A stretch of DNA of 63,173 nucleotides, filler included, from Chrysochromulina tobinii (taxonomy: Eukaryota), in assembly GCA_001275005.1 (NCBI GenBank). It is 9 parts of 9 records of this genome, joined end to end, with 100 filler letters (N's around TTAATTAATTAA, not from the genome) between each part and the next. Parts side by side here need not be neighbours in the genome. Positions count along the whole stretch, not along the records: positions 31,785 to 51,112 come from JWZX01000104.1; 8 more parts are not named here. One strand, written 5' to 3'. The position numbers were made by a program, and so were the translations under genes. The notes under the pieces are model-generated. The model saw nothing but the letters and a program-made list of their open reading frames with translations. It was not told the origin of the DNA and made no database searches. Below, piece by piece: positions 1-63,173 of this stretch (within the stretch, counting starts at the first letter, position 1; every line of letters begins with the position of its first letter).

Positions 1-2396
1 TCCGCCGCCCTCGCCCTCGCCGCCGCCGCCGCGTTATCCGCCCAAGATACCAGCGAACATGCCACAGCGACCGCCGCCACCTCCGTCGCCACCGTCGCCC
101 TCGCCGCCGCCGCCCTCGCCCTCGCCGCCGCCCCATCGCCTCCGCCGCCCTCGCCCTCGCCGCCGCCGCCCTCGCCCTCGCCGCCGCCCTTGCCCCCGTC
201 CGTCGGGGCCGTCATGTTTGCCGTCGCCATCGCAGGAAGCTCCGCCGACTTCGCTCCTGCCGTCCGCGTGACGTTGCGCTCCGTCGTCGCCGCCGGCGCC
301 AACGCACCCCTCGGCACCGTCGCATTGCCAATCGAGCCGCCCCCCACCTCGCTCCAGACCGGCAGCGGCTCTGTCCAGCTCACCTTCACAATCGGCATCA
401 GCTCGCAAGCGGCCGCGCTGGCGGTGTGGAATGCCCTCGTGCCACGGCTGATCACCCCGGCGCTGGCAAGCGGCTTCCTCACCACCGCCTCGTACGTTGC
501 GACTGTCACATCGATCGTCACGCCGCCAACGATACTTTTTATGTATCCGCCGCCCTCGGCGCCGCCCCCACCGCTGCCGCCGCTGCCGCGAGCGGGCTTC
601 AGCCCGCCACATCCCTCTCCGCCGCCACCTGCGCCACCACCAAGCCCACCGCCAGACCCGCCGCCGCCCAACCCGCCGCCCAACCCGCCGCCTCCGTGCC
701 CCCCTCCGTCAACACCTCCTTCTCCCCCTCCCCCAGAACCGCCACCGTCGCCCGCGCCACCGCCGCCTTCTCCCGCACCACCTGGAGCCGCGCAGGTCTT
801 TGTCGCCACGATCTTGCAAGAGTTTGCAGCACCCGATGGCGTGACCTTCGACAGCGTTGCGATGGCACAAGCACAGGAGCGCATTCGCGTCGCCGTGGGC
901 CTTCTCGCCCAGGAGCTCGACGAGGGAACGTTCCAAGTGATGCCTTCGCCCCCTTCGCCGCCGCCGCCTTCGCCTACCGCGCCTCCGCCCTCGTCGCCGC
1001 CGCCCTCACCTCCCACCCCGCCTGGCCCCTCGTCCCCTCCGCCGGCCGTCCTGGCGGCCTCGCCTGCCACCACCACAAACGCCACAATGCCTGCAGGCCG
1101 CCGTCTGGGCCTCGACCAACTCCCGAGCATGAAATTTGGTAGCCGCATCGAGCTCCCGAGCCTCGACAGTCTCTCGAGAAGCCTGCTTCATTTACTGCTT
1201 GCTGTCAACCGGCGCATCCCCTCGTACCATGCGAACCGCCATCCGAATCTCGTGCCTTCCTTTTTCGAGCCCGTGACGACGGCGGAGGTCGGCACCTCGG
1301 CAAAGGGCGGCACCACTGTGGAGGCTACGGTGCTCGAAGGGCAGCACAGCCTCCGTGGTCTGCCGTGGTCGACGGAGAGCGCAGACAGCCATGATCTGCT
1401 ATGGTCTGCGCCTAGGCGGCGGCTGAGCTGGCAATGCATCGCCGATGTGAATGGCGAGGTTGGGTCGGGCCAATCCGCAGCGAGTGTCACGTTCGTTCAA
1501 GTCACCTCGGTGGTCACCACCACAGACCAGGGTCGGTTCGCAGCGCTGCTCGCGATGCTGGCCATGTCCGCGGCCAATGGCACCGGCACCCACCAGAACG
1601 CCATCACCAACGCCGCCGGCCAGTCGCTCACGCAATGTGACAATGCATGGCTCGAAGGCACTCAGCGGCAGGTCATCCCGGCCCCCGCTCCTCCCCCACC
1701 GCGACCCAATGCGGCCCTCGGCGGCTTGCGCCTCGAGGACTTTGTCAATCTCACAAACCCAGGCATGGCAGCCCTCGGTGCGCTCATGGCCCAGTCCGCC
1801 GGCACCATCCAGTCCGCTGTGGGGGCGTCCGTTGGCGTGTCCGCCGCCGCGTCCGCTGCCGGAGGCGGCGGCCCATCAGGAGCGGGCAACGCAGTGCGAG
1901 GAGCACAGCGGCTCGCGTACTACACGAAGCTAGGGCCGCCTAACCCTGATGGTGACGATGGCGGCGGCGGCGGCTTCACGACGGGTCGGTTGGGCTTCAG
2001 CAGGCGTAGACCTGCGTCACCGCCGCCACCGCCCACGTACCAGGTGGTGATCGGCTTCGTTGCATCGGAGCCGATTGAGGCCTTCACGAATGCCCGGCTG
2101 GCCAACATCTCGACCTCGGTCGCCGCCGAGTCGGGCGTGGACCCCAGCCAGGTCACCACGGTTGCCTATGCCTATGCCGCGTCCACAACGGGACAGCTCG
2201 TGAGCAGGGCGCTCTCTGAAGTGCTCGCCAGCAACGCCAACTCCTCTGAGGGCGCCGTCAGGGCCGCTCGGGTCGAGATCACCATCGTCACCACGGATTC
2301 GTCTGCGAGTGCCGCCGCCGAGGAGTCCTTGAGCGCCTCCGTCTTCGCGGACGCGAACGCGACGAGCGCGTTCCTCAACCTCCAGGTGACGAGCGA
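1..2396 (+). CDS. Proline-rich (SPPP-repeat) extracellular-type protein, partial and truncated by contig ends
   Basis: Long ORF 190-2396 runs into the gap. It has several SPPPP tracts, RRL motifs and an Ala/Gly-rich hydrophobic segment. It may contain introns. Confidence 0.6.
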
Positions 2397-2496
2397 NNNN
2401 NNNNNNNNNNNNNNNNNNNNNNNNNNNNNNNNNNNNNNNNTTAATTAATTAANNNNNNNNNNNNNNNNNNNNNNNNNNNNNNNNNNNNNNNNNNNN
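2397..2496. other. Artificial contig linker (N-run + TTAATTAATTAA + N-run). The same linker recurs at 8180-8279, 23928-24027, 31685-31784, 51113-51212, 53244-53343, 55939-56038 and 60051-60150
   Basis: Identical 100-nt spacers whose central 12-mer gives stop codons in all six frames. Confidence 0.98.
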
Positions 2497-2497
2497 A

Positions 2498-2600
2498 ATC
2501 ACGTATCACGTATCATGTATCATTCGCAAAATATCAACATACATGATCCTCGATGCACCATCCCAACGGATGAAATGATACATGATACGTGATACATGAT
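2498..2600. repeat. Palindromic MITE-like hairpin element, copy 1
   Basis: 25-bp inverted arms (2498-2522 and 2576-2600, 1 mismatch) built of TATCA(C/T)G heptamers. The core contains CATCCCAACGGATG. Confidence 0.75.
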
Positions 2601-3430
2601 ACATGTACGCGATAACATGATACATGATCCATATAGTATTTAGTCCATAAGCACGATCTCTATAGAAATAGGATGACGCACATGACTGTGGTCTGTGCCT
2701 CTCAGAGACTCTCAGGACTCAGCGGTCATGGCTTGAGTCAAACCGATGACACTAACGTATCCTCCACGTCTCACGTCCTCAACACGACACTCAACACTCA
2801 ACACTATCCAACACTCAAGACTCAACAGTCTCAGCGTAACTCACACACGGACCCAGGCCTCTCTGTGTGAGCATGCGTCATGGCCACTCACAGGAGATGG
2901 CACACTGGAGCCTGCGTCAAAGGCAGCTCCATGTGCCTGTACAGCAGCACAGATCGAGCACAGATCTGAGCACTCACATGGAAAGAGATCGGTTGGCACA
3001 AATCAGGGGGGTGGGAGCGCTTATCCTTTTCGCGTCTGACCACTCATCGTGTCATCGAGCGCGGTGTGGGGCACTCCTCGTCATCATCACGTCCCTCAGC
3101 GTTGGGAGCAGCCGGGAAAGGGAGGGGTGTAGCGCCTGCGTGGCGCCAGAGGGCGGCCTGAGCGCGACTTGGGTGTTGGAACTAGTCAGTTCACACTTGC
3201 AGGGTGCACGCTGCGAACGAAGGGGCTTGTGACCATGCTGGCGCTCTCTGCATCAGCATCATCTTCACGTCTTGAGTAGTCTTGAGTGACGTGCCACATT
3301 CACACCGATCGAGATTCCTTTGGGCTTTGGGCTGCCACGACGCAGGCTCAGCGCAAGCGGGGAGTACTTGGAGTCACATGATACAGTCTACTGTACTAGG
3401 GGGCGATAGACCGATAGTCACGTATCATGT

Positions 3431-3532
3431 ATCACGTATCACGTATCATGTATCTTTACTTCGATCTAACATACATGTACCTTGATGTAGCATCCCAACG
3501 GATGTAAAGATACATGATACGTGATACGTGAT
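3431..3532. repeat. Palindromic MITE-like hairpin element, copy 2, with a reversed partial arm at about 3641-3680
   Basis: Perfect 29-bp inverted arms (3431-3459 and 3504-3532) and the same core motifs ACATACATG and CATCCCAACGGATG as copy 1. Confidence 0.75.
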
Positions 3533-3801
3533 TCTGACTTAGTATTGATCAACGACCATGTCGGACAAGTTCATGAACATGTCGGAAAGACCCACGATCA
3601 TGTTGGAAAGATCATGGGTCCCTCCGTATCGACTTGATGAATCATGTATCATGTATCATGTATCATGTATCTTGCATCCGTCCGACCCCCATACTTCGGC
3701 AAATGTTGAACTTTCCACGACAATCTGCGCGCGCGCGAAGGATTGGGCACCTCTGACGCCCTTTGGTGTTCCGAGCGTCCCAGGCCGACCTCAACATCAT
3801 C

Positions 3802-5838
3802 ATGCTTTTGATTTTCACCGCATCGGCTTGCTACGTGCAGTCGAATTTGATTGCTAGACGTCAAACAGGAGTGACAATTGATGCACGTGCATCGTACGAG
3901 GGCACAAAGACTGGGACACTTCTCGAGGAGCCCGCAGATGATTTGCAGCTCGCGGGAGCTCGCTTCGCTCGCAAGGCAGCATATGCCCCCGCGGAGCGTT
4001 CATGGCCAGATTTCAAATACAGCCCTCCAGATACGCGGCGGGATATGGTCCGCAAGTACCACAACTATGCGGCTAGGCATGTCGGGCTGCCACCCCTTCG
4101 CATCATGCTCGTGGGCGGGCCTTCGACTGGCAAGGGGACTATTGGGCCAATGCTGGTCCAAGCGTTCCGCTGTCGCGCCATCGGCGTCGGCCAACTGCTC
4201 CGTTCACAAGCGCGTGCCAGCACCACCTTCGGAAAATTGCACGCCGGGGCCATCGCTCGGGGCGAGCCGCTCGATGACTCCATCGTGCTGCAGATGCTCT
4301 CTGAGCGCTTGAACGACTCGTGGGATGTGCGGCGAAACGGTTGGTTGCTTGATGGTTTCCCGCGTACGGCGGCGCAGGCAAAGGCGGTGCTGAACGACGA
4401 GGGCATCGCGGGGTCGTCGCTCCGGCCGGATTGCATCGTCATCCTGGAACGACCAGAAGAGCTTCAGAAGGAGTTCTTGTTGGGTCGCATGACCGACAGT
4501 GCCACAGGTGAGACGTACCACCCTCGCTACCACCCGGTCCCGAATGAAGAGATTGAGGCTCGGCTGACGTGGCGAGTGGACGACAGCTCTGAGGCGGTGG
4601 CTCGACGCATCAGTACCTACAATGCGGAGGCACTCGGGATCCGGGAGGCCTTTGAGGCGGATGGCGTGCCGTGTAAGCGCTTCGACAACGCGCGCTCTGA
4701 GCTCGAGACGTTCGCCGAGGTGGCGGATTTTGTGTCGAAGGTTGGTAGGCGCAAGCTTGGATTCATGGGTGGACGGAGGGCGCTGAAGCGCATGCGATCC
4801 GAAGCGCCGGAGGAGGAAGCTGACAGCCTCGCTGCCGCTGCCATTAAGTGCTCTGATGGCGTGCTGCGTGTTTGCCGTGGGCTCAACTCGTACAACATCG
4901 CCGACTACTTCCCTGTCCTTGTGGGCGATCTGCAGATAGGCCATGTCTCGGCGACTTTCCTCGAGGACCTCGCGGCGCACATCGCCGCGGGGACGAGCTG
5001 CGAGCTCGTTCGGCTGGCAGAGGATAAGGATTTGTCCCGAGGGGGGCCAGCCGCCGGCAGTGCTGCGCGCAAAGCCACAGTGGGTATCCGTCTGGCTCCT
5101 AACGACATGGGCCTGGCATCGCGTACAGAGACGGTGGCGGCGCTCGTGAGGGAACTTGTCAAGGATGGCGTCATCCCCAAAGGTAAGCTGCGGAATGAGC
5201 TTCAGGATGCCCGTCCCCTATCTGACGGCTGGGTGGGGTCCAAGGGGCTACCCCCCCCCCTCCGACTCGAGCGTGGCGCCATGATTCACTTCGGAGTGCC
5301 GTCGTATGGAATCCATGTCAATGGCTGGGTACGCAACCCCGACTCGGCCGGCGATGATCCCCGCCCCTGGGCTCTTTGGGTTGCCAAGCGATCCATGAGC
5401 AAGTCGACGTATCCTGGCCGGCTCGACCAGATGGTCGCGGGCGGCCAGCCCTCTGGGATCGATTTCGGCGAGAATGTCCGAAAGGAGTGCGAGGAGGAGG
5501 CCAGCCTGCCACCCGAAGTGATTGATCGGATTCGGCCGGCCGGCATGGTGTGCTACCGTTACGCAGCGAAGAAAGGTCTCTCGTCCAAGATCCTGGCGAC
5601 GTATGACGTCGAGATGCCGGCGGGCATTACGCCAGTAGCTGGAGACGGTGAGGTGGAGGGCTTCCAACTGATGAAGGTGTCAGAAGTGATCTCGTCCATT
5701 CGCGCCGATCCTGACGCTTGGAAGCCCAACTCGGCTCTCGTGATGATCGAGTTTGCCATGCGGCATGGCTTTCTGTCCCCCGACGACCCTGGCTATTTTG
5801 AGATCGGGAGGCTCTTGAGATCGGGCATGCAAGACTGA
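3802..5838 (+). CDS. Adenylate kinase-like domain fused to a Nudix hydrolase (NUDT20/YJR142W/Tnr3-type), with a probable N-terminal targeting peptide
   Basis: Kinase motifs: P-loop GGPSTGKGT, GWLLDGFPRT, LID-like GRMTDSATGETYH, RVDD. Nudix motifs: YGIHVNG, LWVAKRS..K.TYPGRLDQMVAGG, Nudix box KECEEEASL, WKPNSALV..EF..RHG. First ATG is at 3802. Confidence 0.85.
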   Translation: MLLIFTASACYVQSNLIARRQTGVTIDARASYEGTKTGTLLEEPADDLQLAGARFARKAAYAPAERSWPDFKYSPPDTRRDMVRKYHNYAARHVGLPPLRIMLVGGPSTGKGTIGPMLVQAFRCRAIGVGQLLRSQARASTTFGKLHAGAIARGEPLDDSIVLQMLSERLNDSWDVRRNGWLLDGFPRTAAQAKAVLNDEGIAGSSLRPDCIVILERPEELQKEFLLGRMTDSATGETYHPRYHPVPNEEIEARLTWRVDDSSEAVARRISTYNAEALGIREAFEADGVPCKRFDNARSELETFAEVADFVSKVGRRKLGFMGGRRALKRMRSEAPEEEADSLAAAAIKCSDGVLRVCRGLNSYNIADYFPVLVGDLQIGHVSATFLEDLAAHIAAGTSCELVRLAEDKDLSRGGPAAGSAARKATVGIRLAPNDMGLASRTETVAALVRELVKDGVIPKGKLRNELQDARPLSDGWVGSKGLPPPLRLERGAMIHFGVPSYGIHVNGWVRNPDSAGDDPRPWALWVAKRSMSKSTYPGRLDQMVAGGQPSGIDFGENVRKECEEEASLPPEVIDRIRPAGMVCYRYAAKKGLSSKILATYDVEMPAGITPVAGDGEVEGFQLMKVSEVISSIRADPDAWKPNSALVMIEFAMRHGFLSPDDPGYFEIGRLLRSGMQD

Positions 5839-6634
5839 CTGACTTTGAAGACACTCGATCGACACGATGGAAAGGCGGGAGCACGGCCGGGGGATGCGGT
5901 GACGCCAGCGGCGCAGCGGTGTGCCCGCAGCGCAGGATATCTCTCTTATCTCATTACAGCTGACTCGCAGCTGTTCAGCTCGTAATTTTTTCCATTTTAC
6001 TACGTGTAGTACGAATTTTGATGCTGCTGTATATGTTGTATATGTGGTGTATTATTTTTTTGCTGCTGTAAATGTGAAGTACCTTTTTGTGACGAGGTGG
6101 CAGACGTCGAGAGGCGAAGCCGCCGAAGGGGCCCTGAGACGGGACGTGGAGAGACCCACCGCCCGGCCCCGCCCAGCGGGGACCGGGGGGTGTGCTTCCT
6201 GAGGGTTAAAAAAGGGTCTAGGCGCTAGCGGTGTAGCGCATAAATTCCATCTGCGTTCAGCCTGTCTCAAGTCCATCTGTCATCACCGCACGTCGGGGTT
6301 ATCGGGTTAATCGCACGCGGGCCGACCATGGACCATGCCGCATGCGCGACCAACGCCGCCCAGGCAGGGTACTACATGTCCACTCCCACACGACACGAAC
6401 GACGTAGTCTCATAGCAAAACGCACGGAAAGACAGTCTCCTGGTACTGCACTCTCACAGCAAACTGGAAATAGCACGCATCATGTGCAGCCCATGAGCAC
6501 CCTACCCCCGGACCGGACGGGGACGTCTCGTACGCTGCTGGACGTTAGTACAGATGCTATGCTCCTCGCCGCTCCGGGATGATACACTGATACACATGCA
6601 TGCAGCGTAGCACTGCGCCTTTCAGCCGCGGCGC

Positions 6635-7393
6635 CTACTCAATGCGTGGAATCAAGCTCCTCCGCGCCTGCTCGGGCGAGACTGGCTTAGACTCAGCCGC
6701 CTCAAGCTTGGCGAGGAAAGCATCGCGCGGCGGCGGCGAGCTCTTAGTGCTCTCCGCGGCGGCCTTGAACAGAGCTTGTTGCTCTGTCATGTACTCATTC
6801 TTGTACTTCGGCTTAGGGGGCGGTGTGACCGCCTTGGCCACCTTGAGCGCTGCCGAGAAGCCGGTGGAGACCGGCACTGGAATCTGCGGGCTGGAGCGCA
6901 GGTTTTTGATGATCTTGGTCGACTCATCCAGCGGGATGCTCGGGCCGTCCTTGCCGTCGTAGGTGCGCACAGCGGTCGGGTTGGTCCACGGCTGGAACAG
7001 CTTCGTGCCCTCGGCCACGGGCTTACCCTTCTGGAAGTAGGAGACCAGGAGGCTGTCCGATTCGGCGTCCGTGAACTGCCCTCGGCCATGGCGCTTGGCG
7101 TCGCAGTATTCACCCACGTATGTCTCTCCGCTCGGGTAGCGCTCCACAGCTCGCCCAGAGTAGCCCTGCTTAAAGTTGGTGACCACCCGGATGCGACCCT
7201 GGTCGTCTACAACCTTGAATGCACCTGGCAACCCTTCCTCCTGGTCGTAACGCGCTTCGAACATGGATGAAGGCATGCCAGGTTTCTTCTTGGCGAGGGT
7301 ATCCGCTGTTGGCGCCACCAGAGGTGCGGGGGCGTCACCCACTTCGCGGCCCTGCCACATGCAGCCGCCGGAGCGGGTCATGTGAGGCATCAT
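6635..7393 (-). CDS. MORN-repeat-containing protein
   Basis: Repeat signature YSGRAVERYPSGETYVGEYCDAKRHGRGQF. Start codon uncertain; ATG 7393 chosen. Confidence 0.6.
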   Translation of the reverse strand: MMPHMTRSGGCMWQGREVGDAPAPLVAPTADTLAKKKPGMPSSMFEARYDQEEGLPGAFKVVDDQGRIRVVTNFKQGYSGRAVERYPSGETYVGEYCDAKRHGRGQFTDAESDSLLVSYFQKGKPVAEGTKLFQPWTNPTAVRTYDGKDGPSIPLDESTKIIKNLRSSPQIPVPVSTGFSAALKVAKAVTPPPKPKYKNEYMTEQQALFKAAAESTKSSPPPRDAFLAKLEAAESKPVSPEQARRSLIPRIE

Positions 7394-8279
7394 GACTGCG
7401 CAGCGAGGGTCTGTCGGGCCGCAGGATTCAACATGGTCAACTTTCGAAACAACTTTGAAACAACTTTTCTTCCTGCGCATCCGAGGCAGCCGAGACGGCG
7501 GCCGGCGCACTGGCGGACGAGGGGAAGGCGGCAGCTTGGTGCGTGGTCTGGGCGTCGCCGAGGGTGCGGATGAGCGCGGGCAGCAGCCCGAGAGCGCGTG
7601 GCTCGCTCAGCCGGCAGAGCATCTCGCACGCGGAGCGCACGCTCGGCCTCAGCTGCCGGATGAGGGCATCCAGGCCCACCCCCACCTCTGGGCTCATGTA
7701 CGGAAAACTGAGCATGATAGCCGCGCACAGGAGCCGTTGCATCTGGGCGAGTGTCGAGGTCGACTGCCGCGGCACCACGAGCGACTGGACGCCGCGCAGG
7801 CCCTTGATTTCACGCTGAGCCGAATGTTCGCCGACTGTAGCATGGCCTCGAGGCCGCGCGAGCGGCCGGGCGCGAGCGGCAAGGACGACATCGTCATCGA
7901 TTTGGAAATGTTTCGTCGTTACGTGATCTCCGCGCCTCCTCGCAACAATCTTAAAGTCTAACAGTACTACAACAATCTCTAAGACTTACTGTACTACGGA
8001 CGGCAGCTCACCAGATCAACAGGCCAGATCTCACGACCTCTCGCCACCCCGCTCCCGTAGCCTCTTGGCGCGCTGACCCAACGGCTCCGAATCCTCATCC
8101 GACTCCCATGATCCCCCCTGCCCCTCACCCAGCCGAGCATGATCGTCCCCCTGGCCTTCCAGCTGGAACCCCGCATTCCNNNNNNNNNNNNNNNNNNNNN
8201 NNNNNNNNNNNNNNNNNNNNNNNTTAATTAATTAANNNNNNNNNNNNNNNNNNNNNNNNNNNNNNNNNNNNNNNNNNNN

Positions 8280-9022
8280 CACGGCGACCGCCACCCTCAC
8301 CGCCGCCGCCCACGCCGCCACCGTTGCCCCCACCGTCGCCGCCGCCACCCTCGCCGCCACCCTCGCCGCCGCCCTTGCCGCCGCCACCCTCGCCACCGCC
8401 GGAGCCGCCGCCCTCTCCACCACCTCCCTCGCCGCCGCCCTCGCCGCCCTCGCCGCCATCCGCGCCGCCATCCGCGCCGCCCCTGCCCGCCACTCCTTGG
8501 CTATGGTTTCTGGTTGCCATGTTTCTGTTCTGCCTCGCTGCGCTTGCCTTCTTCGCGTGGGGCGTGTTGCATGCGCGGCGCGGCCGGAGCCTCCGAAGGG
8601 GCCTCCCGCTCTCTTCATGGGCAGGGGGGTGGGCTATCTGGCCGCGGAGTCTCCAGCGAGTCGCACCCGCGGGCAAGTATCAGCCAAGCGTCCAGCACCA
8701 CCTGCACATCTCGAGCGCGCAGCTGCTCTGCGAGACGGGAGGCAGCAGCTATAGGAGCCGTGCGCCAGACTCGGCTGCTTACTCGGCTGCAGGCGGCCCT
8801 GAGCCTCGCATTGAGGGTGCAGGACATGGTACAGGACATGGTACAGGAGCGATTGGAGACGTGCATCCACAGAAGCCTTCGGGCGCTTGTCCGGGCGCGG
8901 GGCGCGCGGCGGCTCTTGAGATGTCGACGGACGCCGCGTCGAACACGAAACCTCCGAGCTGCCGCAGAAACCAGAATGGCCTGGGCCCAGTACCCAGGCT
9001 AAAGGAACATTCTCGTCGTTGA
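8280..9022 (+). CDS. C-terminal part of a proline-rich single-pass membrane protein, 5' truncated
   Basis: SPPP tract, then hydrophobic WLWFLVAMFLFCLAALAFFAWGVL, then basic residues. Confidence 0.55.
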
Positions 9023-9047
9023 CACCACTATTACATTGTATGTCCAT

Positions 9048-9078
9048 GAACTGAACTGAACTGAACTGAACTGAACTG
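9048..9078. repeat. (GAACT)n microsatellite
   Basis: About six tandem GAACT units. Confidence 0.85.
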
Positions 9079-9205
9079 TACTGTCCACGTGCGAAATTCA
9101 AGTTGGGGGTAAATTCAAACTTGAACTCCGACGGCGAATTCCGCACACACGGCTTGATTGCTTTTGTACAGCTTTGTGATTCATTCAGCAGCAGCTTCTT
9201 GATCA

Positions 9206-11671
9206 ATGCGTGAAGGATATCTCTCGGTGATCCTTCATGCTCGCTCTGTTCTTCTGCTCGTCAAAGGAATCGAAGGAAAACCGTACTATAGAGATGTGAT
9301 TCCCAATGCATACAGCAGTGAATACGGCCAACAATTTTATGACAACGTGGGCCACAGGGGCGACTTCCGAAGCTCAGTGAGTGCTGCGGGCTTCGTGTGG
9401 ACGCTAGCCCTTTGTCAAGCTGACGATGACGGAGACGGCCAAAGCAACGGTCTTGAGGTGGGCGACCCTTGCTGTACGTGGGCTCAAGGCACTGTCGCCC
9501 AGTTCACCACCGACCTGAGCTATCCAGGCGAAGCAATCTCCAAGACGAGGAGACCGATGCCCACTTGTTGTACCCCGAGCTCGACGTCGCCCAATTGTAG
9601 ACCCCCCCCAGCCTCGCCCTCGCCGCCACCCCCATCCTTGTTGCCATCTTCGTTGCTCCTGTCGCCACCGCCAGGCATCGCTGCAGCGCTCCGGCCACCA
9701 TCGCCACCGTTACCCACAACCTCTCCTTCGCCCCTACCGCTATCCCCGCTCGTTCGGCCGCCCCCCTCGCCGCCGCCGCCTGAGCGCTGGGCTCCAGTAG
9801 ACGCCTCGCCAGCGCACGAGCCGCTGCGCCCACCGGCCGAGCTTCGATCTCGCGACGGCGAGCTCTCGATCTCACTTGAGCTCGGCCAGGTGCGCCTCGG
9901 CCTGGCAGGAAACCTGTCGCAGCTCATGGCTAGTTACAATGGGAGCCTCCCCGCGCCAACGCTGCGCCTCTCGCCCGGTGACAAACTCATCGTCCATCTG
10001 ACCAACGGCCTCGCGTCGGGCGCGACGAATCTCCACATGCACGGTCTTCATGTGTCGCCCAATGAGGACGACACCTTTGCACAGGTGGCGCCCGGAATGA
10101 GCCGGACGTACCTGTACACCCTGCCGAGCGATCATCACGCTGGCACGTTCTGGTACCATCCGCACTACCACCCCACCCAGACGGTGCAAGCTGGTGCGGG
10201 CGCCTTCGGCATGGTGATCGTCGACCCTCCCGCGGGCTCGCTGCCGGCCGAGCTTGCGGCCATGAGTGAGACCATCCTCGTGCTGCACCATTTGACGGAC
10301 TCGTCGTGTGCGGCCGCGGGCGGCAACAGCTTGTACGACTGCGCCTCCCGGAACGTGCCGGGTGCCATGGGCGCCATGGTCCTCGTCAACGGACGCCACG
10401 CCCCACGCATCGCCTCTGACGGCGGCTGGTCACGATGGCGGCTCCTCTTCAATGCCGTCAATGCAGTGCTGGAGCCACAGGTGCCGGTGGGGTGCGAGGC
10501 ACACCTACTTGCCAAGGATGGCCTCTATCTCCAGCCCGCCGCGCCGCGCCGCGTGAGCGCAGCGTACCTAGCGCCAGGCTCACGGGCAGATTGGCTCGTA
10601 GCATGCACGGCGGGGGTCCATGAGCTGAGTGCGACTCTCACCTGGGAGAGTGGCGCGACGGAGACGGTCCTACTCGCGCACGTGGACGCGAGTGCGAGCG
10701 CCTCAAGCCGTACCGGTAGCGCCTCGAGCCGTCGTCTCTTCGGAAGCTCCGCGTCTCACCCCACGCTCCCATTCCAACCCTTCGCCCCGCCCCGCCCTTG
10801 CTATCTCGCCGATCTCCAAAAATCGAACCCCACGCGTTCTCTGCCTGTCAGCCTCGAAGGCTACTCGATCAACGGGCGCTCGTACCACAGCATGGTGGGC
10901 GCCTTCGAATCGGTGCTCGATCTCGGTGAAGTGTACCAACTCGAGGTCACTGGCGCGCACGAGACGCACCCTCTCCACCTTCACACGAACGCCTTCCAAA
11001 TCGTTTCGCTGCCGGCGGCCGTTGCGGCACATCGCTCGGGACACTTCGCCGTGGGCGATTGGCACGATACGCTCGTCACTCCAACCATTCCGACGACCGG
11101 TCGATCCACCGACCGTATCCTCGTTCGCTTCGTCACGGATCGATTCGGCGGCCGCGTGCCTCTGCACTGCCACGGCCTCAACCATGCAGACATGGGGATG
11201 ATGTCCGTGTACTATGTCCGCGGCGCCGAGGGCACGAGTGTCCCGGGCTGCGCCGTAAGAGGGGCAGCGGCACTAGACACAGCCTGGGTGGCGCCCTCTG
11301 CGAACGCTGCGGATGGAGTCCAGGGTGTACTTGGTGCGCCCATCTCGGCGCACATCGGTGCCACGAGCCTGACGCTCACCAGCGTGTTCGTCGGCGGCGT
11401 GCTCGTCGTCTGCCTTGCACTGTGCCTCTGGCGTTGTCGTAGCCAGCGTGCCCTGAAGCTTGCCGTCGCGGGCAGCTCCTCGGGAAGCGTCGGGACGGGC
11501 TCTCGTCGATTCAATCAAGATTGGCATGCCGCCCAGGGCAAGTCGAGCGACGACGAGTTCCCCGACGACGAGTCCTGCGCATCTACCGATTCTCTTCTCA
11601 TCCCCACCGCCTCCTATATGTTTCTCCGAAGCATATACGTGTCCGCCTTCAACGTACCACCTATTCGCTGA
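9206..11671 (+). CDS. Membrane-anchored multicopper oxidase with an N-terminal temptin-like domain and a Pro-rich linker
   Basis: Copper-ligand motifs HMHG, WYHPHYH, HPLHLH and HCHGLNHADMGM. N-terminal WT..LC..DDDGDGQSNGLEVGDPCCTW. Hydrophobic N-terminus and a C-terminal TM helix. Confidence 0.85.
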   Translation: MREGYLSVILHARSVLLLVKGIEGKPYYRDVIPNAYSSEYGQQFYDNVGHRGDFRSSVSAAGFVWTLALCQADDDGDGQSNGLEVGDPCCTWAQGTVAQFTTDLSYPGEAISKTRRPMPTCCTPSSTSPNCRPPPASPSPPPPSLLPSSLLLSPPPGIAAALRPPSPPLPTTSPSPLPLSPLVRPPPSPPPPERWAPVDASPAHEPLRPPAELRSRDGELSISLELGQVRLGLAGNLSQLMASYNGSLPAPTLRLSPGDKLIVHLTNGLASGATNLHMHGLHVSPNEDDTFAQVAPGMSRTYLYTLPSDHHAGTFWYHPHYHPTQTVQAGAGAFGMVIVDPPAGSLPAELAAMSETILVLHHLTDSSCAAAGGNSLYDCASRNVPGAMGAMVLVNGRHAPRIASDGGWSRWRLLFNAVNAVLEPQVPVGCEAHLLAKDGLYLQPAAPRRVSAAYLAPGSRADWLVACTAGVHELSATLTWESGATETVLLAHVDASASASSRTGSASSRRLFGSSASHPTLPFQPFAPPRPCYLADLQKSNPTRSLPVSLEGYSINGRSYHSMVGAFESVLDLGEVYQLEVTGAHETHPLHLHTNAFQIVSLPAAVAAHRSGHFAVGDWHDTLVTPTIPTTGRSTDRILVRFVTDRFGGRVPLHCHGLNHADMGMMSVYYVRGAEGTSVPGCAVRGAAALDTAWVAPSANAADGVQGVLGAPISAHIGATSLTLTSVFVGGVLVVCLALCLWRCRSQRALKLAVAGSSSGSVGTGSRRFNQDWHAAQGKSSDDEFPDDESCASTDSLLIPTASYMFLRSIYVSAFNVPPIR

Positions 11672-12018
11672 GCATCTGTGTGTCTTTCGGTGGCATCGGA
11701 CTGATTCGGCCGGGCAGTTAGCTACCCATTTCGCATTTGGGCGCGGGGAGGTGTATACACACTGGTTTGACCGGCGCCCGGTTTGGGACCCATATTCACC
11801 AATGCCATATCACGGTCGTTAGTAATTTTTGTGTTATCATTCGTATGGAGTGGGCAGTGGCGAGTGCGTCCACGACGCGAACGCCATATGATTGCTAAAG
11901 ATGTGCGCGTTTCACTTGTCGAGTCGATACAAAGCGGATCTACGCACGTTTGGGTGCGAGCTGTGCGACGTGCCGCCTATACGTACGGTATGTGAGGGAG
12001 GACCCAACCCGTAGTCAA

Positions 12019-13803
12019 TCACATGCCGAGAAACTGGCCCCACGCGTGCGCGCGTGCCTCGGCCCCGTGGTCGTCGACCCACGAGCAGATACCATACGAG
12101 GCAAAGAGCTCGTGCCCGTCCTCAATGTCACGGATCGCCACGACCGCCAATGCGCACCCGCAGATGGGTAGGAAGATGCAGTTGCACCCGGCGACCGATG
12201 CGGCGACGTACGCGTTCTCGTCAGCTGCGGTCGGGTCCGCACAGAGCGACGCGGCATCATTGATAAGGTGGCCGCACGCGGCGGGTGTGTGCTCTCTCTG
12301 CGGATCGGCAGCGATCGAAATAGGCGAGCCGTCGACCTGTGCGAGGTAACTCACCAAGCGCCTGCGCGCCTCCCGGCCCACAGGCTGCAAGAACGCCGCG
12401 CCCTGCTCCGGCACCGTCCAGAGGAAGACGTGGCCAGCGTCGTCGCCCGCCTTGCCGCCCGCCTTGCCGCCCGCCTTGCCGCCCGCCTTGCCGCCCGCCT
12501 TGCCGCCCGCCTTGCCGCCGCGGGTAGGCTTGTGGTGGTCATCGGGCTCATCGTCCTCGCCAGGTGGGTTCCCATCGGCACGAAGGAGGATGGCATGGCA
12601 TGGGTACATGGTGACCAGCTCGTTGCGCGCGATCCGTCCGTGCGCAAAGACGCCATCGCCAGCGTTCGGGATGGAAGAAGGGAGCACCCGTACCCGTTCG
12701 AGGTTCGCCGGGCGCAGGCTCTGAGCAAGCAGCGCTGCCTTGACGAACGTGACGAAGCTCAGCGTCGCGGGCACCTTGGACACCCAGGTCAGGCACTCGG
12801 CGGAGAGGGTCGCCGGCTCCGGTGCAGCCAGCACCTCGTGCACAATCGCCGTCATCACCTCGCTAAGTGCAACCAATGACGTACCCACGACCTCGCCTCC
12901 CCACACGGATGTGCGCGCTCGCACGGCGCCCAGGACCTTGTCGGGGATGGCGCTCCACGACGGCGTGCCTGGCGCGAGGGCCTCCTCCGCACCCTCGCTC
13001 GTAGCCGGGAACAGCACATCGTCGAGGCCGTGACCCTCGACGACGCCCTCGCAGCCGGCCCACTCGACGTTCGCGTACTCGCGGTAGGCCGCGCTCAGCT
13101 GCGCACGCGCCGCGACGCCAGCAGGCGTGCCGTCGCCTGCGAGCATCTCGAGGAGCTCAGCGGCGATCTCGACGGCACGCTGAGGGGACCCAACCGCCGA
13201 GGCCATCGCAATCGCCTCGAGGCCGGCGACGACGCACCTGTCCACCAGTGCCGCACGCTCGGCGGCTCGAATGGCAACGTTATCCTGATGCGCCGCTCGC
13301 AGCAGCGCCTTTGCCAGCGTGGAGGAGGCCGCAGCGGCCTCGATAGACGGCTCGTTACGCATGACACGCTGGATCTCGCGCGCGCGCGCGAGCTCCTCGG
13401 CTGCCTTCGAGAGCTGCTCATCAGCCTCTAGCACCTCCACTTTTGCTATCAGCGCCGGTAGCATCTCCAAGCACGCTTCGCCGTGGATGCTCGCGATCAT
13501 GGCGATGAGCTCGTCGAGGCAGACTAATGCCTTACGAAAGCGACGAAGTTTGCCGAGCACCACTGCTAGCTGCAGCACCGCGTCCATGTGTGCAGGCGAG
13601 GTTGGGATCGCATCGCTAGCCAGGCGCAGGGCAGCAGACGCCGCCTCGCGAGCTGCATCGAAGTGACCCAGCCGGCAGCACTGTTTCGATCGGCTGATTG
13701 CACGGCGCACGCGAGTCGATGGCCTCAGGTAGAAGATCGCGTACCCGGCGATGGCGAGCGCTGTTGCGCCGAACATCGCACCGAAAGTGTGCCGCATTCG
13801 CAT
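12019..13803 (-). CDS. TPR-like helical repeat plus SET-domain protein with an N-terminal hydrophobic anchor
   Basis: SET motifs PSSIPNAGDGVFA...I..NELVTMYP, GHLIND and AIRDIEDGHELFASYG..W. Internal 12-bp AGGK tandem repeat at about 12446-12520. Confidence 0.7.
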   Translation of the reverse strand: MRMRHTFGAMFGATALAIAGYAIFYLRPSTRVRRAISRSKQCCRLGHFDAAREAASAALRLASDAIPTSPAHMDAVLQLAVVLGKLRRFRKALVCLDELIAMIASIHGEACLEMLPALIAKVEVLEADEQLSKAAEELARAREIQRVMRNEPSIEAAAASSTLAKALLRAAHQDNVAIRAAERAALVDRCVVAGLEAIAMASAVGSPQRAVEIAAELLEMLAGDGTPAGVAARAQLSAAYREYANVEWAGCEGVVEGHGLDDVLFPATSEGAEEALAPGTPSWSAIPDKVLGAVRARTSVWGGEVVGTSLVALSEVMTAIVHEVLAAPEPATLSAECLTWVSKVPATLSFVTFVKAALLAQSLRPANLERVRVLPSSIPNAGDGVFAHGRIARNELVTMYPCHAILLRADGNPPGEDDEPDDHHKPTRGGKAGGKAGGKAGGKAGGKAGGKAGDDAGHVFLWTVPEQGAAFLQPVGREARRRLVSYLAQVDGSPISIAADPQREHTPAACGHLINDAASLCADPTAADENAYVAASVAGCNCIFLPICGCALAVVAIRDIEDGHELFASYGICSWVDDHGAEARAHAWGQFLGM

Positions 13804-14719
13804 TTCGTTAGTACTGTAAAACACCGTGAACGTTAACACGACTCCATGGCCGACATGGGATATTAGACTCACGGATCACACAGACGAACCTCACAACGCA
13901 AACCGACTCACCGCACACCGGACGCAAACAATGTACGGTATCCATACCGTATCCGGATAGTCCGGTATACCGTACGCGCCTTGTACAAATAGTACAAATG
14001 TACAATAGACGCTATATCAATTCATTCAATGCAGCACCAAGATGGGCATTACTTAACAAGTTTGGGGTTGATTTTAGGATATCCGACGTCGCTCGTCGGG
14101 GGGCGAAACCTTCCGCGACAACGAAGATTTATCTATCGTGTTAGCGCACTAGCTTTCTGGACGTCCTACTCTCCGTATTCATAGCTCGAAGAGCGCTCCG
14201 CGCTCTTTCTCTTTCACACTGGAAGTTCACACTTCAACTTCCTCAAGAAAATATCAACGCGTCAAGCGCTCTGCGCTTCGCCTTTCCGCGGTCGCCGTCA
14301 GGCTGCTGCGCTGATATCTTATCTTTTACCATTGACTCTGTCACTGGTCAGGCCCATCACCTACTTCAACGAGATATCACGAGATATGCTACACACGGTC
14401 AACGGGCGACCACAAAGTTAGTCGGGCATCACACTTCGTTAGAAAAGCGTCAGTTGAATCGCGTATTGAATCGACTATGTTCGGCTCACGCAAGTCGCAA
14501 CGACCAGACGCACTACAAGCCCACTTGACTAAATACATGTAGCCCACGCAGCACGCACAACCACACGTCCCGTGATGGTGCATACCGGTAACACCGGGGA
14601 CGTCGAGAATTCGTCAGATTCTTGAATCGAGGATGCGCCGTTCGCGAGTGAACGCCGTCACATTTTTGGACCTACAGTACCGTGTGCGGGTGCGCGTCGG
14701 ACAGCGTAGGAGCCGTCCC

Positions 14720-16333
14720 ATGTGCAATGCTCCCGCCACGAGCATTGGCAAGAAGCCACCCCTGGGAGAACGGATCTTCACGTACGTCATGACTGAGTAC
14801 CGCTCGCTTATTGTCGTCCTTTTTGCGCTGCCGCTCTCGATGATGTGGGACTTCCTGCTCTACCTGCGTTGGCAGTGGGCGGCCTACACGAAGGTGCCAG
14901 TGCTCCACGCGACGCGTGTGGAGCGCGTCGTGGAACAGATCAAGGCGCGCCCGAAGGGCATGCGCATGTGCACTGGGCGCCCGGGCTGGCAATGCATGTC
15001 GCTCTCTTACCGCAACTACAAGAGCAGCATGCATCAGATCGACGCTGTCGTCGACATGATCGACATTGTGTCACTGGACCTCAAGTCAGACAATATGTCC
15101 ATTACGGTCGAGCCACTCGTCACGACCGGGCAGCTTACGGGTGCGCTGCTCCATCTCGGCTACACTCTGCCGGTGGTGCCAGAGATGGACGACCTCACGG
15201 TGGGTGGGCTTGTGAATGGAACGGGCATCGAATCCTCCTCCCATTTGGAAGGCCTGTTCCACGAGCAGTGCCTGGCATACGAGGTTTGCTTGGCAGACGG
15301 CACTGTGGTCAACGCGACGCCCGACAACGAGTACTCCGATCTTTTCCACGCCATCCCATGGTCCTATGGGACCCTAGGCATGCTGCTGTCCGTCAAAATT
15401 CGCGTCGTCCCGTGCAAGAAGTACGTGCAGGTGACGTACACGCCGCATCGGGATCGGACGGCTGGCGTGGCTCACTTCGCCAAGCTCGCTGGAGCTGGCA
15501 AGGCCGCCCCCAGCTTTGTCGAGGCGCTCGCATTCTCGCCCACCGAGCTCGTCGTGATGGCTGGCGAGATGGTCGACGAGGCGCCCACGGGCGTCAACCA
15601 CCTGGGTCACTGGTACAAGCCCTGGTTCTACAAGCACTGCGAGAGCAAGCTGCACGATGGCAAGCCTAGCGTCGAGTACATTCCGCTGCGCGACTACTAT
15701 CACCGGCATACCAAGTCCATGTTCTGGGAGATGGAGCTCTTCCTGCCAGTGGGCAACCACCCAATTGCGCGCGTGCTGCTCGGATGGCTGCTGCCGCCCA
15801 AGGTGTCCTTCATGAAGCTCACGCAGACAGAGATGACACGCAAGCTGATGGAGGAGACGCATCTGGCGCAGGACTTCATGTTCCCCATGGATACACTCGA
15901 GGAGTGCATCGCCCTCTCCGATGACCTCTTTGACAGGTTTTACCCGCTGTGGCTCTGCCCCCACGTCCACCGACCGATGCCCGGCACCATCATGCCCGAT
16001 CCCGTCCGCCCCGGGCCCGACGGCTCGCAGATGTACGTGGACCTTGGTGTCTACGGGCTGCCCACGTGCGTCAAGGAGCGCCCCACCTGCCACGGATTCG
16101 ACATGATCAAGTCGATGCGCACATTCGAGGCCAGGATGCGCCAAATTGGAGGCGTCGAGATGCTGTACGCCGACATCTTCTGCACCAAGGAGGAGTTCGA
16201 GTCCATGTACCCGCACAAGGGCTACCGTGAGCTGCGCGCCAAGTACGGAGCCGTGGGCGCGTTCCCCGAGGTTTATGACAAGATCAACAACCCCGACAAG
16301 AAGGCGAAGGCGACGGTCACCAAGTCCAAGTGA
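14720..16333 (+). CDS. DHCR24: Delta(24)-sterol reductase (DHCR24/DWF1), FAD-dependent
   Basis: MCTGRPGW, VEPLVTTGQL, PVVPEMDDLTVGGLVNGTGIESSSH..GLF, DLFHAIPWSYGTLG, YYHRHTKSMFWE, AFPEVYDK. Confidence 0.93.
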   Translation: MCNAPATSIGKKPPLGERIFTYVMTEYRSLIVVLFALPLSMMWDFLLYLRWQWAAYTKVPVLHATRVERVVEQIKARPKGMRMCTGRPGWQCMSLSYRNYKSSMHQIDAVVDMIDIVSLDLKSDNMSITVEPLVTTGQLTGALLHLGYTLPVVPEMDDLTVGGLVNGTGIESSSHLEGLFHEQCLAYEVCLADGTVVNATPDNEYSDLFHAIPWSYGTLGMLLSVKIRVVPCKKYVQVTYTPHRDRTAGVAHFAKLAGAGKAAPSFVEALAFSPTELVVMAGEMVDEAPTGVNHLGHWYKPWFYKHCESKLHDGKPSVEYIPLRDYYHRHTKSMFWEMELFLPVGNHPIARVLLGWLLPPKVSFMKLTQTEMTRKLMEETHLAQDFMFPMDTLEECIALSDDLFDRFYPLWLCPHVHRPMPGTIMPDPVRPGPDGSQMYVDLGVYGLPTCVKERPTCHGFDMIKSMRTFEARMRQIGGVEMLYADIFCTKEEFESMYPHKGYRELRAKYGAVGAFPEVYDKINNPDKKAKATVTKSK

Positions 16334-17004
16334 GCCGGCTGCGATGGCAATGCTAGCACCGCATGTGTATGTGTGATGCGTCCGGGTGTTCTGTCCACTC
16401 TCAGTCTGTCGACGCGAGGTTGACGCATCGACGGTCTCGGGTCTCCATAGGCTGAAAGAGTAGGGGGGTCGCGTTCTATCGTGGGGGGCTGGGGGGGTGT
16501 CCTCGCCGGGGCGCGGCGCGCGCGCACGCGCGCGCGCAGATGATAATGAAAAACACAATCTGACGAGGTGACGTGCACGTCGGCGGGTTGCCGGGTTCGT
16601 CCTCGGACCTCGGACGCCATCGGTGCGGACGATGTTCATGTTGCGGGTATCGCTATCGGCCAGAATATATTTTCCGGTGAGTGGCCCGTGAGTTCCACAG
16701 TCTACTACCGGTACAGTTACGTATCCCGGCTCCCCCGGTGTCTTTTTACCGGTACAGTAACAGGGCCATACTTCCTCTGAACAATACGGCACACAGTACC
16801 GCTGTACCGGTAAACAGCGGAACAGTACAGTACATACTGCGCGTTGTTGAGCAGCAGCAGCTAAGCAGCAGCAGCTAAGCAGCAGCACTGTCCGTAAGCG
16901 CGCGGGCTCCCTCGCCGCCGCCGCATGCCCAGTTCAGGATCGCTTTCGCGTGCGCTTGCTCAGGTACGGTTCCTCGGTGTGCTCAGAGGGTCAGAACGGA
17001 AACT

Positions 17005-18870
17005 ATGATCTCGTGCAGAGCCGACCAATGCCCTACCCTTCAGGGTCAGATGGATGTCTCGAAGATGTGCTCGCCAGCAGGGCTGAAGCCTCAGGCCGAC
17101 GAGATGAACAAGCCACTGACGGGAAACCATGGCATGGTCCATGCATGCGGCCAGCAGAATCAATGCACTCCAGGCGTCCAGAGGTCATGCATGGCCGACT
17201 ACAAAGGTGGCAAAACAGTGCTCATCACGAGCACGCGCACTTCGAGCCTGCTTAAATCCGCCATCAGGTCCGTTGAACCTTTGGCGGCGACGACACCTGC
17301 AGACCCTGCAGACCGTCCGCTCGATCTGCCGCTGTGGATCTATCACGAGGAGTCACATGATAGGCAGCCGTTGCCTGGCGCTATCCGTGAGTGGGCAAAT
17401 GCCAAGCACGTCTGCCTTGTCGACCTCTTCCATGTGGTCCCAGAGCTCCACCACTGGCTGCACTCCAACGCATCGTGCATCGATGCCTTCTACAAGATCG
17501 CGGGCCATTCTGAGCCGTTCGAGAAAACTTTGGTTTTCAAGTCGGCTAAAGTCCTTGTGCGCAAGACTGCCGCGATCTTCCACGCCGTCCATTCTCTGCC
17601 AAACAAGGCGACCGTCTTATGGGTGGACTTTGACGTGGCTCCATCGGCTGAGGCGGCGCTGGACTGGACTGTCTTTTGGAACTTCGTACAGCAGCATGAC
17701 GTCTCCTACCTGCCATTCGTGCACGCCGTGAGAACGGTATCAGCAGTCCTGAGTGGAGCTTCGTTCCCTCCTCACGGGGGGCCGCTGCCAAACACAACCA
17801 GGTGCACTGACCCGGGACGCGACGTTGACAAAGCGGCGCTCGGCAGCACGATGTGGGTAGTCGACACGGGCGTGCTTGCACTGGTTGTCAGCGACGTTAC
17901 GCGCGAGCTCGCTGCGCTCGTCCTTAGACATTACGACTCAACGGCTTCCGAGCTTGCTTCGAAGTGCTTGTGCCAGCTTCAGAGCTCAGCCAACGAGGCT
18001 GCGCTGCTCAGCGTCGACAGCGATGCCGATGGGCCGCAGAATGAGACTGCTTGCTCCAACTACAGAGGTTACGCAGTGGACGTCAAGCCAAACAAGTGGT
18101 GCAAGGACCGTATCAATTATTGCCGTCACGAATACATCGCCAAACGCTGCCGAGCCACGTGCAAGACGTGCAAGAGCACGCGTGAGCTGAAGATTCGTCG
18201 CTCCCAGGAGGGGTGCGCGCAAGTGCGGCGGTCCCTGTACCTCGACGACCTCTTTGTGTGGACATTGTACTTGCAAGCCGACCTATCACCGGCCGAATCG
18301 ATGCCAGTCCTGCCTCGCCTACGCTCACCGCTTTCCCATGGCTGGTTTGCAGTCGGTAACAGGAGTCAGATGCTGTCGCAGAAACAGAGAGATGTGCACC
18401 AGAGGATGGGGAAGCTTTGCCCCACCGCGCTGGACCGCCACCACTGGCGGTGCTTTGAATGTGCAAGTACAAGTCCATTATCGGTGTGCAAGTCCTCCTT
18501 CTTCATGTCCACCGAGTGTCCGGGCGCCTCGAGCTTCACCTCGCCGTTCAACACCTTCACGTACTTCCAACATAAGATCAATCAAGGCGCTGGTGACTAC
18601 ACGGCCCGGGCAGCGGCCTGGCAGCGTACGACTCGCAATGCAAGCGCGGCCACTCGCAATTCAAGCGCGGCAATGAACATGTACCTGAGAAACGGCTGCA
18701 TTTGTAGACGTTGCACCATGCCCCCCCGCCGCCCGTCGCCGGTGCGTACGAATATATCCGATCCGTACAAGCCTAGCCCAACCGGGGCAACTGCTACTCA
18801 GCGTACCGCACGGCACGTTCCGAACAAGACAGAGCTGCAAGCGAAGAGCAGTCCGGCTCGAGTTCACTGA
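17005..18870 (+). CDS. Uncharacterised protein with a glycosyltransferase-like DxD region and an ShK-like Cys motif
   Basis: 621-aa ORF containing RKTAAIFHA..VLWVDFDV and WCKDRINYCRHEYIAKRCRATCKTC. Start uncertain. Confidence 0.5.
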   Translation: MISCRADQCPTLQGQMDVSKMCSPAGLKPQADEMNKPLTGNHGMVHACGQQNQCTPGVQRSCMADYKGGKTVLITSTRTSSLLKSAIRSVEPLAATTPADPADRPLDLPLWIYHEESHDRQPLPGAIREWANAKHVCLVDLFHVVPELHHWLHSNASCIDAFYKIAGHSEPFEKTLVFKSAKVLVRKTAAIFHAVHSLPNKATVLWVDFDVAPSAEAALDWTVFWNFVQQHDVSYLPFVHAVRTVSAVLSGASFPPHGGPLPNTTRCTDPGRDVDKAALGSTMWVVDTGVLALVVSDVTRELAALVLRHYDSTASELASKCLCQLQSSANEAALLSVDSDADGPQNETACSNYRGYAVDVKPNKWCKDRINYCRHEYIAKRCRATCKTCKSTRELKIRRSQEGCAQVRRSLYLDDLFVWTLYLQADLSPAESMPVLPRLRSPLSHGWFAVGNRSQMLSQKQRDVHQRMGKLCPTALDRHHWRCFECASTSPLSVCKSSFFMSTECPGASSFTSPFNTFTYFQHKINQGAGDYTARAAAWQRTTRNASAATRNSSAAMNMYLRNGCICRRCTMPPRRPSPVRTNISDPYKPSPTGATATQRTARHVPNKTELQAKSSPARVH

Positions 18871-19187
18871 AAGGTCTGAGCCGCCCCTGCGCGCGTTGCC
18901 GTTGGCCCTAGCGGCTGTAGCCGGGCCGTAGCGCAACAATGTCGCATAGAGATAGTCTAGTGGTCGTGTTATATATTTTCGTTTTCAGAGCGTCTCCACA
19001 TGAGGATGGAGGAACGTGTTAGGTATTACCGTACATCCGATCAACTCGACGTCGTCAGCGTCTACTCTGAACATAGTTTATCTTTTCCCGATAGAATTCA
19101 AGTATTCAACATGAATACGCCGCGCATGTGCCGAATCGAATCATCCTATTCTGCTGCGGCGTTCTTGCTCCTTGCTTCGTTGGAGTC

Positions 19188-21884
19188 TCACATGGCAAAC
19201 GAGCCCAGCGTGAGGGCAAGCTCCGACGCCGCCGAGCGCATAAGCGGTATGGCCGGCGGCACCGCTCCAGAGGCTGAGCCGAGGGCGGCTTCCGACTTGG
19301 AACGCACGAATGCGAGCCCAGCGATCGCCGAGCCGCTGGCGTCGATGGCGCCGCTCGCGCCGCACGCACCCTCGGCGGCCATCACCTGCTGCGCCACCCG
19401 GAGCAGTCGCAGACGGTCGGAGCGCGAGCGGGTGAGAGGCACGCCCAGCAGCCGTACGTCCGGCATGCTCTCGCCGCGAGGCATCGAGGGCGCGGGTGCC
19501 ATGGCGCCCGCTATGGCGCCCGCTGACAAGTCGGCTTCGACCTCGGTCTGGTTGTGCAGCGAGACCTCCCGAGATTCCCGGCGCGAGATATTGGGCGAGA
19601 CATTGGGCGAGGACGACTCGCCCATCTCTGCCCATCCCTGCCTGGCCGGGGACTTAGGTGGCATCGGGGGTGGCTTGGGCGGCGGCGCCTTTTGCTTCTT
19701 GATAGCGGAGTTGGGTGTCGCCCTCACGCCGACCCTCGCGGGATCTTCGCGGGATGCTCGCGCCTCGCGGCCACGGCTGCTGCCGCCACTGCTGCCGCTG
19801 CTGTACCGGCCGCTGTTGCGGCGCGCCGAGCGCGCCGTTTCCCATCCATCCTCGTCGATGGCCGCTGCGATCTGCTGCACGGGGTCCATCATGGGCTCAT
19901 CAGACTCACTCATCTCCGCGTCGGCACCGCCCACGTCGGCCGCCAGCTCCTCGTCTGCCCCCACGGCCTCCAGCGCCGGCGGCTCTGACAGCGCCGATGC
20001 CGCCGCCGATGCCGCCGCCGATGCCGCTGGGGCATTGGCACGCATCCCCCAGGCATTCGGCGAAGACGGATGGAGTCCTGGGGGACATGGCGGGCTGATG
20101 GCAGCCGCAGCCGCCCGCGTCGTGCGCCCGTGCGCCGCCGCCACCGTGGGCGTCGGCGCCGCAGTCGCCGCCGCCTTCCTCATCTCCTGAAACACCTTGT
20201 CACCGACGGCCCGAGTGCATGCGCTGGTGAGGAATTCATTCAACGGGATCCGCGAACGAAGCAGTCCCTCGACGTGGGCGCGCACGCGTGGCTTTCCGAC
20301 GGCGCGCGCGCCACTCGAGGGCGCGCGGATGCACGCCTGCAGCAGTGCGCCGTAGGTGTAGTGGTCGGGTTGCAGCCGCCGCTCGGCCAGCTGCGCGCAG
20401 ACGCGCTCGACTGCATCGAGATCGCCGGCAGCTGCATGCGCCGACGCGAGGGCGTTGAATGTCACCTGGGAGGGCTCGACCCGCGCCGAAAGCATCATGC
20501 CGAAGGTGGTCTCGGCGGCGGCGATGCACCCCGCCTTGCCCTGTGCTGAGATGAGCGCGTTGAACGAGGCAGCCGAGAGCGACGCCTTCGCATGCACTAG
20601 AGCTCGCAAAGATTCCACAGCCGCCTCGAGCTCGCCAGATGTGGTGAGCGCGTGGATCAGGATGGCATGAGTGGTAGGCGTGACCTCGACAGCCTCCCGG
20701 CGCATGCGCTCGACACAGCGCAGCGCCGCCGCCGCGTCGCCGCGCTTGGCGTGGGCCGAGCAGACAGTGTTGTATGAGACCGCATCCGGTTGAAGCCCCG
20801 CGGCAGCCATACGATCGAGCCAAGCCTGGGCCGCCTTGCCGTCGGCCGCCTTGGCGTGTGCGTTGAGCACGGTGGAGTAGCTCACCTGGTTGGGCTGCAG
20901 CCCCGCCGCGAGCAGCTGCGCGAACGCCGCCTCCGCCTCCGCCGGCTTCTCCGCGCGCACGCAGGCCAGCAGCAGCGTGTTGTACGAGATCAGATCTGGC
21001 TGCGCACATGGCAGCTCGTCGCGCGCATGCTCTTCGAACCATGCAAGCAGCTTGCGCGCGCCGGGCACGTCAGCCACGTTGGCGTACGCGGAGAGCGCCG
21101 TGTTGAGCGCCATCGCGTCCGGCAGCACCTTGGCGTCGATCATACGCCAGAGTGTTCGGGCTGCATCGGCTGGGCGGCGCGCGCGCGCAAAGGCCGACAC
21201 CACCGCGGTGAAGGTGATACGGCTAGGCGCGAAGCCGGCGTCGAGCATCGAGTGCAGGATGTCCTCGGCCTTGTCGGGCCGACCCGCCGTGCCCATCGCC
21301 GTGATCACCGTGTTGAACGACACCTCGTCCGGCGGCGGGTAACCCGCTGCGCCGCCAGCAGCGAGCGAGCGCATCATCGAGCTGAGCAGCGCCGCGGCTC
21401 CTGTGAAGTCGGGTGGCGTGAGTCGCATGATGGCCTTGAGCTGCACGTTGCATGCAGCCGTGTCGGGCTGCATGCCCGCCTCCCGCATGCGAGCGAGCCA
21501 GGCGAGCACTGCCTCGGGCGTGCTGTGCTTGTCAAGGGCATGAAGGACATTCACGCAGATAGACTGCGAAGGCGTGAAACCACCGCGCGTGCAGGTGGCA
21601 AGGACACCCTCGATCGCGGCCTCGACTGAGTGGCCGATGGCGAGCAGCGCGTTGAACTGCATGTTCGCCATGCGCACGTTGGCTGCGCTGCCCGCGCGCG
21701 CCAGCGTGGCAAGGGCACCGTTTGGGTCGCCCGCGCGCAGCAACGCGGCCATCTCGGACTCGTCGTTGCCTTCAGCCTTGCTGCTGGCGGCCGAGCCAGT
21801 CGACAGGGTGCGCATTGCAGCCACCTCCGTCGCAGGAAGGCTGAGGCCGGGCGGAAGGGACGGCGGCAAGGAGGACGTCGCCAT
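19188..21884 (-). CDS. Pentatricopeptide repeat (PPR) protein
   Basis: Multiple 35-aa repeats beginning PDEVSFNTVITA, PSRITFTAVVSA, PDLISYNTLLLA, PNQVSYSTVLNA, PDAVSYNTVCSA and PDHYTYGALLQA. Confidence 0.92.
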   Translation of the reverse strand: MATSSLPPSLPPGLSLPATEVAAMRTLSTGSAASSKAEGNDESEMAALLRAGDPNGALATLARAGSAANVRMANMQFNALLAIGHSVEAAIEGVLATCTRGGFTPSQSICVNVLHALDKHSTPEAVLAWLARMREAGMQPDTAACNVQLKAIMRLTPPDFTGAAALLSSMMRSLAAGGAAGYPPPDEVSFNTVITAMGTAGRPDKAEDILHSMLDAGFAPSRITFTAVVSAFARARRPADAARTLWRMIDAKVLPDAMALNTALSAYANVADVPGARKLLAWFEEHARDELPCAQPDLISYNTLLLACVRAEKPAEAEAAFAQLLAAGLQPNQVSYSTVLNAHAKAADGKAAQAWLDRMAAAGLQPDAVSYNTVCSAHAKRGDAAAALRCVERMRREAVEVTPTTHAILIHALTTSGELEAAVESLRALVHAKASLSAASFNALISAQGKAGCIAAAETTFGMMLSARVEPSQVTFNALASAHAAAGDLDAVERVCAQLAERRLQPDHYTYGALLQACIRAPSSGARAVGKPRVRAHVEGLLRSRIPLNEFLTSACTRAVGDKVFQEMRKAAATAAPTPTVAAAHGRTTRAAAAAISPPCPPGLHPSSPNAWGMRANAPAASAAASAAASALSEPPALEAVGADEELAADVGGADAEMSESDEPMMDPVQQIAAAIDEDGWETARSARRNSGRYSSGSSGGSSRGREARASREDPARVGVRATPNSAIKKQKAPPPKPPPMPPKSPARQGWAEMGESSSPNVSPNISRRESREVSLHNQTEVEADLSAGAIAGAMAPAPSMPRGESMPDVRLLGVPLTRSRSDRLRLLRVAQQVMAAEGACGASGAIDASGSAIAGLAFVRSKSEAALGSASGAVPPAIPLMRSAASELALTLGSFAM

Positions 21885-22071
21885 AATTACGTTCTCGAAG
21901 TGGAAGGTTGTGGAGCGACGGAATCTTTGCGAGAAAGGAAACGAAAAATCGTGCAATTTGTAGTACGAGTACTTACTCGAACATGTATCGGTTCAACGTC
22001 ACGGCCCGCCGGCGCGTCTCGTCAAATTGCCAGATTCCGTCCTCGGCGAGGCCGACGAAATCGCGGCATCC

Positions 22072-23349
22072 ATGATTGCTTTCATCTTCACCGTCATCTG
22101 CGCGCTTGCGAGCGCGCAGCCTCAGCACCGCACTGCTCCCACGTTCGAGATCAACCTCGATAAGCCGCCCGAGCAGCGCTTCAGTGTGATCTTCGACCCG
22201 GCCGCCGGCTTCAATGAGACCGTGTGGGAATTCTACAACATGTACTTTGCGAACAACGAGCGGCTCAAGGAGGCGCTGTATCACCTCGTCGCCACGCGCG
22301 GCGAGGAGGTGCCCGAGATGCAGGGCGAGATCCGTGGGCTTGCCATGGGCTCGAAGCTTCCGCTTCCTTTCGTCCAGGGCATCCAGATGCTGTACGAGCT
22401 GCAGACGGTCATGGTGCCAATCGTAAACGTGTCGCGGCTGCCCAAAAGGCTCGTGAGCACACTCAACTACACGTTCGAGCGTGAGACGGCGCCGCCCGAG
22501 TGGGCGGCGCTCTCGCAGATCCCGTGGCGCGGGCCGGGCTGCACGGGGATCATCGCAACCAACACTCTCGACGGCACGGTCTCGCATGCACGCAACCTCG
22601 ACTTCATGCCGCACCGGATCATGAGCCGGCTTGTGTACACGGGGATCTTCACGCGCAACGGCACCGAGCTGTACCGCTCGCAGATGGTCGCGGGCTACGT
22701 GCAGGCCATCACAGGCATGCGTCGCGGCCCCAACGGCTTTGGGCTCGAGCGCAACACCCGCTACACAGACCATCCAGGCGGCTTCGAGCAGGCGTTGAGC
22801 AACCTCAAGGCAGGCCGCTTGCTCAACGGCTGGCAGTTACGCCAGACGCTCGAGGCGTGCGCGACATACGAGTGCGCGCTCGATCGCCTGTCCACCGTCC
22901 CATACGCCTCGACCGAGTATACGATCCTCTCTGGCGTGCGTAAAGGCGCCATCCTCTCGCGTTCACCGGATTACGTCGCGTACAAGCAGACGCTCGGAAT
23001 CCCTGCCGATACGCAGCCAGCATCCTACATCATCATGACGAACTTCGACTTTTTCTACCACGACATCCGCGAGTGGTTCGACCCGACCGGTGGCGAAATG
23101 TTCAGGCCTCGCCGGCTCGTCGCGCAGGGCCTGCTCAATGCAACGCTCGCGTCAGGCCGAGCCCTCACCCCCAAAGTACTCTTTGACGTCATCAACGCGG
23201 AGGGCGTCCTCGCGGGCGGCAACGACAGTGAGGGCGGGGGCGACGGCACCATCTTCCAGGCGCTCATCAACGTCGAGCTCGATCTGTGGAATGTTTCCAT
23301 CCCCGTGCTCAAGCACCGCCGTCGCGACGACGCCCGCGCTGCATCGTGA
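22072..23349 (+). CDS. Acid ceramidase / N-acylethanolamine acid amidase family (Ntn hydrolase), secreted or lysosomal
   Basis: Signal peptide, FEINLDKPPEQRF, nucleophile motif GCTGIIA, HARNLDF and TNFD. Divergent from the PPR gene. Confidence 0.88.
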   Translation: MIAFIFTVICALASAQPQHRTAPTFEINLDKPPEQRFSVIFDPAAGFNETVWEFYNMYFANNERLKEALYHLVATRGEEVPEMQGEIRGLAMGSKLPLPFVQGIQMLYELQTVMVPIVNVSRLPKRLVSTLNYTFERETAPPEWAALSQIPWRGPGCTGIIATNTLDGTVSHARNLDFMPHRIMSRLVYTGIFTRNGTELYRSQMVAGYVQAITGMRRGPNGFGLERNTRYTDHPGGFEQALSNLKAGRLLNGWQLRQTLEACATYECALDRLSTVPYASTEYTILSGVRKGAILSRSPDYVAYKQTLGIPADTQPASYIIMTNFDFFYHDIREWFDPTGGEMFRPRRLVAQGLLNATLASGRALTPKVLFDVINAEGVLAGGNDSEGGGDGTIFQALINVELDLWNVSIPVLKHRRRDDARAAS

Positions 23350-24027
23350 ATCCGTGACCGAATCGCCTCTAAGCGTGTCTAGGCGTGTACGCTTTACGCG
23401 CTAACGTGGTCCTAGTTCGTGTTCCGAGATTCACCTAGAGCTCCTCCTGAGAGCGCGCTACCCGGGATCGATTAGATGAATTTAACAACTTGACGGATGA
23501 AGCGGCATCTGGGGATCTGCGATCGCCGCGCCGGATCGCGACGCTCCCCGGCGCTCGCCCGGCCGCGCGGGGTCCGGGGACGCTCATGGCTCAACTACAA
23601 CTTCGGATGCCACGCTCGTGGTGTGAATCATAATTTGACGTTTTCGCAAGCTGCTATAAGGATATGGTCCGGTCTAACTACACCGCACAGCCTCAGGCTG
23701 TCCGACACCGACTCCGTGCTCTGGCACACATCAGCACGATCGCACGCAATCGCGTATATCGGCCGTTACACATCACACATGCGACACGCTTTGCCCAGAG
23801 CGCCGCTTGCGCTCTCAAGCCATCTCGCGGACGAGATGTTTAGAAGATGGTGGGGGGGGCGGCGCCGCCGAGGCCGCCGGTCGGGTAGAGGGCGTCGACG
23901 CCGAGGAGCTCGTGGACGAGGCAGCCGNNNNNNNNNNNNNNNNNNNNNNNNNNNNNNNNNNNNNNNNNNNNTTAATTAATTAANNNNNNNNNNNNNNNNN
24001 NNNNNNNNNNNNNNNNNNNNNNNNNNN

Positions 24028-24263
24028 CCAACGATGATGTGGACGATGATGTGGACTATTGGGCGCTTCCAAACGACAAGCGTCATAATCCCAATCGCTA
24101 CGGGTGGGACCCGGATCAGGGCTATCTTTACCATACTCCACCAGCTCAACAAACACCGTCCATTCTTGGCACAGCTCACGCGCAACACTCTGGAACAGTG
24201 TACGACCTCGATGATGACGACGATGATGGTGACATACCTTTGGTGTTCCGTAGGCGACGATAA
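24028..24263 (+). CDS. Acidic C-terminal fragment of a putative viral protein, 5' truncated
   Basis: Frame is open from the contig start (NDDVDDDVDYWALP...) to TAA 24263, 21 nt before the next ATG. Confidence 0.5.
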
Positions 24264-24284
24264 TTCTAAGCTTCCAGGTAAACG

Positions 24285-26135
24285 ATGTTGACCGGTTTGT
24301 TCAAAGGACGACAAAGCATTGAAGTTGGTGGGCCAATCGGATCGATGAAAGACGCGAAATCGAAAAGCTTGGCGAACCCCGACTACAAGGCGGCGTATCT
24401 GCTAAAACGCTTGACGGGTTACGAACCAGATTCGAATCCGGGACTTGACATGACGATCGACCGGTACAGACCGGAAGATAGCCGGCCATGGATGGATCAG
24501 GCTGAAAAGACCGCATTTCTTATGAACGCGGTCAAGGGCTACGAAGCGGAAGCCGAGGAGTCTTTAAAACTGGAGTTCAAAGATTGGTTAAGAGGCGAGC
24601 ACAACGATAACAACGATCCACAACCCTACAATAATGCACATGGTGGGTTGAAACGCAGAGACACGCGTGGTGAACAACTGGATGAGTGGTACCCGACGTG
24701 GTGGGGTAAGAAGCAGTTAACGCACCTCCCAGGCGTTCGAGAATATCTGCGCGAGGATCACATCTCGGCGGACAAAGCCTCGTTTGACATGAACATGCTC
24801 GCGCACTTCGGCCCGAGCAACCTCGAGGAGGCATGGGCATACTTCAAGTATTGGGTCAAGCGTCGGCCGGTTGGGCCGTGGATTAGACTGAATGAGCCCG
24901 ACGCTTCTGCTAATGCTAATACACCCTTTGAACGTTCGGGTCCAATCTCGATGGCTCCTGCAGATGCGGTTCTGAACATTGAGACAAACGCCAGAGGTAT
25001 CAAGAAGGTGCAGATGCCCGAGTTGGCGCGTCGCGAGGCAGGCAATACCTCTCTTTTGGATCGCGCCTTGACGCAAGCTGTCAAGGAATCAGCTGCCTTA
25101 CGAAACACAGAAGAAGCGGACAGGCTTCGAAAGGAAGCTGATGCTCTTGATGCTGCAGACAAGCAGAAAGAAGCAGAAATACTCGAAGCTCTGAAACGTG
25201 CAGATCCATTTAAGACCAAGTATGCGAAAGAGATGTTCGATGACGGTTACTTTGAGCCACACATGAAATCCTTGCAACAAGAGTATAAAAACACTGTGGC
25301 ACAGAAAGCTAAATCAGAGCCGGAAGTGTTGTGGCGCAAGTTGATGGCAAACAACGATAGGCAATTCACACGAGAGGAGTATAATCGAGTTCAAAACTAT
25401 ACTGGAATGACAACAGAAGCTCCACTTCAAGCTCGAATGGATCAGTTGATGGCAATCAAGGGCGTCTCACCAAAGATGAAGGAGCTCATCGGAGATCTCT
25501 TAAAGGACAGATTCAATTTTAAGGGTTCATACGCCGATCATTATCACCACGATAAACTCTTGCTCAAGCAAACTGATGCATGGCTGAAACAGGCTCAAGT
25601 TGGAATGCAGCTTACGAGACTTCTCACAGACAGAAAAGAAGCAAGGGCTGCATCAGCAGCGGCGCAGGCAGCGGAGCAGGCAGCGGAGCAGGAGGCACGC
25701 GATAAGATTGATGCATTGGTACAGCAAAGAGTGGATGCGATTCTGCGAAAAAGGGGACTATTGGAAGACGGAGATGATGTCGCGGAGGTAGATGAAAAGC
25801 GCGTGGACGAGGCGGAGGTAGAAGAGCGCGTAGCCGAGGTTCTTGAAAGCGTTCTTCAACGTGTCGCGGAGGTAGAAGAAGAAGACGAGGAGGAGGGAGA
25901 AGAAGTGGAAATTTTCGGCGAAAGAGGCGTCTTGCAAAGCACACCTGGCAAAGCTGCAGCCGATTCTAGTCCCACTGACACCTCGACAACCCTAGAAGTA
26001 TCACCTGCATCACCTGCCGTTACTCGCATGAACGAGCCAGCTCCCAGCAAGCCAACAATGAAGTTCAATGTAGCAGCTAGAGCCGTATCATCACCTAACG
26101 AACCTCGACGTCCAAAACCAGCCACAGGCCGCTAG
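24285..26135 (+). CDS. Putative viral protein, 616 aa, with a globular N-terminal domain and a coiled-coil/acidic tail
   Basis: Long ORF preceded by TTCTAAG (24264-24270). Motif QLTHLPGVREYL...GPSNLEEAWAYFKYWV. Confidence 0.75.
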   Translation: MLTGLFKGRQSIEVGGPIGSMKDAKSKSLANPDYKAAYLLKRLTGYEPDSNPGLDMTIDRYRPEDSRPWMDQAEKTAFLMNAVKGYEAEAEESLKLEFKDWLRGEHNDNNDPQPYNNAHGGLKRRDTRGEQLDEWYPTWWGKKQLTHLPGVREYLREDHISADKASFDMNMLAHFGPSNLEEAWAYFKYWVKRRPVGPWIRLNEPDASANANTPFERSGPISMAPADAVLNIETNARGIKKVQMPELARREAGNTSLLDRALTQAVKESAALRNTEEADRLRKEADALDAADKQKEAEILEALKRADPFKTKYAKEMFDDGYFEPHMKSLQQEYKNTVAQKAKSEPEVLWRKLMANNDRQFTREEYNRVQNYTGMTTEAPLQARMDQLMAIKGVSPKMKELIGDLLKDRFNFKGSYADHYHHDKLLLKQTDAWLKQAQVGMQLTRLLTDRKEARAASAAAQAAEQAAEQEARDKIDALVQQRVDAILRKRGLLEDGDDVAEVDEKRVDEAEVEERVAEVLESVLQRVAEVEEEDEEEGEEVEIFGERGVLQSTPGKAAADSSPTDTSTTLEVSPASPAVTRMNEPAPSKPTMKFNVAARAVSSPNEPRRPKPATGR

Positions 26136-26197
26136 AGCACATACGCCAAATGCACGCCGCTATTCGCTTTAAATTCTAGAGCACATGCAGCTTGCGC

Positions 26198-26344
26198 ATG
26201 GGCGTCGAGCACGTGTACGTCGTCTACGATCCGACTCGCCCCGTCAACCGCTTCGATCTCGGGTTCCGCAAAGTCTCGAAGATGATCGAGCTGACTCATT
26301 ACGAGGTCTTCCAGCCATTGCAGGTCACGGTCGTCAATTTGTGA
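26198..26344 (+). CDS. 48-aa ORF absent from the ORF track; candidate N-terminal part of a penton/minor capsid jelly roll
   Basis: MGVEHVYVVYDPTRPVNRFDLGFRKVSKMIELTHYEVFQPLQVTVVNL*. Codons end mostly in G/C and TTCTAG lies upstream at 26174-26179. Confidence 0.55.
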   Translation: MGVEHVYVVYDPTRPVNRFDLGFRKVSKMIELTHYEVFQPLQVTVVNL

Positions 26345-26379
26345 TGGGGACATGACATCTTCTAAGCATGTATTGAACC

Positions 26380-27195
26380 ATGTCGTCCCAACAACCCATC
26401 GAAGTGAAGCTCGCTCCGGGACTCCTGACCACACTGCGCGGTCCAAGGTGTTCTCTTGCAGCAGGTGAGGTGGTCAGCACTGGTAATTCTGTTCTGTTGC
26501 TTCCACTGTGGAGTGGCGCGAATGATGCTTTTGTCATCAACAACAAAGATACTGAAGGCGTCGACTTTGCGTTACTGTTCGACGTGACTACGGGTAAGTT
26601 CATCTTTCCTTTGGCATGTGTGCACAGTGAAGTGAGTGCTAGCAACGGGTTGCCTGTCGAATTGATCGGGTTTTGGACGGACAAGTTTCCGTCAGCTGCG
26701 CCTGAAGACCTGCTCACCGCGGTGTTCACATTGGTTGTGAAGAATGGCACTGAGCAGGCGTACTCCTCAGTGACGATACACCGACTACCGACGACAGTTG
26801 TCGTGGGCAATGTTACGGAACGACCAGGCACTCCGGAACAAGACCCTCCAGGCACTTCACTTACATTGACTGGTGCTTCTGTTGTAGAGAACATTAACAA
26901 TGGCTTTCCAACCATCGCCTCTAATACGCCCGTGGTCATTACACCCACCTTTCCCAGTGGCCACAGCGCTGTTTTCACTGTAACTGGCTACAATTGGGAC
27001 CAGACCGTAGAGATTGAAAACCCAGTCTACAGTTGGGAAATAGGTGCAGGCTTTACGGTGGTCTCTGGAACGCCATACACTTTGACGATCGGACCACAGA
27101 GTTTTAATCGAACACGTGTGTTCGTCACCATGATTGTCACGAGTCCTGATGGTGAAACTACGACTCTGATTGAAATGGTCATCGTGGAGACTTAA
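26380..27195 (+). CDS. Beta-rich putative virion spike or insertion-domain protein, 271 aa
   Basis: Thr/Val/Gly/Pro-rich alternating beta pattern with very few Lys/Arg. TTCTAAG at 26360-26366. Confidence 0.65.
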   Translation: MSSQQPIEVKLAPGLLTTLRGPRCSLAAGEVVSTGNSVLLLPLWSGANDAFVINNKDTEGVDFALLFDVTTGKFIFPLACVHSEVSASNGLPVELIGFWTDKFPSAAPEDLLTAVFTLVVKNGTEQAYSSVTIHRLPTTVVVGNVTERPGTPEQDPPGTSLTLTGASVVENINNGFPTIASNTPVVITPTFPSGHSAVFTVTGYNWDQTVEIENPVYSWEIGAGFTVVSGTPYTLTIGPQSFNRTRVFVTMIVTSPDGETTTLIEMVIVET

Positions 27196-27252
27196 GGAGT
27201 CACGACAAGCTTGATCGAACCTAAGATCCATAATTTCTTAACGCCGTATTAA

Positions 27253-27588
27253 ATGGCAGCGGCTAATAACTCGTCAGGAAGCACTGGAACAGAACCGGCA
27301 GAACCGACCTTCTTAAGCATCGACGAGATTGAGGGCAACTTCACGATCATCGTGTACAACAACGAGACGCATCAGACGCTTCGTGAAAAGGTCTTCTGTG
27401 TACTTGGCAATCCGACAAATCATCAACCGGTGCACACACTCCCCTTCAACCCACGACACATCTCATCCCTGACGCTGCAGCTGCGTAAGTACAACAAGGA
27501 GACGAACACGTACGAGAAGTACAACGGCCCGAAGGTCGGACTCTGGTTCAAGATCGTGACCGACGATTGCTCTGGCTCAAATTCATGA
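27253..27588 (+). CDS. Minor capsid (penton)-like single jelly-roll protein, C-terminal strands
   Basis: FLSIDEIEG...FCVL...FNPRHISSLTLQLRKY...YNG...LWFKIVT resembles the C-terminal pattern I recall for PLV and NCLDV pentons. Confidence 0.65.
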   Translation: MAAANNSSGSTGTEPAEPTFLSIDEIEGNFTIIVYNNETHQTLREKVFCVLGNPTNHQPVHTLPFNPRHISSLTLQLRKYNKETNTYEKYNGPKVGLWFKIVTDDCSGSNS

Positions 27589-27628
27589 TCGACGACTCTT
27601 GTATTTTCCGAGTGCCTGAGGAGCAACG

Positions 27629-28558
27629 ATGGCTACGAGAGCACCCGGTCCCGTGCCTGCAGGCCTTCAGCTCGCACCAATGAATAAGACCGACCCGACG
27701 ATGCAAACTAAGCTCGGTAGTGATCTCGATCACTTGCGGCAAACTTACCATGAGCCTTCGTATGGAAGAGACGCAAATGATACGTATACTGGGTATGTGG
27801 CTAACGGTATGGATCCAGACAAGGCTCAGACACTGCCTCAATGGTACCCCCGCGGCCTGACGCACATGCCAGTACAGTACGGCGGGCCATCGGCGGAGAA
27901 GGAGAACATGGACCGCCTGAATCAACTGATCGAGGTGGCGCCCAAGGGTGCGGGTGGTGCGATGCGGTACGCGCCGATTGGGGACAAGGAGGTCAACTAC
28001 CTCAAGTACATGGAGGACATGGCCGAGCTCGCAAAGTTCGACAACTACGTCGAGTCTTTTGTCGATCCAAGGCAGCCCGGCAGTGCCGAGTTTTTGTTCA
28101 AGGTCTACCCGGAGTACATTAACCGGCGCATGCAGCAGGCGCACACGGATTATGAGTTTGCACTGCGGAATCAGATGATTGACATGTGGGGCATTAACAC
28201 CTTCGACGACCTGTACTTTAAGTATTTGGTGGACCAGAAGAGGATCAGCGGTCCATCGCTACAACGTGCGGCGACTACCATTGACGACGAGTACGTCGGG
28301 GCGTACCTTGCACCCTGGAGCCATCCGAGGAAAAAGGTTGATGCAGAACATTTGTACCTCCCCTTCGCGTCCGCAAAGATTGGAGCAAAGCCAACTAATC
28401 AAAACGATTGGCGAATCGAACGCAAGGCCAATATGCCATTCAGGCACTCACAGACCCGGCAGCAATTGGCTCATTCAGTTTTCACGAAAGCGCCAGGACT
28501 TAACTCTGACGGGACGCCAAACACTAATCTGCCTGGTGATGGCAAGGGCACTGCATAA
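27629..28558 (+). CDS. Putative viral protein, 309 aa
   Basis: Clean ORF. Motif PEYINRR...WGINTFDDLYFKYLV. Variant upstream motif TTCCGAG. Confidence 0.75.
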   Translation: MATRAPGPVPAGLQLAPMNKTDPTMQTKLGSDLDHLRQTYHEPSYGRDANDTYTGYVANGMDPDKAQTLPQWYPRGLTHMPVQYGGPSAEKENMDRLNQLIEVAPKGAGGAMRYAPIGDKEVNYLKYMEDMAELAKFDNYVESFVDPRQPGSAEFLFKVYPEYINRRMQQAHTDYEFALRNQMIDMWGINTFDDLYFKYLVDQKRISGPSLQRAATTIDDEYVGAYLAPWSHPRKKVDAEHLYLPFASAKIGAKPTNQNDWRIERKANMPFRHSQTRQQLAHSVFTKAPGLNSDGTPNTNLPGDGKGTA

Positions 28559-28584
28559 ATATTCTAAGTACATTCTAGTGTACC

Positions 28585-28845
28585 ATGTCGGCCCCGGCAG
28601 TTCAGATCGAAGGGTGGCGTGGCGTGCTCGTTGTGTGCGGGCTCGGGCATCCGCTCGCGCGCGCGTTCGTCGCGGGCACGCTCGTCGGTGTCGTCGCGTT
28701 CACGGCGGGCCTGCCCAGGTCGGCGTTCACAGAGGACGGGCACTTGCGCCCGCAAGCCGGGCTGTCGAGCGACCCTGAAGCGTGCGACTATCATTTTCTA
28801 GTGGTTCCATTGAGTGTCGCGCTAGTCGTCGGGCTCTTCACATGA
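28585..28845 (+). CDS. Small two-TM putative viral membrane protein
   Basis: Two hydrophobic helices flank P..AFTEDG.LRP, similar to the P.F.F..DG..R motif of small NCLDV membrane proteins. TTCTAAG at 28562-28568. Confidence 0.7.
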   Translation: MSAPAVQIEGWRGVLVVCGLGHPLARAFVAGTLVGVVAFTAGLPRSAFTEDGHLRPQAGLSSDPEACDYHFLVVPLSVALVVGLFT

Positions 28846-29168
28846 GCAGCGTCGGCGAGTTTGTTAAGAGCAAGATGCACAACATGGCCGTCTGGGTGCA
28901 GGAGGAGCTCGGCTCGGTCATCGCGATCGACTACGTCGCGGCGGTCGACGCGCGCTCGGAGCTCGAGCTCACGACGCTGTGCGTGATGCTGCACACTGAG
29001 AGGGACATCGCAGCGCGGCGTGATTGGGACGCGCTCGTCGAGCTCGCAAGTGAGGAAGCCGCGCTCGCGCCGCTGCTGCAGATCCTCGTTGAGGTGCGCC
29101 AGCGCGAGCCGATGCACGAGAAGTTTTGGAAGTATGTGCAGCTGTTCATCGACGTGATCGATGAGTGA
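28842..29168 (+). CDS. Small helical putative viral protein, 108 aa
   Basis: ATGA overlap with the upstream gene at 28842-28845. C-terminal KFWKYVQLF motif. Confidence 0.7.
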   Translation: MSSVGEFVKSKMHNMAVWVQEELGSVIAIDYVAAVDARSELELTTLCVMLHTERDIAARRDWDALVELASEEAALAPLLQILVEVRQREPMHEKFWKYVQLFIDVIDE

Positions 29169-29199
29169 TTAGTTTCTAAGTGTCGAGTGTGTGTCAGCA

Positions 29200-29604
29200 A
29201 TGCCTGAAATTTATGATCCACTGAACCTCATCGAGCTCGACCCGGTGATGCTCAGCGCCGCGCAGGAGGAGCGCGCGGCGCTCAAGAAGACGAAGGGGGG
29301 CGCTGGTCCGTCGAAGGACAAAGCGCCCACCGAACCCAAAGAACTTAAGAAGCAGAAGGAGGTCGTCGCGGCGATGGAGTCGACGCCGCAGGAGCTGCCG
29401 CCGCCGCCCTCGCCCGAGGAGCTGCGTGTGATGCTCGACAAGATCGGCGCGTATAAGGAGCGCTTCCCGAACCTAAAGTCGCGCAACAAGGTCGGGCCGA
29501 AGAGCTCGCCCGAGGAGATTGAGGACGAGCTACACTACATTCAGCTGCAGCTCGGCACTAGCACGCAGAGCGGCAACTTTGGCAGAGCACTACGACTCGA
29601 TTGA
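29200..29604 (+). CDS. Putative viral protein, probably C-terminally truncated
   Basis: TTCTAAG at 29174-29180. Motif LDKIGAYKERFP...SSPEEIEDELHYI. The frame ends shortly after an apparent junction near 29582. Confidence 0.6.
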   Translation: MPEIYDPLNLIELDPVMLSAAQEERAALKKTKGGAGPSKDKAPTEPKELKKQKEVVAAMESTPQELPPPPSPEELRVMLDKIGAYKERFPNLKSRNKVGPKSSPEEIEDELHYIQLQLGTSTQSGNFGRALRLD

Positions 29605-30070
29605 CAACTACATCGACCACGACTGCTACACTCAGTATCTCGATCCCTTCGGAACAGCGCCGTGGGTGCGCGACGGGGATCACAAGCATCTAGAGGCGCG
29701 CGACCGTGGACGCGCTGTCCGCGAGAAGCAGCTCAATGTCCTCTTGCCCATGGTAGCGGCGGCATCTGAAATGGAGGCCGATCTCTATGTCCCAAGCGTT
29801 GCCGAGGTGGAGAAACTCCCCAAGTTCTCATCGCATGTGGGGATTGGCAATTGGGGCTGCGACACGTGGCGAGGGGCTCTGCGAGACGTACGAGGGGTCG
29901 GGGCTCTGCCGATCCTGAATCAGACGATACGGGATGAGGAATTTCCCCAGAAGGACAAGGGCCAGGTGGCTCGCGAGGTGCATCAGGAGAACTTCTACGT
30001 TTCGCGCGTTTTCGACCGAAGCGGCGCGCCAGACCACGGTAGATACTGTGCACCAGGGGCCACAGAATGA
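29582..30070 (+). pseudogene. Start-less coding segment (AEHYDSIDNY...APGATE*), a remnant of another viral gene
   Basis: Coding-like codon usage in the +1 frame, with no ATG or upstream motif at its 5' end. Confidence 0.5.
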
Positions 30071-30118
30071 GCATAGTAACACACGAACCTTAGAACTTTC
30101 TAGAGGTGTTAACGAGCA

Positions 30119-30400
30119 ATGGACGACTTGGAATCGGAGCTGGCGCGGAGTGTTTCTGCACAGGTGAGTAAAACATTCATAGAGACACGGCCGCTCCTGG
30201 CACTCGGTGTTCTGGTACTTCTCATTGGAGCCTACGAGATGCGTAAGCACGTCCCAAAGCAGCCACACAGCCGCAGCGCCGTCGTGCACGCTGCGGACGA
30301 CCTCGAGATCGGGCGCCACAGGCACGACGGCTCACAGCCGACGGCCGACCGCGTTCGACCGGGCCATCGCAAGACCATCACGTGGGACGCTAGGCTATAG
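30119..30400 (+). CDS. Small single-TM putative viral protein, 93 aa
   Basis: TTCTAG at 30098-30103 and a hydrophobic segment PLLALGVLVLLIGAY. Confidence 0.65.
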   Translation: MDDLESELARSVSAQVSKTFIETRPLLALGVLVLLIGAYEMRKHVPKQPHSRSAVVHAADDLEIGRHRHDGSQPTADRVRPGHRKTITWDARL

Positions 30401-30813
30401 AAGCTGAACGTCTATGAGACCTTCGTAGTGACTCTCTCCGTTGTACACGATGTAGATGACATCGGCTGTCGGCCCTCCAAGTGGGTTCATCCTTTTTGGC
30501 TCTTCCATGCGGAACAGGTTTTCAGGGTCGTCGTCGTCGTCGGGGGTTAGTTTGGGTCAAGCGCACATATAACAATTCCACAAACCCGATTCGTTAACAT
30601 GAACTCCGATGGGATTTCGAAACCACAGATTCCTTTTGGATGACCATCACGACGCGAGCGTTCCACAGCATGACCGCTCCAGGGCGCGTGACTTCGACGT
30701 GAACCATGCAAAGGGCCTGGTCTGACGTCGCTTATGGCGCCAATGGATTCTCCAGCCTTTCGTTCACATCCCCACGAACTTTGGACTCCCCAAACGACGA
30801 GGCAGCCCCCCAA
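30395..30813 (-). pseudogene. Frameshifted remnant with an OTU-like cysteine protease C-terminal motif
   Basis: Minus strand 30550-30395 reads LTPDDDDDPENLFRMEEPKRMNPLGGPTADVIYIVYNGESHYEGLIDVQLL*. It is one base out of frame with the upstream ORF 30547-30813. Confidence 0.4.
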
Positions 30814-31306
30814 AATGAAGCATTTCGAGCCTGCTTTTAGATTTACCTAGCCGCGTGTTTTTAGATTTATCGTGTGTTTTTAGATTTACTGCTTTGCACC
30901 TGCGGTGCATATCTTCGGCTATGTATGCCAGGTCGGTTGCACTTTCTGTGCGCGTCACCCTTGTGTTCACCCGGCACATCTGTACGTGCTTGATCCCCTC
31001 TGCGGCACCATTGATTGCTAGTCGGGTAGTACAAGGTCTCAGACGACGCGATGCGATGACCTCTACGGAGCAGTCGTGTTAATCCGCTGTGCATCATTGT
31101 CCGGCACTTTCTGTGCGTTTGTCACCCTCCTGTTTGCACTTTACGTGCATTGACTGCGAGTCGGGAAGTTGCTTTTAACCAGCTCAGCTCACACACACAA
31201 CGAATTTTCTGCATCGCGTAAACAGTGATTGGGTATTCGTGCGCGCCGCGGGTCCGGGTGACGCCGCGCGACAATTTCACACGCCGCCGCGACAATTTCA
31301 CAGCCA

Positions 31307-31684
31307 ATGTTTAGAATTCGACACCCAAGACACCGGACCGGCGTACATACGGATGCGGTTATTTCACACTCCCCAAACGATGGCGAGTGTGCCGAGGCCG
31401 AGGGCTCTTACTCGGTCGCCGTGCATGGCCGCTGCATGATTGCGCACTCTTTCGAGGGCGAGTGCTTCGGGCCCGCGCAGGCGCTGCACGGCTGCACGTA
31501 CGTCGTCGACGCCATCGTCGAGGGTCCCAGGCTCCAAACGGGCGCAAACTACCTCGTCGACTTTTGCCCTGCGGAGCGCGCCTTGCATGTCGCTCTCGGG
31601 TGCTACCGTGAGCGCAACCTCGACGAGCTCGTTGAGTTCGCGGGCGAGAACACGATGTGCGAGCGCGTCGCGAGGGCCGTGTGG
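31307..31684 (+). CDS. 6-pyruvoyl-tetrahydropterin synthase / QueD-like protein, partial and possibly degenerate
   Basis: YSVAV...MIAHSF.GE.FGPAQALHG.TYVVD...NLDE..EFAGENT..E. Truncated by the gap, and the 5' end is unclear. Confidence 0.75.
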
Positions 31685-32184
31685 NNNNNNNNNNNNNNNN
31701 NNNNNNNNNNNNNNNNNNNNNNNNNNNNTTAATTAATTAANNNNNNNNNNNNNNNNNNNNNNNNNNNNNNNNNNNNNNNNNNNNGTATCTCTGTCGTCGT
31801 TGTCTCGCCGCTGCCTCTGCCGTCCTTGCGAGTGATGCGCTTTTTTCAATCATGCCGATCAACTGCGGTCCGATCTTGATTTCTTCCGTTAGCCTGCCTG
31901 TCGCAGTTCTCGCGTCGGCGATGTGCGGTATCTTTGGTTTGCGCGGTCCCGTCCTGTGGCTCCTGGCTGGTCTCGTCGTATGTGGCGACCCTGTTCCTTC
32001 TGCGCGCTCCGGCCAGGACCGCTGCAACGGGCCCGCTTGCCCCACTCGTCGGCGCTGTTGCGCGCGCCGCACGTTCTGGCGCCGTGTTGGTTAACTACGT
32101 CCGTGAACAACGCCCCCTAACATCCCCAATAGTATGCGGGCCTCACCCTCATCCTCTGTCACCCAAAGTGCAAAGACGTTGCTA

Positions 32185-33681
32185 TCACCCCATCGCCTGA
32201 CCCATCGCCACCCGCAGCATCTCGCTCACGTCGACGAGCTTCTCGCGCACCTTGCCAACCTGCTTGCCACGCGCCACCTCGCTCGCGTCTATGCGCTTCC
32301 ATGCCTCAAAGTCGAGCACCGGCTGCCGCTGTGCGGCGAGCCGCTTGCGCACCGCATCGGCACCCGCGCCTCCCACATCGAGCTTGCCAGTCAGCCGATC
32401 CGCGATCAGAGTGGCGGCCGTCTCGTTCGCGTCGTTCACGTTGGTCAGGATGACGCCGGTCGGCCCACGCTTAAGCCAGCCAGCCACGTACAGCCCGGGG
32501 GCGCCCGTGACGCGCCCGCCTCTGTTCGGCACCACGCCGCGCACTTCGTCAAATGGCGCGCCCTCGAGGGGAGACGAACGGTACCCTACCGACTTGAGCA
32601 CCAGGCCGCACGGGAAGTCATACGCGCTGCCCTCCACGAGATGCGCGCGCTGCTGCGCGGAGGGCTCGCCCTCGAGTTTCGTCAAGCCCACACGCACAGC
32701 GCCGAGCCGCCCAGGGTCCTCGGCCGCGCCGACGAAGCCGAGCGGAGCGCGCTGGAACTGCACGCGCACAGCGCGCGGCGAGTCCGCGCCTGGCGGCGGC
32801 GGTGGGTTCGGCAGCTCGGCCTCATTGGGGATGGAGCTCATGAGCTCGATCAGGCGCTTGCGCGGCCGGTCGGTAGCGGCTTGCTTGAGGACGGCCTCGT
32901 TGAAGGCGTCGGCGGGCGCGAGCAAGCTGAACGTCGCGCCCGCTCGCTTTGAGAGCTCGCGAAGCTCCTTGATAGTGAAAGCCGCATGCAGCACACCGCG
33001 CCGGCCGAGCAGCACGACCTGCCGGATGGCGCTCTGGCTGAGCGCGGCGGCTGCATGCGCGGCGACGTCCGTGTCCCCCACGAGCTGCTCGGGCGTCGAG
33101 CTGAGCATGCGCGCGCAGTCGAGCGCCACGTTACCGTGCCCGATGATCACTGCCGTCTCGCACCTGCCCAATTCAAAGTCTCGATCCGCTGCGTGCGGGT
33201 GCCCGTTGTACCACTCTACAAAGGTGCGGGCGGAATGCACGCCTCGCAGGCCCTCGCCACTGAGGCCGAGCGAGCGGTCGGCGTCAGCGCCGTACGCGAG
33301 CACGACGGCGTGGTACTGCTCACGCAGAGCTTCGAAGGGCAGATGCGCGGCCACGTCGCCGGGCGGGCCGGCTGCACCAACCCGCACGTTTGCAAGCAGC
33401 GAGCAGCGCGGATCGGAGACGATCTGCTCGAAGCGGTCGGTGACGTTCTTGACCGCCTGATGGTCGGGCGCCACTCCATACCGCACCAATCCGTACGGCA
33501 CCGGGAGCCGCTCGTAGATGTCCACGTGCACGCCCGGGTCGCTCTTGAGCAGCTGATCAGCCGTATAGAAGCCCGCAGGACCGCTGCCAACGATCGCGAC
33601 GTGCCAGGGGCGCGCCGATGCGGTGGAGAAGCGTCGGAGTGCCGGCAACGCCGAGTGAGAACGCCGCACAGCTGCGTGCAT
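32185..33681 (-). CDS. FDXR: NADPH:adrenodoxin oxidoreductase (mitochondrial ferredoxin reductase)
   Basis: GSGPAGFY, PYGLVRYGVAPDH, IGHGNVALDCAR, AFTIKELREL, GWLKRGPTGVI, KVREK. Arg/Ser-rich transit peptide. Confidence 0.93.
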   Translation of the reverse strand: MHAAVRRSHSALPALRRFSTASARPWHVAIVGSGPAGFYTADQLLKSDPGVHVDIYERLPVPYGLVRYGVAPDHQAVKNVTDRFEQIVSDPRCSLLANVRVGAAGPPGDVAAHLPFEALREQYHAVVLAYGADADRSLGLSGEGLRGVHSARTFVEWYNGHPHAADRDFELGRCETAVIIGHGNVALDCARMLSSTPEQLVGDTDVAAHAAAALSQSAIRQVVLLGRRGVLHAAFTIKELRELSKRAGATFSLLAPADAFNEAVLKQAATDRPRKRLIELMSSIPNEAELPNPPPPPGADSPRAVRVQFQRAPLGFVGAAEDPGRLGAVRVGLTKLEGEPSAQQRAHLVEGSAYDFPCGLVLKSVGYRSSPLEGAPFDEVRGVVPNRGGRVTGAPGLYVAGWLKRGPTGVILTNVNDANETAATLIADRLTGKLDVGGAGADAVRKRLAAQRQPVLDFEAWKRIDASEVARGKQVGKVREKLVDVSEMLRVAMGQAMG

Positions 33682-33769
33682 GTGGAGACGAGGTTTCGTC
33701 ACATTCGGCGTCAATGTTCACGGCGCGCACGTTCACACAAACCGCGTTCACAGTTCAGACCATAATGTT

Positions 33770-34679
33770 TCAGAGGAGATGCGGCTGTCCGTGTATGTCA
33801 AGGTCAATGACATACGTCGGCCCCGCATGGCCGCTGCCGTCGCGGTCCGTGTAGTTGGCGCACCGTCGGGCTGAGTCGTGATCCAGCGCATCGAACTCAC
33901 GGATGGGCGCGAGCGAGGAGACGCGCGGCGACATGCTGTTGCGCAACGGCGAGCCCAGCAGAACCGGGACCGTGGCCGAGCCAGCCTTGGGCATTGTCAC
34001 GCGGATGCCCTCCTCGTCATGCGCGAAGGATGGTGAGTACGACGGCGTGGGCGAGACGGCGGCCGTGGCCGGCGAGGCAGCGGCGGTGCCCCCCCTCGTC
34101 CAGACGGGCGCATTGCCCTCGTCCGCGTCCTCGTACGAGCCGTCGTAGCGCGTCTTTGTCCTAGACGGCGCGCCGTACGCCTTGTACGCCGGCGCCGCTG
34201 GCCGCTGGCCGATGGCGGCTGCGGCGGCGGCGTGCTGGGCGGCGGCAGCGGCGGCGGACTCGGCGGCGGCCACACGCCCAAGCAACGCGCCGCGCTCCCT
34301 CTCGAGCGCCGCGGCCTCAGAGGCCCAGTGCTCACCACGGCGCCTCGACTCGGCGGCCTCGGCTGCCTCGGCATCAACGGTCGCGCGCGCAGAGAGGATC
34401 TGATCCTCGAGCTCGGAGACCTCGGCGCTCGCCGCCTCGTGCATTGCCGCGTGCTCCTCGAGCAGCCGCGCGTGCTCGTCGCGCAGCTGGCTCAGTGCCG
34501 CCTGCGCGGTCACGAGTTCCGAATCGAGTTGACGATGGGCGGCCAGCAGCGCCTCATGATCACTGAGCACGCCCATGTGCTCCGTCGTGAGTGCAGCGAG
34601 CTCCGCGCGCACCTCGATGAGCGCTGCCTGCGCCTCGCGCACGCGCAGCACCTCGCGCGCTGACGGCGAGCCAGCCGGC

Positions 34680-34727
<48 letters not shown>

Positions 34728-35620
34728 ACATCGAGAAAGCCGTCCTCGCCGTTGGCCTCCTCAGCGGCGGCGGCCTGCGCGAGCGCGGCGTGGTGGCCGT
34801 GCAGCGCGCCCTCGAGCATGCGGCGCACGAGCGCCTCCGCTGCACCGACCGCGTCCGCCTGTGAGGGCCCCCCGGGTGTCTCCAGGCTGCCCTGCCGCCC
34901 TGCGGTGGCAGCGCCCTCGAGGCCGGGGAGCGCGAGAAGCGAGTCGCCGAGCTCACGCACGGCCGCGCTGAGTGCGGCGGTGGCTAGCATGGCGACAAAG
35001 GGCTGCACGAGCGCCGACGGCAGCTCGCCGCCCCCAGCCGCGTTCGCCGACAACCCGAGCTCCTCCTGTGCGTGCGCCAGCTCATCAAGCATGACCTGCG
35101 AGAGCCGTGAGCCCATCAGCCGTTGCAGCCGCTCGGTGAGCCGGCGGGTGACGATCTCACCCGACGGGCCGCGCAGTGGCGCACGCTCGAGCGCCGGAAG
35201 CACCGTCATCAGCCACACGCGCGCCACCTCCTCGCGCGCGACCGTGCCGCGCACGTCAGGCTGCAGTTGCGAGAGTGCGGCGCTCTGCACCGACGCGGCC
35301 ATTGCCGGGTCGAGCGGCCGGGTTGCGACACGGAGCGAGTCGACGACGGCCGAACGCTTGATGCGCTGGTTCGATGCGGCCGTCGCCACTGTCGCCACAT
35401 CGCCCTCGCTCGGGTGAAAGGGCCCGTTGACTGGAAGGGCCGGCTCGCTGGCGCCGAGGCCCTGGCTGCATCGCCAGCCCGACTGGAGCGGCAGCGGCGG
35501 CACGGCCGAGCCAAACTGACCGCCGGCCGACGAGCTCTTGGTAAACAGGCTCGTGCAGCTCGGGCGGTCGTTGTTGAGGGCGTTCATTGTTGGCCTTAGG
35601 GGCGTTTTAGCGGACTCCAT
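33770..35620 (-). CDS. Uncharacterised coiled-coil protein with a poly-Gly tract
   Basis: Long Ala/Glu/Leu-rich heptad ORF with (GGC)n at about 34682-34726. Both ends uncertain. Confidence 0.55.
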
Positions 35621-35720
35621 CGCGAATTTTGAGTTGTCAGCTGGGTACATTGTAGCTTTCCACTTCCAAATTTGTCCTTCGGATGCCAAGGCCCCTCAGA
35701 GACCTCAGACAAAATTAGAC

Positions 35721-37846
35721 ATGCGACTCAACCTCGGCTTCCTGCTCGGCGACCCTACTCCGACACCGCCCCCAACTAGCGGCGTGTCGGACGTCTACCT
35801 TCTCGCCACCATGCTGATGACGGCACTCGTAATCGTGCTCCACGTCATGTCCCACCTGCGCAACTGGAAGAGCGGCGGCAGCGCCCAAGCAGGTGGGGCC
35901 CTCAAGGCTGCGGTATCGATGGCGTCTCAGCACACGCAGGAGCTCCTCGACTACGTCGCGCTCCTCGAGAAGCGCGTCAAGGAGCTCGAGCTTGCCACGG
36001 GCGCGGTCCCACCCCCAAAGAAAAAGATTGAGCGCGCTGAGGATTCCCCTCTCCTCAAGTCAGCGCACAAGGCTGCGTCGGTTCCCAAGGTGCCGATCGA
36101 GAAGCAGATCGATTACAGCTCGGCGGATGCATCCAAGTGGAACTTCACGGAGCTGGTATCGTGGCGATCGCAAGGCTCAAACTCCGCGCCCCGACCCAAT
36201 CCAAGCTTCCCATGTGACTTCGGGTCTCGCCGCTTCGCAGACCTACAAGGGCTCCGCTCGCTACATCGCCGTTGGGAAGGAGGAGAAGGTCCAGGGCCCC
36301 ATCGCAGAAGGCCTCAAGAAGATTCGCGAGACGCCTGCCAAGTACTTCGCCATCAAATATCAGACGGTCAGCTCCATGTTCTGTCCTGTACTCTGGGAGC
36401 CCCTGAGAGTCCCTCAAGTCTGGATTGCCCTGGTCCACGTCGAGAGTCAGCGAGAGTCCGAAGGGGAGAGTCCAATCGGCCCCTGAGTGTCCCGTGCTCG
36501 ATCCAGACTCTCCCCTTCGACCTTCTTTCAGGATGCTGTCGCGCGCCCTGTCCGTCTCGTTTGCAGCCTCACGCGCGGCCCTCGTCCGCTCTCTCGCACA
36601 GGACATGGCCGAATGGCCGGCTGGCGAGCAGGAGTACCGCCTCATCCATCGTGAGGGCACGAAGGGCTATTCGCCGCAAAATACGGGGCCGGACGGCTGG
36701 ATGACCATCTTGATGGCCGAATATCAGAGGCTGCCCTCACTGCCTTCCCTTCCGGACGAGGTGAAGGACGGCTTCACGGAGGAGATGGCATTCCAAGGCT
36801 ACTTGCTCCACCATGCGAAGAACCCACCCCTGTTCCCCGGCCGCGGACAGGGCATCGGCGATACTCCCAATCTGAAGATAATTGGCGACATCGACCCCTC
36901 GGACGTGTCCCAAGGCGACGTCGGCGATTGCTGGCTGCTCTCAGCCATCTCTTCGCTGGCCGAGTTCGACGGTGCGATTGCCAGGCTCTTTCGCAAGACG
37001 CCCAACCTCAAGAGCATGCCCAGGGAGGGCCCGAACAAGTACACGATCTCGCTGTGGGACCTCGCGACCTGGACGGAGGTCGACGTGGTGGTCGACGAGC
37101 GCCTTGCGGCCAAGGCGACGGGCGACGGGCTCCTTGGATGCTCGCCCAGCCACGATGGCGAACTGTGGGTGTGCTACCTCGAGAAGGCGGTCGCGATCCA
37201 CTGTGGCGGCTGGGACGAGATCGATGGCGGCCAGTGCACGCACGCGTGGAGCATCCTCACGGGCTGCAAGGAGCAGTACACCATTCGCAAAGGCAAGACT
37301 GGCAAGTTTGGCTGCCTGAGCAAGTTCAACCCCAACGAGAGGAGGTGGGAGGCTCTCGAGAACTCGCCGCAAAAGGGCTTCCGCGGGCTCTGGCCGAGCG
37401 CGTGGCCCAAGGTCGGCGGCGGCGGCAGCTATACACTCCAGCTCGACGAGGAGGAGCTCTTCATGCGCATGTGCGCGTGGGACGACGCCAACTTCGTCAT
37501 CGCCGCGGGCACGAAGGCGGGCTCGGACACGCAGTCCACCGACGGCATCGTCGATGGGCATGCGTATACGGTGCTCGAGTGCGTCAACGACGTGGCTGGC
37601 ACGGACGTCGACCTCATCAAGATGCGCAATCCTTGGGGCAAGGGCGAGATCGAGAATGGTGAGTTTGATGACGACGGCCCCGGCTGGCAAAAGTACCCCC
37701 AGGTCAAGGCGTTCCTGAAGCCGGTCGTGGCCGACGATGGCATCTTCTGGCTGAGCAAGGACGAGTTCTTCAAGTACTTCCACACGTTGTATGTGTGCGC
37801 CAAGGACATGTCCGACTTCATCCCGGCCCACGAGCGCAAGAATTGA
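35721..37846 (+). CDS. Calpain-family cysteine protease (CysPc) with an N-terminal TM segment and coiled coil; exons 35721-36155, 36241-36366 and 36602-37846
   Basis: Catalytic motifs QGDVGDCW, GHAY and RNPWG. Two phase-0 GT-AG introns join three ORF-track frames into one. Confidence 0.85.
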
Positions 37847-38142
37847 GCGGAAAGGGGGCAGGCAGGCGGGTGACCCAAGAAGATCATGCATGGTGAGCGA
37901 ATGGCTCACGTGTATGGGGAGGTCTTAAGTTGACGAGCACCTTGGGGGTCCACAACATCACTGCGCAAATCTTGATGACGAATAGGCACATCTACGCTTT
38001 ACATGAGTGGTCACTGTAGGGTCTCGGGGGTAGCTGGTGTGTTGGGAGTGGAGGGTCGCGCAGTTTTTGTGTTTTGCATTCACACCTCGGACAAAAAAGC
38101 AGGTTTTGTCCACAGCCTCTCGTCTTTAGTCTCCCCCTCTCG

Positions 38143-38852
38143 ATGTTGGTCGTCTTCGCGGCGCTCACATACACGGCGGCCCCAGCACTCTCGCTGGGCG
38201 CCAACAACACTGTGCGCTACTTCTTCGGCTCCAAATGACCCGGGTGCATGTCGTTCGGTTCCGGCGACTTCGTCAAGCTCTTTGACGACGTGCGTGTTTC
38301 GCAGCAACCGGACTCGAACGGTGCCTCACCATCCACTCACCAATCTCAGGAGCGCACGTTCGACTCTCGCCCTGGCAGTTCGGCGAGACGGACAACTTCG
38401 AGCTCATCCCAGCCGTGCGCCATCCTACTGGTGGCAACTGCGTCGATGAGACTGGCTGCGACTTTGAGAAGATCACGGCATGCGCTTTCGATGGCGTCCC
38501 AGAGTCCAAGCAGGTGTCCTTCCTCGCGTGCATGGACGAGCAGCGCGTCGGCACTCCCCAGTCCTGTGCCCAGACGTGCGCCATCAAAGACGACCTGCAC
38601 TATAATGCGATCGAGGATTGCTTCAACGGGCCGCGTGGCAACGAGCTGCTCGCGAATGCCTCCAAGGCCTTCAACGATGCGCTCCCGGGCTCAACAACGA
38701 TCCCGCACACGTTTGTGAACACGGCCGACGTGCAGCCCTCCTACACCACGCTCAAGTTGGCGCTCTGCCAGGCGGGCTCGTCGGCAAAGGTGTGCAAGTC
38801 TCTCGTCGAGGACGCTGACGGTCTCAACTCCTATAGAAAATGCACCGTCTAA
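38143..38852 (+). CDS. GILT-like thiol reductase selenoprotein (UxxC); exons 38143-38289 and 38379-38852; in-frame TGA at 38236-38238 read as Sec
   Basis: Signal peptide, then FFGSK-TGA-PGC. Downstream GILT-like pattern VSFLACMD, IEDCFNGPRGNELL, IPHTFVN and LC. Phase-0 GT-AG intron and a 3' SECIS. Confidence 0.8.
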
Positions 38853-38902
38853 AGGGGCCACAGGCACGAGGTCGACCACGCGCGCCTGGCTGACAGCACT
38901 TT

Positions 38903-38990
38903 GGGTGCCTCTTTCCTGCTCACACATGACCGCGGCCGGAGCAAACCAAGCCTCCGTCCCCGCGCGAGACCAGATGAGAAGGAGACGCCC
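38903..38990 (+). promoter_or_regulatory. Eukaryotic SECIS element in the 3' UTR
   Basis: ATGA 38926-38929, AAA 38943-38945 and GA 38966-38967. Upper stem CGCGG..CGGAG pairs with CTCCG..CCGCG; lower stem GGGTG..TTCCT.CTCA pairs with TGAG.AGGA..CGCCC. Confidence 0.8.
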
Positions 38991-39630
38991 CCGAAAGCGC
39001 TTTGGTGCCGAGACGCGACGCGCGAAATCGGACGAGCAGGCTTAACCGCCTCCGAAACGAGTGAAGTATGAAAATCAGCCGTTGTTCTGTGTGTCTGCTC
39101 ACTGGATCTGAACTGATTCCGCCACGACCTTGTTTTTGCATTGGCCATTGCACCTCGGTCCTCGCCGGCTCCTTGATGGGCGCTTTACCGCCTCGGGGCC
39201 CTTCTCGCCGCTGCCCCCCGCTCCGCGGCGGGCGGCGACGGTCGCCGCGCGCGCCGGCGAGGCGCGGCGCGGCGCGCACGGTCGGCGCGCACCGACGCGC
39301 AATTCCGCAATATCCGAAATGGAAAATCCTTAGATATCGAAGGACGAACAAGAGCACAATTCGAAACACGAAGCGCCCGAGGCGCACACACACATATCGC
39401 AACATGCAACAAAGCGGAACGTTGTGTCGCAAACTCCGCCGAACACAGATCAACGACGCGTCCCCCGACCGTGGTCCGACTATGTGACCACAGCACTAGA
39501 AATCATGACAAGGAAACGGCCAACAGTAGCCCTCTCTATGGGCGTATGGGGCTCAGCTGCGCGCGTGGGATGTCGCCGCCGCGCTCGCTCACACATGCGC
39601 CCCGAAGCCCCGCCCACCGTCCGCGACGCC

Positions 39631-41502
39631 CTACTGCAGCTTGCCGACGGCCTTTGTCACGGACGACGTGACCGACGAGGTGAGCGCAGCGACTTGCTTG
39701 CGGTCGGGGATGTTGGCGGCGATGCCGGTGGCCATTTCCCAAGTGGAGCCGCCGCCGCCGCCTGCTCCACCTGCTGGCGCCTCGCCCGAGAGCTTGGAGA
39801 GCTCTTCCATGAAGGTGTCGCCGTTGTGCATCGTGGTGCTGCTGAGCACAATTTTGACGCCAGGGTTGGCAGCGTTCATCTCACCGACGTAGCGTGCCTC
39901 TTCGTAAGTGGCACCACCGATCATGAAGACGAAGATCTCTGTAGGCGCGCGCTTCTTCTGTGCCGCGGGCAGCTCGGGACCGAGGTAGGGGTGCGATGCC
40001 TCCGAGAGCGTGCCCTTGGTCACCGCCTCGAGCGTCTGCGCAAGTAGGGGCGAGTGCTGCGTGTACACGTTCTGCACGCCCTGCATCTGGCGCTTCATCG
40101 TCTTCTTCAACAGGCCGAGGGTGGACTTGTCGCCGTAGAGGTCGCCCGCACGTTGCTGAGCGCCGTAGTGCTGTAGGATGATGTCGACGAGCTGCACCTG
40201 CTCGGGCGAGGCGCCCGACACCGCGAGAAGTTCTTTGAAGTTGGCGATGCGGTTCTCCCCGTTTCGCTCGTAGCGCAGCGCGTAGAGCAACACGAGGCGA
40301 AGCTTGTTCGGAATGGCGATCGATGGCTTCTGCAACAGGGCCTCAACCTCGGAGACGGCTGAGGTGTGGTCGAGGGTGCACGCGAGCTCCTGCTCCACCT
40401 GCGAGCACTCCATGAGCGACATCTTGTCGACGAGCCTGTTGATCTCGCCCATGAGCGTGACGTGCTTCGTCACGTCGCCCGACATCTTTTTGAACTCGGG
40501 GTAGTCCTCGACGAACTTTTGCATGTCGGCGATGGACGAGATGGTCTTGGAGGACTTGGTCTTCGCCTGGAAGTTGTCCATCATCGCCTTCACCTCCTCG
40601 GCGAGGTCGCCGTAGTTGTTGTACATATTGGTCGCAAAGAAAGGGTCCTGCTCCATCGAGAGTACTACCTGCTCGAGTTCCTTCGGGACGCCGGGCCGGT
40701 CGCGCAGGTCGACGCGGTTGTTGGAGATGCCAAGCAGCTCGTGCACCATGGCCTGGTACGTCCACTGGTTGAGCAGCGGCGTCACCGGGTCATCGCGCCG
40801 GTCGAGCAGCAGCAGCAGCGGCGGCACATCCGTCTTACGGAAGGCGAACAGGTCCGCCTCCTCATTGATGGTGGCGAGCACCGACTCCGCAACTCGCATA
40901 GCCATCTCCGACCTGCCCTGGTACCGGATGAGCGGGCGCTTCTTGAGCGCGAGCAGCAGCGCCACCACGCCACTTTGCATCCGGTCGAACGTCGGCTGTG
41001 CCATCATGCCCGACCCCATGTGCGCAATCGAATGCATGCCGAGCGAGACGCAGTCAGCGTTGATCGCGAGGAAGTCGGCGTAGAACTCCTGCACCGACTG
41101 GACGACCTCGTGCTCGTCGGCCTCGGCGAGCTTCGGGAGCATCGAATCGCGCATGATGTTCGAGAAGAAGATGTGGTACTCGCCGTACCTGGGGTCCTTG
41201 AACTCTTCCTGCAGGCGCTCTATGTTCTCGTGCGTCGGTCGCACAAAGTAGATGGCTTTCAGGTGCGCCATCTTGTCGCCGCGCGCCTTCTCGATCGCAT
41301 CGATGAGGAACACCTCATGCTGCAGGATCTGCGTCTGCGTGTACACCATCGACACGAAGCCTGTCGTCTCCGCGTCCATCACGAGCACCTTCATGCCCGA
41401 GACGTCCTTGGCCATGCGCGTGACATAGTCGCGCACCGCGGCGATGCACGACATGCCCGGCACCGGCTTCGCGACGCTCCGCGCGGCGGATGACGATGCC
41501 AT
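39631..41502 (-). CDS. VPS45: Vacuolar protein sorting 45 (Sec1/Munc18 family)
   Basis: GMKVLVMD.ETT..VSMVY, MAHLKAIYFVRPT, DEHEVV..VQEFYAD, LDRRDDPVTPLLNQWTYQAMVHELLGI, GGATYEEA. Confidence 0.95.
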   Translation of the reverse strand: MASSSAARSVAKPVPGMSCIAAVRDYVTRMAKDVSGMKVLVMDAETTGFVSMVYTQTQILQHEVFLIDAIEKARGDKMAHLKAIYFVRPTHENIERLQEEFKDPRYGEYHIFFSNIMRDSMLPKLAEADEHEVVQSVQEFYADFLAINADCVSLGMHSIAHMGSGMMAQPTFDRMQSGVVALLLALKKRPLIRYQGRSEMAMRVAESVLATINEEADLFAFRKTDVPPLLLLLDRRDDPVTPLLNQWTYQAMVHELLGISNNRVDLRDRPGVPKELEQVVLSMEQDPFFATNMYNNYGDLAEEVKAMMDNFQAKTKSSKTISSIADMQKFVEDYPEFKKMSGDVTKHVTLMGEINRLVDKMSLMECSQVEQELACTLDHTSAVSEVEALLQKPSIAIPNKLRLVLLYALRYERNGENRIANFKELLAVSGASPEQVQLVDIILQHYGAQQRAGDLYGDKSTLGLLKKTMKRQMQGVQNVYTQHSPLLAQTLEAVTKGTLSEASHPYLGPELPAAQKKRAPTEIFVFMIGGATYEEARYVGEMNAANPGVKIVLSSTTMHNGDTFMEELSKLSGEAPAGGAGGGGGSTWEMATGIAANIPDRKQVAALTSSVTSSVTKAVGKLQ

Positions 41503-41968
41503 CAGTCCTCACGTGCACGTCCCCCGAGCTGGTCTGCACTGCCTTTGCGCACGGACATGTTCCCTTCAGCCCCGGGCAATTTTGTTCACACCTTGGGCCA
41601 GGCCGAAAGATTCTAAAAGGTCGATCGCGGCGGCCTCGACATCCCAACTTAGTTTTACTTAGAATTGGATAAAATTATGTAAGTTCAATGCAATGTCGTA
41701 CATGTAAAGGTGTGCCTCGCCGTCCATCCAAGCGCAAGCGTCTGTGCTCTGCCCCGCGTGGTCCTTTCCGGAGGGGTGCGAGTGCTGTGCGGGTTCCCGG
41801 GGCGTGGGGCGTGAGGGTTTCTAAAGTCCTCATGAGTCCTCACACCTGCCTACCGTTAGGCTTGGTCTAGGGAACAACCACTCTGTAACCACCTTCAGGG
41901 CGGGCCGCTGTGGTCGTCGTTGCTCCAGGGACCTCTTATCCCTCGCGTCTCGGCGCCGCACCTCCGAG

Positions 41969-44900
41969 ATGGGTGACGCGCCGACCGATAAGCGCATCGA
42001 CTTCCTCCGTGACCGCATCGTCCAGCTGCTGAAGTGCAAGCCGGAACTTTTCGACGCACTTCTCAAAACTGAGGAGGGCGAGCTGATCAAAAGGTTCCTG
42101 AACGATGGCGGCTGCACGCGCATCTTCTTCAGCGCGGGCCCCAAGGATATGTTCGTGACGGAGAAGCTCCCCGACGACAAGCAGACGAAGAAGAAGGCCA
42201 TCTTCGCCATGAAGCTGGCCGAAGACGTCAAGTTCGACGAGAAGAAGATGGACGAGATGTTTGACCTATGCATGGTCGGCGACCTTTCACCAGCGATGCT
42301 GAACAATCTGTACAACACGCTGCGGAGCGTGTATCTGCCCATCATCACCAACCCAGGCTTCATCAACGCAAAGCCCGGCGTGGTCATGAAACAGTTCATC
42401 GACAAGTACAATTGGATGCTCGCGGCAGTGCACACAGCTGTCGGCCAGACGCAGGGCAAGACTGCCCTCTGGCTGCCGCCCGTGGAGGCCCCGTCGGCTG
42501 GCAGCAGCAAGGACCGCTCGGACAAGGACCGCGTGCACGTTCTTGAGAGCGCTATAGTCATGTGGACCGAGCGCATCAACACTGTGCGCCGCTCCCCTTC
42601 TCCCCATTGGCTGCGGCTGCCGCTGCCGCCGCTCCCATCCCCCCCCCGGGCTCCGCCCCCTTGTTCGTGTCCTTCGGCTGACCCATCCGTTGCACACCCA
42701 CGCAGTCCCTTAATCGCGATCCCGATTCGGTCTTCGGCGCCGTTGGCACCAAGGACGAGCTCTTCCCAGGGCCCATCGTGGGCATTGACTTCTGGCAGGG
42801 CAAGTGCATCGACTTGGGCGACATTCTCGAGCAGCTCAGCAGCCCGCACATCGTCAAGGTGATGAAGGTGCTCGAGATCATCCGCTCGCCGTACCATGCC
42901 TCCTTCAAGGCGCTGATGAATCAGCTGTCGATTCGGCACGCGGAGGCCAAGGACAACGTCAAGTTCCTCGATTCGCTCCGCCCCAAGTTCACGGCGCTCC
43001 TGCAGTCCGACTTCACGGAAATCGCCATGCACTTCAAGCCGACGATGCACACGCTGCTGATGATCTGGAAGCACTCCAAGTTCTACAACACGCCGCCCGC
43101 GCTGGCACTGATGGTGCGCATGCTCTGCAACGACGTGATCGAGAAGGCGCACGAATTTCTGGGCGGCACGGGCGAGCTCTTTGGCGCCGAGCCCAAGGAG
43201 TCGGTCGAGAAGATCAACAGGGTGCTCAACGTGTGCCGCGCCCTCAAGTCCGACTACTATATGTACTACGCGCTCTCGAAGACGCAGTGCGAGCACAACC
43301 CGTGGATGGCCGACCGCGGCAACATGTTCAAGCGGCTCGACCTCTTCATCACGCGCTGCGAGGACCTGCTGCACTTGTGCCGCACGGCGCAGCAGTTCGA
43401 GAAGCTGATCACCGTCGTCATCGGCGGCATCGCGGGCGCTGCCCTCACGCAGGACTCCGAGACCATCGCGAAGGAGTTCGACAAGGCACTCAACAAGATG
43501 AAGGAGCTCACGTACGACGTGCTCGACGTGCAGATCACGAAGTTCGAGGAGGACATCACGCGGTTCTCAGTCTCGGTTAAGGAGCTCGAGACTCGCGTTG
43601 CCAAGGTGCTCGGGCTCGGCTTCGAAGAGTGCGACACCATCTCCAAGGGGTTCAAGCTTGTCGACTCCTTTGGCGACCTGCTCGAGCGCGACTTCGTGCA
43701 AGCCGACCTCGAAGCGAAGCAGCTCGAGCTCATCCGCATCTATGCTGAGGAGCTCAAGCAGGTGCAGGAGCTCTTCACGCGCGACCGCACTGGCTCCGCC
43801 TCCAAAGCCAAGTTCTTCGAGCGCGACGGGCCGCCGCTGTACATCAACATGCCGCCCGTCTCGGGGGCGCTCGCGTGGGTTCAGGGCCTCAGGAGGCGGC
43901 TCGAGGAGCCGATGAGATCGCTCATGCCGGTGCTGCGCATCATGGAGGACACGGATGAGGTCAAGGACGTTAAGCGCATGTTCGACTCGATCATCAAGGT
44001 GCTCCGTGAGTATGAGGACATGATGTTCGATGCGTGGCAAGGGGGCGTCGACACCACGCTCGGCGAGAAGCTCACGCTGCCGCTCATCACGCGCGACCCC
44101 AAGTCGCAGGAGATCGAGGTCAACTTCGACCTGCAGCTCACGAAGCTGCTGTCGGAGTGCAAGTACTTCGTGATGCAGAAGAAGAAGATCCCCGACGTCG
44201 CGCAGCAGCTTTTCGATGGTGCCGAGACGTTCCGGGTGCATACGGCCAACCTGACGCTCGTCAAGAACAAGTACAATGAGATGCTGCGCATCATGCTCGA
44301 CGTCGAGAAGCCGCTGCTCAAGGGCTCAATGAAGGCGATCGACAAGGTGCTCGACCGCGGCCTCAAGGTGCTCGTATGGAAGTCTCCCAACCCGGAAAAG
44401 GACGCCTTCATTACCGAGGCCTTGGGGCTTGTGGAGGAGGCGTACAAGATGCTGCACGAGATCAAGAAGAACATGAACAAAGTCAACGAAATCCTGGCTG
44501 GCTGGGTGTCGTTGCCCTTCATGACGCGCCTGTCGATTAACAAGACGTACAACCCCTCAGCCTACATGGAGGAGCACTCCCGCTTCCTCGAGACGCGCAC
44601 GAAGGACATCACCGAAGGCATCAAGAAGATCCACGAGTATGTCAAGGAGTCCAACGAGTGCCTCAAGGTGTCGAAGGGCGCGCCCGCGTGGCGCGCGTAC
44701 GTCGAGTTCATGAACAACATCCTGATCAACGGCGTTGCCGACACGGTCGTCGCCTCGCTCGGCTACCTGCTCGCGCAGCTCGACCCGAAGATCATCGCAA
44801 AGTTGGAGAAGGCGCCCTTTTTCGACATCAAGCTCGACCTGAACGTGGTGGCCAAGGGCGATGATGCCGTCTTCTTCGCGCCGCCGCTCGACGGAAAGGA

Positions 44901-47900
44901 GCCGTCGGTGACGAGCTACGTGACAGCGCTCATTGCCGACTTTTACAACATCGTCAAGGGCCTCAAGCGCCTCGACCGCACCGAGGGCGACTTTCTCAAG
45001 GAGATGGAGGAGAACGAGATGGTGCGCTTCAACGTGCACCGCATCGTCGATGAGCTCGAGGCCAACCAGACCGCGGCACGCGAGCTCCGCGCGCCATTCC
45101 TCAAGCACCGCGCCCTCTGGGCCAAGGACATTGCGCACACGCTCGAGGTCTTCCTCGACGAGGCCACCGTCGCCGCCGACGAGAACAACCCGCAGATTCG
45201 GATGCCGAACTTGGCCGTCTTCGAGGCGCGCATCACCGAGCTCAGGGAGGAGGAGGCAGAGATCAAGGCGCTCCAAAACGTAATCAACGAGGGCTGGCTG
45301 CGCATCGATGCCAAGCCGACCAAGATGACGCTCACGACGCTCGCCGCCAAGTGGATCGACGCGTACACCAGCTACCTCAAGAACCACGTGCTCTCGGAGC
45401 TTGACGGCCTGGGCCAGTTCATTGGACTCATCAAGGAGACGCTCACGTCAGAGGCGCTTCCGTCGGAGGGTGACCGCAAGGGCCTCTTCGACGCGATGGC
45501 GCGCGTGCGCGACGTGCGAAACCGGGAGGATCGCACCAACAACCTCTTCGTGCCTCTCAAGGACACGATCCAGCTCCTCAAGAAGTTTGGCGTGGCCATG
45601 CCCGAAGGGACGACCGATACGCTCGAGATGATCCCCTTCAGCTGGGAGGACACGAAGAAGATCACGCTCAACGCTCGCGAGAACCTCGGTCCGCTGCAGG
45701 CACAAGAGCAGGATAGGGTGCGTGAAGAGACCGAGGTCTTCCGTGGCGAGGTGAGCGCCTTCACCAAGCGCTTCCACGATGAGGCGCCCTTCGAGTTCAA
45801 GGTCGGCTGCGACGCTGCCTATGTGAGCATCAATAAATTCGCGAAGGAGTTGATGACCTTCGAGAAGCGCGCTGTCGACATCGCGCGCAACCAGGAGCTC
45901 TTCGAGCTCGCGGTCACTAATTGGCGCGATCTCAAGACGATCCGCACCGAGCTCACACTGCTCAAGCTCTCCTGGGATTTCGTGCAGTACGTTCAGGACA
46001 TATTTGGCTCGTTCCGCGCAACGCTGTGGACAGCCGTCGACGTTGAAGCCATGTCGGATCAGACCAAGAAGCTGCAGAAGGAGGTCAAGACGCTCAACAA
46101 GGCCATCCACAAGTGGGACGTGCACATCGGGCTGATGGCGCTCGTCGCCTCGATGTCCATCTCGCTGGAGGTGGTAGCCGAACTGCGCGACGATGCGATG
46201 CGCGAGCGCCACTGGAAGCAGCTCATGGTGGTCTGCAAGCAGACCTTCATCATGGACGACAAGCTGCAGCTCGATGCGCTCCTCAAGCTCGAGCTTGACA
46301 AGTTCCGGGATCCCGTCGGCGAGATCGTCGAGCGCGCGCGCGCCGAGATCAAGATCGACTTGCAGCTGCAAAAGATCATCAAGACTTGGTCGGGCCTCTT
46401 CCTTTTCTACAAGCCCTACAAGACCTCGGGCGTTCAAGTCCTCGAGCAGCCGGGCGATGTCTTCGAGGCGCTCGACGACAACGAGGTGGTGCTGCAGAAC
46501 ATGATGGGCAACCGCTTCGTCGGCTTCTTCGAGACGACCGTCACCTCGTGGAAGGCCAAGCTAGCTGCCACGCGCTCGACGCTCGACGTGTGGCTCGAGG
46601 TATCGCGCTCGTGGATGCAGCTTGAGTCCATCTTCCTCGCCTCCGAGGACATTCGCGAGCAGCTGCCCGAGGACGCCAAGCGCTTCGACGCCATCGACGC
46701 GGCCTTCCGCGAGCAGATGGCCGACGCGTGCCAGAACAACAACCCGATCGAGGTGTGCATGGCGTCGGGGCGTGAGGAAGTCTTCAAGAAGAACTTTGAG
46801 ATGCTCGAGCTGTGCCAGAAGTCGCTGGGCGACTACCTCGAGGTCAAGAAGAAGAAGTTTCCGCGCTTCTACTTCATCTCCGGTGCGGATCTGGTGGACA
46901 TCCTCTCTAAGGGCCGCTATGCGCCCAATGTGCAGCCGCATTTCTCCAAGTTCACCGACGCGACCGGCTTCATCGACTGGGCGCCCGACGCCGACGGCAA
47001 GCTCACCGGCCTCGCGCGCGGCTGCATTGCCATCGACGGTGAGAAGTTCCCGTACCCGGAGCCCAAGATGTGCGAGGGTGCCGTTGAGGATTGGCTGCTT
47101 GAGCTGATGAAGCACCAGGCTGCCATGTTCCGGATTAAGGTGAAGGAGTCCCTGGATGCGTACCTCGACAACCCGCGCGAGAAGTGGATCGACATGTATG
47201 GCTCGCAGCACTGCATCCAAACGGGCCAGGTCTGGTGGACCGCGGAGGTGCACGCCGCGTACGACCGCCTCGAGCAGGGCAACGAGAATGCGATGAAGGA
47301 GTACCTTGAGCTGTGCCGAACCGGGCTTAAAAACTACGCGGCGATGGTGCTCGGCGAGATGACCGGCGAGCTCCGCACGAAGGTGAAGACGTTGATCACC
47401 ATCGACACGCACGCGCGCGAGATCGTCGAGAAGCTTGTAATCATAAAGTCGGAGACGCCGACGGACTTCACATGGGCGTCACAGCTCAAGTTCCGCTGGC
47501 CCGATGCCGACGGGCCCCAGGACCTTTACATCAACATTTGCGACGCGGAGTTCGCCTCGCGCCACGAGTATGTGGGCAACCCGGGCCGTCTCGTCATCAC
47601 CGCTCTCACCGATCGCTGCTACATCACACTCACGCAGGCGCTCCGCCTCATGATGGGTGGCGCGCCTCAGGGCCCCGCCGGTACCGGTAAGACTGAGACG
47701 ACCAAGGATTTGGGCCGCGGCCTCTCGATTTGGGTCATCGTGTCCAACTGCTCGGACCAGATGAACAACAAGGTGACGGGCAGCTTCTTCTCAGGCCTCG
47801 CTCAGACGGGCGCGTGGGGCTGCTTCGACGAGTTCAACCGCATCACGGTCGAGGTGCTCTCGGTCGTCGCCACGCAGTACGGCTCCATCTTGCAGGGCAT

Positions 47901-50900
47901 CCGCGCCAACAAGACGCGCTTCATGTTCGAGGAAGAGGAGATCAACCTCGTCAACTCGATCGGCGCTTGGATCACCATGAACCCCGGCTATGCCGGCCGT
48001 GCCGAGCTGCCCGAGAATCTCAAGGCGCTCTTCCGCCCATGTGCGATGGTCACGCCCAACTTCGAAAACATTGCTGAGATCAACCTCGCCGGCGAGGGCT
48101 TCGTTGAGTCCAAGGACCTCGCCAACAAGTTCGTGACCATGTACTACGTGTGCGGCCAGCTGCTCTCGAAGCAGATGCACTACGATTGGGGTCTGCGTGC
48201 CATGTCGGGCGTGCTGCGCATTGCGGGTGGCATGAAGCGCGCGGATCCCGACAAGTCGGAGAAGCAGATTTTGATGCGCGCGATGCGCGACACGAACCTG
48301 CCCAAGTTCGTGCAGGCCGACTTTGGCATCTTCCAGAAAGTGATCACCGACTTGTACCCCGGCATCGACTGCCCGGCCATCATCAACCCTGCGCTAAAAC
48401 AGGCCATCCAAGATGTCATTAAAGACCCGGAAACGCACTGGTGGGGCACGCTCGGCCGGCCAGTCCTTCAGGCCGAGGAGAACTTCGTCATCAAGACGAT
48501 TAACCTGTTCGAGGCCCTCTCGGTGCGCCACTGCGTCTTCGTGCTCGGCACCGCCGGTGCCGCCAAGTCCGAGTTGTGGAAGACGCTCGCCGCTGCGCAG
48601 TCGTTTATGAAGATTGGCGGCGGCAATACGTTGTACAACCCGCTCAACCCTAAGGCCGTCACCTCCAATGAGCTCTACGGGTACGTGCACCCGGTGACCA
48701 AGGAGAACTTCGATGGTGTGATCGCCAAGATCATGCGCGACTTCGCCTCGGTGCCGCCTGATCACAAGAATGTTAACGTGCCCAAGTGGATGGTTCTCGA
48801 CGGCGACATCGACGCCGAGTGGATCGAGTCGATGAACACTGTGATGGACGACAACCGCATCCTGACCCTTACGACTAACGAGCGCATCCCGCTCACTAAA
48901 TCGATGAAGCTGATCCTAGAGATCTCGCACCTTCGCAATGCGTCTCCCGCTACCGCCTCGCGCGCTGGCTGCGTCTTTCTCAACGAGACCGACGTCGGCT
49001 GGCGCCCATACGTGGCAATGTGGGTCGAGACCATGGGTGACGCTAAGACGCAGACTATCCTTGAGCAGCTCTTTGAGACGATGGTCGCGCCCACGCTCAG
49101 CATGATCCGAAAGGAGAAGTGGGAGCACGTGACGCCCGTCAAGGATCTTGCGATCGTCGAGGTCATCTGCCGCATCCTCGAGGCGGTGCTCACGCCCGAG
49201 ACTTGCCCTGCTGGCTCCGAGAAGGAGGTGTACGAGTCCTTCTTCCAATTTGCGGCCGTGTGGGGTATCGGCGGCGCTTTCGGCTCCGACAAGGGCGCCG
49301 ACTTCCGCAAGGCGCTGGACGGCTACTGGCGCACCGAGTTCGGGAAGCTCTCGATGCGCTTCCCCGACGAGGGCAGCATCTTTGACTATTTTATTGACCC
49401 GACCACGAAGAAGAACGAGCCCAAGCGTTGCACACATTGGCGCGAGATCGTGCCCGGGTACACGCACGATCGCGCCGAGTCGTACTCGCGCATCTTCGTG
49501 CCCACGCTTGACACGACGCGACTGCTCTGGTTCTCAAACAATATGCTCAAGCTGCGCAAGCCGATCATGTTCGTGGGCAACTCGGGCTCCGCCAAGACGG
49601 TCGTTGCAAACGTGCTGCTTCGCCAGCAAGACGAGGAGGTGTGGATGTACAACATCATCTCGTTCAACTCGTTCACCATCGCCGCGTCGCTGCAGGTGAT
49701 GCTCGAAGCGCCGCTTGAGAAGAAGACGGGCACCATCTTCGGCCCGCCGGGCGTCAAGAAGCTCATCTATTTCATCGACGACTTCAACATGCCCTCGCCC
49801 GACAAGTACGGCAACCAGTCGTCCATCTCTCTTCTGAACCAGCTCAAAGACTACGGCGGCTTCTATGACCTCAAGGGCCTCCGCATGAAGCGTGTCGACA
49901 ACACGCTTGTGGTCGCGGCCATGAATCCGTTCTCGGGCACTTTCTACGTCCAGGATCGCATGCAGCGCCACTTCTGCACGCTATCAACGCCTTTCCCGTC
50001 GCAGGAGGTGCTCACACACATCTACAAGAACATTATGGGCGGTCACTTCGAGATCTTCAACGATGGGATTCGCGACGCGCTGCCGATGCTGCTCAACTTC
50101 GCCGTGGCGCTCCACAACCAGGTGGCCGACAACTTTGTGCCCTCGGCCGTCAAGTTCCACTACCAGTGGAACCTGCGCGCGATGGCGTCCGTGTTCCAGG
50201 GCCTCTACATCACGTCGCCCGCCAATTACAAGGACCCGGTGAGGATGGCGCGCCTGCTGATTCACGAGGCCTATCGCGTCTACTCGGACCGCATGGTCAT
50301 CGAGTCAGACTGCGAGAAGTTCCAGGAGCTGGTCACCAAGAACGTGAAGGCACACCTGGCCGCCCTCGACCAGGAGGCGCTGAACGAGTGGCCCATCCAA
50401 CTCTTCTCTACGTTCGTCGAGGAGGCCGAGGGCGAGCAGAAGATGTATCTGCCCATCGAAGGCGGCTATGAACAGCTCTCCAAGCTGCTCACCAAGCAGC
50501 TTGCCATGTACAATGAGTCGTTTGCGATCATGAACCTCGTGCTCTTCAACCAGGCGATGGAGCACATCGCGCGCATCTCGCGCATCATCGACAACCCGCG
50601 CGGCAACGGTCTGCTTGTGGGCGTCGGTGGCTCGGGCAAGCAGTCGCTCACGCGTCTCGCGGCCTTCATCGGCGGCTGCGAGATCTTCTCGATTAAGCTC
50701 ACGAGCTCGTACAACGTGGTTGACTTCAAGGAAGACCTGCGCAACATCTACTTGAAGACGGGCGTCAAGGCGATTCCGACTGTCTTCCTCTTCACGGACC
50801 AACAGATCTTCCACGAGAACGCGCTCATCTTCATCAACGACATCCTCTCGCTCGGCTACCCGGCCGGCCTCTTCGCCGAGGAGGATCGCGACACCATCTG

Positions 50901-51112
50901 CAACGGCGTGCGCAACGACGCGAAGCAGGCGGGCTACATGGACGCGAAGGAGCAGCTCTGGGAGTTTTTCATCAACCGCGTGCGCGCACTGCTGCACATT
51001 TGCTTGTGCATGTCGCCCGTCGGTGACAAGATGCGCAACCGGTGCCGCAAGTTCCCGGCGCTCACGTCCTGCACGACGTGCGACTGGTTCTTCAACTGGC
51101 CCCAGCAGGCGC
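41969..51112 (+). CDS. Axonemal dynein heavy chain (outer-arm alpha/beta-type), 3' truncated; intron 42584-42705
   Basis: P-loops GPAGTGKT, GTAGAAKS, GNSGSAKT and GVGGSGKQS, plus CFDEFNR and HYDWGLR. A phase-0 GTGCGC...CAG intron links ORF 41969 to the long ORF. Confidence 0.95.
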
Positions 51113-51530
51113 NNNNNNNNNNNNNNNNNNNNNNNNNNNNNNNNNNNNNNNNNNNNTTAATTAATTAANNNNNNNNNNNNNNNNNNNNNNNNNNNNNNNN
51201 NNNNNNNNNNNNGCCTCCCTCGCCGCCCCTTCCACCGCCGCCGCCCACGCTGCCGCCGCCATCGCCGCCGCCCTCGCCGTCGCTCTCGCCGCCGTCCTCC
51301 TCGCCGCCGCTCCTTTCGTCGCCACCTCCCTCGACACCTCCCTCGCCACCCCCCTCGCCTCTGCTGTCACATCCGTTGTTCTCCTCGCCACCGCCCTCGT
51401 CACCAAAAACGCCTTTTCTCGCCCTGCCACCGCCCTCGTCACCGAAAACCCCTTTTCTCCCGCGACGAAACGCGGTGCTAACCAACATGCCCCGCCGGGG
51501 CTGAACAGCCCCAGCCCGGCGGGGGGCTCT

Positions 51531-53243
51531 TTGTCGATTGTTGGACATTCTATGGATACTACCTACTTGGACCACGTGGAACTACACGCCGCCCTCTACC
51601 ACGACCTCGTCGCCCTCGCCACCGCCCTCGCCGCCGCCGCCACCGCCCTCGCCTCCACCGCCCCCGCTGTTGCCACCTCCCCTGTCGCTGCATCCGACGC
51701 CGCCCCCCGCGCCACCACCGCTCCACCTCTACGTCACGAGTACACTGGGGTCCCTCGTACTTCTCTTAGGTGCCGAGGAGGTGGCCCTGGAGACGACGGC
51801 CACCTGACGCGGCTGACGCCACTCACAGGCGCACTTGACACCGAGGGGGATAGGGTGGCGCTGGAGGCGCTCCGGCGCATTCCGGAACATGCCACGGCGC
51901 CTGCATCGACCCTCCGGCGTAACTGGCGCAGTCTCACCGAGGACACACTGTTCCAGGGCTACCACGTCGGCTGGACGGTTGTGCGAGGTCCCCCTGACGT
52001 GCCGAGCGTCGCCGTCGCCAAGATTCTCGCGATCCCATCCGAAGTCTGGATCGACGAACTCGCTGCCAACGGCGACGGGTCATCGGTCGCCCGCTGGGCA
52101 CTCGCCTCGGCTCTCGAGTCCGCCCTCGAGGCGCGCATCACCACCGATCACGCGGTGCTTCGACTTCGCGTGGCACTGCCGCCCTTCCCGGGCGCGCGAT
52201 GCGCACATGGGATGTACGCCAGCCAGCTGCACCTCGAGGAGGGCGTACCCGACTACCCTGGACCGTGGCAAGGCCACTCCGCAGGGCCGGGCCACGTTCT
52301 CATGCACGGCACTGTCGGCGGCGTCCTCGCCTGCCTGCGGAGGGTGCTGGCCGGCAAGGCACTGTCTGCGAGCGCGAGGTTCTACTGGCGCCTCGGGCAG
52401 GGTACCCTCCCGCTCGCACCCGCCCATATCACCCTCGCCCGCGCTGCCTCGACTCCCACAGTCAGCGGGACCACTCCTATGACAGGGGATCACTCGGCCG
52501 ATGAGACCGTCGCCACGCTCGCTGTGGCCGCCCTCGTCAACACCGCGTCCGCCACCCTTGCCTCGGTCGCCATCGCTCTCACCACCGCCGCCGCCGGCAT
52601 CACCGCACAGGATGCCACGTCATCGGCTGCCCACGCGGTGCTCGCAGCTGCCACCGCTGCCTCCGCCGCCGCTCACGCCGCATCTGCTGCTGCCGCCGCC
52701 CTCATCGCCGCCGCCGCGGCCGTCGCTGCCCGATCCGACGCCATCTCCGCCGCTGATCCTGCCTCCCTTGCCGATCGACCCTCATCGCCAGAGGGCTGCA
52801 GCTCAACGACCCCCGCGACCGCTCGTGCTCTTCTCCGCCAGCCGCCTGGTGCGGCGCACTACTCCTCTCACTGCACGTGGGAGGACGAGGAGGAAGTCCT
52901 CGCCGCAATCTCCTTTGAGCATGCCGCCGATCCAGATGACGATCAGCTCGTCCCGCCGGATGACGACGGCAATCAGACGATCGCACCGCCCACCCTCCGA
53001 GCCGTCCTCACCCCACTGCCGCAGGGCGCACCCGCTCAGTGCGCCTCGACTCTTCGCTCCGTCATCGCCGCCGCCTCCCTTGGATCGGCGCCCGTACACG
53101 CGCCCCTCGCCTGTGCGACGGGGACCGCCGCCCTCGTCTCTACCATGATACCTCCGACGCCCGTACCCATTCTCCGGGTCGAATCCCTTCTTCTATGGAA
53201 CGCGGCTGGCTGGTGGAGCGGCGACAGCGAGGGCGGACCGGAA
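51531..53243 (+). CDS. Uncharacterised Ala-rich ORF running into the gap
   Basis: Open frame of more than 570 codons with no recognised motif. Low complexity and high GC could be lengthening it. Confidence 0.3.
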
Positions 53244-53343
53244 NNNNNNNNNNNNNNNNNNNNNNNNNNNNNNNNNNNNNNNNNNNNTTAATTAATTAAN
53301 NNNNNNNNNNNNNNNNNNNNNNNNNNNNNNNNNNNNNNNNNNN

Positions 53344-55938
53344 CGAAAACATGGGTGAATCTTGCAGACGGAATGAATAGTGCCGGCCAGTCTGCCAAGC
53401 GGATGCAAGAAGCGCAGCTGTTTACCAATGACTGGCTCGATGCTCATGTGCCCGGCACGTGGCTGATGCGCAACAAAGAGGGCGAAGGCGCCGGGCTGTC
53501 AGGCGAACGCACGCGCGTCGCCCACTCGCTCCTCAACGTCTTCAGGGTGACTGAGGATGGACCCGTGCGCGCCCGTGCCGACCTGGACAAGTTCTGGTGC
53601 TGGACTGGCGAGGAGGGCAGCCGCGGACAGCTGGGCGCGGAGCCAGTCGCGCCAAGCTGCCTCATGCAGAACCAGCACCTGTATGCTGTAGCCATGTGGG
53701 CGCTCACTGCTCGCATCGACTACTGGAACATTCCGCTCACAGCTGCAAAGCAGCAGCTGACGGGATCTGACTTTGAAGGCGTGTGGAGGTTTCTGAATCG
53801 CTACAGTGGTGTCCGCTGGGGCTGGCAGTCTCCGGGGGCTTGGATCGGCTTCCGGGACGGCCTCGACACGCTCGACGCGGAGCGCTTCCCCGAGGCGGAG
53901 TTCGGCGCGCTACCCAAAGGCTGGCAAACGATGTCCTTGCGCACATCGCAGTCGCCTACGAGCCAAGCGTTGCTTGCGAATCGTCAACGTTCCATCTGCG
54001 ACTCCTACGCAACGAATGGCTGCCGCCTCGAGATCGACGAGGCCACCGACTCTGGAAAGCTGGCCCTAGCTTACGGCAACGGCACCAATGACGTGAACCC
54101 AGACGTTTGGCGGAGCGACTACGGCATGTTCCTGCAACGCCGGGACAACCCGGGAAGCGAGGGCTACTGGTGGCAGGGCCCCACAGACCAAATGTATGGC
54201 CGCTACTCGCGGGGCTTTGCGCACCCGCAATCGACTATCGAGATGGTGCTGGACCAGGGGCTGTGGGGTGGGCTGCCGCTGACCGCATCACGAGCTCACC
54301 TGACTCTGCGCCTCGTATTCCTCGACAACTCCGTCGGCCAGTTCTATGTTGGTTACGACGCGTTGGACGGCCCCCATGGATGGGTGGTCGACACCAAAGG
54401 CACGTCGCGCTGGCGGGAGGTCACCTTTGCTATCAACGATGGACGGTTCGCCGGCTTGGGCGGTGGCGGGCCTAACGGTGCCGACGTTTGGCTGCGCGAC
54501 ATGAGCGAATGCGAAAGCTGGACGGCTCGTGACTGCACACAGAAGCCAACGCTCTTCGACAGCCTCGAAGTGGTGGAGGTTGCGCATGATCAGATAGTCG
54601 TTGACCCCGAGCAGCTCGCTCACCAGAAAGCGGTGGCCGAGAAGGCGGCGGTGGCGAAGGCAGCAGCGGCGAAGGCGGCGGCGGCGAAAGCAGCAGCGGA
54701 GAAGGCGGCGGTCGAGCGAGAAGCGGCCGAGAAGGCTGCGGCAGAGGCTGCGGCGGCTGCGGCTGCGGCTGAGACTGCGGCAGAGAGGGCGGCGGCGGAG
54801 GAAGCAGCAGCGGAGAAAACGGCGGCCGAGCAGGCGGCGGCCGTCGAGCAGGCGTTCATGAAGAAGGCGGCTGAGCAGGCCGCGATTGAGGAGGCGGCGG
54901 CGAAGAAGGCGGCGGCGGAGGCGGAGAAGGCGGCGAGTCATCATGCAATTGATGCGATCCCCGCACCGCCAGCGCTTGCCTCCAGTGCTCCGTGCCACTG
55001 GGGGCACGACACATCGGACGTGAACGGCGAGGAGGTCCCATGCGTCCTGTGGGCTAGTCAGGGCGAGTGCAAACGCATTCCAGAGTTCATGCGCTCAACG
55101 TGCCCTGCGGCGTGCGGCTGCCCCGCGCCCGTTGTGAAGTCAAGCCCGATCTCGTCCAAGCCGAGATTGGCCTTCGACGGCTTGCCAGTGCCAATCGAGC
55201 CGGATGAGCCTATCCCTACCCCGAGAAAGGACTGGGACACGGCGGACCTTCATGCACCGAACATGGAAGAGAAGCCCATCCTGCCACGGCCAGAGTCGTT
55301 CCAGGCGACGACGCCGTCAGCGCCCAGTGGGCCTCGGCCAGTCCAGGCTTGCGCCGAGTGGGCGGCGGCAGGTGAATGCCAGGCCAATCCGGCCTACATG
55401 CGCGCACAGTGCCTCCTCGCGTGCTCAGCTTTAGCTGCCAAACCTACACCCGCGACTGCTTCGGCGCCCAGTGGGCCTCGGCCAGTCCAGGCTTGCGCCG
55501 AGTGGGCGGCGGCAGGTGAATGCCAGGCCAATCCGGACTACATGCGTACACAGTGCCTCCTCGCATGCCAGAAGGTGGACGGTATGGTGCCGGCAACGAT
55601 CGCCAAACCTGCACCGGCCGCGGCCGCGAGGCCTGCACCGGCAACGACTGCCAAACCTGCACCGATGCCGGCCGCGAGGCCTGCACCGGCAGCGGCAGCT
55701 AAACCTGCACCGATGGCGGCTGCCAAACCTGCACCGGCGACGGCTGCCAAGCCCGCACCGGTAGCCGCGACACCTGCACCGGCAGCGGCTGCCAAGCCCG
55801 CACCGGCGACGGCTGCCAAGCCCTTACCGGTACCGGTTGGGACGACGCCACCGCAGCCAGCGTTGGCAGAGCAAAAGCCGACTGTGCTATTTAAGAAGCG
55901 ACCAAGTGCCCTGGAGCCTGAGGGTGACAAAGCACTCG
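53344..55938 (+). CDS. Partial secreted-type protein: Trp-rich carbohydrate-active-like region, EAAA linker, three ShK-like domains and AKPAP repeats
   Basis: Three C..WA..GEC...P.(F/Y)MR..C...C motifs. Beta-sandwich-like segment LRLVFLD...VGYD...GTSRWREVTFAIND. Open at both contig ends. Confidence 0.7.
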
Positions 55939-56038
55939 NNNNNNNNNNNNNNNNNNNNNNNNNNNNNNNNNNNNNNNNNNNNTTAATTAATTAANNNNNN
56001 NNNNNNNNNNNNNNNNNNNNNNNNNNNNNNNNNNNNNN

Positions 56039-56349
56039 CCTCCTCCTCCTCCTCCTCCTCCTCCTCCTCCTCCTCCTCCTCCTCTGCTGCCTTATCCTGG
56101 GCCGCATCGGCACGCATCGACACGCATGGTCACATGCCGAAGGATAGTGACAGGCTCCTGGGAGTGTGCACATACCTTCAGGACCTCGTCAATCATCGTT
56201 GAGATATCTTGCTTGTACTGCTTAAGTGCGTTACTCTCCATGCCAAGACTCTGCTCGAGCCGCTCCCGCACGCCCTTAGCGGTGAGATTGTCGGCGCCCA
56301 CCTCAGTGATGATCTTTGCCACCTGCTTCTTGTTGAATGGGAGACTCAT
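56039..56349 (-). CDS. DEK-C-like domain protein with a poly-Glu tract, 3' truncated; intron 56097-56175
   Basis: II..V...NLTAKGVRERLEQSLG.....L..YK..I...IDE. A GTATGT...CAG intron leads into (GAG)n. Confidence 0.7.
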
Positions 56350-56498
56350 CTTGGAATCGCCCCGGACGTGGAGGTCCTCGCGTGACGAAGAAGAGCGCAA
56401 GTGCCGGACCTGGTTTGCTTTTCACAGAACCTTTGAAGAGGAACAGCTTACAAATGTACTACACAACCCCCCCGCTCTATCCTGCTTTGCCAGAGCAC

Positions 56499-57493
56499 AT
56501 GTCCTTCTACGCGCGACAAATACCATTCATGCTCGTCGCCGCGGGCGCCCTGCTGTTCGCTAGCAGTACGATGCCCGCGCTTGCTCCCTCGTTCACTACC
56601 GCTATGGCACGCGTGCCAACAAGCAGCACGCGGCTCAACGAGTTGGAGACGGCGGTTGCAAGCTTGGACGCTCAAGTTCGACAGCTGCTCGGCAGCCTGC
56701 CACCGACGACGCCGAACAGTGGGACGGCGCTCAAATCGGCGCCGGCTGCAGCGCCTGTGCAAGCAGCCACTGCCTCCGCCACTCCTAAGGCCATGACGTC
56801 GCTTGAGCGCGCAGTGGCGGCGGCGGCGGTGCCGACGAACAGTTCGACCACCTCGCTGCCCGCCGCGCCTGTCGATGTCGTGCCGTGGACCACGCTTGCA
56901 AATGCTTCTTGCAACGCCAAGCTGCACGCGGGCTACGGCGGCGGTGCCTTCACATGGGGTATGACTTTCAAGGTCTCGTCCGCACAGGAGTGCTGCGACG
57001 CGTGCACGGCGCATGCACGTACGTGCGTGGATCAGATCTCCGTGGGACAGCCCTATTACGAGCGTCGCTGGCAGGGCAACACGACCGTCGAGCGCTGCCC
57101 CTCGCACATGAGCAGTAACGAAGAGGGTACCCACAAGGCCGCTCCGTGCAACATCTGGGTCTTTTGCCCGACGCTCTTGGAAGACGGCGGCCTGTGCTGG
57201 AGCAACGACGTGTGGAATCACTCGTATGGAGAGGTGCGCGCCGCTTCGAATCCTCGCCTGCGCTCGTCCTTGCGCCTGGGTGTGCTGAGTTCGCCTCGCC
57301 CTCCGCCTGCGGCGTGCAGTGTTGGCTCAAGAACCAGCCGAAGCCAGAGCGGCCTTGGGCCGGTGCGTATGGCCCATATCCTGCAGGCTATCGGACGAAA
57401 CACAAAACCACCCCGCCGTCGGTTCAGTGGATGTCGGGCAGCTTGACGAGCGCGGCGGTGGTCGAGGTCGACGGCCCGCATTGGCATTGGTGA
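56499..57493 (+). CDS. Secreted or anchored protein with a PAN/Apple-like Cys-rich domain; intron 57234-57319
   Basis: Hydrophobic N-terminus and SAQECCDAC...CNIWVFC...GE/CWLK...WMSG once spliced. Confidence 0.7.
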
Positions 57494-57677
57494 TTTCTGC
57501 TTCGTGCGTGTGGACTCGATTCCGCCGTTTCTTGATATCTTGAAGTCATCATTGACATTGTGAGTTAATAACAGTGTGTTTCGTCAAACAGGTTTTAGCG
57601 TCTCAGTGTGTGTTTGATCGTTTAGACTAGATGTAGGAGGCCGGATGCACAGTACAAAACTGTGCCTCGTGATTGAA

Positions 57678-58322
57678 ATGACTGGGTTCCTTAGTGGTTT
57701 CGGCGAGAAAGTCGAGCGCGTCCTCAGAAAAATTTCAATGGCGATGTCGAATTCCCCGTCCGCGCCGTTGCCGATCAACCTCTCTCAAGCCAACCGCAAG
57801 CCCAAGGGCGGGCTCGCCCGCATGAAGCAGGACGCTCTCCTGAGCGAACGCAGCAAGTCGCACACGCGGGCGCTCGCGGCTGCTGAGCAGCACCAACTTG
57901 CCCACGAGGCTGTCCTGGCGGCTGCCAATGCCGAGGCCGCGGCGATCACAGCGTGGACGCACCGAGACCGCGATGTGGCGTTCGCCGAGCCGACTGCTGA
58001 TGACATTATCTTCGTGGAGAAGCACACCGCCGATGAGGAGTCCGCGGCGCCAGAACAGCAGCAGCAGGAGCAGCCCAAGAAGGCTGAGGCACCAGCAGCA
58101 GGAGCAGCGCTCGAGCTTGATGTGCTGAAGTGCGATGAGCCCACCGAGGTGCCCATCGAGGCTCCGCTCACGGGTCGGCAGATGCGCCTGCTGGAGGCTC
58201 TGCAGGTGCGCCGCCGGCCGCTATTGTGTCCTCGCGCCGCATGGGCTGCCGGTCTCTCCTCTAACCCGACCCCCATCTGACCCTTGGAACCTCGATGCCA
58301 CACCCCTGTGCAGGCTGAGTGA
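57678..58322 (+). CDS. Uncharacterised protein; probable intron 58206-58313
   Basis: Coding-like codon usage. A GTGCGC donor and CAG acceptor are followed by GCT GAG TGA. Confidence 0.5.
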
Positions 58323-58822
58323 ATTGACGCCTGCTTTCAGATGAGTTACGTGTATGTGAAAGTCGAGACTCACGCACGTCCGGCCGCGCGCAGCAAGCGC
58401 GCCGCGGCCGCGGTAGCGACGCTCGGGACACATTGGTTTCCGAGGGATATTTTCAGCACCGGTCTCGACAACAGCTCATGATCCGAGATGATGGTAAGTA
58501 AGTTGCAACATTCAGTCAGTCTACAGTCAGTAATTGTTTTGCGGCCGCACACACTCGTCACTCCGATTCGGGAGACGGGGGTTGGGACGGGCTTCGGCAC
58601 TCCTCTCTCCAATTGCCTCTCTCCTCGTCTCCTGGCGTCAAATACGCGCCTGGCGCGTGGCGGCAAGTACGACGATCAGTACGGGTTGTGTGACATTACA
58701 GGGGGGAAAATGTAATTTCAAGCTTCGGACTCTCGGAATCCTACACATCTTGGCCTTGGGGGCCTTGGGGCCAGGATTCATGGAATTTGGAATCTGAGCC
58801 AAGGTAAAGGTATAGCGAGTTT

Positions 58823-59281
58823 GCAAATAAGCGCTGGGGGCCGGAAGTGGAATCGGGAATTTCGGAATCCTGGGTTTGCAAGGAGCGTTGGGGGGCGGAA
58901 GTGTAATCGGGAATTTCGGAATCCTGGGTTTGCAAGGAGCTCTGGGGGCCGGAAGTGTAATCGGGAATTTCGGAATCCTGGGTTTGCAAGGAGCGCTGGG
59001 GGCCGGAAGTGGAATTGGGAATTTCGGAATCCTGGGTTTGCAAGGAGCGCTGTGGGCCAGAAGTGGAATCGGGAATTTCGGAATCCTGGGTTTGCAAGGA
59101 GCGCTGGGGGCCGGAAGTGGAAACGGGAATTTCGGAATCCTGGGTTTGCAAGGAGCGCTGGGGGGCGGAAGTGGAATCGGGAATTTCGGAATCCTGGGTT
59201 TGCAAGTAATGCAAGGAGCTCTGGGGGCCGGAAGTGGAATCGGGAATTTCGGAATCCTGGGTTTGCAGGGAGCGCTGGGGC
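58823..59281 (+). repeat. 54-bp tandem minisatellite, eight full copies plus a partial one (left arm of a foldback structure)
   Basis: Unit GCAAGGAGCGCTGGGGGCCGGAAGTGGAATCGGGAATTTCGGAATCCTGGGTTT starts at 58823, 58878, 58932, 58986, 59040, 59094, 59148 and 59211. Confidence 0.95.
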
Positions 59282-59579
59282 CAAGGGGGGGCTGGGACGT
59301 GCAAGGTTGCCCCCCCCCTCCCCCCCCAAAGCGCTGCGCGCCGCGCCGCGCTCCGCGCGCACCCAGCAAACCGCCGCGTAACGCCGCTCCACCTGTGGTC
59401 ACAGGGTCCATGTGCACCTTGCATACTTAATTTAGGCGCTCGCCTCGTCTTCCGCGTGACGCCGCACGCTACCTGTCACCTGTGGTTGGGCTCACGCCTA
59501 ACTCGTGGTTAGGCTCCCGCCTAACTCGTGGTTCCGTACGTTTTTACTAACCATTATAATAAAAAAAAAACTTAACCCC

Positions 59580-59756
59580 GCTCCTTGCAAACCCAGGATT
59601 CCGAAATTCCCGATTCCTCTTCCGGCCCCCAGCGCTCCTTGCAAACCCAGGATTCCGAAATTCCCGATTCCACTTCCGGCCCCCAGCGCTCCTTGCAAAC
59701 CCAGGATTCCAAAATTCCCAATTCCACTTCCGGCCCCCAGCGCTCCTTGCAAACCC
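59580..59756 (-). repeat. Same 54-bp unit in inverted orientation, about three copies (right arm)
   Basis: GCTCCTTGCAAACCCAGGATTCCGAAATTCCCGATTCC.CTTCCGGCCCCCAGC is the reverse complement of the left-arm unit. Confidence 0.95.
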
Positions 59757-60458
59757 CACCGCACGCATCCTGCTCACGTTTTCTCACGACCACGCACCAT
59801 CCATACTCACCGTCTCACAGAAAACTCACAGACGTGCGCCAGACGATGCGTCGGTCGTAATGTAGGCGGAATCCATGCTCACTTGTCTGTTTCATGCAGG
59901 CACGTGGCCGATCGCTGCAGATCGCTGTGGCTAGGTCAGATCTGGTCAGATCTTTCTTGCGAATGCGCTGTGCCCCGTCCTCATCCGTCCCCACAGTTTC
60001 TCAAAGGTCCTCAGGAAGCCCTTCGCGGGCAGCTCGGACGCCGCCGCGCGNNNNNNNNNNNNNNNNNNNNNNNNNNNNNNNNNNNNNNNNNNNNTTAATT
60101 AATTAANNNNNNNNNNNNNNNNNNNNNNNNNNNNNNNNNNNNNNNNNNNNAGGATGGCATTTGTTGAGTTCGGTATAGCATGTCCCGCCGCCTTAGCTAG
60201 AGACCGGTTTGGTTTCTTTCTAACAAGCCTCTTACCCCATTTCCCAACCCATCCTGGCACACACCCTCCCCGCTTCAACCACCCACCGTCTCCCGAGGGC
60301 TACAACTCTAATCGAGAAAGATTGGACCGGATCTGCGATCTGAGGGCTGGGCTGACTCTGACGTCTGAGCGCGGGCCGCGGTGGTGTACTACATGTACCC
60401 GTACATGTACGGGTCAGGGGGGGTTTGTTATCGAGTTTGGGGGGGGTTGTTATCATTA

Positions 60459-60730
60459 TACGTATCCTGATGTATCATGATGTATCCTGCGTGTATCTTG
60501 AAGGATACATGTATCCCTAATGTATCCTGATGTATCTTAAATGTATCTTGAATGCCCTGTTACATTCCAAGAGAATACATGTATCTTGATTTTTTGCATG
60601 TATTTTACACGTATCCCAAACGAGTCCAAGATACATTTTGGGATACATATCAGATACATCAGGATATATAGGATATATACAGGATATATGTATCTTGCAC
60701 GTGGGATACATGCGGGATACATGCGGGATA
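60459..60730. repeat. GTATC/GATAC-rich, loosely palindromic repeat
   Basis: TGTATC units dominate the left half and GATACA units the right half. The motif is related to the elements at 2498 and 3431. Confidence 0.6.
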
Positions 60731-62058
60731 GAAAAGTTTGCTTTTGGTGACCGGACCATACCTATACACGCACGAACCCGAGGGTTCAGCGTACCTCCCC
60801 AAGTGATGGGCATGTACTACGGTACAGAACAGTCTGCAGTGGTGCACACCTAACTAGACCCCCCTTAGAGAGAACCCACACCTCGAACCCCGCTTTTCCG
60901 ACGGGGGGTGGGTTGGGAGGTTTCGTTTTCTTTGCTGTGTGGCGGTGTTGGACGTCGCGGCCGCCCCCGTAGAGGGGGGTGGTCCCACTCTCCCCCTGTG
61001 GGGGAGGGTGGTGACGTTACGCGAGGTTATTGGTTGTTTGCTTTGTTTTGCTTTGTTTTGTTTTGTTTTGAGAGTTGCGAGCCTGATTATAGTCAAGGCG
61101 ACTCTCTGAGGGGGTATTGATGGACTATCAAATCAAATTAAAGGTGGCAAGGTAGGTGTCAATCAGAATTCCTCAAAATTCATCAAGGAAAAGACTTCGC
61201 GAAGTTTTTGTCGATTCACGAAGACGTCGTCGGCTCGAGAACAGGCTACCTGGGCTGAGCTCGGGCGTGCGCTGGCTGAGGCTGCTGAGGTGACAAGCGG
61301 AGTGGCGAGTGTCATAGGGAATCTGCTGGCTTTCGGGCAGGCGCTTCGCGCATAGTCAGCGATTGTTAGTGGCAAGTCAAGGTGGCCGTGCGAGGCTCTG
61401 GATTCGTTTGTTGTTCGTGATTTGTCGTGCGCGCGCAGCGTGGGGAAGCCTCCATGCTGCGTTTTCAAGAGGGTGCTCGAGAGAATCTTTGAAGGAGATG
61501 CTCGTCTGTCTGGTCATTCGTGATGGTGACCGCCATTCTGCGAGAGTCGGGTTGTAGAAGGGGTGGACTCGCGGTGATCTGAGAAAGGTCTCTAGGACCA
61601 TAAAAAACCCAAAAAGGGCTTGCTTTCCTTTACGGAACTAACAACCCGGCCCCAGGGCGTAGCGGGACGTGGCGCTGGCGGGAGCGGGGAGGTGGCACCT
61701 GAGGAGGGGAGGATTCCCGCCCCGCCCGGGGGCCGGCGGGCGGGGACGCGAGTCGACACGAAGTGAGTGTAGAGAGTCAAGACATGATGCTTGATGGTCA
61801 ACGGACGGAGGACTCCAGCGCGTCATGCAGCGCGTCCAGGAGCAGGACACACGCGGCCGGGGACGACGAGGGTCGAGGGTCCGTCCTCCACAATCATGCC
61901 GTTCCCCGATGGTCGAGTCCTCGTAAGTCCGTCCGAGCTCCGACGCCGTCAGCCGCGGGCGAGCTGCCATCGTCGATTCTTCGTACTCAATCTATCCAAC
62001 ATCTGAGTCCGTACGCAACGAAAACATGGTTCAGCGTGCTCTAACGTAATCATACATA

Positions 62059-62820
62059 CTACGGTTTGTTCTCCCGCTCCTTTGCAGCAGCGGCTCCGCG
62101 TGCGGCGGCTTCGGCGGCCTTAATGGCGTCAGCACTGTGGGGGTCTTCGCCCTTCGCCTTTTTGGATGAGCGCGACCACCGCGATTTCGTCGCATGCTTG
62201 GTTGCCTTGGAGCTAGCCTTGGCAGCGGACTTTTCAGCCGCCGCCGCGATCGCCGCTGCTGCTGCGGCCGCGATACAGCTATCGTAGCACCAGTCGAGAA
62301 GTTGCGGCAGCCCATCGCCCGTGAGTGCGCTTGCACAGAGCACTGTTAGCCGGCCGTTCGTCGCCGCCTCAAGCGTAGGAAGCCTAAGCAGCTGTCGCAC
62401 GGAAGCTTCAGGCGGGGCGCCAACCACGTCCCGCTTGTTCAGCACGAGCATCACACGCTTGCCCATAGCCGTCGGCGTGCTCAGCACTTCCGCGAGCTCG
62501 ACGGCTGCACTGACCGCAGCGTGCGGCGTCGAGCTGTCAGCGACGACGATGATCGATGCGCAAACATCAAAGTAGCGGTTCCACATCGGTTGCATCGTGC
62601 CTCCGATCTCGCGGATCGCGATCAAACGCGAGCGGTGTGGCACCTCAATCAACTCGACGCCGATCGACGCTTGAGTTTCACTTTGCAGCAGTGCGTCGGC
62701 CTTGCCCTTGGTAATCTTTTCGAGGTGCTTGCACAGTAGCGTCTTGCCTGCGCCCTCGCATCCGATGAGCAGCACCTCGCCCACGCTCAACGCCTTCTCC
62801 TTCGCTGACTTCCTGTACAT
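62059..62820 (-). CDS. ARL16: ADP-ribosylation factor-like GTPase, ARL16-like
   Basis: GCEGAGKT P-loop, atypical G3 IREIGGTMQPMWNRYF typical of ARL16, NKRD and SALTG. Confidence 0.8.
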   Translation of the reverse strand: MYRKSAKEKALSVGEVLLIGCEGAGKTLLCKHLEKITKGKADALLQSETQASIGVELIEVPHRSRLIAIREIGGTMQPMWNRYFDVCASIIVVADSSTPHAAVSAAVELAEVLSTPTAMGKRVMLVLNKRDVVGAPPEASVRQLLRLPTLEAATNGRLTVLCASALTGDGLPQLLDWCYDSCIAAAAAAAIAAAAEKSAAKASSKATKHATKSRWSRSSKKAKGEDPHSADAIKAAEAAARGAAAAKERENKP

Positions 62821-63114
62821 GACGGTTTGACGCCGCGGCGAGTGGAAGCAACAAGTACAGACAAGGCAAGACAAGTCAAGTCAAGACTAGAAGTCCGAAT
62901 TCCTTCCATTCAACTCTTGTCTCTTGTACCATGGAAGTCGAAGGTTTCCTAGCAAGCATGATGCCATAGAACCATAGAAGCGTGACACTTGCCGGCCATT
63001 CCAGTATGTAGTCATGTACTATCGGGGCGGCCGCACCTCACGAGCTCACGTGCAATGGCCGGGCGGGCCCCCCGGCCGGACGTGGCGAGACATCCCGAGT
63101 GAGAGGGTCCCGCC

Positions 63115-63173
63115 CTGGACCCTCTAGACCCCTTTTCTGGACCCTCTGGACCCCTGGACCCCTGGACCCTCTG
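63115..63173. repeat. Short CTGGACCC-type tandem repeat at the window end
   Basis: About six imperfect CTGGACCC units. Confidence 0.7.

Follow-up and report, generated by a model that had tools for sequence, protein, structure and literature searches.

In a large kingdom of DNA viruses, attachment to the host is controlled by pentons, whose known routes of variation are loop insertions, whole-domain paralogues and separately docked fibres. A contig from Chrysochromulina raises the question of whether a penton can also be encoded in two pieces. This contig occupies positions 24028-31684 of the window (by which we mean the whole 63,173-nt stretch of DNA analysed, contigs strung together by N44-TTAATTAATTAA-N44 linkers) and is mostly taken up by a viral gene cluster.

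A gamadvirus structural module

Ten + strand ORFs lie at 24285-30400, separated in order by 62, 35, 57, 40, 26, -4, 31, 145 and 48 nt, the -4 being an ATGA overlap at 28842-28845. An earlier note on this DNA had described about ten co-oriented ORFs with small gaps and an ATGA overlap, which these coordinates bear out. The shared upstream motif that it proposed is likewise present: TTCTA[AG] occurs within 50 nt upstream of seven of the nine starts tested, versus 4.9% of random contig positions (binomial p 2e-8), and a looser TTC[TC] lies 18-26 nt upstream of eight of the nine. The peptide motifs F..DG..RP, KFWKY and LDKI..Y..F...S.EEI were all recovered in the translations (as FTEDGHLRP, KFWKY and LDKIGAYKERF...SPEEI), while the low GC content reported there holds for 24028-28560 (0.52) but not for 28561-30400 (0.61, like the host). 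The features are as follows, with identities given to L012, a published gamadvirus genome.

24285..26135, + strand: Mriya_1 homologue, 616 aa, with a conserved N-terminal domain and a variable low-complexity tail
26198..26344, + strand: 48-aa protein without cargo, probable front half of the penton (strands B-C-D); TTCTAG motif at 26174
26380..27195, + strand: stand-alone two-domain beta-rich protein of 271 aa, a candidate for the spike or head of the vertex; TTCTAAG motif at 26360
27253..27588, + strand: 111-aa protein, probable back half of the penton (strands E-I); an in-frame stop and the motif variant TTTCTTAA lie upstream
27629..28558, + strand: Mriya_51 homologue, 309 aa, 67% to L012 gene 14
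28585..28845, + strand: Mriya_50 homologue, 81% to L012 gene 15; two predicted membrane helices (hydrophobic peaks at residues 24 and 67)
28842..29168, + strand: PEV_20 homologue (the KFWKY protein), 85% to L012 gene 16; ATGA overlap with Mriya_50
29200..29604, + strand: homologue of the envelope protein Mriya_48, truncated at its 3' end; 91% to L012 gene 17 over residues 1-128
29583..29584, no strand: point at which ~2.0 kb present in L012 is deleted, from blastn blocks
29584..30070, + strand: PEV_15 homologue, own start missing, 73% to residues 4-163 of the L012 ORF at the gene 21 position
30119..30400, + strand: small viral ORF with a single membrane helix, 93 aa, 54% to L012 14492-14728; TTCTAG motif at 30098
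31296..31361, no strand: 66-nt high-copy repeat before the host gene, bin depth >8000 in runs X1 and X8
31307..31684, + strand: host 6-pyruvoyl-tetrahydropterin synthase (PTPS) gene, right flank; Pfam PF01242, E 3e-8

Judged by sequence comparison, the cluster is a gamadvirus structural module (class Mriyaviricetes), and the earlier note was right to lean towards a mriyavirus-like small relative of Nucleocytoviricota over a Polinton, its ORFs being homologues of Gamadviridae genes. Six of them (the homologues of Mriya_1, Mriya_51, Mriya_50, PEV_20, Mriya_48 and PEV_15) are 48-91% identical to L012 and lie in the same order; L012 gene numbers were converted to coordinates by ORF counting, which is consistent at the annotated anchors. 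The Mriya_1 homologue shares 48% identity over 510 columns with the L012 ORF at the gene 10 position, which is Mriya_1 in Table S1 of PMC11253617. The mriyavirus-specific genes Mriya_1, Mriya_48 (truncated), Mriya_50 and Mriya_51 are thus all represented, together with the gamadvirus-only genes PEV_20 (85%), PEV_15 (73%) and PEV_22, the last as two halves. Mriya_51, abundant in yaravirus virions (PMC11253617), has 293 homologues, and the full L012 Mriya_48 protein matches Pfam DUF5767 (E 1e-10).

The Gamadviridae (PEV, NDDV, Phaglo-G), a proposed family of Mriyaviricetes in which L012, the closest full relative, is listed, share with our cluster the order mCP, Mriya_51, Mriya_50, PEV_20, Mriya_48, PEV_15, the presence of Mriya_1 with PDDEXK nearby, and a haptophyte host; PEV_22, however, is a typical single jelly roll there and two genes here (PMC11253617). 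The copy described here also differs in being deleted, with its replication and MCP genes off the contig. By the criteria used, gamadvirus genomes measure 35-45 kb and lack PolB; 11.6 kb (L008, an extension of the contig) is assembled here. With ten tblastn queries (E 0.01), no match to MCP, ATPase, VLTF2, VLTF3, HUH, RuvC, ssb, helicase or PDDEXK was obtained in the window, as the earlier note had stated for MCP and the packaging ATPase. Similarly, MCP was found neither in the window nor on L008, although the nearest relatives do carry it, and ATPase, VLTF2, VLTF3, RuvC, HUH endonuclease and SF3 helicase, all present in L012 and L007, were found neither on the 7.7-kb contig nor on L008, which from the replication and hallmark set has the PDDEXK gene alone (88% to L007). 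PLV-type MCP, protein-primed PolB, tyrosine recombinase/integrase and terminal inverted repeats were not found on the (partial) contig. The relatives encode NCLDV-type MCP, A32 ATPase, VLTF3, A22 resolvase and a YqaJ-like nuclease, and are placed in Mriyaviricetes because they have NCLDV-type MCP and VLTF3 instead of PLV genes.

Two probable halves of the penton

In this gamadvirus block, which bears a 2-kb deletion and is likely integrated, the penton is in our judgement probably encoded as two ORFs, a B-C-D front half and an E-I back half, that are likely to co-fold into one jelly roll. The penton-like character that the earlier note gave to ORF 27253-27588 stands, but this ORF corresponds to the E-I half alone and not to a whole jelly roll; the 48-codon ORF at 26198-26344, which falls below the initial cut-off of 50 aa, was not named there. 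Because ORF 27253-27588 corresponds to only half a jelly roll, the proposal to refute that assignment by the lack of a predicted jelly roll there could mislead. In the atlas, this half is modelled poorly by itself (pLDDT 0.56) and has TM values of 0.52-0.57 with clusters of full length. A profile of the ORF hits intact gamadvirus pentons over columns 60-147 (probability 95%, E 3.8e-8); its atlas features score 0.96 against the cluster of the Sputnik minor capsid protein V18/19, and the members of its 90% cluster number 17, with lengths of 103-112 aa. For the front half by itself, the match to intact gamadvirus pentons is weak (probability 3.6%, E 0.012); it aligns to residues 1-38 of the natural full-length fusions P0157/P0172/P0177. 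Uncorrected pN/pS ratios, 0.35-0.63 against eight homologues for the front half and 0.36-0.48 for the back half, indicate that both are under purifying selection.

The window halves lie in different frames, 908 nt apart and with stops between them, and hence do not form one continuous polypeptide. An in-frame stop precedes the back-half start by 0-13 codons in all seven distinct split loci, each of which has a TTTCT[TC]A-like motif. At the level of ORFs, the split penton is common to a group of related viruses, with separate halves seen in the window, L011, L012, L016 and L017/L058; RNA came from one run, which yielded short, partly divergent pieces. In PMC11253617 the penton/minor capsid protein is scored missing in L012 alone among 21 gamadviruses, which we attribute to the splitting of its penton into two genes. 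No publication describing a split gamadvirus penton was found.

Besides split loci, natural fusions occur. The back half retrieved 33 clusters, of which three are front-back fusions, four are back-front (circularly permuted) fusions and 26 have the back half only, the last being an upper bound since some of these, on short contigs, may be truncated gene calls; P0315, for example, has the back half only and falls in the same cluster as the intact P0172. L007 has a back-front-cargo gene with a second copy after it. In fusions of either order the two halves are almost unaltered, and the shared half is 50-90% identical across intact, split and permuted forms. In a tree from a quick search with long-branch warnings, and with close front-back fusions that lack genomic context, the split loci group with the permuted ones on a single branch (SH-aLRT 99), which lies within the loci that have intact pentons. 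The structure predicted for P0172 (pLDDT 82.1, pTM 0.75) has the penton fold, the eight-stranded B-I jelly roll of the Bamfordvirae minor capsid protein; this model is of a relative's natural fusion, with alignment rows including both halves, rather than of the two window proteins together. Its top VIA-align match is the PBCV-1 capsid chain 6ncl_a6 (Z 11.1, rmsd 2.9, 120 aligned), with further matches to 8rbt_S (Z 9.8), 8h2i_bG (Z 9.6), Sputnik 3j26_N (7.7) and the mavirus penton 6g41 (7.2).

Relatives possess up to three front-half paralogues versus one back half, and the cargos of the former are none (bare), collagen, Ala-rich or repeat; in L012, for instance, three front halves (709, 44 and 534 aa) accompany a single back half. 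The front-half profile has 44 BCD-bearing representatives. The front half is at or near the N-terminus, without a back half, in 34 of 45 representatives (several being our own seed sequences), four with collagen and seven with Ala-rich runs, and the bare forms of 44-48 aa are conserved. The gene of the 271-aa protein follows a bare BCD gene in L017/L058 as well. None of its 24 homologues (149-475 aa range searched) has a BCD match; the L017 homologue weakly matches the head of the BCD-collagen fusion P0216 (E 3e-7), to which the window protein gave no direct match, and the atlas features (0.82 to Ig/PKD-like clusters) provide a lead only.

A possible two-chain vertex and its alternatives

In the established jelly-roll topology, strand I of the BIDG sheet lies between B and D, and in the CHEF sheet the partner of C is H. 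Because these contacts run across the cut, neither half would be expected to fold alone, and an obligate front-back heterodimer would result, five of which could close a vertex. Anything after strand D would be displayed outside the capsid, the cut being at the outward D-E loop, the site of domain insertions in the Sputnik and PBCV-1 P1v1 pentons. Pairing of a single back half with several front halves might give vertices that mix bare and spiked subunits, much as the penton of phage PR772 does with whole domains; this could resolve the 3-versus-5 mismatch of collagen fibres and could allow host-binding heads to swap or duplicate with the rest of the penton untouched. The weakest step is that in the window copy the bare front half and the adjacent 271-aa protein may form a non-covalently attached spike. 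The TTCTA-type motif may drive transcription of these genes as late genes. We infer co-assembly of the halves, and lean towards the view that in one clade of algal mriyaviruses, most of them uncultured, the penton is of a plug-and-socket kind, with a five-stranded socket and three-stranded plugs of ~40 residues bearing different fibres or none, each vertex being combinatorial and the same fold occurring intact, split and permuted in one close family.

That the halves are instead rejoined after transcription, by cis-splicing, read-through or frameshift, to give an ordinary penton with nested or alternatively spliced cargo genes, appears decidedly unlikely. Nuclear replication has been proposed for mriyaviruses (PMC11253617), the PDDEXK gene of L001/L024 has an insert of 25 aa that is a possible intron, and candidate in-frame donor-acceptor (GT/GC-AG) pairs exist in the window (3), L011 (3), L016 (4) and L017 (12); yet L012 has none for the two of its three front halves tested, the host's GTGCG donor occurs in none of the window candidates, and several relatives at 90% identity lack the candidate-acceptor codons of the window while retaining the start Met. 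Moreover, the frames of the halves and the gaps between them (21-1646 nt) vary among split loci, the nearest front-half gene of L017/L058 is antisense to the back half, and splicing cannot give a B-to-I order from back-front fusions. A little less improbable is that the two are separate proteins no longer forming one domain, the back half alone building the vertex (e.g. by strand swapping) and the front half being a generic spike-anchor tag elsewhere on the capsid. The far more variable copy number and many cargos of the front half speak for this reading, as does the TM of the lone back-half model; the same model is poor by its pLDDT, however, the both-order fusions preserve the halves as expected of complementing parts, and the conserved bare front halves are unexplained by a mere tag. 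Decay of an endogenous copy, in which the 271-aa gene would have inserted into the penton gene and left a pseudogene, is very improbable and largely refuted by conservation: the copy is damaged elsewhere by its deletion and probably integrated, but the same split with separate motifs recurs in loci 53-67% identical in the back half, among them a 31.7-kb genome having all other gamadvirus hallmark genes, purifying selection acts on both halves, and the bare front half and 271-aa gene are maintained as a cassette in L017/L058.

A two-chain penton would have partial counterparts in known vertices. In PR772/PRD1 the vertex is a heteropentamer of three P5 and two P31, likewise with bare and spiked subunits, a collagen-like stalk and several vertex genes, but P5 and P31 are complete jelly rolls with a C-terminal spike exit, and mixing is shown there (PMC6750898); here three strands are duplicated and the rest shared, the cargo exits at the D-E loop, and mixing is what we would predict. 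PBCV-1 P1v1 (PMC9617893) and, per PMC11253617, Sputnik and zamilon have single jelly rolls whose D-E loop exposes an extra domain, and structures with such insertions rank among the top fold matches of P0172. There, the insert lies within one continuous chain, whereas here the chain is cut at the loop, giving cargo with a free C-terminus and possibly a long fibre. In VP9 of HCIV-1/HHIV-2 a donated beta-strand anchors the spike, a possible model for the 271-aa protein, but the barrel is complete and the spike strand is extra, not core (PMC6414509). If true, a penton made of two complementary chains whose cargo can be exchanged would add another route of penton variation, pentons scored as missing elsewhere may likewise be divided between ORFs that gene callers pass over for their shortness, and the intact, split and permuted forms would offer an unusually clean case for the origin of circular permutation.

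Location and integrity of the element

The element is likely an endogenous, defective copy in Chrysochromulina, because it shares a contig with a host gene, has host-like depth and carries the 2-kb deletion; this alga is thereby added as a likely host of an endogenous gamadvirus. The haptophyte host named in the earlier note proved correct, host genes on other window contigs falling into 90%-identity clusters with Chrysochromulina parva proteins. Its host flanks are real on the right, where the PTPS gene is contiguous (cut by the contig end; its cluster members are named PTPS), but on the left there is a contig break and no flank, and the cluster, drawn there to 31300, loses viral homology near 30410, ORF 30119-30400 being the last gene that has it. 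The comparison of read depth that it suggested places the viral genes close to the host on long contigs of X1 (46-54 versus 37-51) and X8 (40-45 versus 35-43), depth being no copy number.

An episomal or co-cultured virus mis-assembled onto host DNA, which concerns the location and not the split, seems unlikely to us. The virus-PTPS join crosses a 126-nt tandem repeat and the 66-nt high-copy repeat, sites prone to assembly error; the latter has dozens of different flanks in X1 and X8 and is variably present between contigs, and one contig of run X15 joins across its site. Neither a terminal repeat nor an integrase is seen on the contig, and none of the run contigs listed holds a viral gene and PTPS in one piece. 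Against this, depth is near that of the host in both runs, the same join is present in two assemblies (L008 and L009 each run from viral genes into PTPS, and these and runs X1-X14 are possibly all from one culture), loss of core genes by deletion suits a genomic fossil, and the related element Phaglo-G has been reported in Phaeocystis assemblies (10.1101/2022.07.28.501842).

The blastn blocks pair 27594-29583 with L012 9967-11950 and 29584-30104 with L012 13961-14478, so that one deletion truncated both ORF 29200 (3', 128 of 230 aa left) and ORF 29750, whose 106 aa (29750-30070) are a 5'-truncated remnant within the PEV_15 homologue. Particle production by this copy alone is unlikely, because Mriya_48 and PEV_15 are cut. 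In L012, GGCGCT is found at both ends of the deleted segment.

A gamadvirus gene block in the algal assembly

The contig at 24028-31684 is one of the nine joined by linkers of the form N44-TTAATTAATTAA-N44. On the other contigs of the window, the Pfam-matching ORFs among the long ORFs scanned are cellular (dynein heavy chain, PPR, Sec1, calpain, multicopper oxidase), and the host genes share 90% clusters with Chrysochromulina parva proteins. The contig carries, among others, the following co-oriented ORFs:

24285-26135, Mriya_1
26198-26344, 48-aa ORF, front half of the penton (predicted strands B-C-D)
26380-27195, 271-aa ORF
27253-27588, 111-aa ORF, back half of the penton (predicted strands E-I)
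27629-28558, Mriya_51 (309 aa)
29200-29604, Mriya_48
29584-30070, PEV_15

The close packing described in the earlier note was recovered, with ten co-oriented ORFs between 24285 and 30400 and gaps of -4 to 145 nt, as was the shared upstream motif, TTCTA[AG], which precedes seven of nine starts (p 2e-8 versus random positions of the contig). The TCTA motif is a late promoter in related giant viruses. The lower GC ascribed to the cluster holds for its left part (0.52) but not from 28561 to 30400 (0.61); of the host flanks, the left one is a contig break, while the rest of that description stands. The cluster had been extended to 31300, whereas viral homology stops near 30410. Tetranucleotide profiles, suggested as a means of telling virus from host, do not separate the two: correlations of the viral contig are r 0.10-0.60 with host contigs and 0.41-0.66 with viral loci.

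With the 309-aa ORF as query, 6 viral loci, 51 metagenomic loci and, in a protein search, 293 proteins were recovered; in relatives the shared gene block is accompanied by an NCLDV-type MCP, A32 ATPase, VLTF3, A22-type resolvase and YqaJ-like nuclease. Among long relatives the closest is L012, which Table S1 of PMC11253617 lists as a gamadvirus representative; its ORFs, matched by counting them against the published numbering, agree with genes 10 (Mriya_1), 14 (Mriya_51), 15 (Mriya_50), 16 (PEV_20), 17 (Mriya_48), 21 (PEV_15) and 23 (HUH). Because the window ORFs match these numbered genes at 48-91% identity (Mriya_1 48, Mriya_51 67, Mriya_50 81, PEV_20 85, Mriya_48 91, PEV_15 73%), the block is, judged from sequence, the structural module of a gamadvirus, in line with the mriyavirus-like affinity favoured earlier, and adds a new virus to an already known family. 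A Pfam scan of 10 ORFs of the viral region, a set outside which the 48-aa ORF fell, gave no match above the cut-off. Mriya_51 had no match in a phage collection, so a tailed-phage reading is unsupported there. Neither the MCP and packaging ATPase, already described as not visible, nor VLTF, HUH, RuvC, ssb or helicase genes turned up in the window or in L008, which matches this contig exactly, has 3.5 kb more on the left and brings in a PDDEXK gene.

Upstream of the PDDEXK gene, L008:1700-1950 (left of the window contig) and L007:8080-8230, in a related locus, contain a long inverted repeat whose arms enclose an AT-rich loop, and L017:1653-1760 is a 108-bp palindrome; these are candidate origins for HUH-initiated replication. 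The PDDEXK gene of two further loci (L001:4957-5772, L024:2878-3645) has a 25-codon in-frame insert that relatives lack; a gamadvirus may thereby possess a spliceosomal intron.

A probable two-gene penton

The gene preceding Mriya_51 in most gamadvirus loci is an intact penton of ~140-170 aa, or a penton with an N-terminal extension. In the window this place is occupied by the 111-aa ORF, for which the penton homology proposed earlier is confirmed (profile probability 95%, E 3.8e-8), but over the back half only, columns 60-147 of the intact profile. The 48-codon ORF provides the missing start; it has its own upstream motif and, alone, matches the intact-penton profile weakly (E 0.012). Its link to the back half is supported independently in three ways: by natural fusions, by the fold of a fusion, and by atlas placement. 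A search with the back half gave 33 clusters, comprising 3 natural front-back fusions, 4 back-front fusions and 26 with the back half only, the last figure being an upper bound because short contigs can yield cut calls; in L007 a back-front-cargo gene is followed by a second copy. The model of the natural fusion P0172 (pLDDT 82.1, pTM 0.75) has its best match among 48,161 chains, aligned with VIA-align, in PBCV-1 6ncl_a6 (Z 11.1, rmsd 2.9, 120 aligned), which we take to be the PBCV-1 penton P1, followed by EhV-201 8rbt_S (Z 9.8), 8h2i_bG (9.6), a PNGase (8.0), Sputnik 3j26_N (7.7) and the mavirus penton (7.2). In the atlas, the back half lies close to the Sputnik minor capsid cluster (0.96). 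The cut between the halves falls after the third strand (residues 37-44), in the D-E loop, a loop that in PBCV-1 P1v1 carries a large insertion (PMC9617893). The permuted L007 protein reached pLDDT 39 in single-sequence AlphaFold, too low to be informative. A PDB sequence search with the alignment A8 returned nothing significant; scans of viral contigs gave no match with the 271-aa ORF or the front-half alignment, and with the back-half alignment recovered the already known L007 contig alone.

The window, L011, L012, L016 and L017/L058 each show a front-half ORF and a distinct back-half ORF; L010 and L013/L014 have the back half only, after another gene. An in-frame stop stands 0-13 codons ahead of the back-half start in all seven distinct split loci, with a TTTCT[TC]A-like motif ~20 nt upstream of that start in the split loci. 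In a quickly built Mriya_51 tree, 47 rows were used, from loci whose match spans 170 columns or more and after removal of duplicates; it is rooted at the midpoint and carries long-branch warnings. It unites the nine split rows, the one permuted row and two rows without penton information in one branch (SH-aLRT 99) among intact-penton loci. The presence table published in PMC11253617 scores PEV_22, the gamadvirus penton, as present in every one of its 21 gamadvirus rows but L012; by ORF count, the three genes left unannotated between Mriya_1 and Mriya_51 of that genome are the back half and two front halves with cargo.

Two co-assembling penton chains are, in our assessment, the probable arrangement in this probably endogenous gamadvirus. 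Joining of the halves by splicing is quite unlikely: no candidate pair of splice sites was found in L012 for either of the two front halves tested, reading frames and the gaps between halves differ among split loci, and the nearest front half in L017/L058 is antisense. In the RNA run X16, host genes are spliced at GT-AG introns; the viral region appears there only as short pieces with 3-36 differences, which speaks neither for nor against expression. It is also unlikely that the halves have diverged to separate roles. Decay of the gene is very improbable indeed; measured against the window, the front half has an uncorrected pN/pS of 0.35-0.63 and the back half one of 0.36-0.48.

In another branch of the Mriya_51 tree, of 17 rows (L003-L006, L028-L035 and related loci), no penton-like ORF directly precedes Mriya_51 and neither half-profile matches; the penton there is located elsewhere or divergent. 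An invertible shufflon was considered because a 741-bp inversion (L017:3465-4205, L058:1839-2579) distinguishes the otherwise near-identical contigs L017 and L058, and was dropped: the inversion ends lack inverted repeats and two genes are broken in L017. The inversion is damage or mis-assembly.

Front-half paralogues and the proposed vertex

In L012 a single back half is accompanied by three front halves, of 709, 44 and 534 aa; L017/L058 has two front halves. A front-half profile search gave 45 representatives at 50% identity, some of them our own seeds, of which 44 re-match: 1 front-back fusion, 5 back-front proteins matched by both profiles, 4 resembling permuted-gene fragments, and 34 that start, or nearly start, with the front half and lack a back half. 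Among these 34, overlapping cargo classes comprise collagen repeats (4), Ala-rich runs (7) and a beta-repeat motif (13), presumably an Ig-like pattern; 8 are at most 65 aa long, some of the short ones possibly being fragments. An L011 protein similar to the beta-repeat class matches only DUF7507 in Pfam (E 5e-4). For the 271-aa ORF, sited between the halves, 24 homologues were found, and within the lengths covered by the search no fusion with a front half occurs among them. In L017/L058, too, it follows a bare front half, and it is weakly linked to the head region of one front-half-collagen fusion.

The two halves would interlock into a single jelly roll from which cargo exits at the outer D-E loop, and several front halves may compete for one back half, giving mixed vertices. 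Such a combinatorial vertex seems to us somewhat favoured; PR772 has a mixed vertex, of 3 P5 and 2 P31 (PMC6750898). The 271-aa protein might dock non-covalently, perhaps via its N-terminal strand, comparable to the spikes docked on the penton of HCIV-1 (PMC6414509). A two-gene, cargo-swapping penton would be a new variant of vertex architecture. No description of a split, permuted or strand-complemented jelly-roll penton was found in the literature covered, which included Gamadviridae and few subscription papers; the defining Gamadviridae paper describes the penton of these viruses as a typical single jelly roll (PMC11253617), and the accessible part of a PLV framework preprint mentions duplicated pentons but not split ones (10.64898/2026.06.19.733378).

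Similar short strands, each conserved within its own family, occur at the bare front-half tail (PLQVTV, 26312-26341) and at the start of the 271-aa protein (PIEVKL, 26392-26412), a possible docking pair.

State of the viral copy and its host junction

Relative to L012, ~2.0 kb are missing at 29583/29584, a deletion by which Mriya_48 is cut, three genes are gone and the PEV_15 start is lost. The host 6-pyruvoyl-tetrahydropterin synthase (PTPS) gene is reached from the viral genes in both L008 and L009, a second such locus, through two repeats. The comparison of read depth proposed earlier gave, on long contigs, 46-54 for virus and 37-51 for host in the culture run X1, and 40-45 and 35-43 in X8; both runs are possibly the window's own source, and depth gives no copy number. 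The block is very probably integrated in the host genome. Mis-assembly of the virus-host join, which would affect location only, has a small chance of being correct. According to the passages seen of 10.1101/2022.07.28.501842, a related element occurs in Phaeocystis assemblies, and the C. parva genome studied there contained no integrated virus.

In the unassigned stretch that separates the last viral gene from PTPS lie three short TTTTAGATTTA repeats (30828-30888) and a 126-nt unit (31044-31169; L008:10555-10680) that is tandem in run contigs at a depth of about 360-390. A 66-nt repeat (31296-31361), with very high depth and dozens of differing flanks, is variably present before the PTPS gene and is possibly a small host mobile element. 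The PTPS copy itself apparently has 2 extra bases (31380-31400) past the start used by P0306, a member of its cluster; further along, at L008:10818-11558, comes a second PTPS-like domain.

Follow-up and report, generated by a model that had tools for sequence, protein, structure and literature searches.

The window, a 63,173-nt stretch of Chrysochromulina tobinii DNA, consists of contigs chained by N-linkers, and the whole finding lies inside one 7,657-nt contig (24028-31684). Judged from its gene content, this contig, placed in a haptophyte bin, is a fragment of a gamadvirus (Mriyaviricetes; Table 1). The genes Mriya_1, Mriya_48, Mriya_50 and Mriya_51 and gamadvirus-only PEV genes are present, with matches of 52-91% to L021 and names assigned by gene order. 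L021 is the nearest long relative and is listed as a gamadvirus with VLTF2 and VLTF3. With the Gamadviridae described in PMC11253617 the fragment shares these Mriya genes, PEV_20, PEV_15, a PEV_22-like gene, PDDEXK and the gene order of L021; it differs in a 2-kb deletion, a rearranged PDDEXK gene and a split minor capsid gene. The PDDEXK (YqaJ-like) nuclease was found on L017, a sequence that matches the contig exactly and runs on for another 3.5 kb.

Table 1. Genes and motif sites of the viral fragment and its flank, in window coordinates
Feature	Position	Strand	Remarks
Motif site, 11.1 bits, 15 nt before ATG 24285	24261..24269	+	
Mriya_1 homolog, 616 aa	24285..26135	+	52% to L021 3723-5720; named from gene order (Table S1 of PMC11253617)
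Motif site, 9.4 bits, 18 nt before ATG 26198	26171..26179	+	
48-aa gene, probable N-terminal piece of split minor capsid protein	26198..26344	+	L020, L021 and L025 have homologs, each with its own motif
Motif site, 11.0 bits, 14 nt before ATG 26380	26357..26365	+	
271-aa orphan, beta-rich, Ig/PKD-like lead only	26380..27195	+	No Pfam match; Atlas scores at most 0.82
Variant TTCTTA, 9.7 bits, 12 nt before ATG 27253	27232..27240	+	TTCTYA in 5/5 orthologs
Minor capsid protein C-terminal piece (PEV_22-like)	27253..27588	+	Profile match E 7.5e-5, probability 62%
Variant TTCCGA, 11.5 bits, 17 nt before ATG 27629	27603..27611	+	
Mriya_51 homolog, 309 aa	27629..28558	+	67% to L021; 293 homologs; name by gene order
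Motif site, 12.8 bits, 17 nt before ATG 28585	28559..28567	+	
Mriya_50 homolog, 86 aa	28585..28845	+	81% to L021
Motif site within Mriya_50 coding sequence, 40 nt before PEV_20 ATG	28793..28801	+	
PEV_20 homolog, 108 aa	28842..29168	+	85% to L021
Motif site, 9.9 bits, 20 nt before ATG 29200	29171..29179	+	
Mriya_48 homolog, truncated by deletion (134 vs 230 aa)	29200..29604	+	Full-length L021 copy is DUF5767
Deletion of ~2.0 kb relative to L021	29583..29584		PEV_15 start and its motif lost
PEV_15 remnant, start missing	29585..30070	+	75% to L021 13953-14444
Candidate 113-aa antisense ORF	ATG 30074	-	Similar arrangement in L021
Antisense motif site, 10.2 bits, 15 nt before ATG 30074	30090..30098	-	
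Motif site, 7.3 bits (below 8), 15 nt before ATG 30119	30095..30103	+	
93-aa gene, last viral one; end of viral homology	30119..30400	+	54-58% to L021 14492-14728
Host-type flank: end of high-copy repeat, PTPS-domain ORF (31307)	31296..31684	+	Motif-free

The fragment itself carries no MCP, VLTF or helicase gene; NCLDV-type MCP, A32 ATPase, VLTF2, VLTF3, RuvC, HUH and SF3 helicase are absent from it and present in relatives. Gamadviridae have genomes of 35-45 kb without DNA or RNA polymerase, of which only about 10 kb is covered here. No virophage or polinton-like virus (PLV) capsid, protease, pPolB or integrase was found in this partial element, and its syntenic relatives encode Capsid_NCLDV and VLTF3 rather than virophage or PLV genes. 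The element is most probably not a mavirus-like virophage but a gamadvirus, a group in which relatives carry VLTF2 and VLTF3 genes of their own. A phage collection search gave no match, and the 24285 protein as sole query retrieved no viral contig. The copy is decayed and probably integrated in the genome of the alga; neither a terminal repeat nor a target-site duplication was found at the right end of the element.

The first-pass annotation had described a TTCTAAG/TTCTAG motif before the viral start codons. Its TCTA cores at 24265, 26175, 26361, 28563, 29175 and 30099 are present, with 16, 19, 15, 18, 21 and 16 nt separating them from the start codon of the gene that follows, as are the variants TTCTTAA (27235) and TTCCGAG (27606). 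These distances had been given to the next ATG, which is incorrect at 26175 and 26361, where the nearest ATG is out of frame and 6 and 3 nt away. TCTA by itself was not enriched on the + strand of 24028-30400 (16 vs 12.6 in shuffled sequence; 97/500 shuffles reach 16). TTCTA[AG] was enriched (9 vs 1.5, reached by 0/500 shuffles), and all 9 occurrences of TTCTAAG/TTCTAG on the + strand of the window fall within 24264-30098. Over an interval picked post hoc, 19-27 nt upstream, TTCTA[AG] preceded 6/9 gene starts vs 0/96 other ATGs (P 5e-8). TCTA is found in 7/9 of the + strand gene-start sites of the window.

An independent matrix, trained on relatives only and run on the contig at a threshold of 8 bits, gave 8 matches of at least 8 bits on the + strand and 2 on the - strand. 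Seven of the + strand matches lie 12-20 nt from a gene start; the eighth, at 28793, was missed in the first-pass annotation. Synonymous codons at this site are frozen, with His CAT in 17/17, Phe TTT in 17/17 and Leu CTA in 14/17 vs background frequencies of 0.32, 0.38 and 0.11. The motif inside this gene is constrained at the DNA level. The hidden ORF at 26198, to which the motif had pointed, is real; by comparison with relatives it is a conserved gene that probably encodes one of the two halves into which a minor capsid protein has been split, its product matching the N terminus of PEV_22 weakly (E 0.39).

A blind k-mer and EM search was applied to 196 upstream regions from 23 non-redundant relatives, with the window's own group left out and Yaraviridae outside the sample. 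The search returned the consensus WWWTTCYRA, 11-28 nt before the ATG. TTCTGA and TTCTAA were found in 47 and 40 of the 196 regions, compared with 17 and 6 among 2,649 windows of coding sequence. The positional enrichment in related elements whose absence was to have counted against the idea was observed: sites lay 8-30 nt before the ATG in 136/196 regions, dropping off abruptly below about 11 nt, and the mode was 11-21 nt. In a held-out test on 44 loci, an ATG and ORF followed 552/683 strong sites (81%) vs 51/231 (22%) for the reversed matrix; the motif was upheld in 43/44 loci and preceded 309/429 genes. TCTA made up only 25% of the 309 held-out sites, and the AT-rich flank was confined to 3-5 nt on the 5' side, the 3' spacer being 53% A+T in relatives and 4-7 of 10 in the window. 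A conserved, positioned motif thus stands, but its consensus is WWWTTCYRA rather than TTCTAAG/TTCTAG, and its 3' flank is not AT-rich.

Motif-bearing genes include those for virion, packaging, nuclease, HUH, VLTF2 and VLTF3 functions, so that replication and transcription-factor genes are served and not virion genes alone. A division of TTCC and TTCT sites into early and late classes was not adopted; the two are skewed (42/105 vs 30/148 sites) but mixed within families. Depletion of upstream ATGs, expected if transcription began at the motif, did not reach significance (8 vs 12.1, P 0.135), and no motif avoidance was detected in coding sense strands (30 vs 25, P 0.59).

The helicase gene of relatives behaves differently from the motif class. 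At 10/15 of its breaks a canonical GT-AG join was among the best-ranked 0.5% of open joins, and none of three helicase 5' regions, with inferred starts, contained a site of 8 bits. Motif-class genes showed 0 canonical introns in 9 gaps over ~515 kb aligned, by an insensitive automatic test that recovered 2/7 helicase gaps. A helicase that lacks the motif and contains GT-AG introns in relatives points to nuclear transcription by host Pol II. PMC11253617 reports that the family lacks an RNA polymerase, proposes nuclear replication and describes family-wide retention of VLTF2 and VLTF3. Promoters and introns are nowhere mentioned in the text parts and Table S1 of that paper, as distinct from its figure pages. 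The gamadvirus VLTF3 zinc ribbon found its best match in archaeal TFIIB (E 0.0011); fold searches with VLTF3 gave no significant match, the similarity to TFIIB being weak (Foldseek E 0.28, Z 4.5-5.0). The motif also stands before the genes for VLTF2 and VLTF3 (9/14 and 24/41), so that first rounds would need packaged factors or basal reading. An RNA run (X16) yielded short pieces only and no start sites.

Similar elements precede genes of other viruses. Among the capsid-gene upstream regions of 45 unclassified IMG/VR loci of large nucleocytoviruses, TTTCT occurred at -32..-13 in 33/45 (6.0 in shuffled sequence, maximum 14) and farther upstream in 0/45; other ORFs had the core in 31/164 cases. 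This element shares with the gamadvirus motif a T-run plus TTCT and a spacer of 12-28 nt, but has a longer T-run and a free base after TCT, and serves mainly capsid genes rather than almost all. No RNA polymerase was found in three large-virus fragments, which are only 46, 8 and 8% complete. The proposed likeness to giant-virus late promoters is upheld by these capsid genes, whose shared core suggests that the motif is likely a phylum-type late promoter and not a peculiarity of CroV.

The late promoter of CroV and mavirus lies 11-20 nt from the ATG, a short fixed distance also seen here. Poxvirus late promoters depend on VLTF2 and VLTF3. The CroV promoter, also found in mavirus/EMALE type 4 and ChlorV (PMC5294985, PMC8547959 and PMC13196603), shares a TCT core, an AT-rich 5' flank and proximity to the ATG, and likewise stands before almost every gene in the genome of a small dsDNA virus. 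The gamadvirus motif lacks its invariant TCTA, TCTG and TTCC being as common, and its AT-rich 3' flank; unlike the mavirus/EMALE carriers, gamadviruses encode VLTF2/VLTF3 and an NCLDV-type capsid and have no known helper. The poxvirus late promoter TAAAT (PMC5294985) is likewise a short initiator-type element that overlaps the start and uses late factors of the same families; it differs in sequence, sits right at the ATG and is read by a viral RNA polymerase. Yaravirus brasiliensis belongs to the same class and lacks RNA polymerase, but its authors report no enriched promoter motif (bioRxiv 2020.01.28.923185).

The motif very probably functions as a promoter; transcription is predicted to start at or just after it, which would give a 12-28-nt leader. 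The probability that stop codons and AT-rich spacers generate the pattern is negligible: TCTA by itself is unenriched and the motif contains TAA, TAG or TGA, but chance is refuted by the shuffles, the frozen codons and the held-out test, and stop-free TTCCAA/TTCCGA variants occur. A signal acting in RNA, as a branch point or trans-splice acceptor, a 3'-end signal for the preceding gene or an element that promotes translation initiation, has only a slim prospect. A branch-point core resembles TTCTRA, sites often directly follow a stop codon, and the distance to the ATG is fixed. However, the base after the motif is free, the spacer is purine-rich (A 0.32, G 0.26) and AG is unpositioned (122/136 vs 115.5 shuffled), so that neither the pyrimidine after the branch A, nor a polypyrimidine tract, nor a positioned AG was found. 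Head-to-head junctions, which contain no gene end, had one outward-facing site on each strand in 12/16; tandem junctions had a sense site in 70/98 and an antisense site in 4. The tail-to-tail control rests on one junction, as 8/9 matches there belong to an overlapping ORF. Spacings of 37-65 nt, seen for PEV_20 and many SSB genes, also argue against an RNA signal.

If the motif is a promoter, its reader must be considered. That the virus simply took over a host Pol II initiator, read with no viral factors and no early/late split, is improbable. Eukaryotic initiators do have a Py-Py-purine shape like that of the motif, which precedes nearly all gene classes. Against this, the helicase lacks it, and the comparison with host genes proposed in the first-pass annotation found it absent: 0/12 host starts, few and taken as first ATGs, reached 8 bits (best 5.1), and 14 matches on both strands of ~110 kb of other contigs included none upstream of a Pfam-confirmed gene. 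Reading by a co-infecting giant virus that encodes RNA polymerase, as first suggested, is the less likely of two options and appears rather doubtful. The motif would then mimic the late promoter of the helper, with the helicase made in the nucleus and other genes in the factory of the helper, like mavirus with CroV. The matching core and spacing before large-virus capsid genes suit this equally; motif-bearing VLTF genes and the occurrence of gamadviruses in or with haptophyte genomes also speak for it, and intron-free motif-class genes would also result from a cytoplasmic helper polymerase. To our knowledge, virophages do not keep VLTF2/VLTF3, which gamadviruses retain. Splicing of the helicase points to the nucleus, and the sharing of a single motif by 60+ loci that differ in GC is easier to reconcile with a reader of the virus's own than with many helpers. 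TCTA is common to mavirus-type EMALEs and CroV (PMC8547959), but in the literature searched this late motif is reported for CroV and ChlorV only, and PgV middle/late genes are reported to have none. The one mriyavirus in culture, yaravirus, replicates in amoebae; its factory occupies the nuclear region, and no helper is described (bioRxiv 2020.01.28.923185).

The preferred reader is host RNA polymerase II, steered in the nucleus by viral VLTF2 and VLTF3, with VLTF3 as a TFIIB-like adaptor; as a claim about the reader alone, this seems slightly better than even. That two classes exist is considerably more probable: the helicase would be transcribed first, from a host-type promoter, and spliced, followed by the motif class without introns. 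The full reading of WWWTTCYRA as a gamadvirus late-type core promoter or initiator, on which host Pol II acts together with viral VLTF2/VLTF3, is about evenly balanced. Because the element is decayed in this copy, its sites may be inactive, or may rely on factors supplied in trans. More tentatively, gamadviruses may keep an ancestral Nucleocytoviricota late promoter in polymerase-free form, in which VLTF2 and a TFIIB-like VLTF3 direct host Pol II to a T-run plus TTCT initiator for all genes save the spliced early helicase; giant viruses with their own polymerase would later have inherited the element and virophages copied it.

Mriyaviruses are the deepest-branching and smallest nucleocytoviruses, and nothing on how they are transcribed was found in the literature searched. 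The helicase "frameshifts" of the founding paper (PMC11253617) can be reinterpreted as introns. With an ORF after 81% of strong sites, the motif is usable as a gene finder, and it exposed uncalled genes: the 48-aa capsid piece, a gene overlapping VLTF3 and a gene within a helicase intron. With a defined 9-nt element it becomes possible to ask what VLTF2/VLTF3 bind, whether they cooperate with host Pol II and whether gamadviruses depend on a helper.

In the gamadvirus fragment (Gamadviridae, Mriyaviricetes) at window 24028-31684, a TTCTAAG/TTCTAG motif ahead of viral genes had been read by the first-pass annotation as a late promoter like that of Cafeteria roenbergensis virus (CroV) and mavirus, possibly used by a co-infecting giant virus. 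The window as a whole strings contigs together through N-linkers, and the motif-bearing region falls within this one contig. All six TCTA cores and both variants were found where claimed. The claimed spacings held to the start of the following gene, but not as distances to the next ATG at 26175 and 26361, where an out-of-frame ATG lies nearer (6 and 3 nt, respectively). TTCTA[AG] was enriched (9 occurrences versus 1.5 in shuffles, with 0 of 500 shuffles reaching this count); bare TCTA was not (16 versus 12.6, with 97 of 500 shuffles reaching the count). A matrix trained on relatives placed eight plus-strand sites in this contig, every one ahead of a gene.

Features of the window and of related loci (L numbers)
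Sequence	Coordinates	Strand	Feature	nt to ATG of following gene
Window	24265	+	TCTA core	16
Window	26175	+	TCTA core	19
Window	26361	+	TCTA core	15
Window	27235	+	variant TTCTTAA	
Window	27606	+	variant TTCCGAG	
Window	28563	+	TCTA core	18
Window	29175	+	TCTA core	21
Window	30099	+	TCTA core	16
Window	29583/29584		~2.0 kb missing relative to L021; truncates Mriya_48, removes PEV_15 start and motif	
Window	29733-30098	-	motif, ATG and 113-aa ORF antisense across PEV_15; similar arrangement in L021	
Window	~30400		end of viral homology; PTPS-domain ORF and ~100x-depth repeat beyond	
Window	31296-31361		terminus of a host repeat of very high copy number; adjoins PTPS-domain ORF, itself present in many variant copies	
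Window, other contig	58776-59756		54-nt tandem array, inverted copy 400 nt off	
L001	8109-8471		~120-aa conserved ORF after ATPase, antisense across VLTF3 3' half, own motif; also in 8 other loci	
L017	1704-1940		long inverted repeat, AT-rich centre; candidate replication origin or end junction	
L154	4258-4711		as L017; adjoins helicase start	
L155	762-1058		as L017; adjoins helicase start	
L021	436-2574		712-aa viral protein, SET and WW domains	
L148	17331-20490	-	SF3 helicase, reading broken	

A search with the ORF 27629 protein matched 16 viral and 42 metagenome loci, with Capsid_N/Capsid_NCLDV, Pox_A32, Pox_VLTF3, Pox_A22 and YqaJ domains in the relatives. Table S1 of PMC11253617 lists as gamadviruses three of the six contig names checked against it, among them the nearest long relative L021 (67% identical to this protein). 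Judged from gene order, the window carries Mriya_1, Mriya_51, Mriya_50, PEV_20, Mriya_48 and PEV_15. L017 matches the window contig exactly over all 7,657 nt and has a PDDEXK gene in addition; it is not independent evidence. Since the PTPS-domain ORF and repeat lie beyond the viral part and contig pieces tile across, the window copy is probably integrated and decayed. We infer from the bin that the host is a haptophyte; a Sec1 gene on another of its contigs has haptophytes as best named matches (64% Coccolithus, 61% Emiliania).

The 58 loci and the window formed 24 groups, and the window's group was excluded from the motif search. Among 196 regions upstream of conserved genes from 23 loci, a blind search returned TTCTGA and TTCTAA as the most frequent 6-mers and WWWTTCYRA as the EM consensus. 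A site of at least 8 bits lay within 75 nt in 165 regions and at 8-30 nt in 136, with an abrupt lower limit of ~11 nt to the ATG. Positional enrichment was also present in held-out relatives (79 loci retrieved via VLTF3, 44 kept once near-training and mutually close loci were removed): an ATG and ORF followed 10-30 nt downstream of 552 of 683 strong sites; with the matrix reversed, this held for 51 of 231. The sole failure was L137, an AT-rich large virus (6/35). In the other 43 loci, 309 of 429 genes had a site at 5-35 nt, including 148/174 virion and packaging genes and 105/164 information genes; the counts were 0/21 for PEV_20 and 15/42 for SSB, and many of the remaining PEV_20 and SSB genes had sites at 37-63 nt. 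The TCTA form made up 25% of sites in these loci. The motif also precedes HUH, HUH_long, a probable PEV_8 and the ORF antisense to VLTF3, which is missing from the published core table.

In its placement the motif acts like a DNA element of gene 5' ends. Head-to-head junctions carried an outward site on each strand in 12 of 16 cases (a single site in 3, none in 1), and 98 tandem junctions carried 70 sense and 4 antisense sites. The PEV_20 site sits within Mriya_50 coding sequence, where a single codon is used for His in 17/17, Phe in 17/17 and Leu in 14/17 genomes (backgrounds 0.32, 0.38 and 0.11); elsewhere in Mriya_50, invariant residues vary in codon. No P value is given for this freeze because the genomes are related. 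Counting against such an element, neither upstream-ATG depletion nor coding-strand motif avoidance was significant. In shape the motif resembles both eukaryotic initiators and the core of splice branch points. A polypyrimidine tract, an AG at a set position and a pyrimidine behind the final A are all lacking, so it is not a splice signal. With host genes as background, 0 of 12 Pfam-supported ATGs had a site of at least 8 bits.

Searching with the L137 capsid protein gave 76 large-virus loci, 55 with a recognisable start and 45 non-identical, all unclassified relatives of a single query. TTTCT occurred at -32 to -13 of 33 of these 45 capsid genes (shuffled 6.0, maximum 14) and at -60 to -41 of none, with a 12-28-nt spacer to the ATG; the CroV spacing is 11-20 nt. 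WTCT preceded 31 of 164 non-capsid ORFs. Because capsid genes are late, the gamadvirus motif appears, from sequence, to work like a broad nucleocytovirus late promoter. The likeness to CroV thus stands for the common TTCT core but is not CroV specific, the CroV TCTA being one form of this promoter (PMC5294985, PMC8547959, PMC13196603).

The hidden ORF to which the motif had pointed lies at 26198-26344; homologs that also carry the motif occur in three further groups. Its 48-aa product aligns weakly to the N-terminus of PEV_22 minor capsid proteins (E 0.39), and 27253-27588 matches their C-terminal part (E 7.5e-5). The two pieces are neighbouring genes in L020 and L025. In L021, where Table S1 of PMC11253617 scores PEV_22 absent, the N-piece stands alone and also heads two long proteins, perhaps as an anchor for spikes. 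In the window (26198-27588) and relatives, the penton is likely split into two motif-bearing genes.

Among gamadvirus genes the SF3 helicase stands apart: it had no site of 8 bits at 3/3 5' regions (starts inferred), and its reading is broken in L138, L139, L140, L142 and L148. At 10 of 15 breaks, a GT-AG join that mends the reading ranks in the top 0.5% when every open join is considered; 4 fail. Judged from these joins, the breaks would be GT-AG introns and not frameshifts, as they are termed in PMC11253617, where the text available mentions neither introns nor promoters. An intron of ~500 nt occupies the identical codon position in L140, L142 and L148 and contains a gene in antisense orientation that has a motif of its own. 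Across 13 motif-bearing families (~515 kb aligned), an automatic intron call found 9 gaps, all multiples of three and 0 canonical; for the helicase there were 7 gaps in 23.5 kb. The call had low sensitivity and would overlook short in-frame introns.

Splicing implies a template in the nucleus and Pol II. A spliced helicase would therefore place the viral template within reach of Pol II, and the host enzyme could read the motif together with the virus's own VLTF2 and VLTF3. We give this reading about an even chance and favour it over a helper polymerase because the helicase appears to be spliced, Gamadviridae lack RNA polymerase and retain VLTF2 and VLTF3 (PMC11253617), the VLTF3 zinc ribbon is TFIIB-like and yaravirus sets up its factory near or in the nucleus. 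The N-terminal ribbon is closest to archaeal TFIIB (E 0.0011), with weak fold evidence for the likeness (predicted model pLDDT 64). The yaravirus factory lies in the amoeba nuclear region, with no helper described and no promoter motif found in the available account (bioRxiv 2020.01.28.923185). Reading by a helper giant-virus polymerase, as first proposed, accounts equally well for the intron-free gene class and for the motif ahead of VLTF genes; we rate it as less likely. Virophages are not known to carry VLTFs. During PgV infection of P. globosa, the available account gives no transcripts from integrated PLVs and no motif at PgV late genes (bioRxiv 2022.07.28.501842).

The literature search yielded no description of a mriyavirus promoter, and none is given in the portions available of PMC11502894, PMC6723459, PMC11998528, PMC12085832 and bioRxiv 2026.08.29.747986 and 2025.04.19.649669. 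The motif, for which Pol II with VLTF2 and VLTF3 is the favoured reader, is real and family-wide and is likely a variant of the late promoter of nucleocytoviruses, one apparently not described before.

Follow-up and report, generated by a model that had tools for sequence, protein, structure and literature searches.

Evidence for a penton divided between two genes in a gamadvirus-like element of Chrysochromulina tobinii, with a putative exchangeable vertex gene between the halves

In a gamadvirus-like element of Chrysochromulina tobinii (assembly GCA_001275005.1), the single-jelly-roll penton is encoded by two separate genes, and we hold with high confidence that this split is real and maintained by selection. 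The window, that is, the whole 63,173-nt stretch of DNA analyzed (nine joined parts of the assembly, filler included), carries on a 7.6-kb contig (24028-31684) of a GC-rich eukaryotic genome a block of three ORFs, in which a 48-aa and a 111-aa ORF, the two penton halves, flank a 271-aa middle gene (Table 1). Taken as a whole, the mechanism that we consider probable is one in which the split penton would reassemble and exchangeable outer domains would be attached at the cut site, the middle gene likely providing one of them. Few parts of the PRD1-adenovirus-giant virus lineage are as conserved as the penton jelly roll, which is regarded as a domain made of one chain. A single clade has the penton here whole, cut, re-fused and circularly permuted, which amounts to a natural series for the fission-fusion route by which a capsid protein becomes circularly permuted. 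These architectures provide a testable route by which small algal and protist viruses could vary their attachment proteins, explain why annotation misses short penton fragments, and suggest a natural split tag for cargo display on capsid vertices.

Table 1. Features of the element and of the three-ORF block, with positions counted along the window
Feature	Position	Strand	Basis or remarks
Gamadvirus-like element fragment	24028..31250	+	Right end enters GC-rich host-like DNA; from contig limits, L008 identity, genes in common with L002/L003 and GC profile
TTCT upstream motif, first half	26173..26179	+	
Penton first half, 48 aa	26198..26344	+	Strands B, C and D plus a short extra strand; matches fusion residues 1-40
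TTCT upstream motif, middle gene	26357..26366	+	
Middle gene, 271 aa	26380..27195	+	N-terminal peptide, Ig/PKD-like head, second Ig-like domain
Optional C-terminal Ig-like module of the middle gene	26826..27195	+	Absent in 22 of 23 aligned homologues
TTCT upstream motif, second half	27233..27241	+	
Penton second half, 111 aa	27253..27588	+	Strands E-I; 33 homologues
309-aa virion-cluster gene	27629..28558	+	Marks the penton locus; comes next after one or both penton genes in 16 of the 18 loci

All three ORFs were found where the first-pass annotation had placed them, each with its own ATG and stop codon, and its claim of a separate TTCT motif for each was confirmed, with a TTCT core lying about 19-25 nt upstream of all three. 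The two half ORFs are in different frames and 908 nt apart. Among 41 hand-picked gene starts from 12 loci, the pattern [AT]TTC[CT] was present at −12 to −32 in 34 (versus 7.3% of random positions) and TTC[CT][ACG] at −15 to −32 in 37 (versus 8.3%), both patterns having been set post hoc on data already seen; the middle gene fits only the latter pattern and the 111-aa gene only the former. The upstream TTC-type motif is a genuine trait of this virus group. All three ORFs recur at 100% protein identity in L008 and L009, which belong to two other assemblies possibly sharing a source with the window, and further samples contain the two half proteins (P0034 and P0001) at 93-98% identity with identical ends. 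The three-ORF arrangement is therefore not an assembly error. Pfam searches returned no family above cut-off for any of the three ORFs (48, 271 and 111 aa).

Homologues of the 111-aa protein provide the link between the two halves. Three of the 33 are fusions that start with the 48-aa sequence and four carry that sequence at their C-terminus, in permuted order; the 48-aa ORF aligns with residues 1-40 of the natural fusions. Fusion P0025 is 71% identical to P0034, which is one residue off the 48-aa ORF, and 59% identical to the 111-aa ORF. Its model (pLDDT 70, pTM 0.67) consists of three strands, a low-confidence loop at residues 40-48, where the junction lies, and the remaining strands. Comparison of this fold with 48,161 chains gave viral capsid chains for all of the top six matches (Z 10.9 to 7.9; next row 6.9). 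The best was 6ncl_a6 of PBCV-1 (Z 10.9, rmsd 3.0, 123 aligned), and further matches were 8rbt_S (Z 10.2), 8h2i_bG (9.5), 8hif_y3 (8.7), the mavirus penton 6g41_A (8.0) and Sputnik 3j26_N (7.9). Judged by length and range against excerpts of PMC7019647 and PMC9617893, the matched PBCV-1 chains would be P1 and P1v1. Foldseek, which the first-pass annotation had proposed to run, again put the PBCV-1 chain on top, with moderate values (TM 0.42, E 3e-4). The fusion fold gave TM 0.5-0.6 against large-DNA-virus proteins and, in the Atlas, 0.97 to Nucleocytoviricota clusters and 0.95 to a cluster of whose members 19% have V18-19. Alignments A4 and A3, searched against PDB sequences, returned chance-level rows only and none to solved pentons, and by profile the intact L002 gene was matched weakly (E 9e-4, probability 23%). 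In viral-contig scans, A2 and A5 gave no locus and the L002 gene gave itself only.

The break between the halves falls after the third model strand, in the D-E loop (strand labels B-I were assigned in the present analysis). Excerpts of PMC6048507 describe this loop as the exposed insertion site of the mavirus and Sputnik pentons, and in the consulted part of PMC9617893 the D-E insertion (crown) of PBCV-1 P1v1 holds the spike. The earlier proposal that the first ORF supplies about three N-terminal strands and the third about five C-terminal ones is thus borne out by the natural fusions and the P0025 model, and the middle gene does sit where an insertion domain had been expected. The proposal also holds in that the 48-aa ORF has homologues and the natural fusions fold as one domain. 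According to the models, the halves belong to one eight-strand single-jelly-roll penton, nearest to known pentons, and the natural fusions lead us to predict that the 48-aa and 111-aa chains reassemble. A complex prediction of the first half, the second half and residues 1-150 of the middle protein as partner gave no usable signal for or against binding (score 0.00, alignments unused, partner fold uncertain).

The first-pass annotation had compared this block with virophage and PLV pentons, but the gene content and order of its relatives show a different virus group. Homologues of the 309-aa neighbour occur on six viral contigs that have up to five window genes in common. Among the relatives' genes are those that, from their motifs, we take to encode an NCLDV-like major capsid protein, an ATPase, VLTF3, RuvC and a PDDEXK nuclease. 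The capsid protein, ATPase, VLTF3 and RuvC genes are located on L001/L003 and on L002 (five window genes in common), and none is on the 7.6-kb contig of the window; in place of a virophage or PLV capsid set, the relatives have a gamadvirus-like one. The order in L002 is SSB, ATPase, VLTF3 and an intact 154-aa penton-like gene, directly followed by homologues of the 309-, 86- and 108-aa genes. This order agrees with Table 1 of PMC11253617, cited here from excerpts, in which PEV_22, the minor capsid protein of gamadviruses, has the position of the 154-aa gene. The cluster mCP, Mriya_51, Mriya_50, PEV_20 and Mriya_48 has an identical order in the window and in L002/L003, these names being given by order against that table rather than by alignment to reference proteins, and the 309-aa gene is by its place likely Mriya_51. 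The agreement of the L002 gene order with the published one points to a gamadvirus-like element (mriyavirus) in which the split genes would occupy the penton slot. Gamadvirus hosts known so far are haptophytes, as far as the excerpted literature goes. On L003, a capsid-like gene of 838 aa (6081-8597) has a central insertion of more than 250 aa relative to the 557-aa gene of L002, and it lies on one contig with the permuted, tailed penton of L001.

The window contig is 100% identical to part of L008, and as L008 continues into a host-like gene, the element appears to be integrated in the host genome. The passage into a GC-rich host-like gene, which goes on in L008, is seen at 31250-31685 of the window and 9000-9795 of L008 and is likely the integration junction. 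The host-like gene at this right edge presumably resembles a pterin synthase. Downstream of the penton block, a 134-aa gene (29200-29604) stops early in comparison with its 225-aa homologue in L003, similarity of the window to L018 breaks between 29583 and 29724, and the window copy was probably deleted or rearranged within 29200-30070.

Second halves were found in 18 loci, 17 from one scan and 1 from another. When these relatives were searched for fused and split forms, as had been suggested, the second half turned out to be its own gene in 15, fused in one (L022) and permuted in two (L001 and L024). The order of the window, first half-middle-second half, was observed in seven loci, of which L008 and L009 equal the window, L013, L014 and L015 are near-copies, L018 has a first half lacking a start, and L020 is the last. 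Four others (L010, L011, L019 and L021) have the middle gene followed by the second half, their upstream part being cut off, three (L016, L017 and L023) have adjacent halves without the middle gene, and L012 has the second half alone. Profile hits to 137 of about 159 sequences comprised 61 with the second half only, 18 with the first half only, 21 with the first half plus a tail, 14 fused and 23 permuted, counts that include near-duplicates and some contig-end fragments and are biased by search length windows. A full-database profile search yielded 43 proteins, about half of which match the first 40 positions only; in these proteins, which reach 751 aa, the first half precedes a Pro/Ala or acidic linker and one to several Ig-like repeats, or else collagen and a head. 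Permuted genes end after strand D, some with tails at that point (P0082, L001). An extra strand after D was observed in 11 of 18 bare first halves, 20 of 23 permuted proteins, 1 of 21 tailed first halves and none of the 14 fused proteins. In L024, two divergent permuted penton genes lie back to back on opposite strands (179-601 on the minus strand and 666-1109 on the plus strand).

Values of dN/dS were 0.23-0.36 for the first half against four relatives (0.04-0.36 over 11 pairs) and 0.24-0.36 for the second half against eight relatives (0.09-0.74 over 36 pairs), and both are thus under purifying selection. In the second-half tree, a short one of 68 rows and 95 columns whose bootstrap did not converge and whose root is unreliable, the fused forms require 5 changes, of which strong branches force at least 3, and the permuted forms require 4 (at least 3); architecture states are interleaved and their order is not given by the tree. 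Several fusions retain at the junction the start Met or leader of a free-standing second half, a feature that suggests re-fusion after the split.

Two readings would remove the need for a working two-gene penton. One is that the penton gene has decayed, broken by insertion in an endogenous virus. The seeming integration of the element and the truncated gene downstream would fit such decay, but diverged relatives (about 60% identity) have the identical break point, the halves have separate upstream motifs, the dN/dS of the first half is low (0.04-0.36), and fused and permuted forms recur. The split state across loci and purifying selection largely refute decay, to which we give almost no credence; the shared break point, the motifs of their own and the selection acting on both halves uphold instead the earlier view of an evolved split as opposed to random decay. 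The other reading is that the halves are exons, and that removal of a 941-nt intron holding the middle gene restores an ordinary one-chain penton. The first-pass annotation was wrong in stating that no frame-compatible GT-AG pair joins the halves: one in-frame pair exists in the window, from 26341 to 27281 (941 nt), and four of five other split loci have some in-frame pair. Transcription by the host is also likely, on general grounds and from the description of mriyaviruses as polymerase-less in the consulted part of PMC11253617. Against splicing, the acceptor of the window pair is weak and purine-rich, the pairs of the other loci are located elsewhere and have acceptors without a pyrimidine tract, L017 has none (0), the halves of L016 and L017 are only 24 nt apart, and the second half is equipped with a separate motif and ATG. 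Splicing would also leave permuted genes and long-tailed first halves unexplained, and we regard it as very improbable.

We now turn to the gene that lies inside the split. Searched with the L018 protein, the middle protein has 17 homologues, mostly of 157-168 aa, built of a conserved N-terminal peptide, an optional collagen stalk and a variable head (about residues 20-145). The stalk stands between peptide and head in L013, L019 and L021, and that of L013 matches Pfam PF01391 above cut-off (E 1.3e-8). Head models (pLDDT about 80-90) have generic Ig/PKD matches (Z 7-8.5), and no TNF/C1q-type head was found among the best 50 matches listed for the middle-protein fold; in the Atlas, the best value was 0.82, which we take as a lead only. 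In place of the C-terminal Ig-like module of the window, homologue P0090 has a different extension, a domain that also occurs in a cargo gene of Ig repeats (E 1e-9). The head that P0121 carries on a first half bears a weak resemblance to the middle head (E 0.005-0.007).

The middle gene is the most variable of the locus, with dN/dS of 0.18-0.68 and, in one close pair, 1.6 on 16 changes. Identities between the window and L018 are 79% for the first half, 94% for the middle gene and 61% for both the second half and the next gene, while those between L018 and L020 are 98, 67, 94 and 94%, respectively. This discordance with the flanks agrees with the exchangeable middle gene proposed earlier and indicates, from alignments, a mosaic gene exchanged between lineages. 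L020 backs the pairing of the flanks, and an assembly chimera is therefore unlikely, with the caveat of co-occurring copies. In runs X1, X11 and X16, over window positions 25600-28600, DNA of window-, L013- and L018-type elements is present together, and these coexisting elements have near-identical middle-gene blocks in common. In X16, one contig skips the C-terminal Ig-like module and another has it behind a different head. Coexistence of element types in one DNA run would be a setting for recombination of the middle gene.

These observations are compatible with a model in which strands B-C-D would slot into strands E-I as a two-chain protomer, five of which would make the vertex. A cut in the D-E loop, or the permuted order E-I-B-D, would leave the chain with an open C-terminus behind strand D, at the outer face, and this end could take cargo of any length, as a tail need not return to strand E in the way that an insertion must. 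Since strand D gains a free end by either route, we infer that an open outer end may be the purpose. With a bare first half, as in the window, the cargo would be a separate protein, the product of the middle gene, docking likely by its conserved N-terminal peptide and presenting its variable Ig/PKD head for host attachment. We favour, with modest confidence, this role of putative vertex spike or fibre for the middle protein. More tentatively, and with somewhat less than even confidence, vertices might be of a plug-in kind, assembled by natural fragment complementation in which a shared five-strand half is completed by varied three-strand halves. If so, tails consisting of nothing, of Ig repeats or of collagen and a head would give mixed pentons in a single virus, and host-binding gear would be changed by the swap of a 40-residue tag. 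The gene row of L016, with an Ig-repeat gene homologous to first-half tails (start off contig), a bare first half and one second half, hints at such a system. In L010 (1-390) and L011 (1-325), which are nearest when second halves are compared (95%), the gene before the middle gene starts off contig and closes with a Pro-Ala linker followed by an Ig-like domain resembling first-half tails.

The role of the middle gene and the uniqueness of the split penton both have competing explanations. The penton could be split as described and the middle gene be a neighbour in a late structural cluster, coding for some other surface or secreted protein with no binding to the vertex. The generic nature of the Ig/PKD fold speaks for this, as does the optional character of the gene, which is missing in four loci where both halves are seen (L016, L017, L023 and L022). 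On the contrary, in each of the 11 loci in which it was detected, the middle gene immediately precedes the second half, its product has a peptide-stalk-head build with collagen in L013, L019 and L021, and it has domain types in common with first-half tails; a mere neighbour seems rather unlikely to us. It is also conceivable, and in our judgement improbable, that another part of the genome holds an intact penton gene, the halves then serving as an accessory variant of the vertex or associating with other partners. No locus examined is a whole genome, only 7.6-11.6 kb of element being visible, L024 has two penton-like genes, and partial accounts give some related viruses two pentons. However, the split genes stand in place of the single intact gene of L002 and of PEV_22 as published in the consulted part of the literature, and among 25 loci only L024 has a second copy.

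Set beside known systems, the split penton that we favour is closest in virus group to PEV_22 of the Gamadviridae, by gene content and order and by a vertex protein beside Mriya_51/Mriya_50. In the excerpts of PMC11253617, PEV_22 is a typical protein with a single jelly roll and is recorded for 20 of the 21 gamadvirus rows, whereas the window has two genes; the word "split" is absent from the text of two supplements of that paper. Mavirus and Sputnik pentons and PBCV-1 P1v1 are alike in having a single jelly roll with a variable exposed D-E part (excerpts of PMC6048507 and PMC9617893), but their insertion is continuous in one chain, whereas in the window group the chain is cut, with a tail or an independent protein as outer domain. 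In the tectivirus P5/P31 vertex, as described in part of PMC6750898, a penton-like anchor with a collagen stalk and a head for host recognition is mixed with bare subunits within one pentamer. Tailed first halves would be comparable to this anchor-collagen-head subunit P5, except that the P5 anchor is a whole jelly-roll domain (same excerpts of PMC6750898) and that here only three strands would complete a shared five-strand partner. The adenovirus fibre, a separate protein that docks on the penton by its N-terminal tail (PMC6750898, in part), could by analogy be a model for the middle gene. The Ig/PKD-like models of the middle head differ from that fibre, and docking is proposed here by analogy. 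The adenovirus penton base is one chain. The one-polypeptide jelly roll, a feature of known pentons, is replaced in the window by two ORFs. Our literature search, which covered few subscription papers and no bioRxiv supplements, turned up neither a split nor a permuted penton. None is described in the consulted parts of PMC4028283, in which "split" refers to broken Polinton genes, nor in those of 10.1101/2022.07.28.501842, 10.64898/2026.06.19.733378 and 10.1101/2022.05.25.493380.

Elsewhere in the window, the 100-letter joins at 23928-24027 and 31685-31784, and six more, consist of N runs flanking a fixed 12-base linker, and genes on opposite sides of a linker are non-neighbours. A tandem repeat with a unit of about 54 bases, open on both strands, extends over 58638-59424.

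Follow-up and report, generated by a model that had tools for sequence, protein, structure and literature searches.

A GILT homologue with altered motifs around its active site in Chrysochromulina tobinii: a very likely hidden selenoprotein gene of a divergent branch

Does an in-frame TGA near the start of a cysteine-rich gene of Chrysochromulina tobinii end translation, or does it encode selenocysteine (Sec, U) in a thiol reductase of the GILT type? The gene lies in a 63,173-nt stretch of DNA (the window), in which distinct contigs follow one another with N44-TTAATTAATTAA-N44 between them, eight such spacers in all (for example 31685–31784 and 51113–51212), and the neighbourhood of the gene is valid only within 31785–51112. 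A reading of the window sequence by itself, which we refer to as the sequence-only reading, had proposed a hidden GILT-like selenoprotein with a UGA-encoded UxxC site and a SECIS element. Our analysis indicates that the gene is very likely a real hidden selenoprotein, well supported, that belongs to a divergent branch of a known class. We hold with good confidence that it is a spliced, transcribed gene whose UGA would be read as Sec via a SECIS, and whose product would be a secretory-pathway disulfide reductase of GILT fold. The features to which we refer are as follows.

35800–38083, plus strand: calpain-family protease gene, upstream; its TGA stop is at 37844–37846
38108–38142, plus strand: 5′ UTR; the contig of RNA run X15 starts at 38108, and there is no ATG within
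38143–38289, plus strand: coding exon 1, with the hydrophobic leader, first beta-strand, UxxC and start of helix 1
38236–38238, plus strand: UGA codon 32, inferred Sec, first position of UPGC
38242–38244, plus strand: Gly codon GGG, two codons past the UGA, the same in all eight orthologous sequences
38245–38247, plus strand: Cys35, the inferred resolving Cys, Cys in all eight TGA rows
38290–38378, plus strand: phase-0 GT..AG intron of 89 nt, ends GTGCGT...TGGCAG, with its joint seen in RNA
38379–38852, plus strand: coding exon 2 with stop, the Cys-rich GILT body
38853–39142, plus strand: 3′ UTR; the contig of RNA run X16 ends at 39142
38912–38985, plus strand: SECIS-type element with helix I, core AUGAC/CGAG, helix II and apical AAA
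39634–41502, minus strand: Sec1-family (Vps45) gene, in convergent orientation to the GILT gene; its RNA shows no joint

Direct reading from the ATG at 38143 gives a first exon of 49 codons that ends at 38289 and has an in-frame TGA as codon 32, in the context FFGSK-U-PGC, and the start, the K-TGA-P-G-C stretch and the continuing frame of the sequence-only reading are all borne out. The second exon, from 38379 to a TAA at 38850–38852, adds 157 codons, and the spliced product is 206 residues long with 11 Cys besides the Sec. The N-terminus is hydrophobic (Kyte-Doolittle 2.6 over nine residues), and six full-length homologues have similar leaders, with 26–28 residues ahead of the U site. From this hydrophobicity and the homologous leaders a signal peptide is predicted, so that the signal peptide proposed earlier agrees with the sequence features and keeps the standing of a prediction. 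The protein contains two N-glycosylation sequons, N21 and N142, and sequons are found in three of the seven homologues. No signal of KDEL type for retention in the ER is present at the C-terminus (YRKCTV).

The stretch is present in 16 public runs, six of which are on record as RNA. The joint 38289>38379 occurs in five of these six (X11, X12, X14, X15 and X16), in agreement with the phase-0 intron that had been called from sequence. The remaining RNA run, X13, has an intron-retaining contig only, and X11, X12 and X14 carry such a contig alongside the spliced form, so that retention, which shifts the frame, is seen in four of six RNA runs. The DNA run X10 lacks the splice joint, and all of its letters across the gene are identical to the window. 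In two RNA runs, single contigs (946 nt in X16 and 927 nt in X15) hold the TGA, the joint and the hairpin together with no differences from the window; since the TGA is unchanged in these spliced contigs, it is not spliced out, edited or an assembly error, and the mature RNA keeps it. As a weak hint that these contigs are transcripts, RNA cover is interrupted between this gene and the next, at 39143–39343, where DNA cover continues. An alternative acceptor AG at 38348–38349 would shift the frame and is used by no RNA contig. L001 and L003, two loci from metagenome contigs that are nearly identical to the window, show differences ahead of the gene and within the 3′ half of its intron.

Twelve loci came out of a scan of metagenome contigs, and seven of them were kept as divergent homologues (L004–L010). 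L001–L003 were left out as independent loci, being 99–100% identical to the window protein, and L011 and L012 were dropped as chance matches riddled with stops. The divergent loci have 48–62% identity to the window protein and no intron, and they align to it without gaps around the U site. All seven have TGA at the site codon, never TAA or TAG, within the consensus Y[FY]FGS[KRE]-TGA-PGC, and the codons that adjoin the conserved TGA vary synonymously. In L004, an open frame at 1090–1400 holds four in-frame ATGs that lie as far as 118 codons ahead of the Sec codon, and its possible N-terminus is thus much longer than those of the other homologues.

These homologues bear directly on the simplest alternative, in which the TGA is a true stop and the locus is either a pseudogene or the source of a shorter, catalytically dead protein that starts at Met36. 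An ATG does lie directly past PGC, database proteins start there or later, and intron-retaining RNA contigs occur. However, Met follows PGC in only three of the eight genes (the window gene and its seven divergent homologues), so conservation does not extend to a restart product, and all eight keep an in-frame leader and FFGS strand ahead of the TGA. A shared nonsense codon would not remain TGA across 48–62% divergence, and the upstream strand (E6–11) is part of the modelled fold described below. We therefore consider a true stop extremely improbable.

What the codon stands for is indicated by the proteins that lack it. Among 13 library rows without TGA, hand-picked for spanning the UGA column, 12 have Cys and one has Trp; the Cys rows comprise seven of eight from the subfamily and all five canonical GILT rows. 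A second Trp row, P0142, was excluded from the alignment as partial. A profile alignment places FFGSK-U-PGC on YYESYCPYC of canonical GILT (probability 96.7), and the UGA column thus corresponds to the leading Cys of CxxC in GILT. The expectation that homologues would show Sec or Cys in this column, and that Sec takes the place of the attacking Cys, is in this way upheld by alignment. Sec would accordingly be expected at codon 32, and its insertion there is very likely. As a separate observation, the library relative P0133 has CPPS at the site.

A different way to read through the codon would be insertion of Cys or Trp rather than Sec, by a changed code or by leaky readthrough. This alternative draws on the W in the column of two library proteins, P0082 and P0142, both with W-PGC at the site, and on two of the seven homologous transcripts that have no visible SECIS. 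The W rows may be TGA codons that gene callers translated under another code. Against a changed code, TGA serves as an ordinary stop in the upstream calpain gene, 15 residues past its Pfam domain, and it ends the frames of L007 (1023–1025) and L008 (618–620), in each of which one frame has UGA both at the Sec site and as the final stop; TGA ends these three frames, so there is no general UGA reassignment. Furthermore, the in-frame codon is restricted to the catalytic Cys column, and a SECIS-type element is found in six of the eight genes. Taken with these points, decoding as Cys or Trp is highly improbable, and Sec remains our reading of codon 32.

The hairpin in the 3′ UTR has the layout that the sequence-only reading described: AUGA at 38926–38929, 13 nt, AAA at 38943–38945 and GA at 38966–38967. 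Its core pairs AUGAC (38926–38930) with CGAG (38965–38968), and helix I spans from about 38912 to 38985. The spacing of about 50 nt from the stop that had been given is too short, as the AUGA follows it at 73 nt and helix I at about 59 nt. The description of the element as well formed was also too strong. Rfam returns no match at E ≤ 10 around the hairpin and none at gathering scores across the window, helix II contains a 1×3 internal loop, and the CGAG departs from the published consensus for the core, UGAN/KGAW (excerpts of PMC3753652). Free folding of 38890–39010 gives a z of only −1.5, so energy alone lends the SECIS no support. A third helix is absent from the window element, and five homologous elements fold one.

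Two comparisons nonetheless set the element apart from its background. Our own SECIS-type pattern (core, spacing, helices I and II), the thresholds of which were set after the elements had been seen, matches this element and nothing else on either strand of the 63-kb window, and matches 7 of 2000 dinucleotide-shuffled UTRs. A held-out covariance model, built from five homologous elements with the window element excluded, ranks the window element first of 48 matches in 67.9 kb (22.4 bits, E 0.0013), with the runner-up at 17.9 bits. The window hairpin is more than chance. Put to SECIS models, it is thus missed by Rfam and recovered by a model of its own relatives.

SECIS-type elements are found in five of the seven homologues, 61–117 nt past the stop. 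Their stem sequences differ and their pairing is kept; in a rough alignment of five rows, 10 of the 19 consensus pairs have changed on both sides in one or more sequences. None of the six elements matches KGAW, with CGAG in the window and UGAG, CGAG or CGAA in the homologues. In the element of L010 (1969–2013) the apex carries C's where A's are usual, a variant that excerpts of PMC3753652 allow in a few SECIS cases. L007 (1026–1437) and L009 (618–1031) show no SECIS by pattern or model and keep the TGA. A relaxed search of these two returned just long or badly closing candidates, and the top model match at the L009 candidate scored 9.3 bits (E 5.6). The L007 transcript reaches a poly(A) tail, and L007 and L009 share one tree branch. 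A tRNA search of the window found none.

The codons beside the UGA show a further regularity. The Gly two codons past the UGA is GGG in eight of eight genes, compared with 15 of 92 among their other Gly codons, and among 20 invariant four-fold columns this is the only one in which the third base does not vary; the pattern was spotted post hoc in related genes. It is possible that GGG after the UGA is a recoding context. A Sec redefinition element at the UGA was considered and is unsupported by the weak consensus hairpin around the codon (seven pairs, no compensatory changes, −0.19 kcal/mol).

Which family the protein belongs to is answered by sequence and by fold. Exon 2 alone scores 18.7 bits against Pfam GILT (PF03227), under the 22.4 cut-off, and the full-length homologue L004 scores 31.3 bits over profile positions 2–106 of 107. 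The sole significant sequence match to a solved structure is mouse GILT, 6NWX (E 1e-5 to 4e-5). An AlphaFold model was made of L004, the closest full-length homologue, standing in for the window protein (pLDDT 82.5; strand E6–11, then a helix from residue 16). The best match of this model is again 6NWX (Z 16.4, rmsd 2.7, 170 residues aligned, 19% identity), and in Foldseek 6NWX comes first (E 2.5e-5) and is alone at E ≤ 0.001; DsbA-like proteins take ranks 2–6 in the fold search (Z 13.2–14.6). The L004 model thus points to a GILT fold for this branch, as predicted by modelling, and the Cys-rich GILT-like domain called from sequence agrees with both the Pfam score of L004 and the match to 6NWX. 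The UPGC site follows the first strand, on the CxxC/S-type column, and the eight Cys columns outside the active site are largely common to canonical GILT. The GILT family typically has some ten conserved Cys together with glycosylation sites, and the 11 Cys and two sequons of the window protein agree with this.

The neighbourhood of the active site is another matter. According to excerpts of PMC7017176, the GILT signature is CQHGx2ECx2Nx4C; in all eight TGA genes its three Cys are kept, and QHG, E and N are gone. The window protein has CVDETGC where GILT has CQHGxxEC, and its whole counterpart of the signature, CVDETGCDFEKITAC, is one residue shorter, has no QHG and has Glu for Asn. Additionally, PAVR replaces P[FWY]GNA in the window protein, the branch has PA[VI]R where canonical rows have P[FY]G[NK], and IPHTFVN aligns opposite GILT VPWVLVN. 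In a quick tree of 77 rows, 72 rows without CQHG split from the five canonical domains with a support of 99; the tree carries a long-branch warning, and library proteins with short coverage were left out. The exchange of CQHG..EC for CVDETGC and the divergent subfamily that had been suggested from sequence are thereby confirmed by alignment and tree.

Cys forms fall inside the divergent group in the quick tree. Relatives of the branch such as P0120, listed under the dinoflagellate Apocalathium hangoei, also lack CQHG and have CPDE...C instead, with FGANCPxC on the UxxC column; relatives of this type have Cys rather than TGA and lie mostly in a neighbouring sub-branch. A library search at E ≤ 0.001 returned 501 proteins, 149 of which reach E ≤ 1e-10, and 129 of the best 150 begin downstream of the Sec column. 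Such late starts fit hidden TGAs, and short contigs, fragments or introns can produce them likewise. Among the cluster members listed for the window protein, the part before the TGA is present in none of 15, which matches the forecast that standard gene callers would truncate this gene. Short-pattern scans gave 27 matches in viral contigs and 17 in prokaryotic genomes, with no confirmed relative in either, a scope that does not prove absence.

The altered surroundings of the site raise the alternative that the same selenoprotein does another job, at the cell surface or along the secretory pathway, as a DsbA- or PDI-like oxidase or isomerase or as a peroxide-removing redox protein. PxGNA and CQHG, both beside the active site, are replaced; the branch that leads away from the five canonical GILT domains is long; DsbA-like chains are only about 2–3 Z units behind GILT; and five of 17 alignment rows also have weak Pfam Thioredoxin_4 matches. 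On the other hand, GILT is the best match by sequence and in two fold searches (Z 16.4 compared with 14.6 for DsbA), the Cys columns outside the active site are largely canonical, and the C-terminus is without an ER-retention signal of the KDEL type. We regard another job as unlikely, and our prediction is that the protein is probably a disulfide reductase of an acidic or secretory compartment.

For such a reductase, the following course can be proposed. From what is known of the family, the ribosome would insert Sec at the UGA, aided by SBP2 and eEFSec and directed by the 3′ SECIS-type hairpin. The leader would take the protein into the ER, and the ten remaining Cys would form structural disulfides. 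Of the two Cys of GILT, the first attacks the disulfide and the second resolves it (excerpts of PMC7017176). In the window protein, the selenolate of Sec32 would attack the substrate disulfide, Cys35 would resolve the mixed selenosulfide, and a small thiol would re-reduce the Sec32-Pro-Gly-Cys35 site. In a lysosome or food vacuole, where the pH is low, Sec would stay ionised, and the likeliest job would therefore be to unfold proteins, ingested or worn out, ahead of their digestion.

Comparison with known proteins shows what is shared and what is particular to this gene. To the extent that excerpts of PMC7017176 and the entries PF03227 and 6NWX describe them, GILT/IFI30 and plant OSH1 have in common with the window protein the fold, the active-site position, most of the structural Cys columns, a hydrophobic leader and glycosylation sequons. 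The window protein differs from them in that Sec would replace the first Cys and in that its leader runs nearly straight into the first strand. The sequence-only reading overrated the novelty of a Sec-containing GILT, as a UxxC Sec-GILT had already been reported in 2008, when Zhang and Gladyshev named Sec-GILT a new family of eukaryotic selenoproteins from Global Ocean Sampling reads (excerpts of PMC2398784). Three sequences are given there, with motifs UPGC, UPEC and UPEC and host unknown. They share with the window protein a eukaryotic GILT with Sec at the first CxxC position, and in these excerpts two of the three have a hydrophobic stretch before the site and one has a predicted 3′ SECIS. 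They have P[FLW]GNA in all three and CQHG in both that are long enough, whereas the window protein has neither; conversely, CVDE and TTIPH have no occurrences in those supplementary sequences of PMC2398784 that were consulted. For the window gene a spliced transcript is seen and the host is assigned, in contrast to the unknown host given in the same excerpts.

Algal parallels are known from family listings. Excerpts of PMC5917014 place GILT among the selenoproteins of Aureococcus anophagefferens, and excerpts of PMC7539508 place it among the least widespread algal selenoprotein families and report 96 predicted selenoprotein genes for Emiliania; common to these and to the window gene is a GILT selenoprotein in a selenoprotein-rich alga. 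In the literature searched, we found no description of a Sec-GILT without CQHG or of a Chrysochromulina selenoproteome, although an algal selenoprotein database may hold such sequences, and no characterisation of the Cys-containing members of the divergent branch.

The window gene is thus a well-supported, host-assigned and transcript-confirmed addition to a rarely seen selenoprotein family, and it brings no new mechanism, a UxxC GILT having been in print since 2008. Its interest lies in part in annotation. With late starts in most of the closest library relatives, the branch is systematically mis-annotated, and selenoproteome counts for plankton, haptophytes included, on which arguments about selenium demand draw, would fall short by these genes. 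Within one branch, Sec and Cys versions occur naturally and offer a direct test of the benefit of selenium to a disulfide enzyme of an acidic compartment, and the off-consensus SECIS elements can serve as training cases for SECIS finders. A bolder reading makes the window protein the type member of a large undescribed subfamily of microbial eukaryotes, with rebuilt surroundings of the GILT site, a new redox job and recoding signals of its own. The size of the subfamily would rest on tens of clusters at 50% identity, with nearly all database entries shortened, and its recoding signals would be the 3′ CGAG/UGAG core, the context UGA-CC[CG]-GGG and the members without a recognisable SECIS. We think this bolder reading rather doubtful, and keep to a divergent branch of the known class.

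On 31785–51112, the genes besides GILT encode an oxidoreductase, the calpain, Sec1/Vps45 and a dynein heavy chain, and nothing suggests a functional cluster. The neighbouring oxidoreductase falls in a 90% cluster with a Chrysochromulina parva protein, and the cluster of one homologue contains a Haptolina ericina protein; the likely host is a haptophyte of Chrysochromulina type from fresh water. The calpain gene has introns of 85 and 235 nt in RNA run X16. Elsewhere in the window, all on the plus strand, an open frame at 9203–11668 has a Temptin C-terminal domain followed by multicopper-oxidase domains, another at 3757–5835 has adenylate kinase and NUDIX domains, and a Gly-rich repeat frame at 58831–59427 is made of GALG..G..IGNFGILGLQ units.
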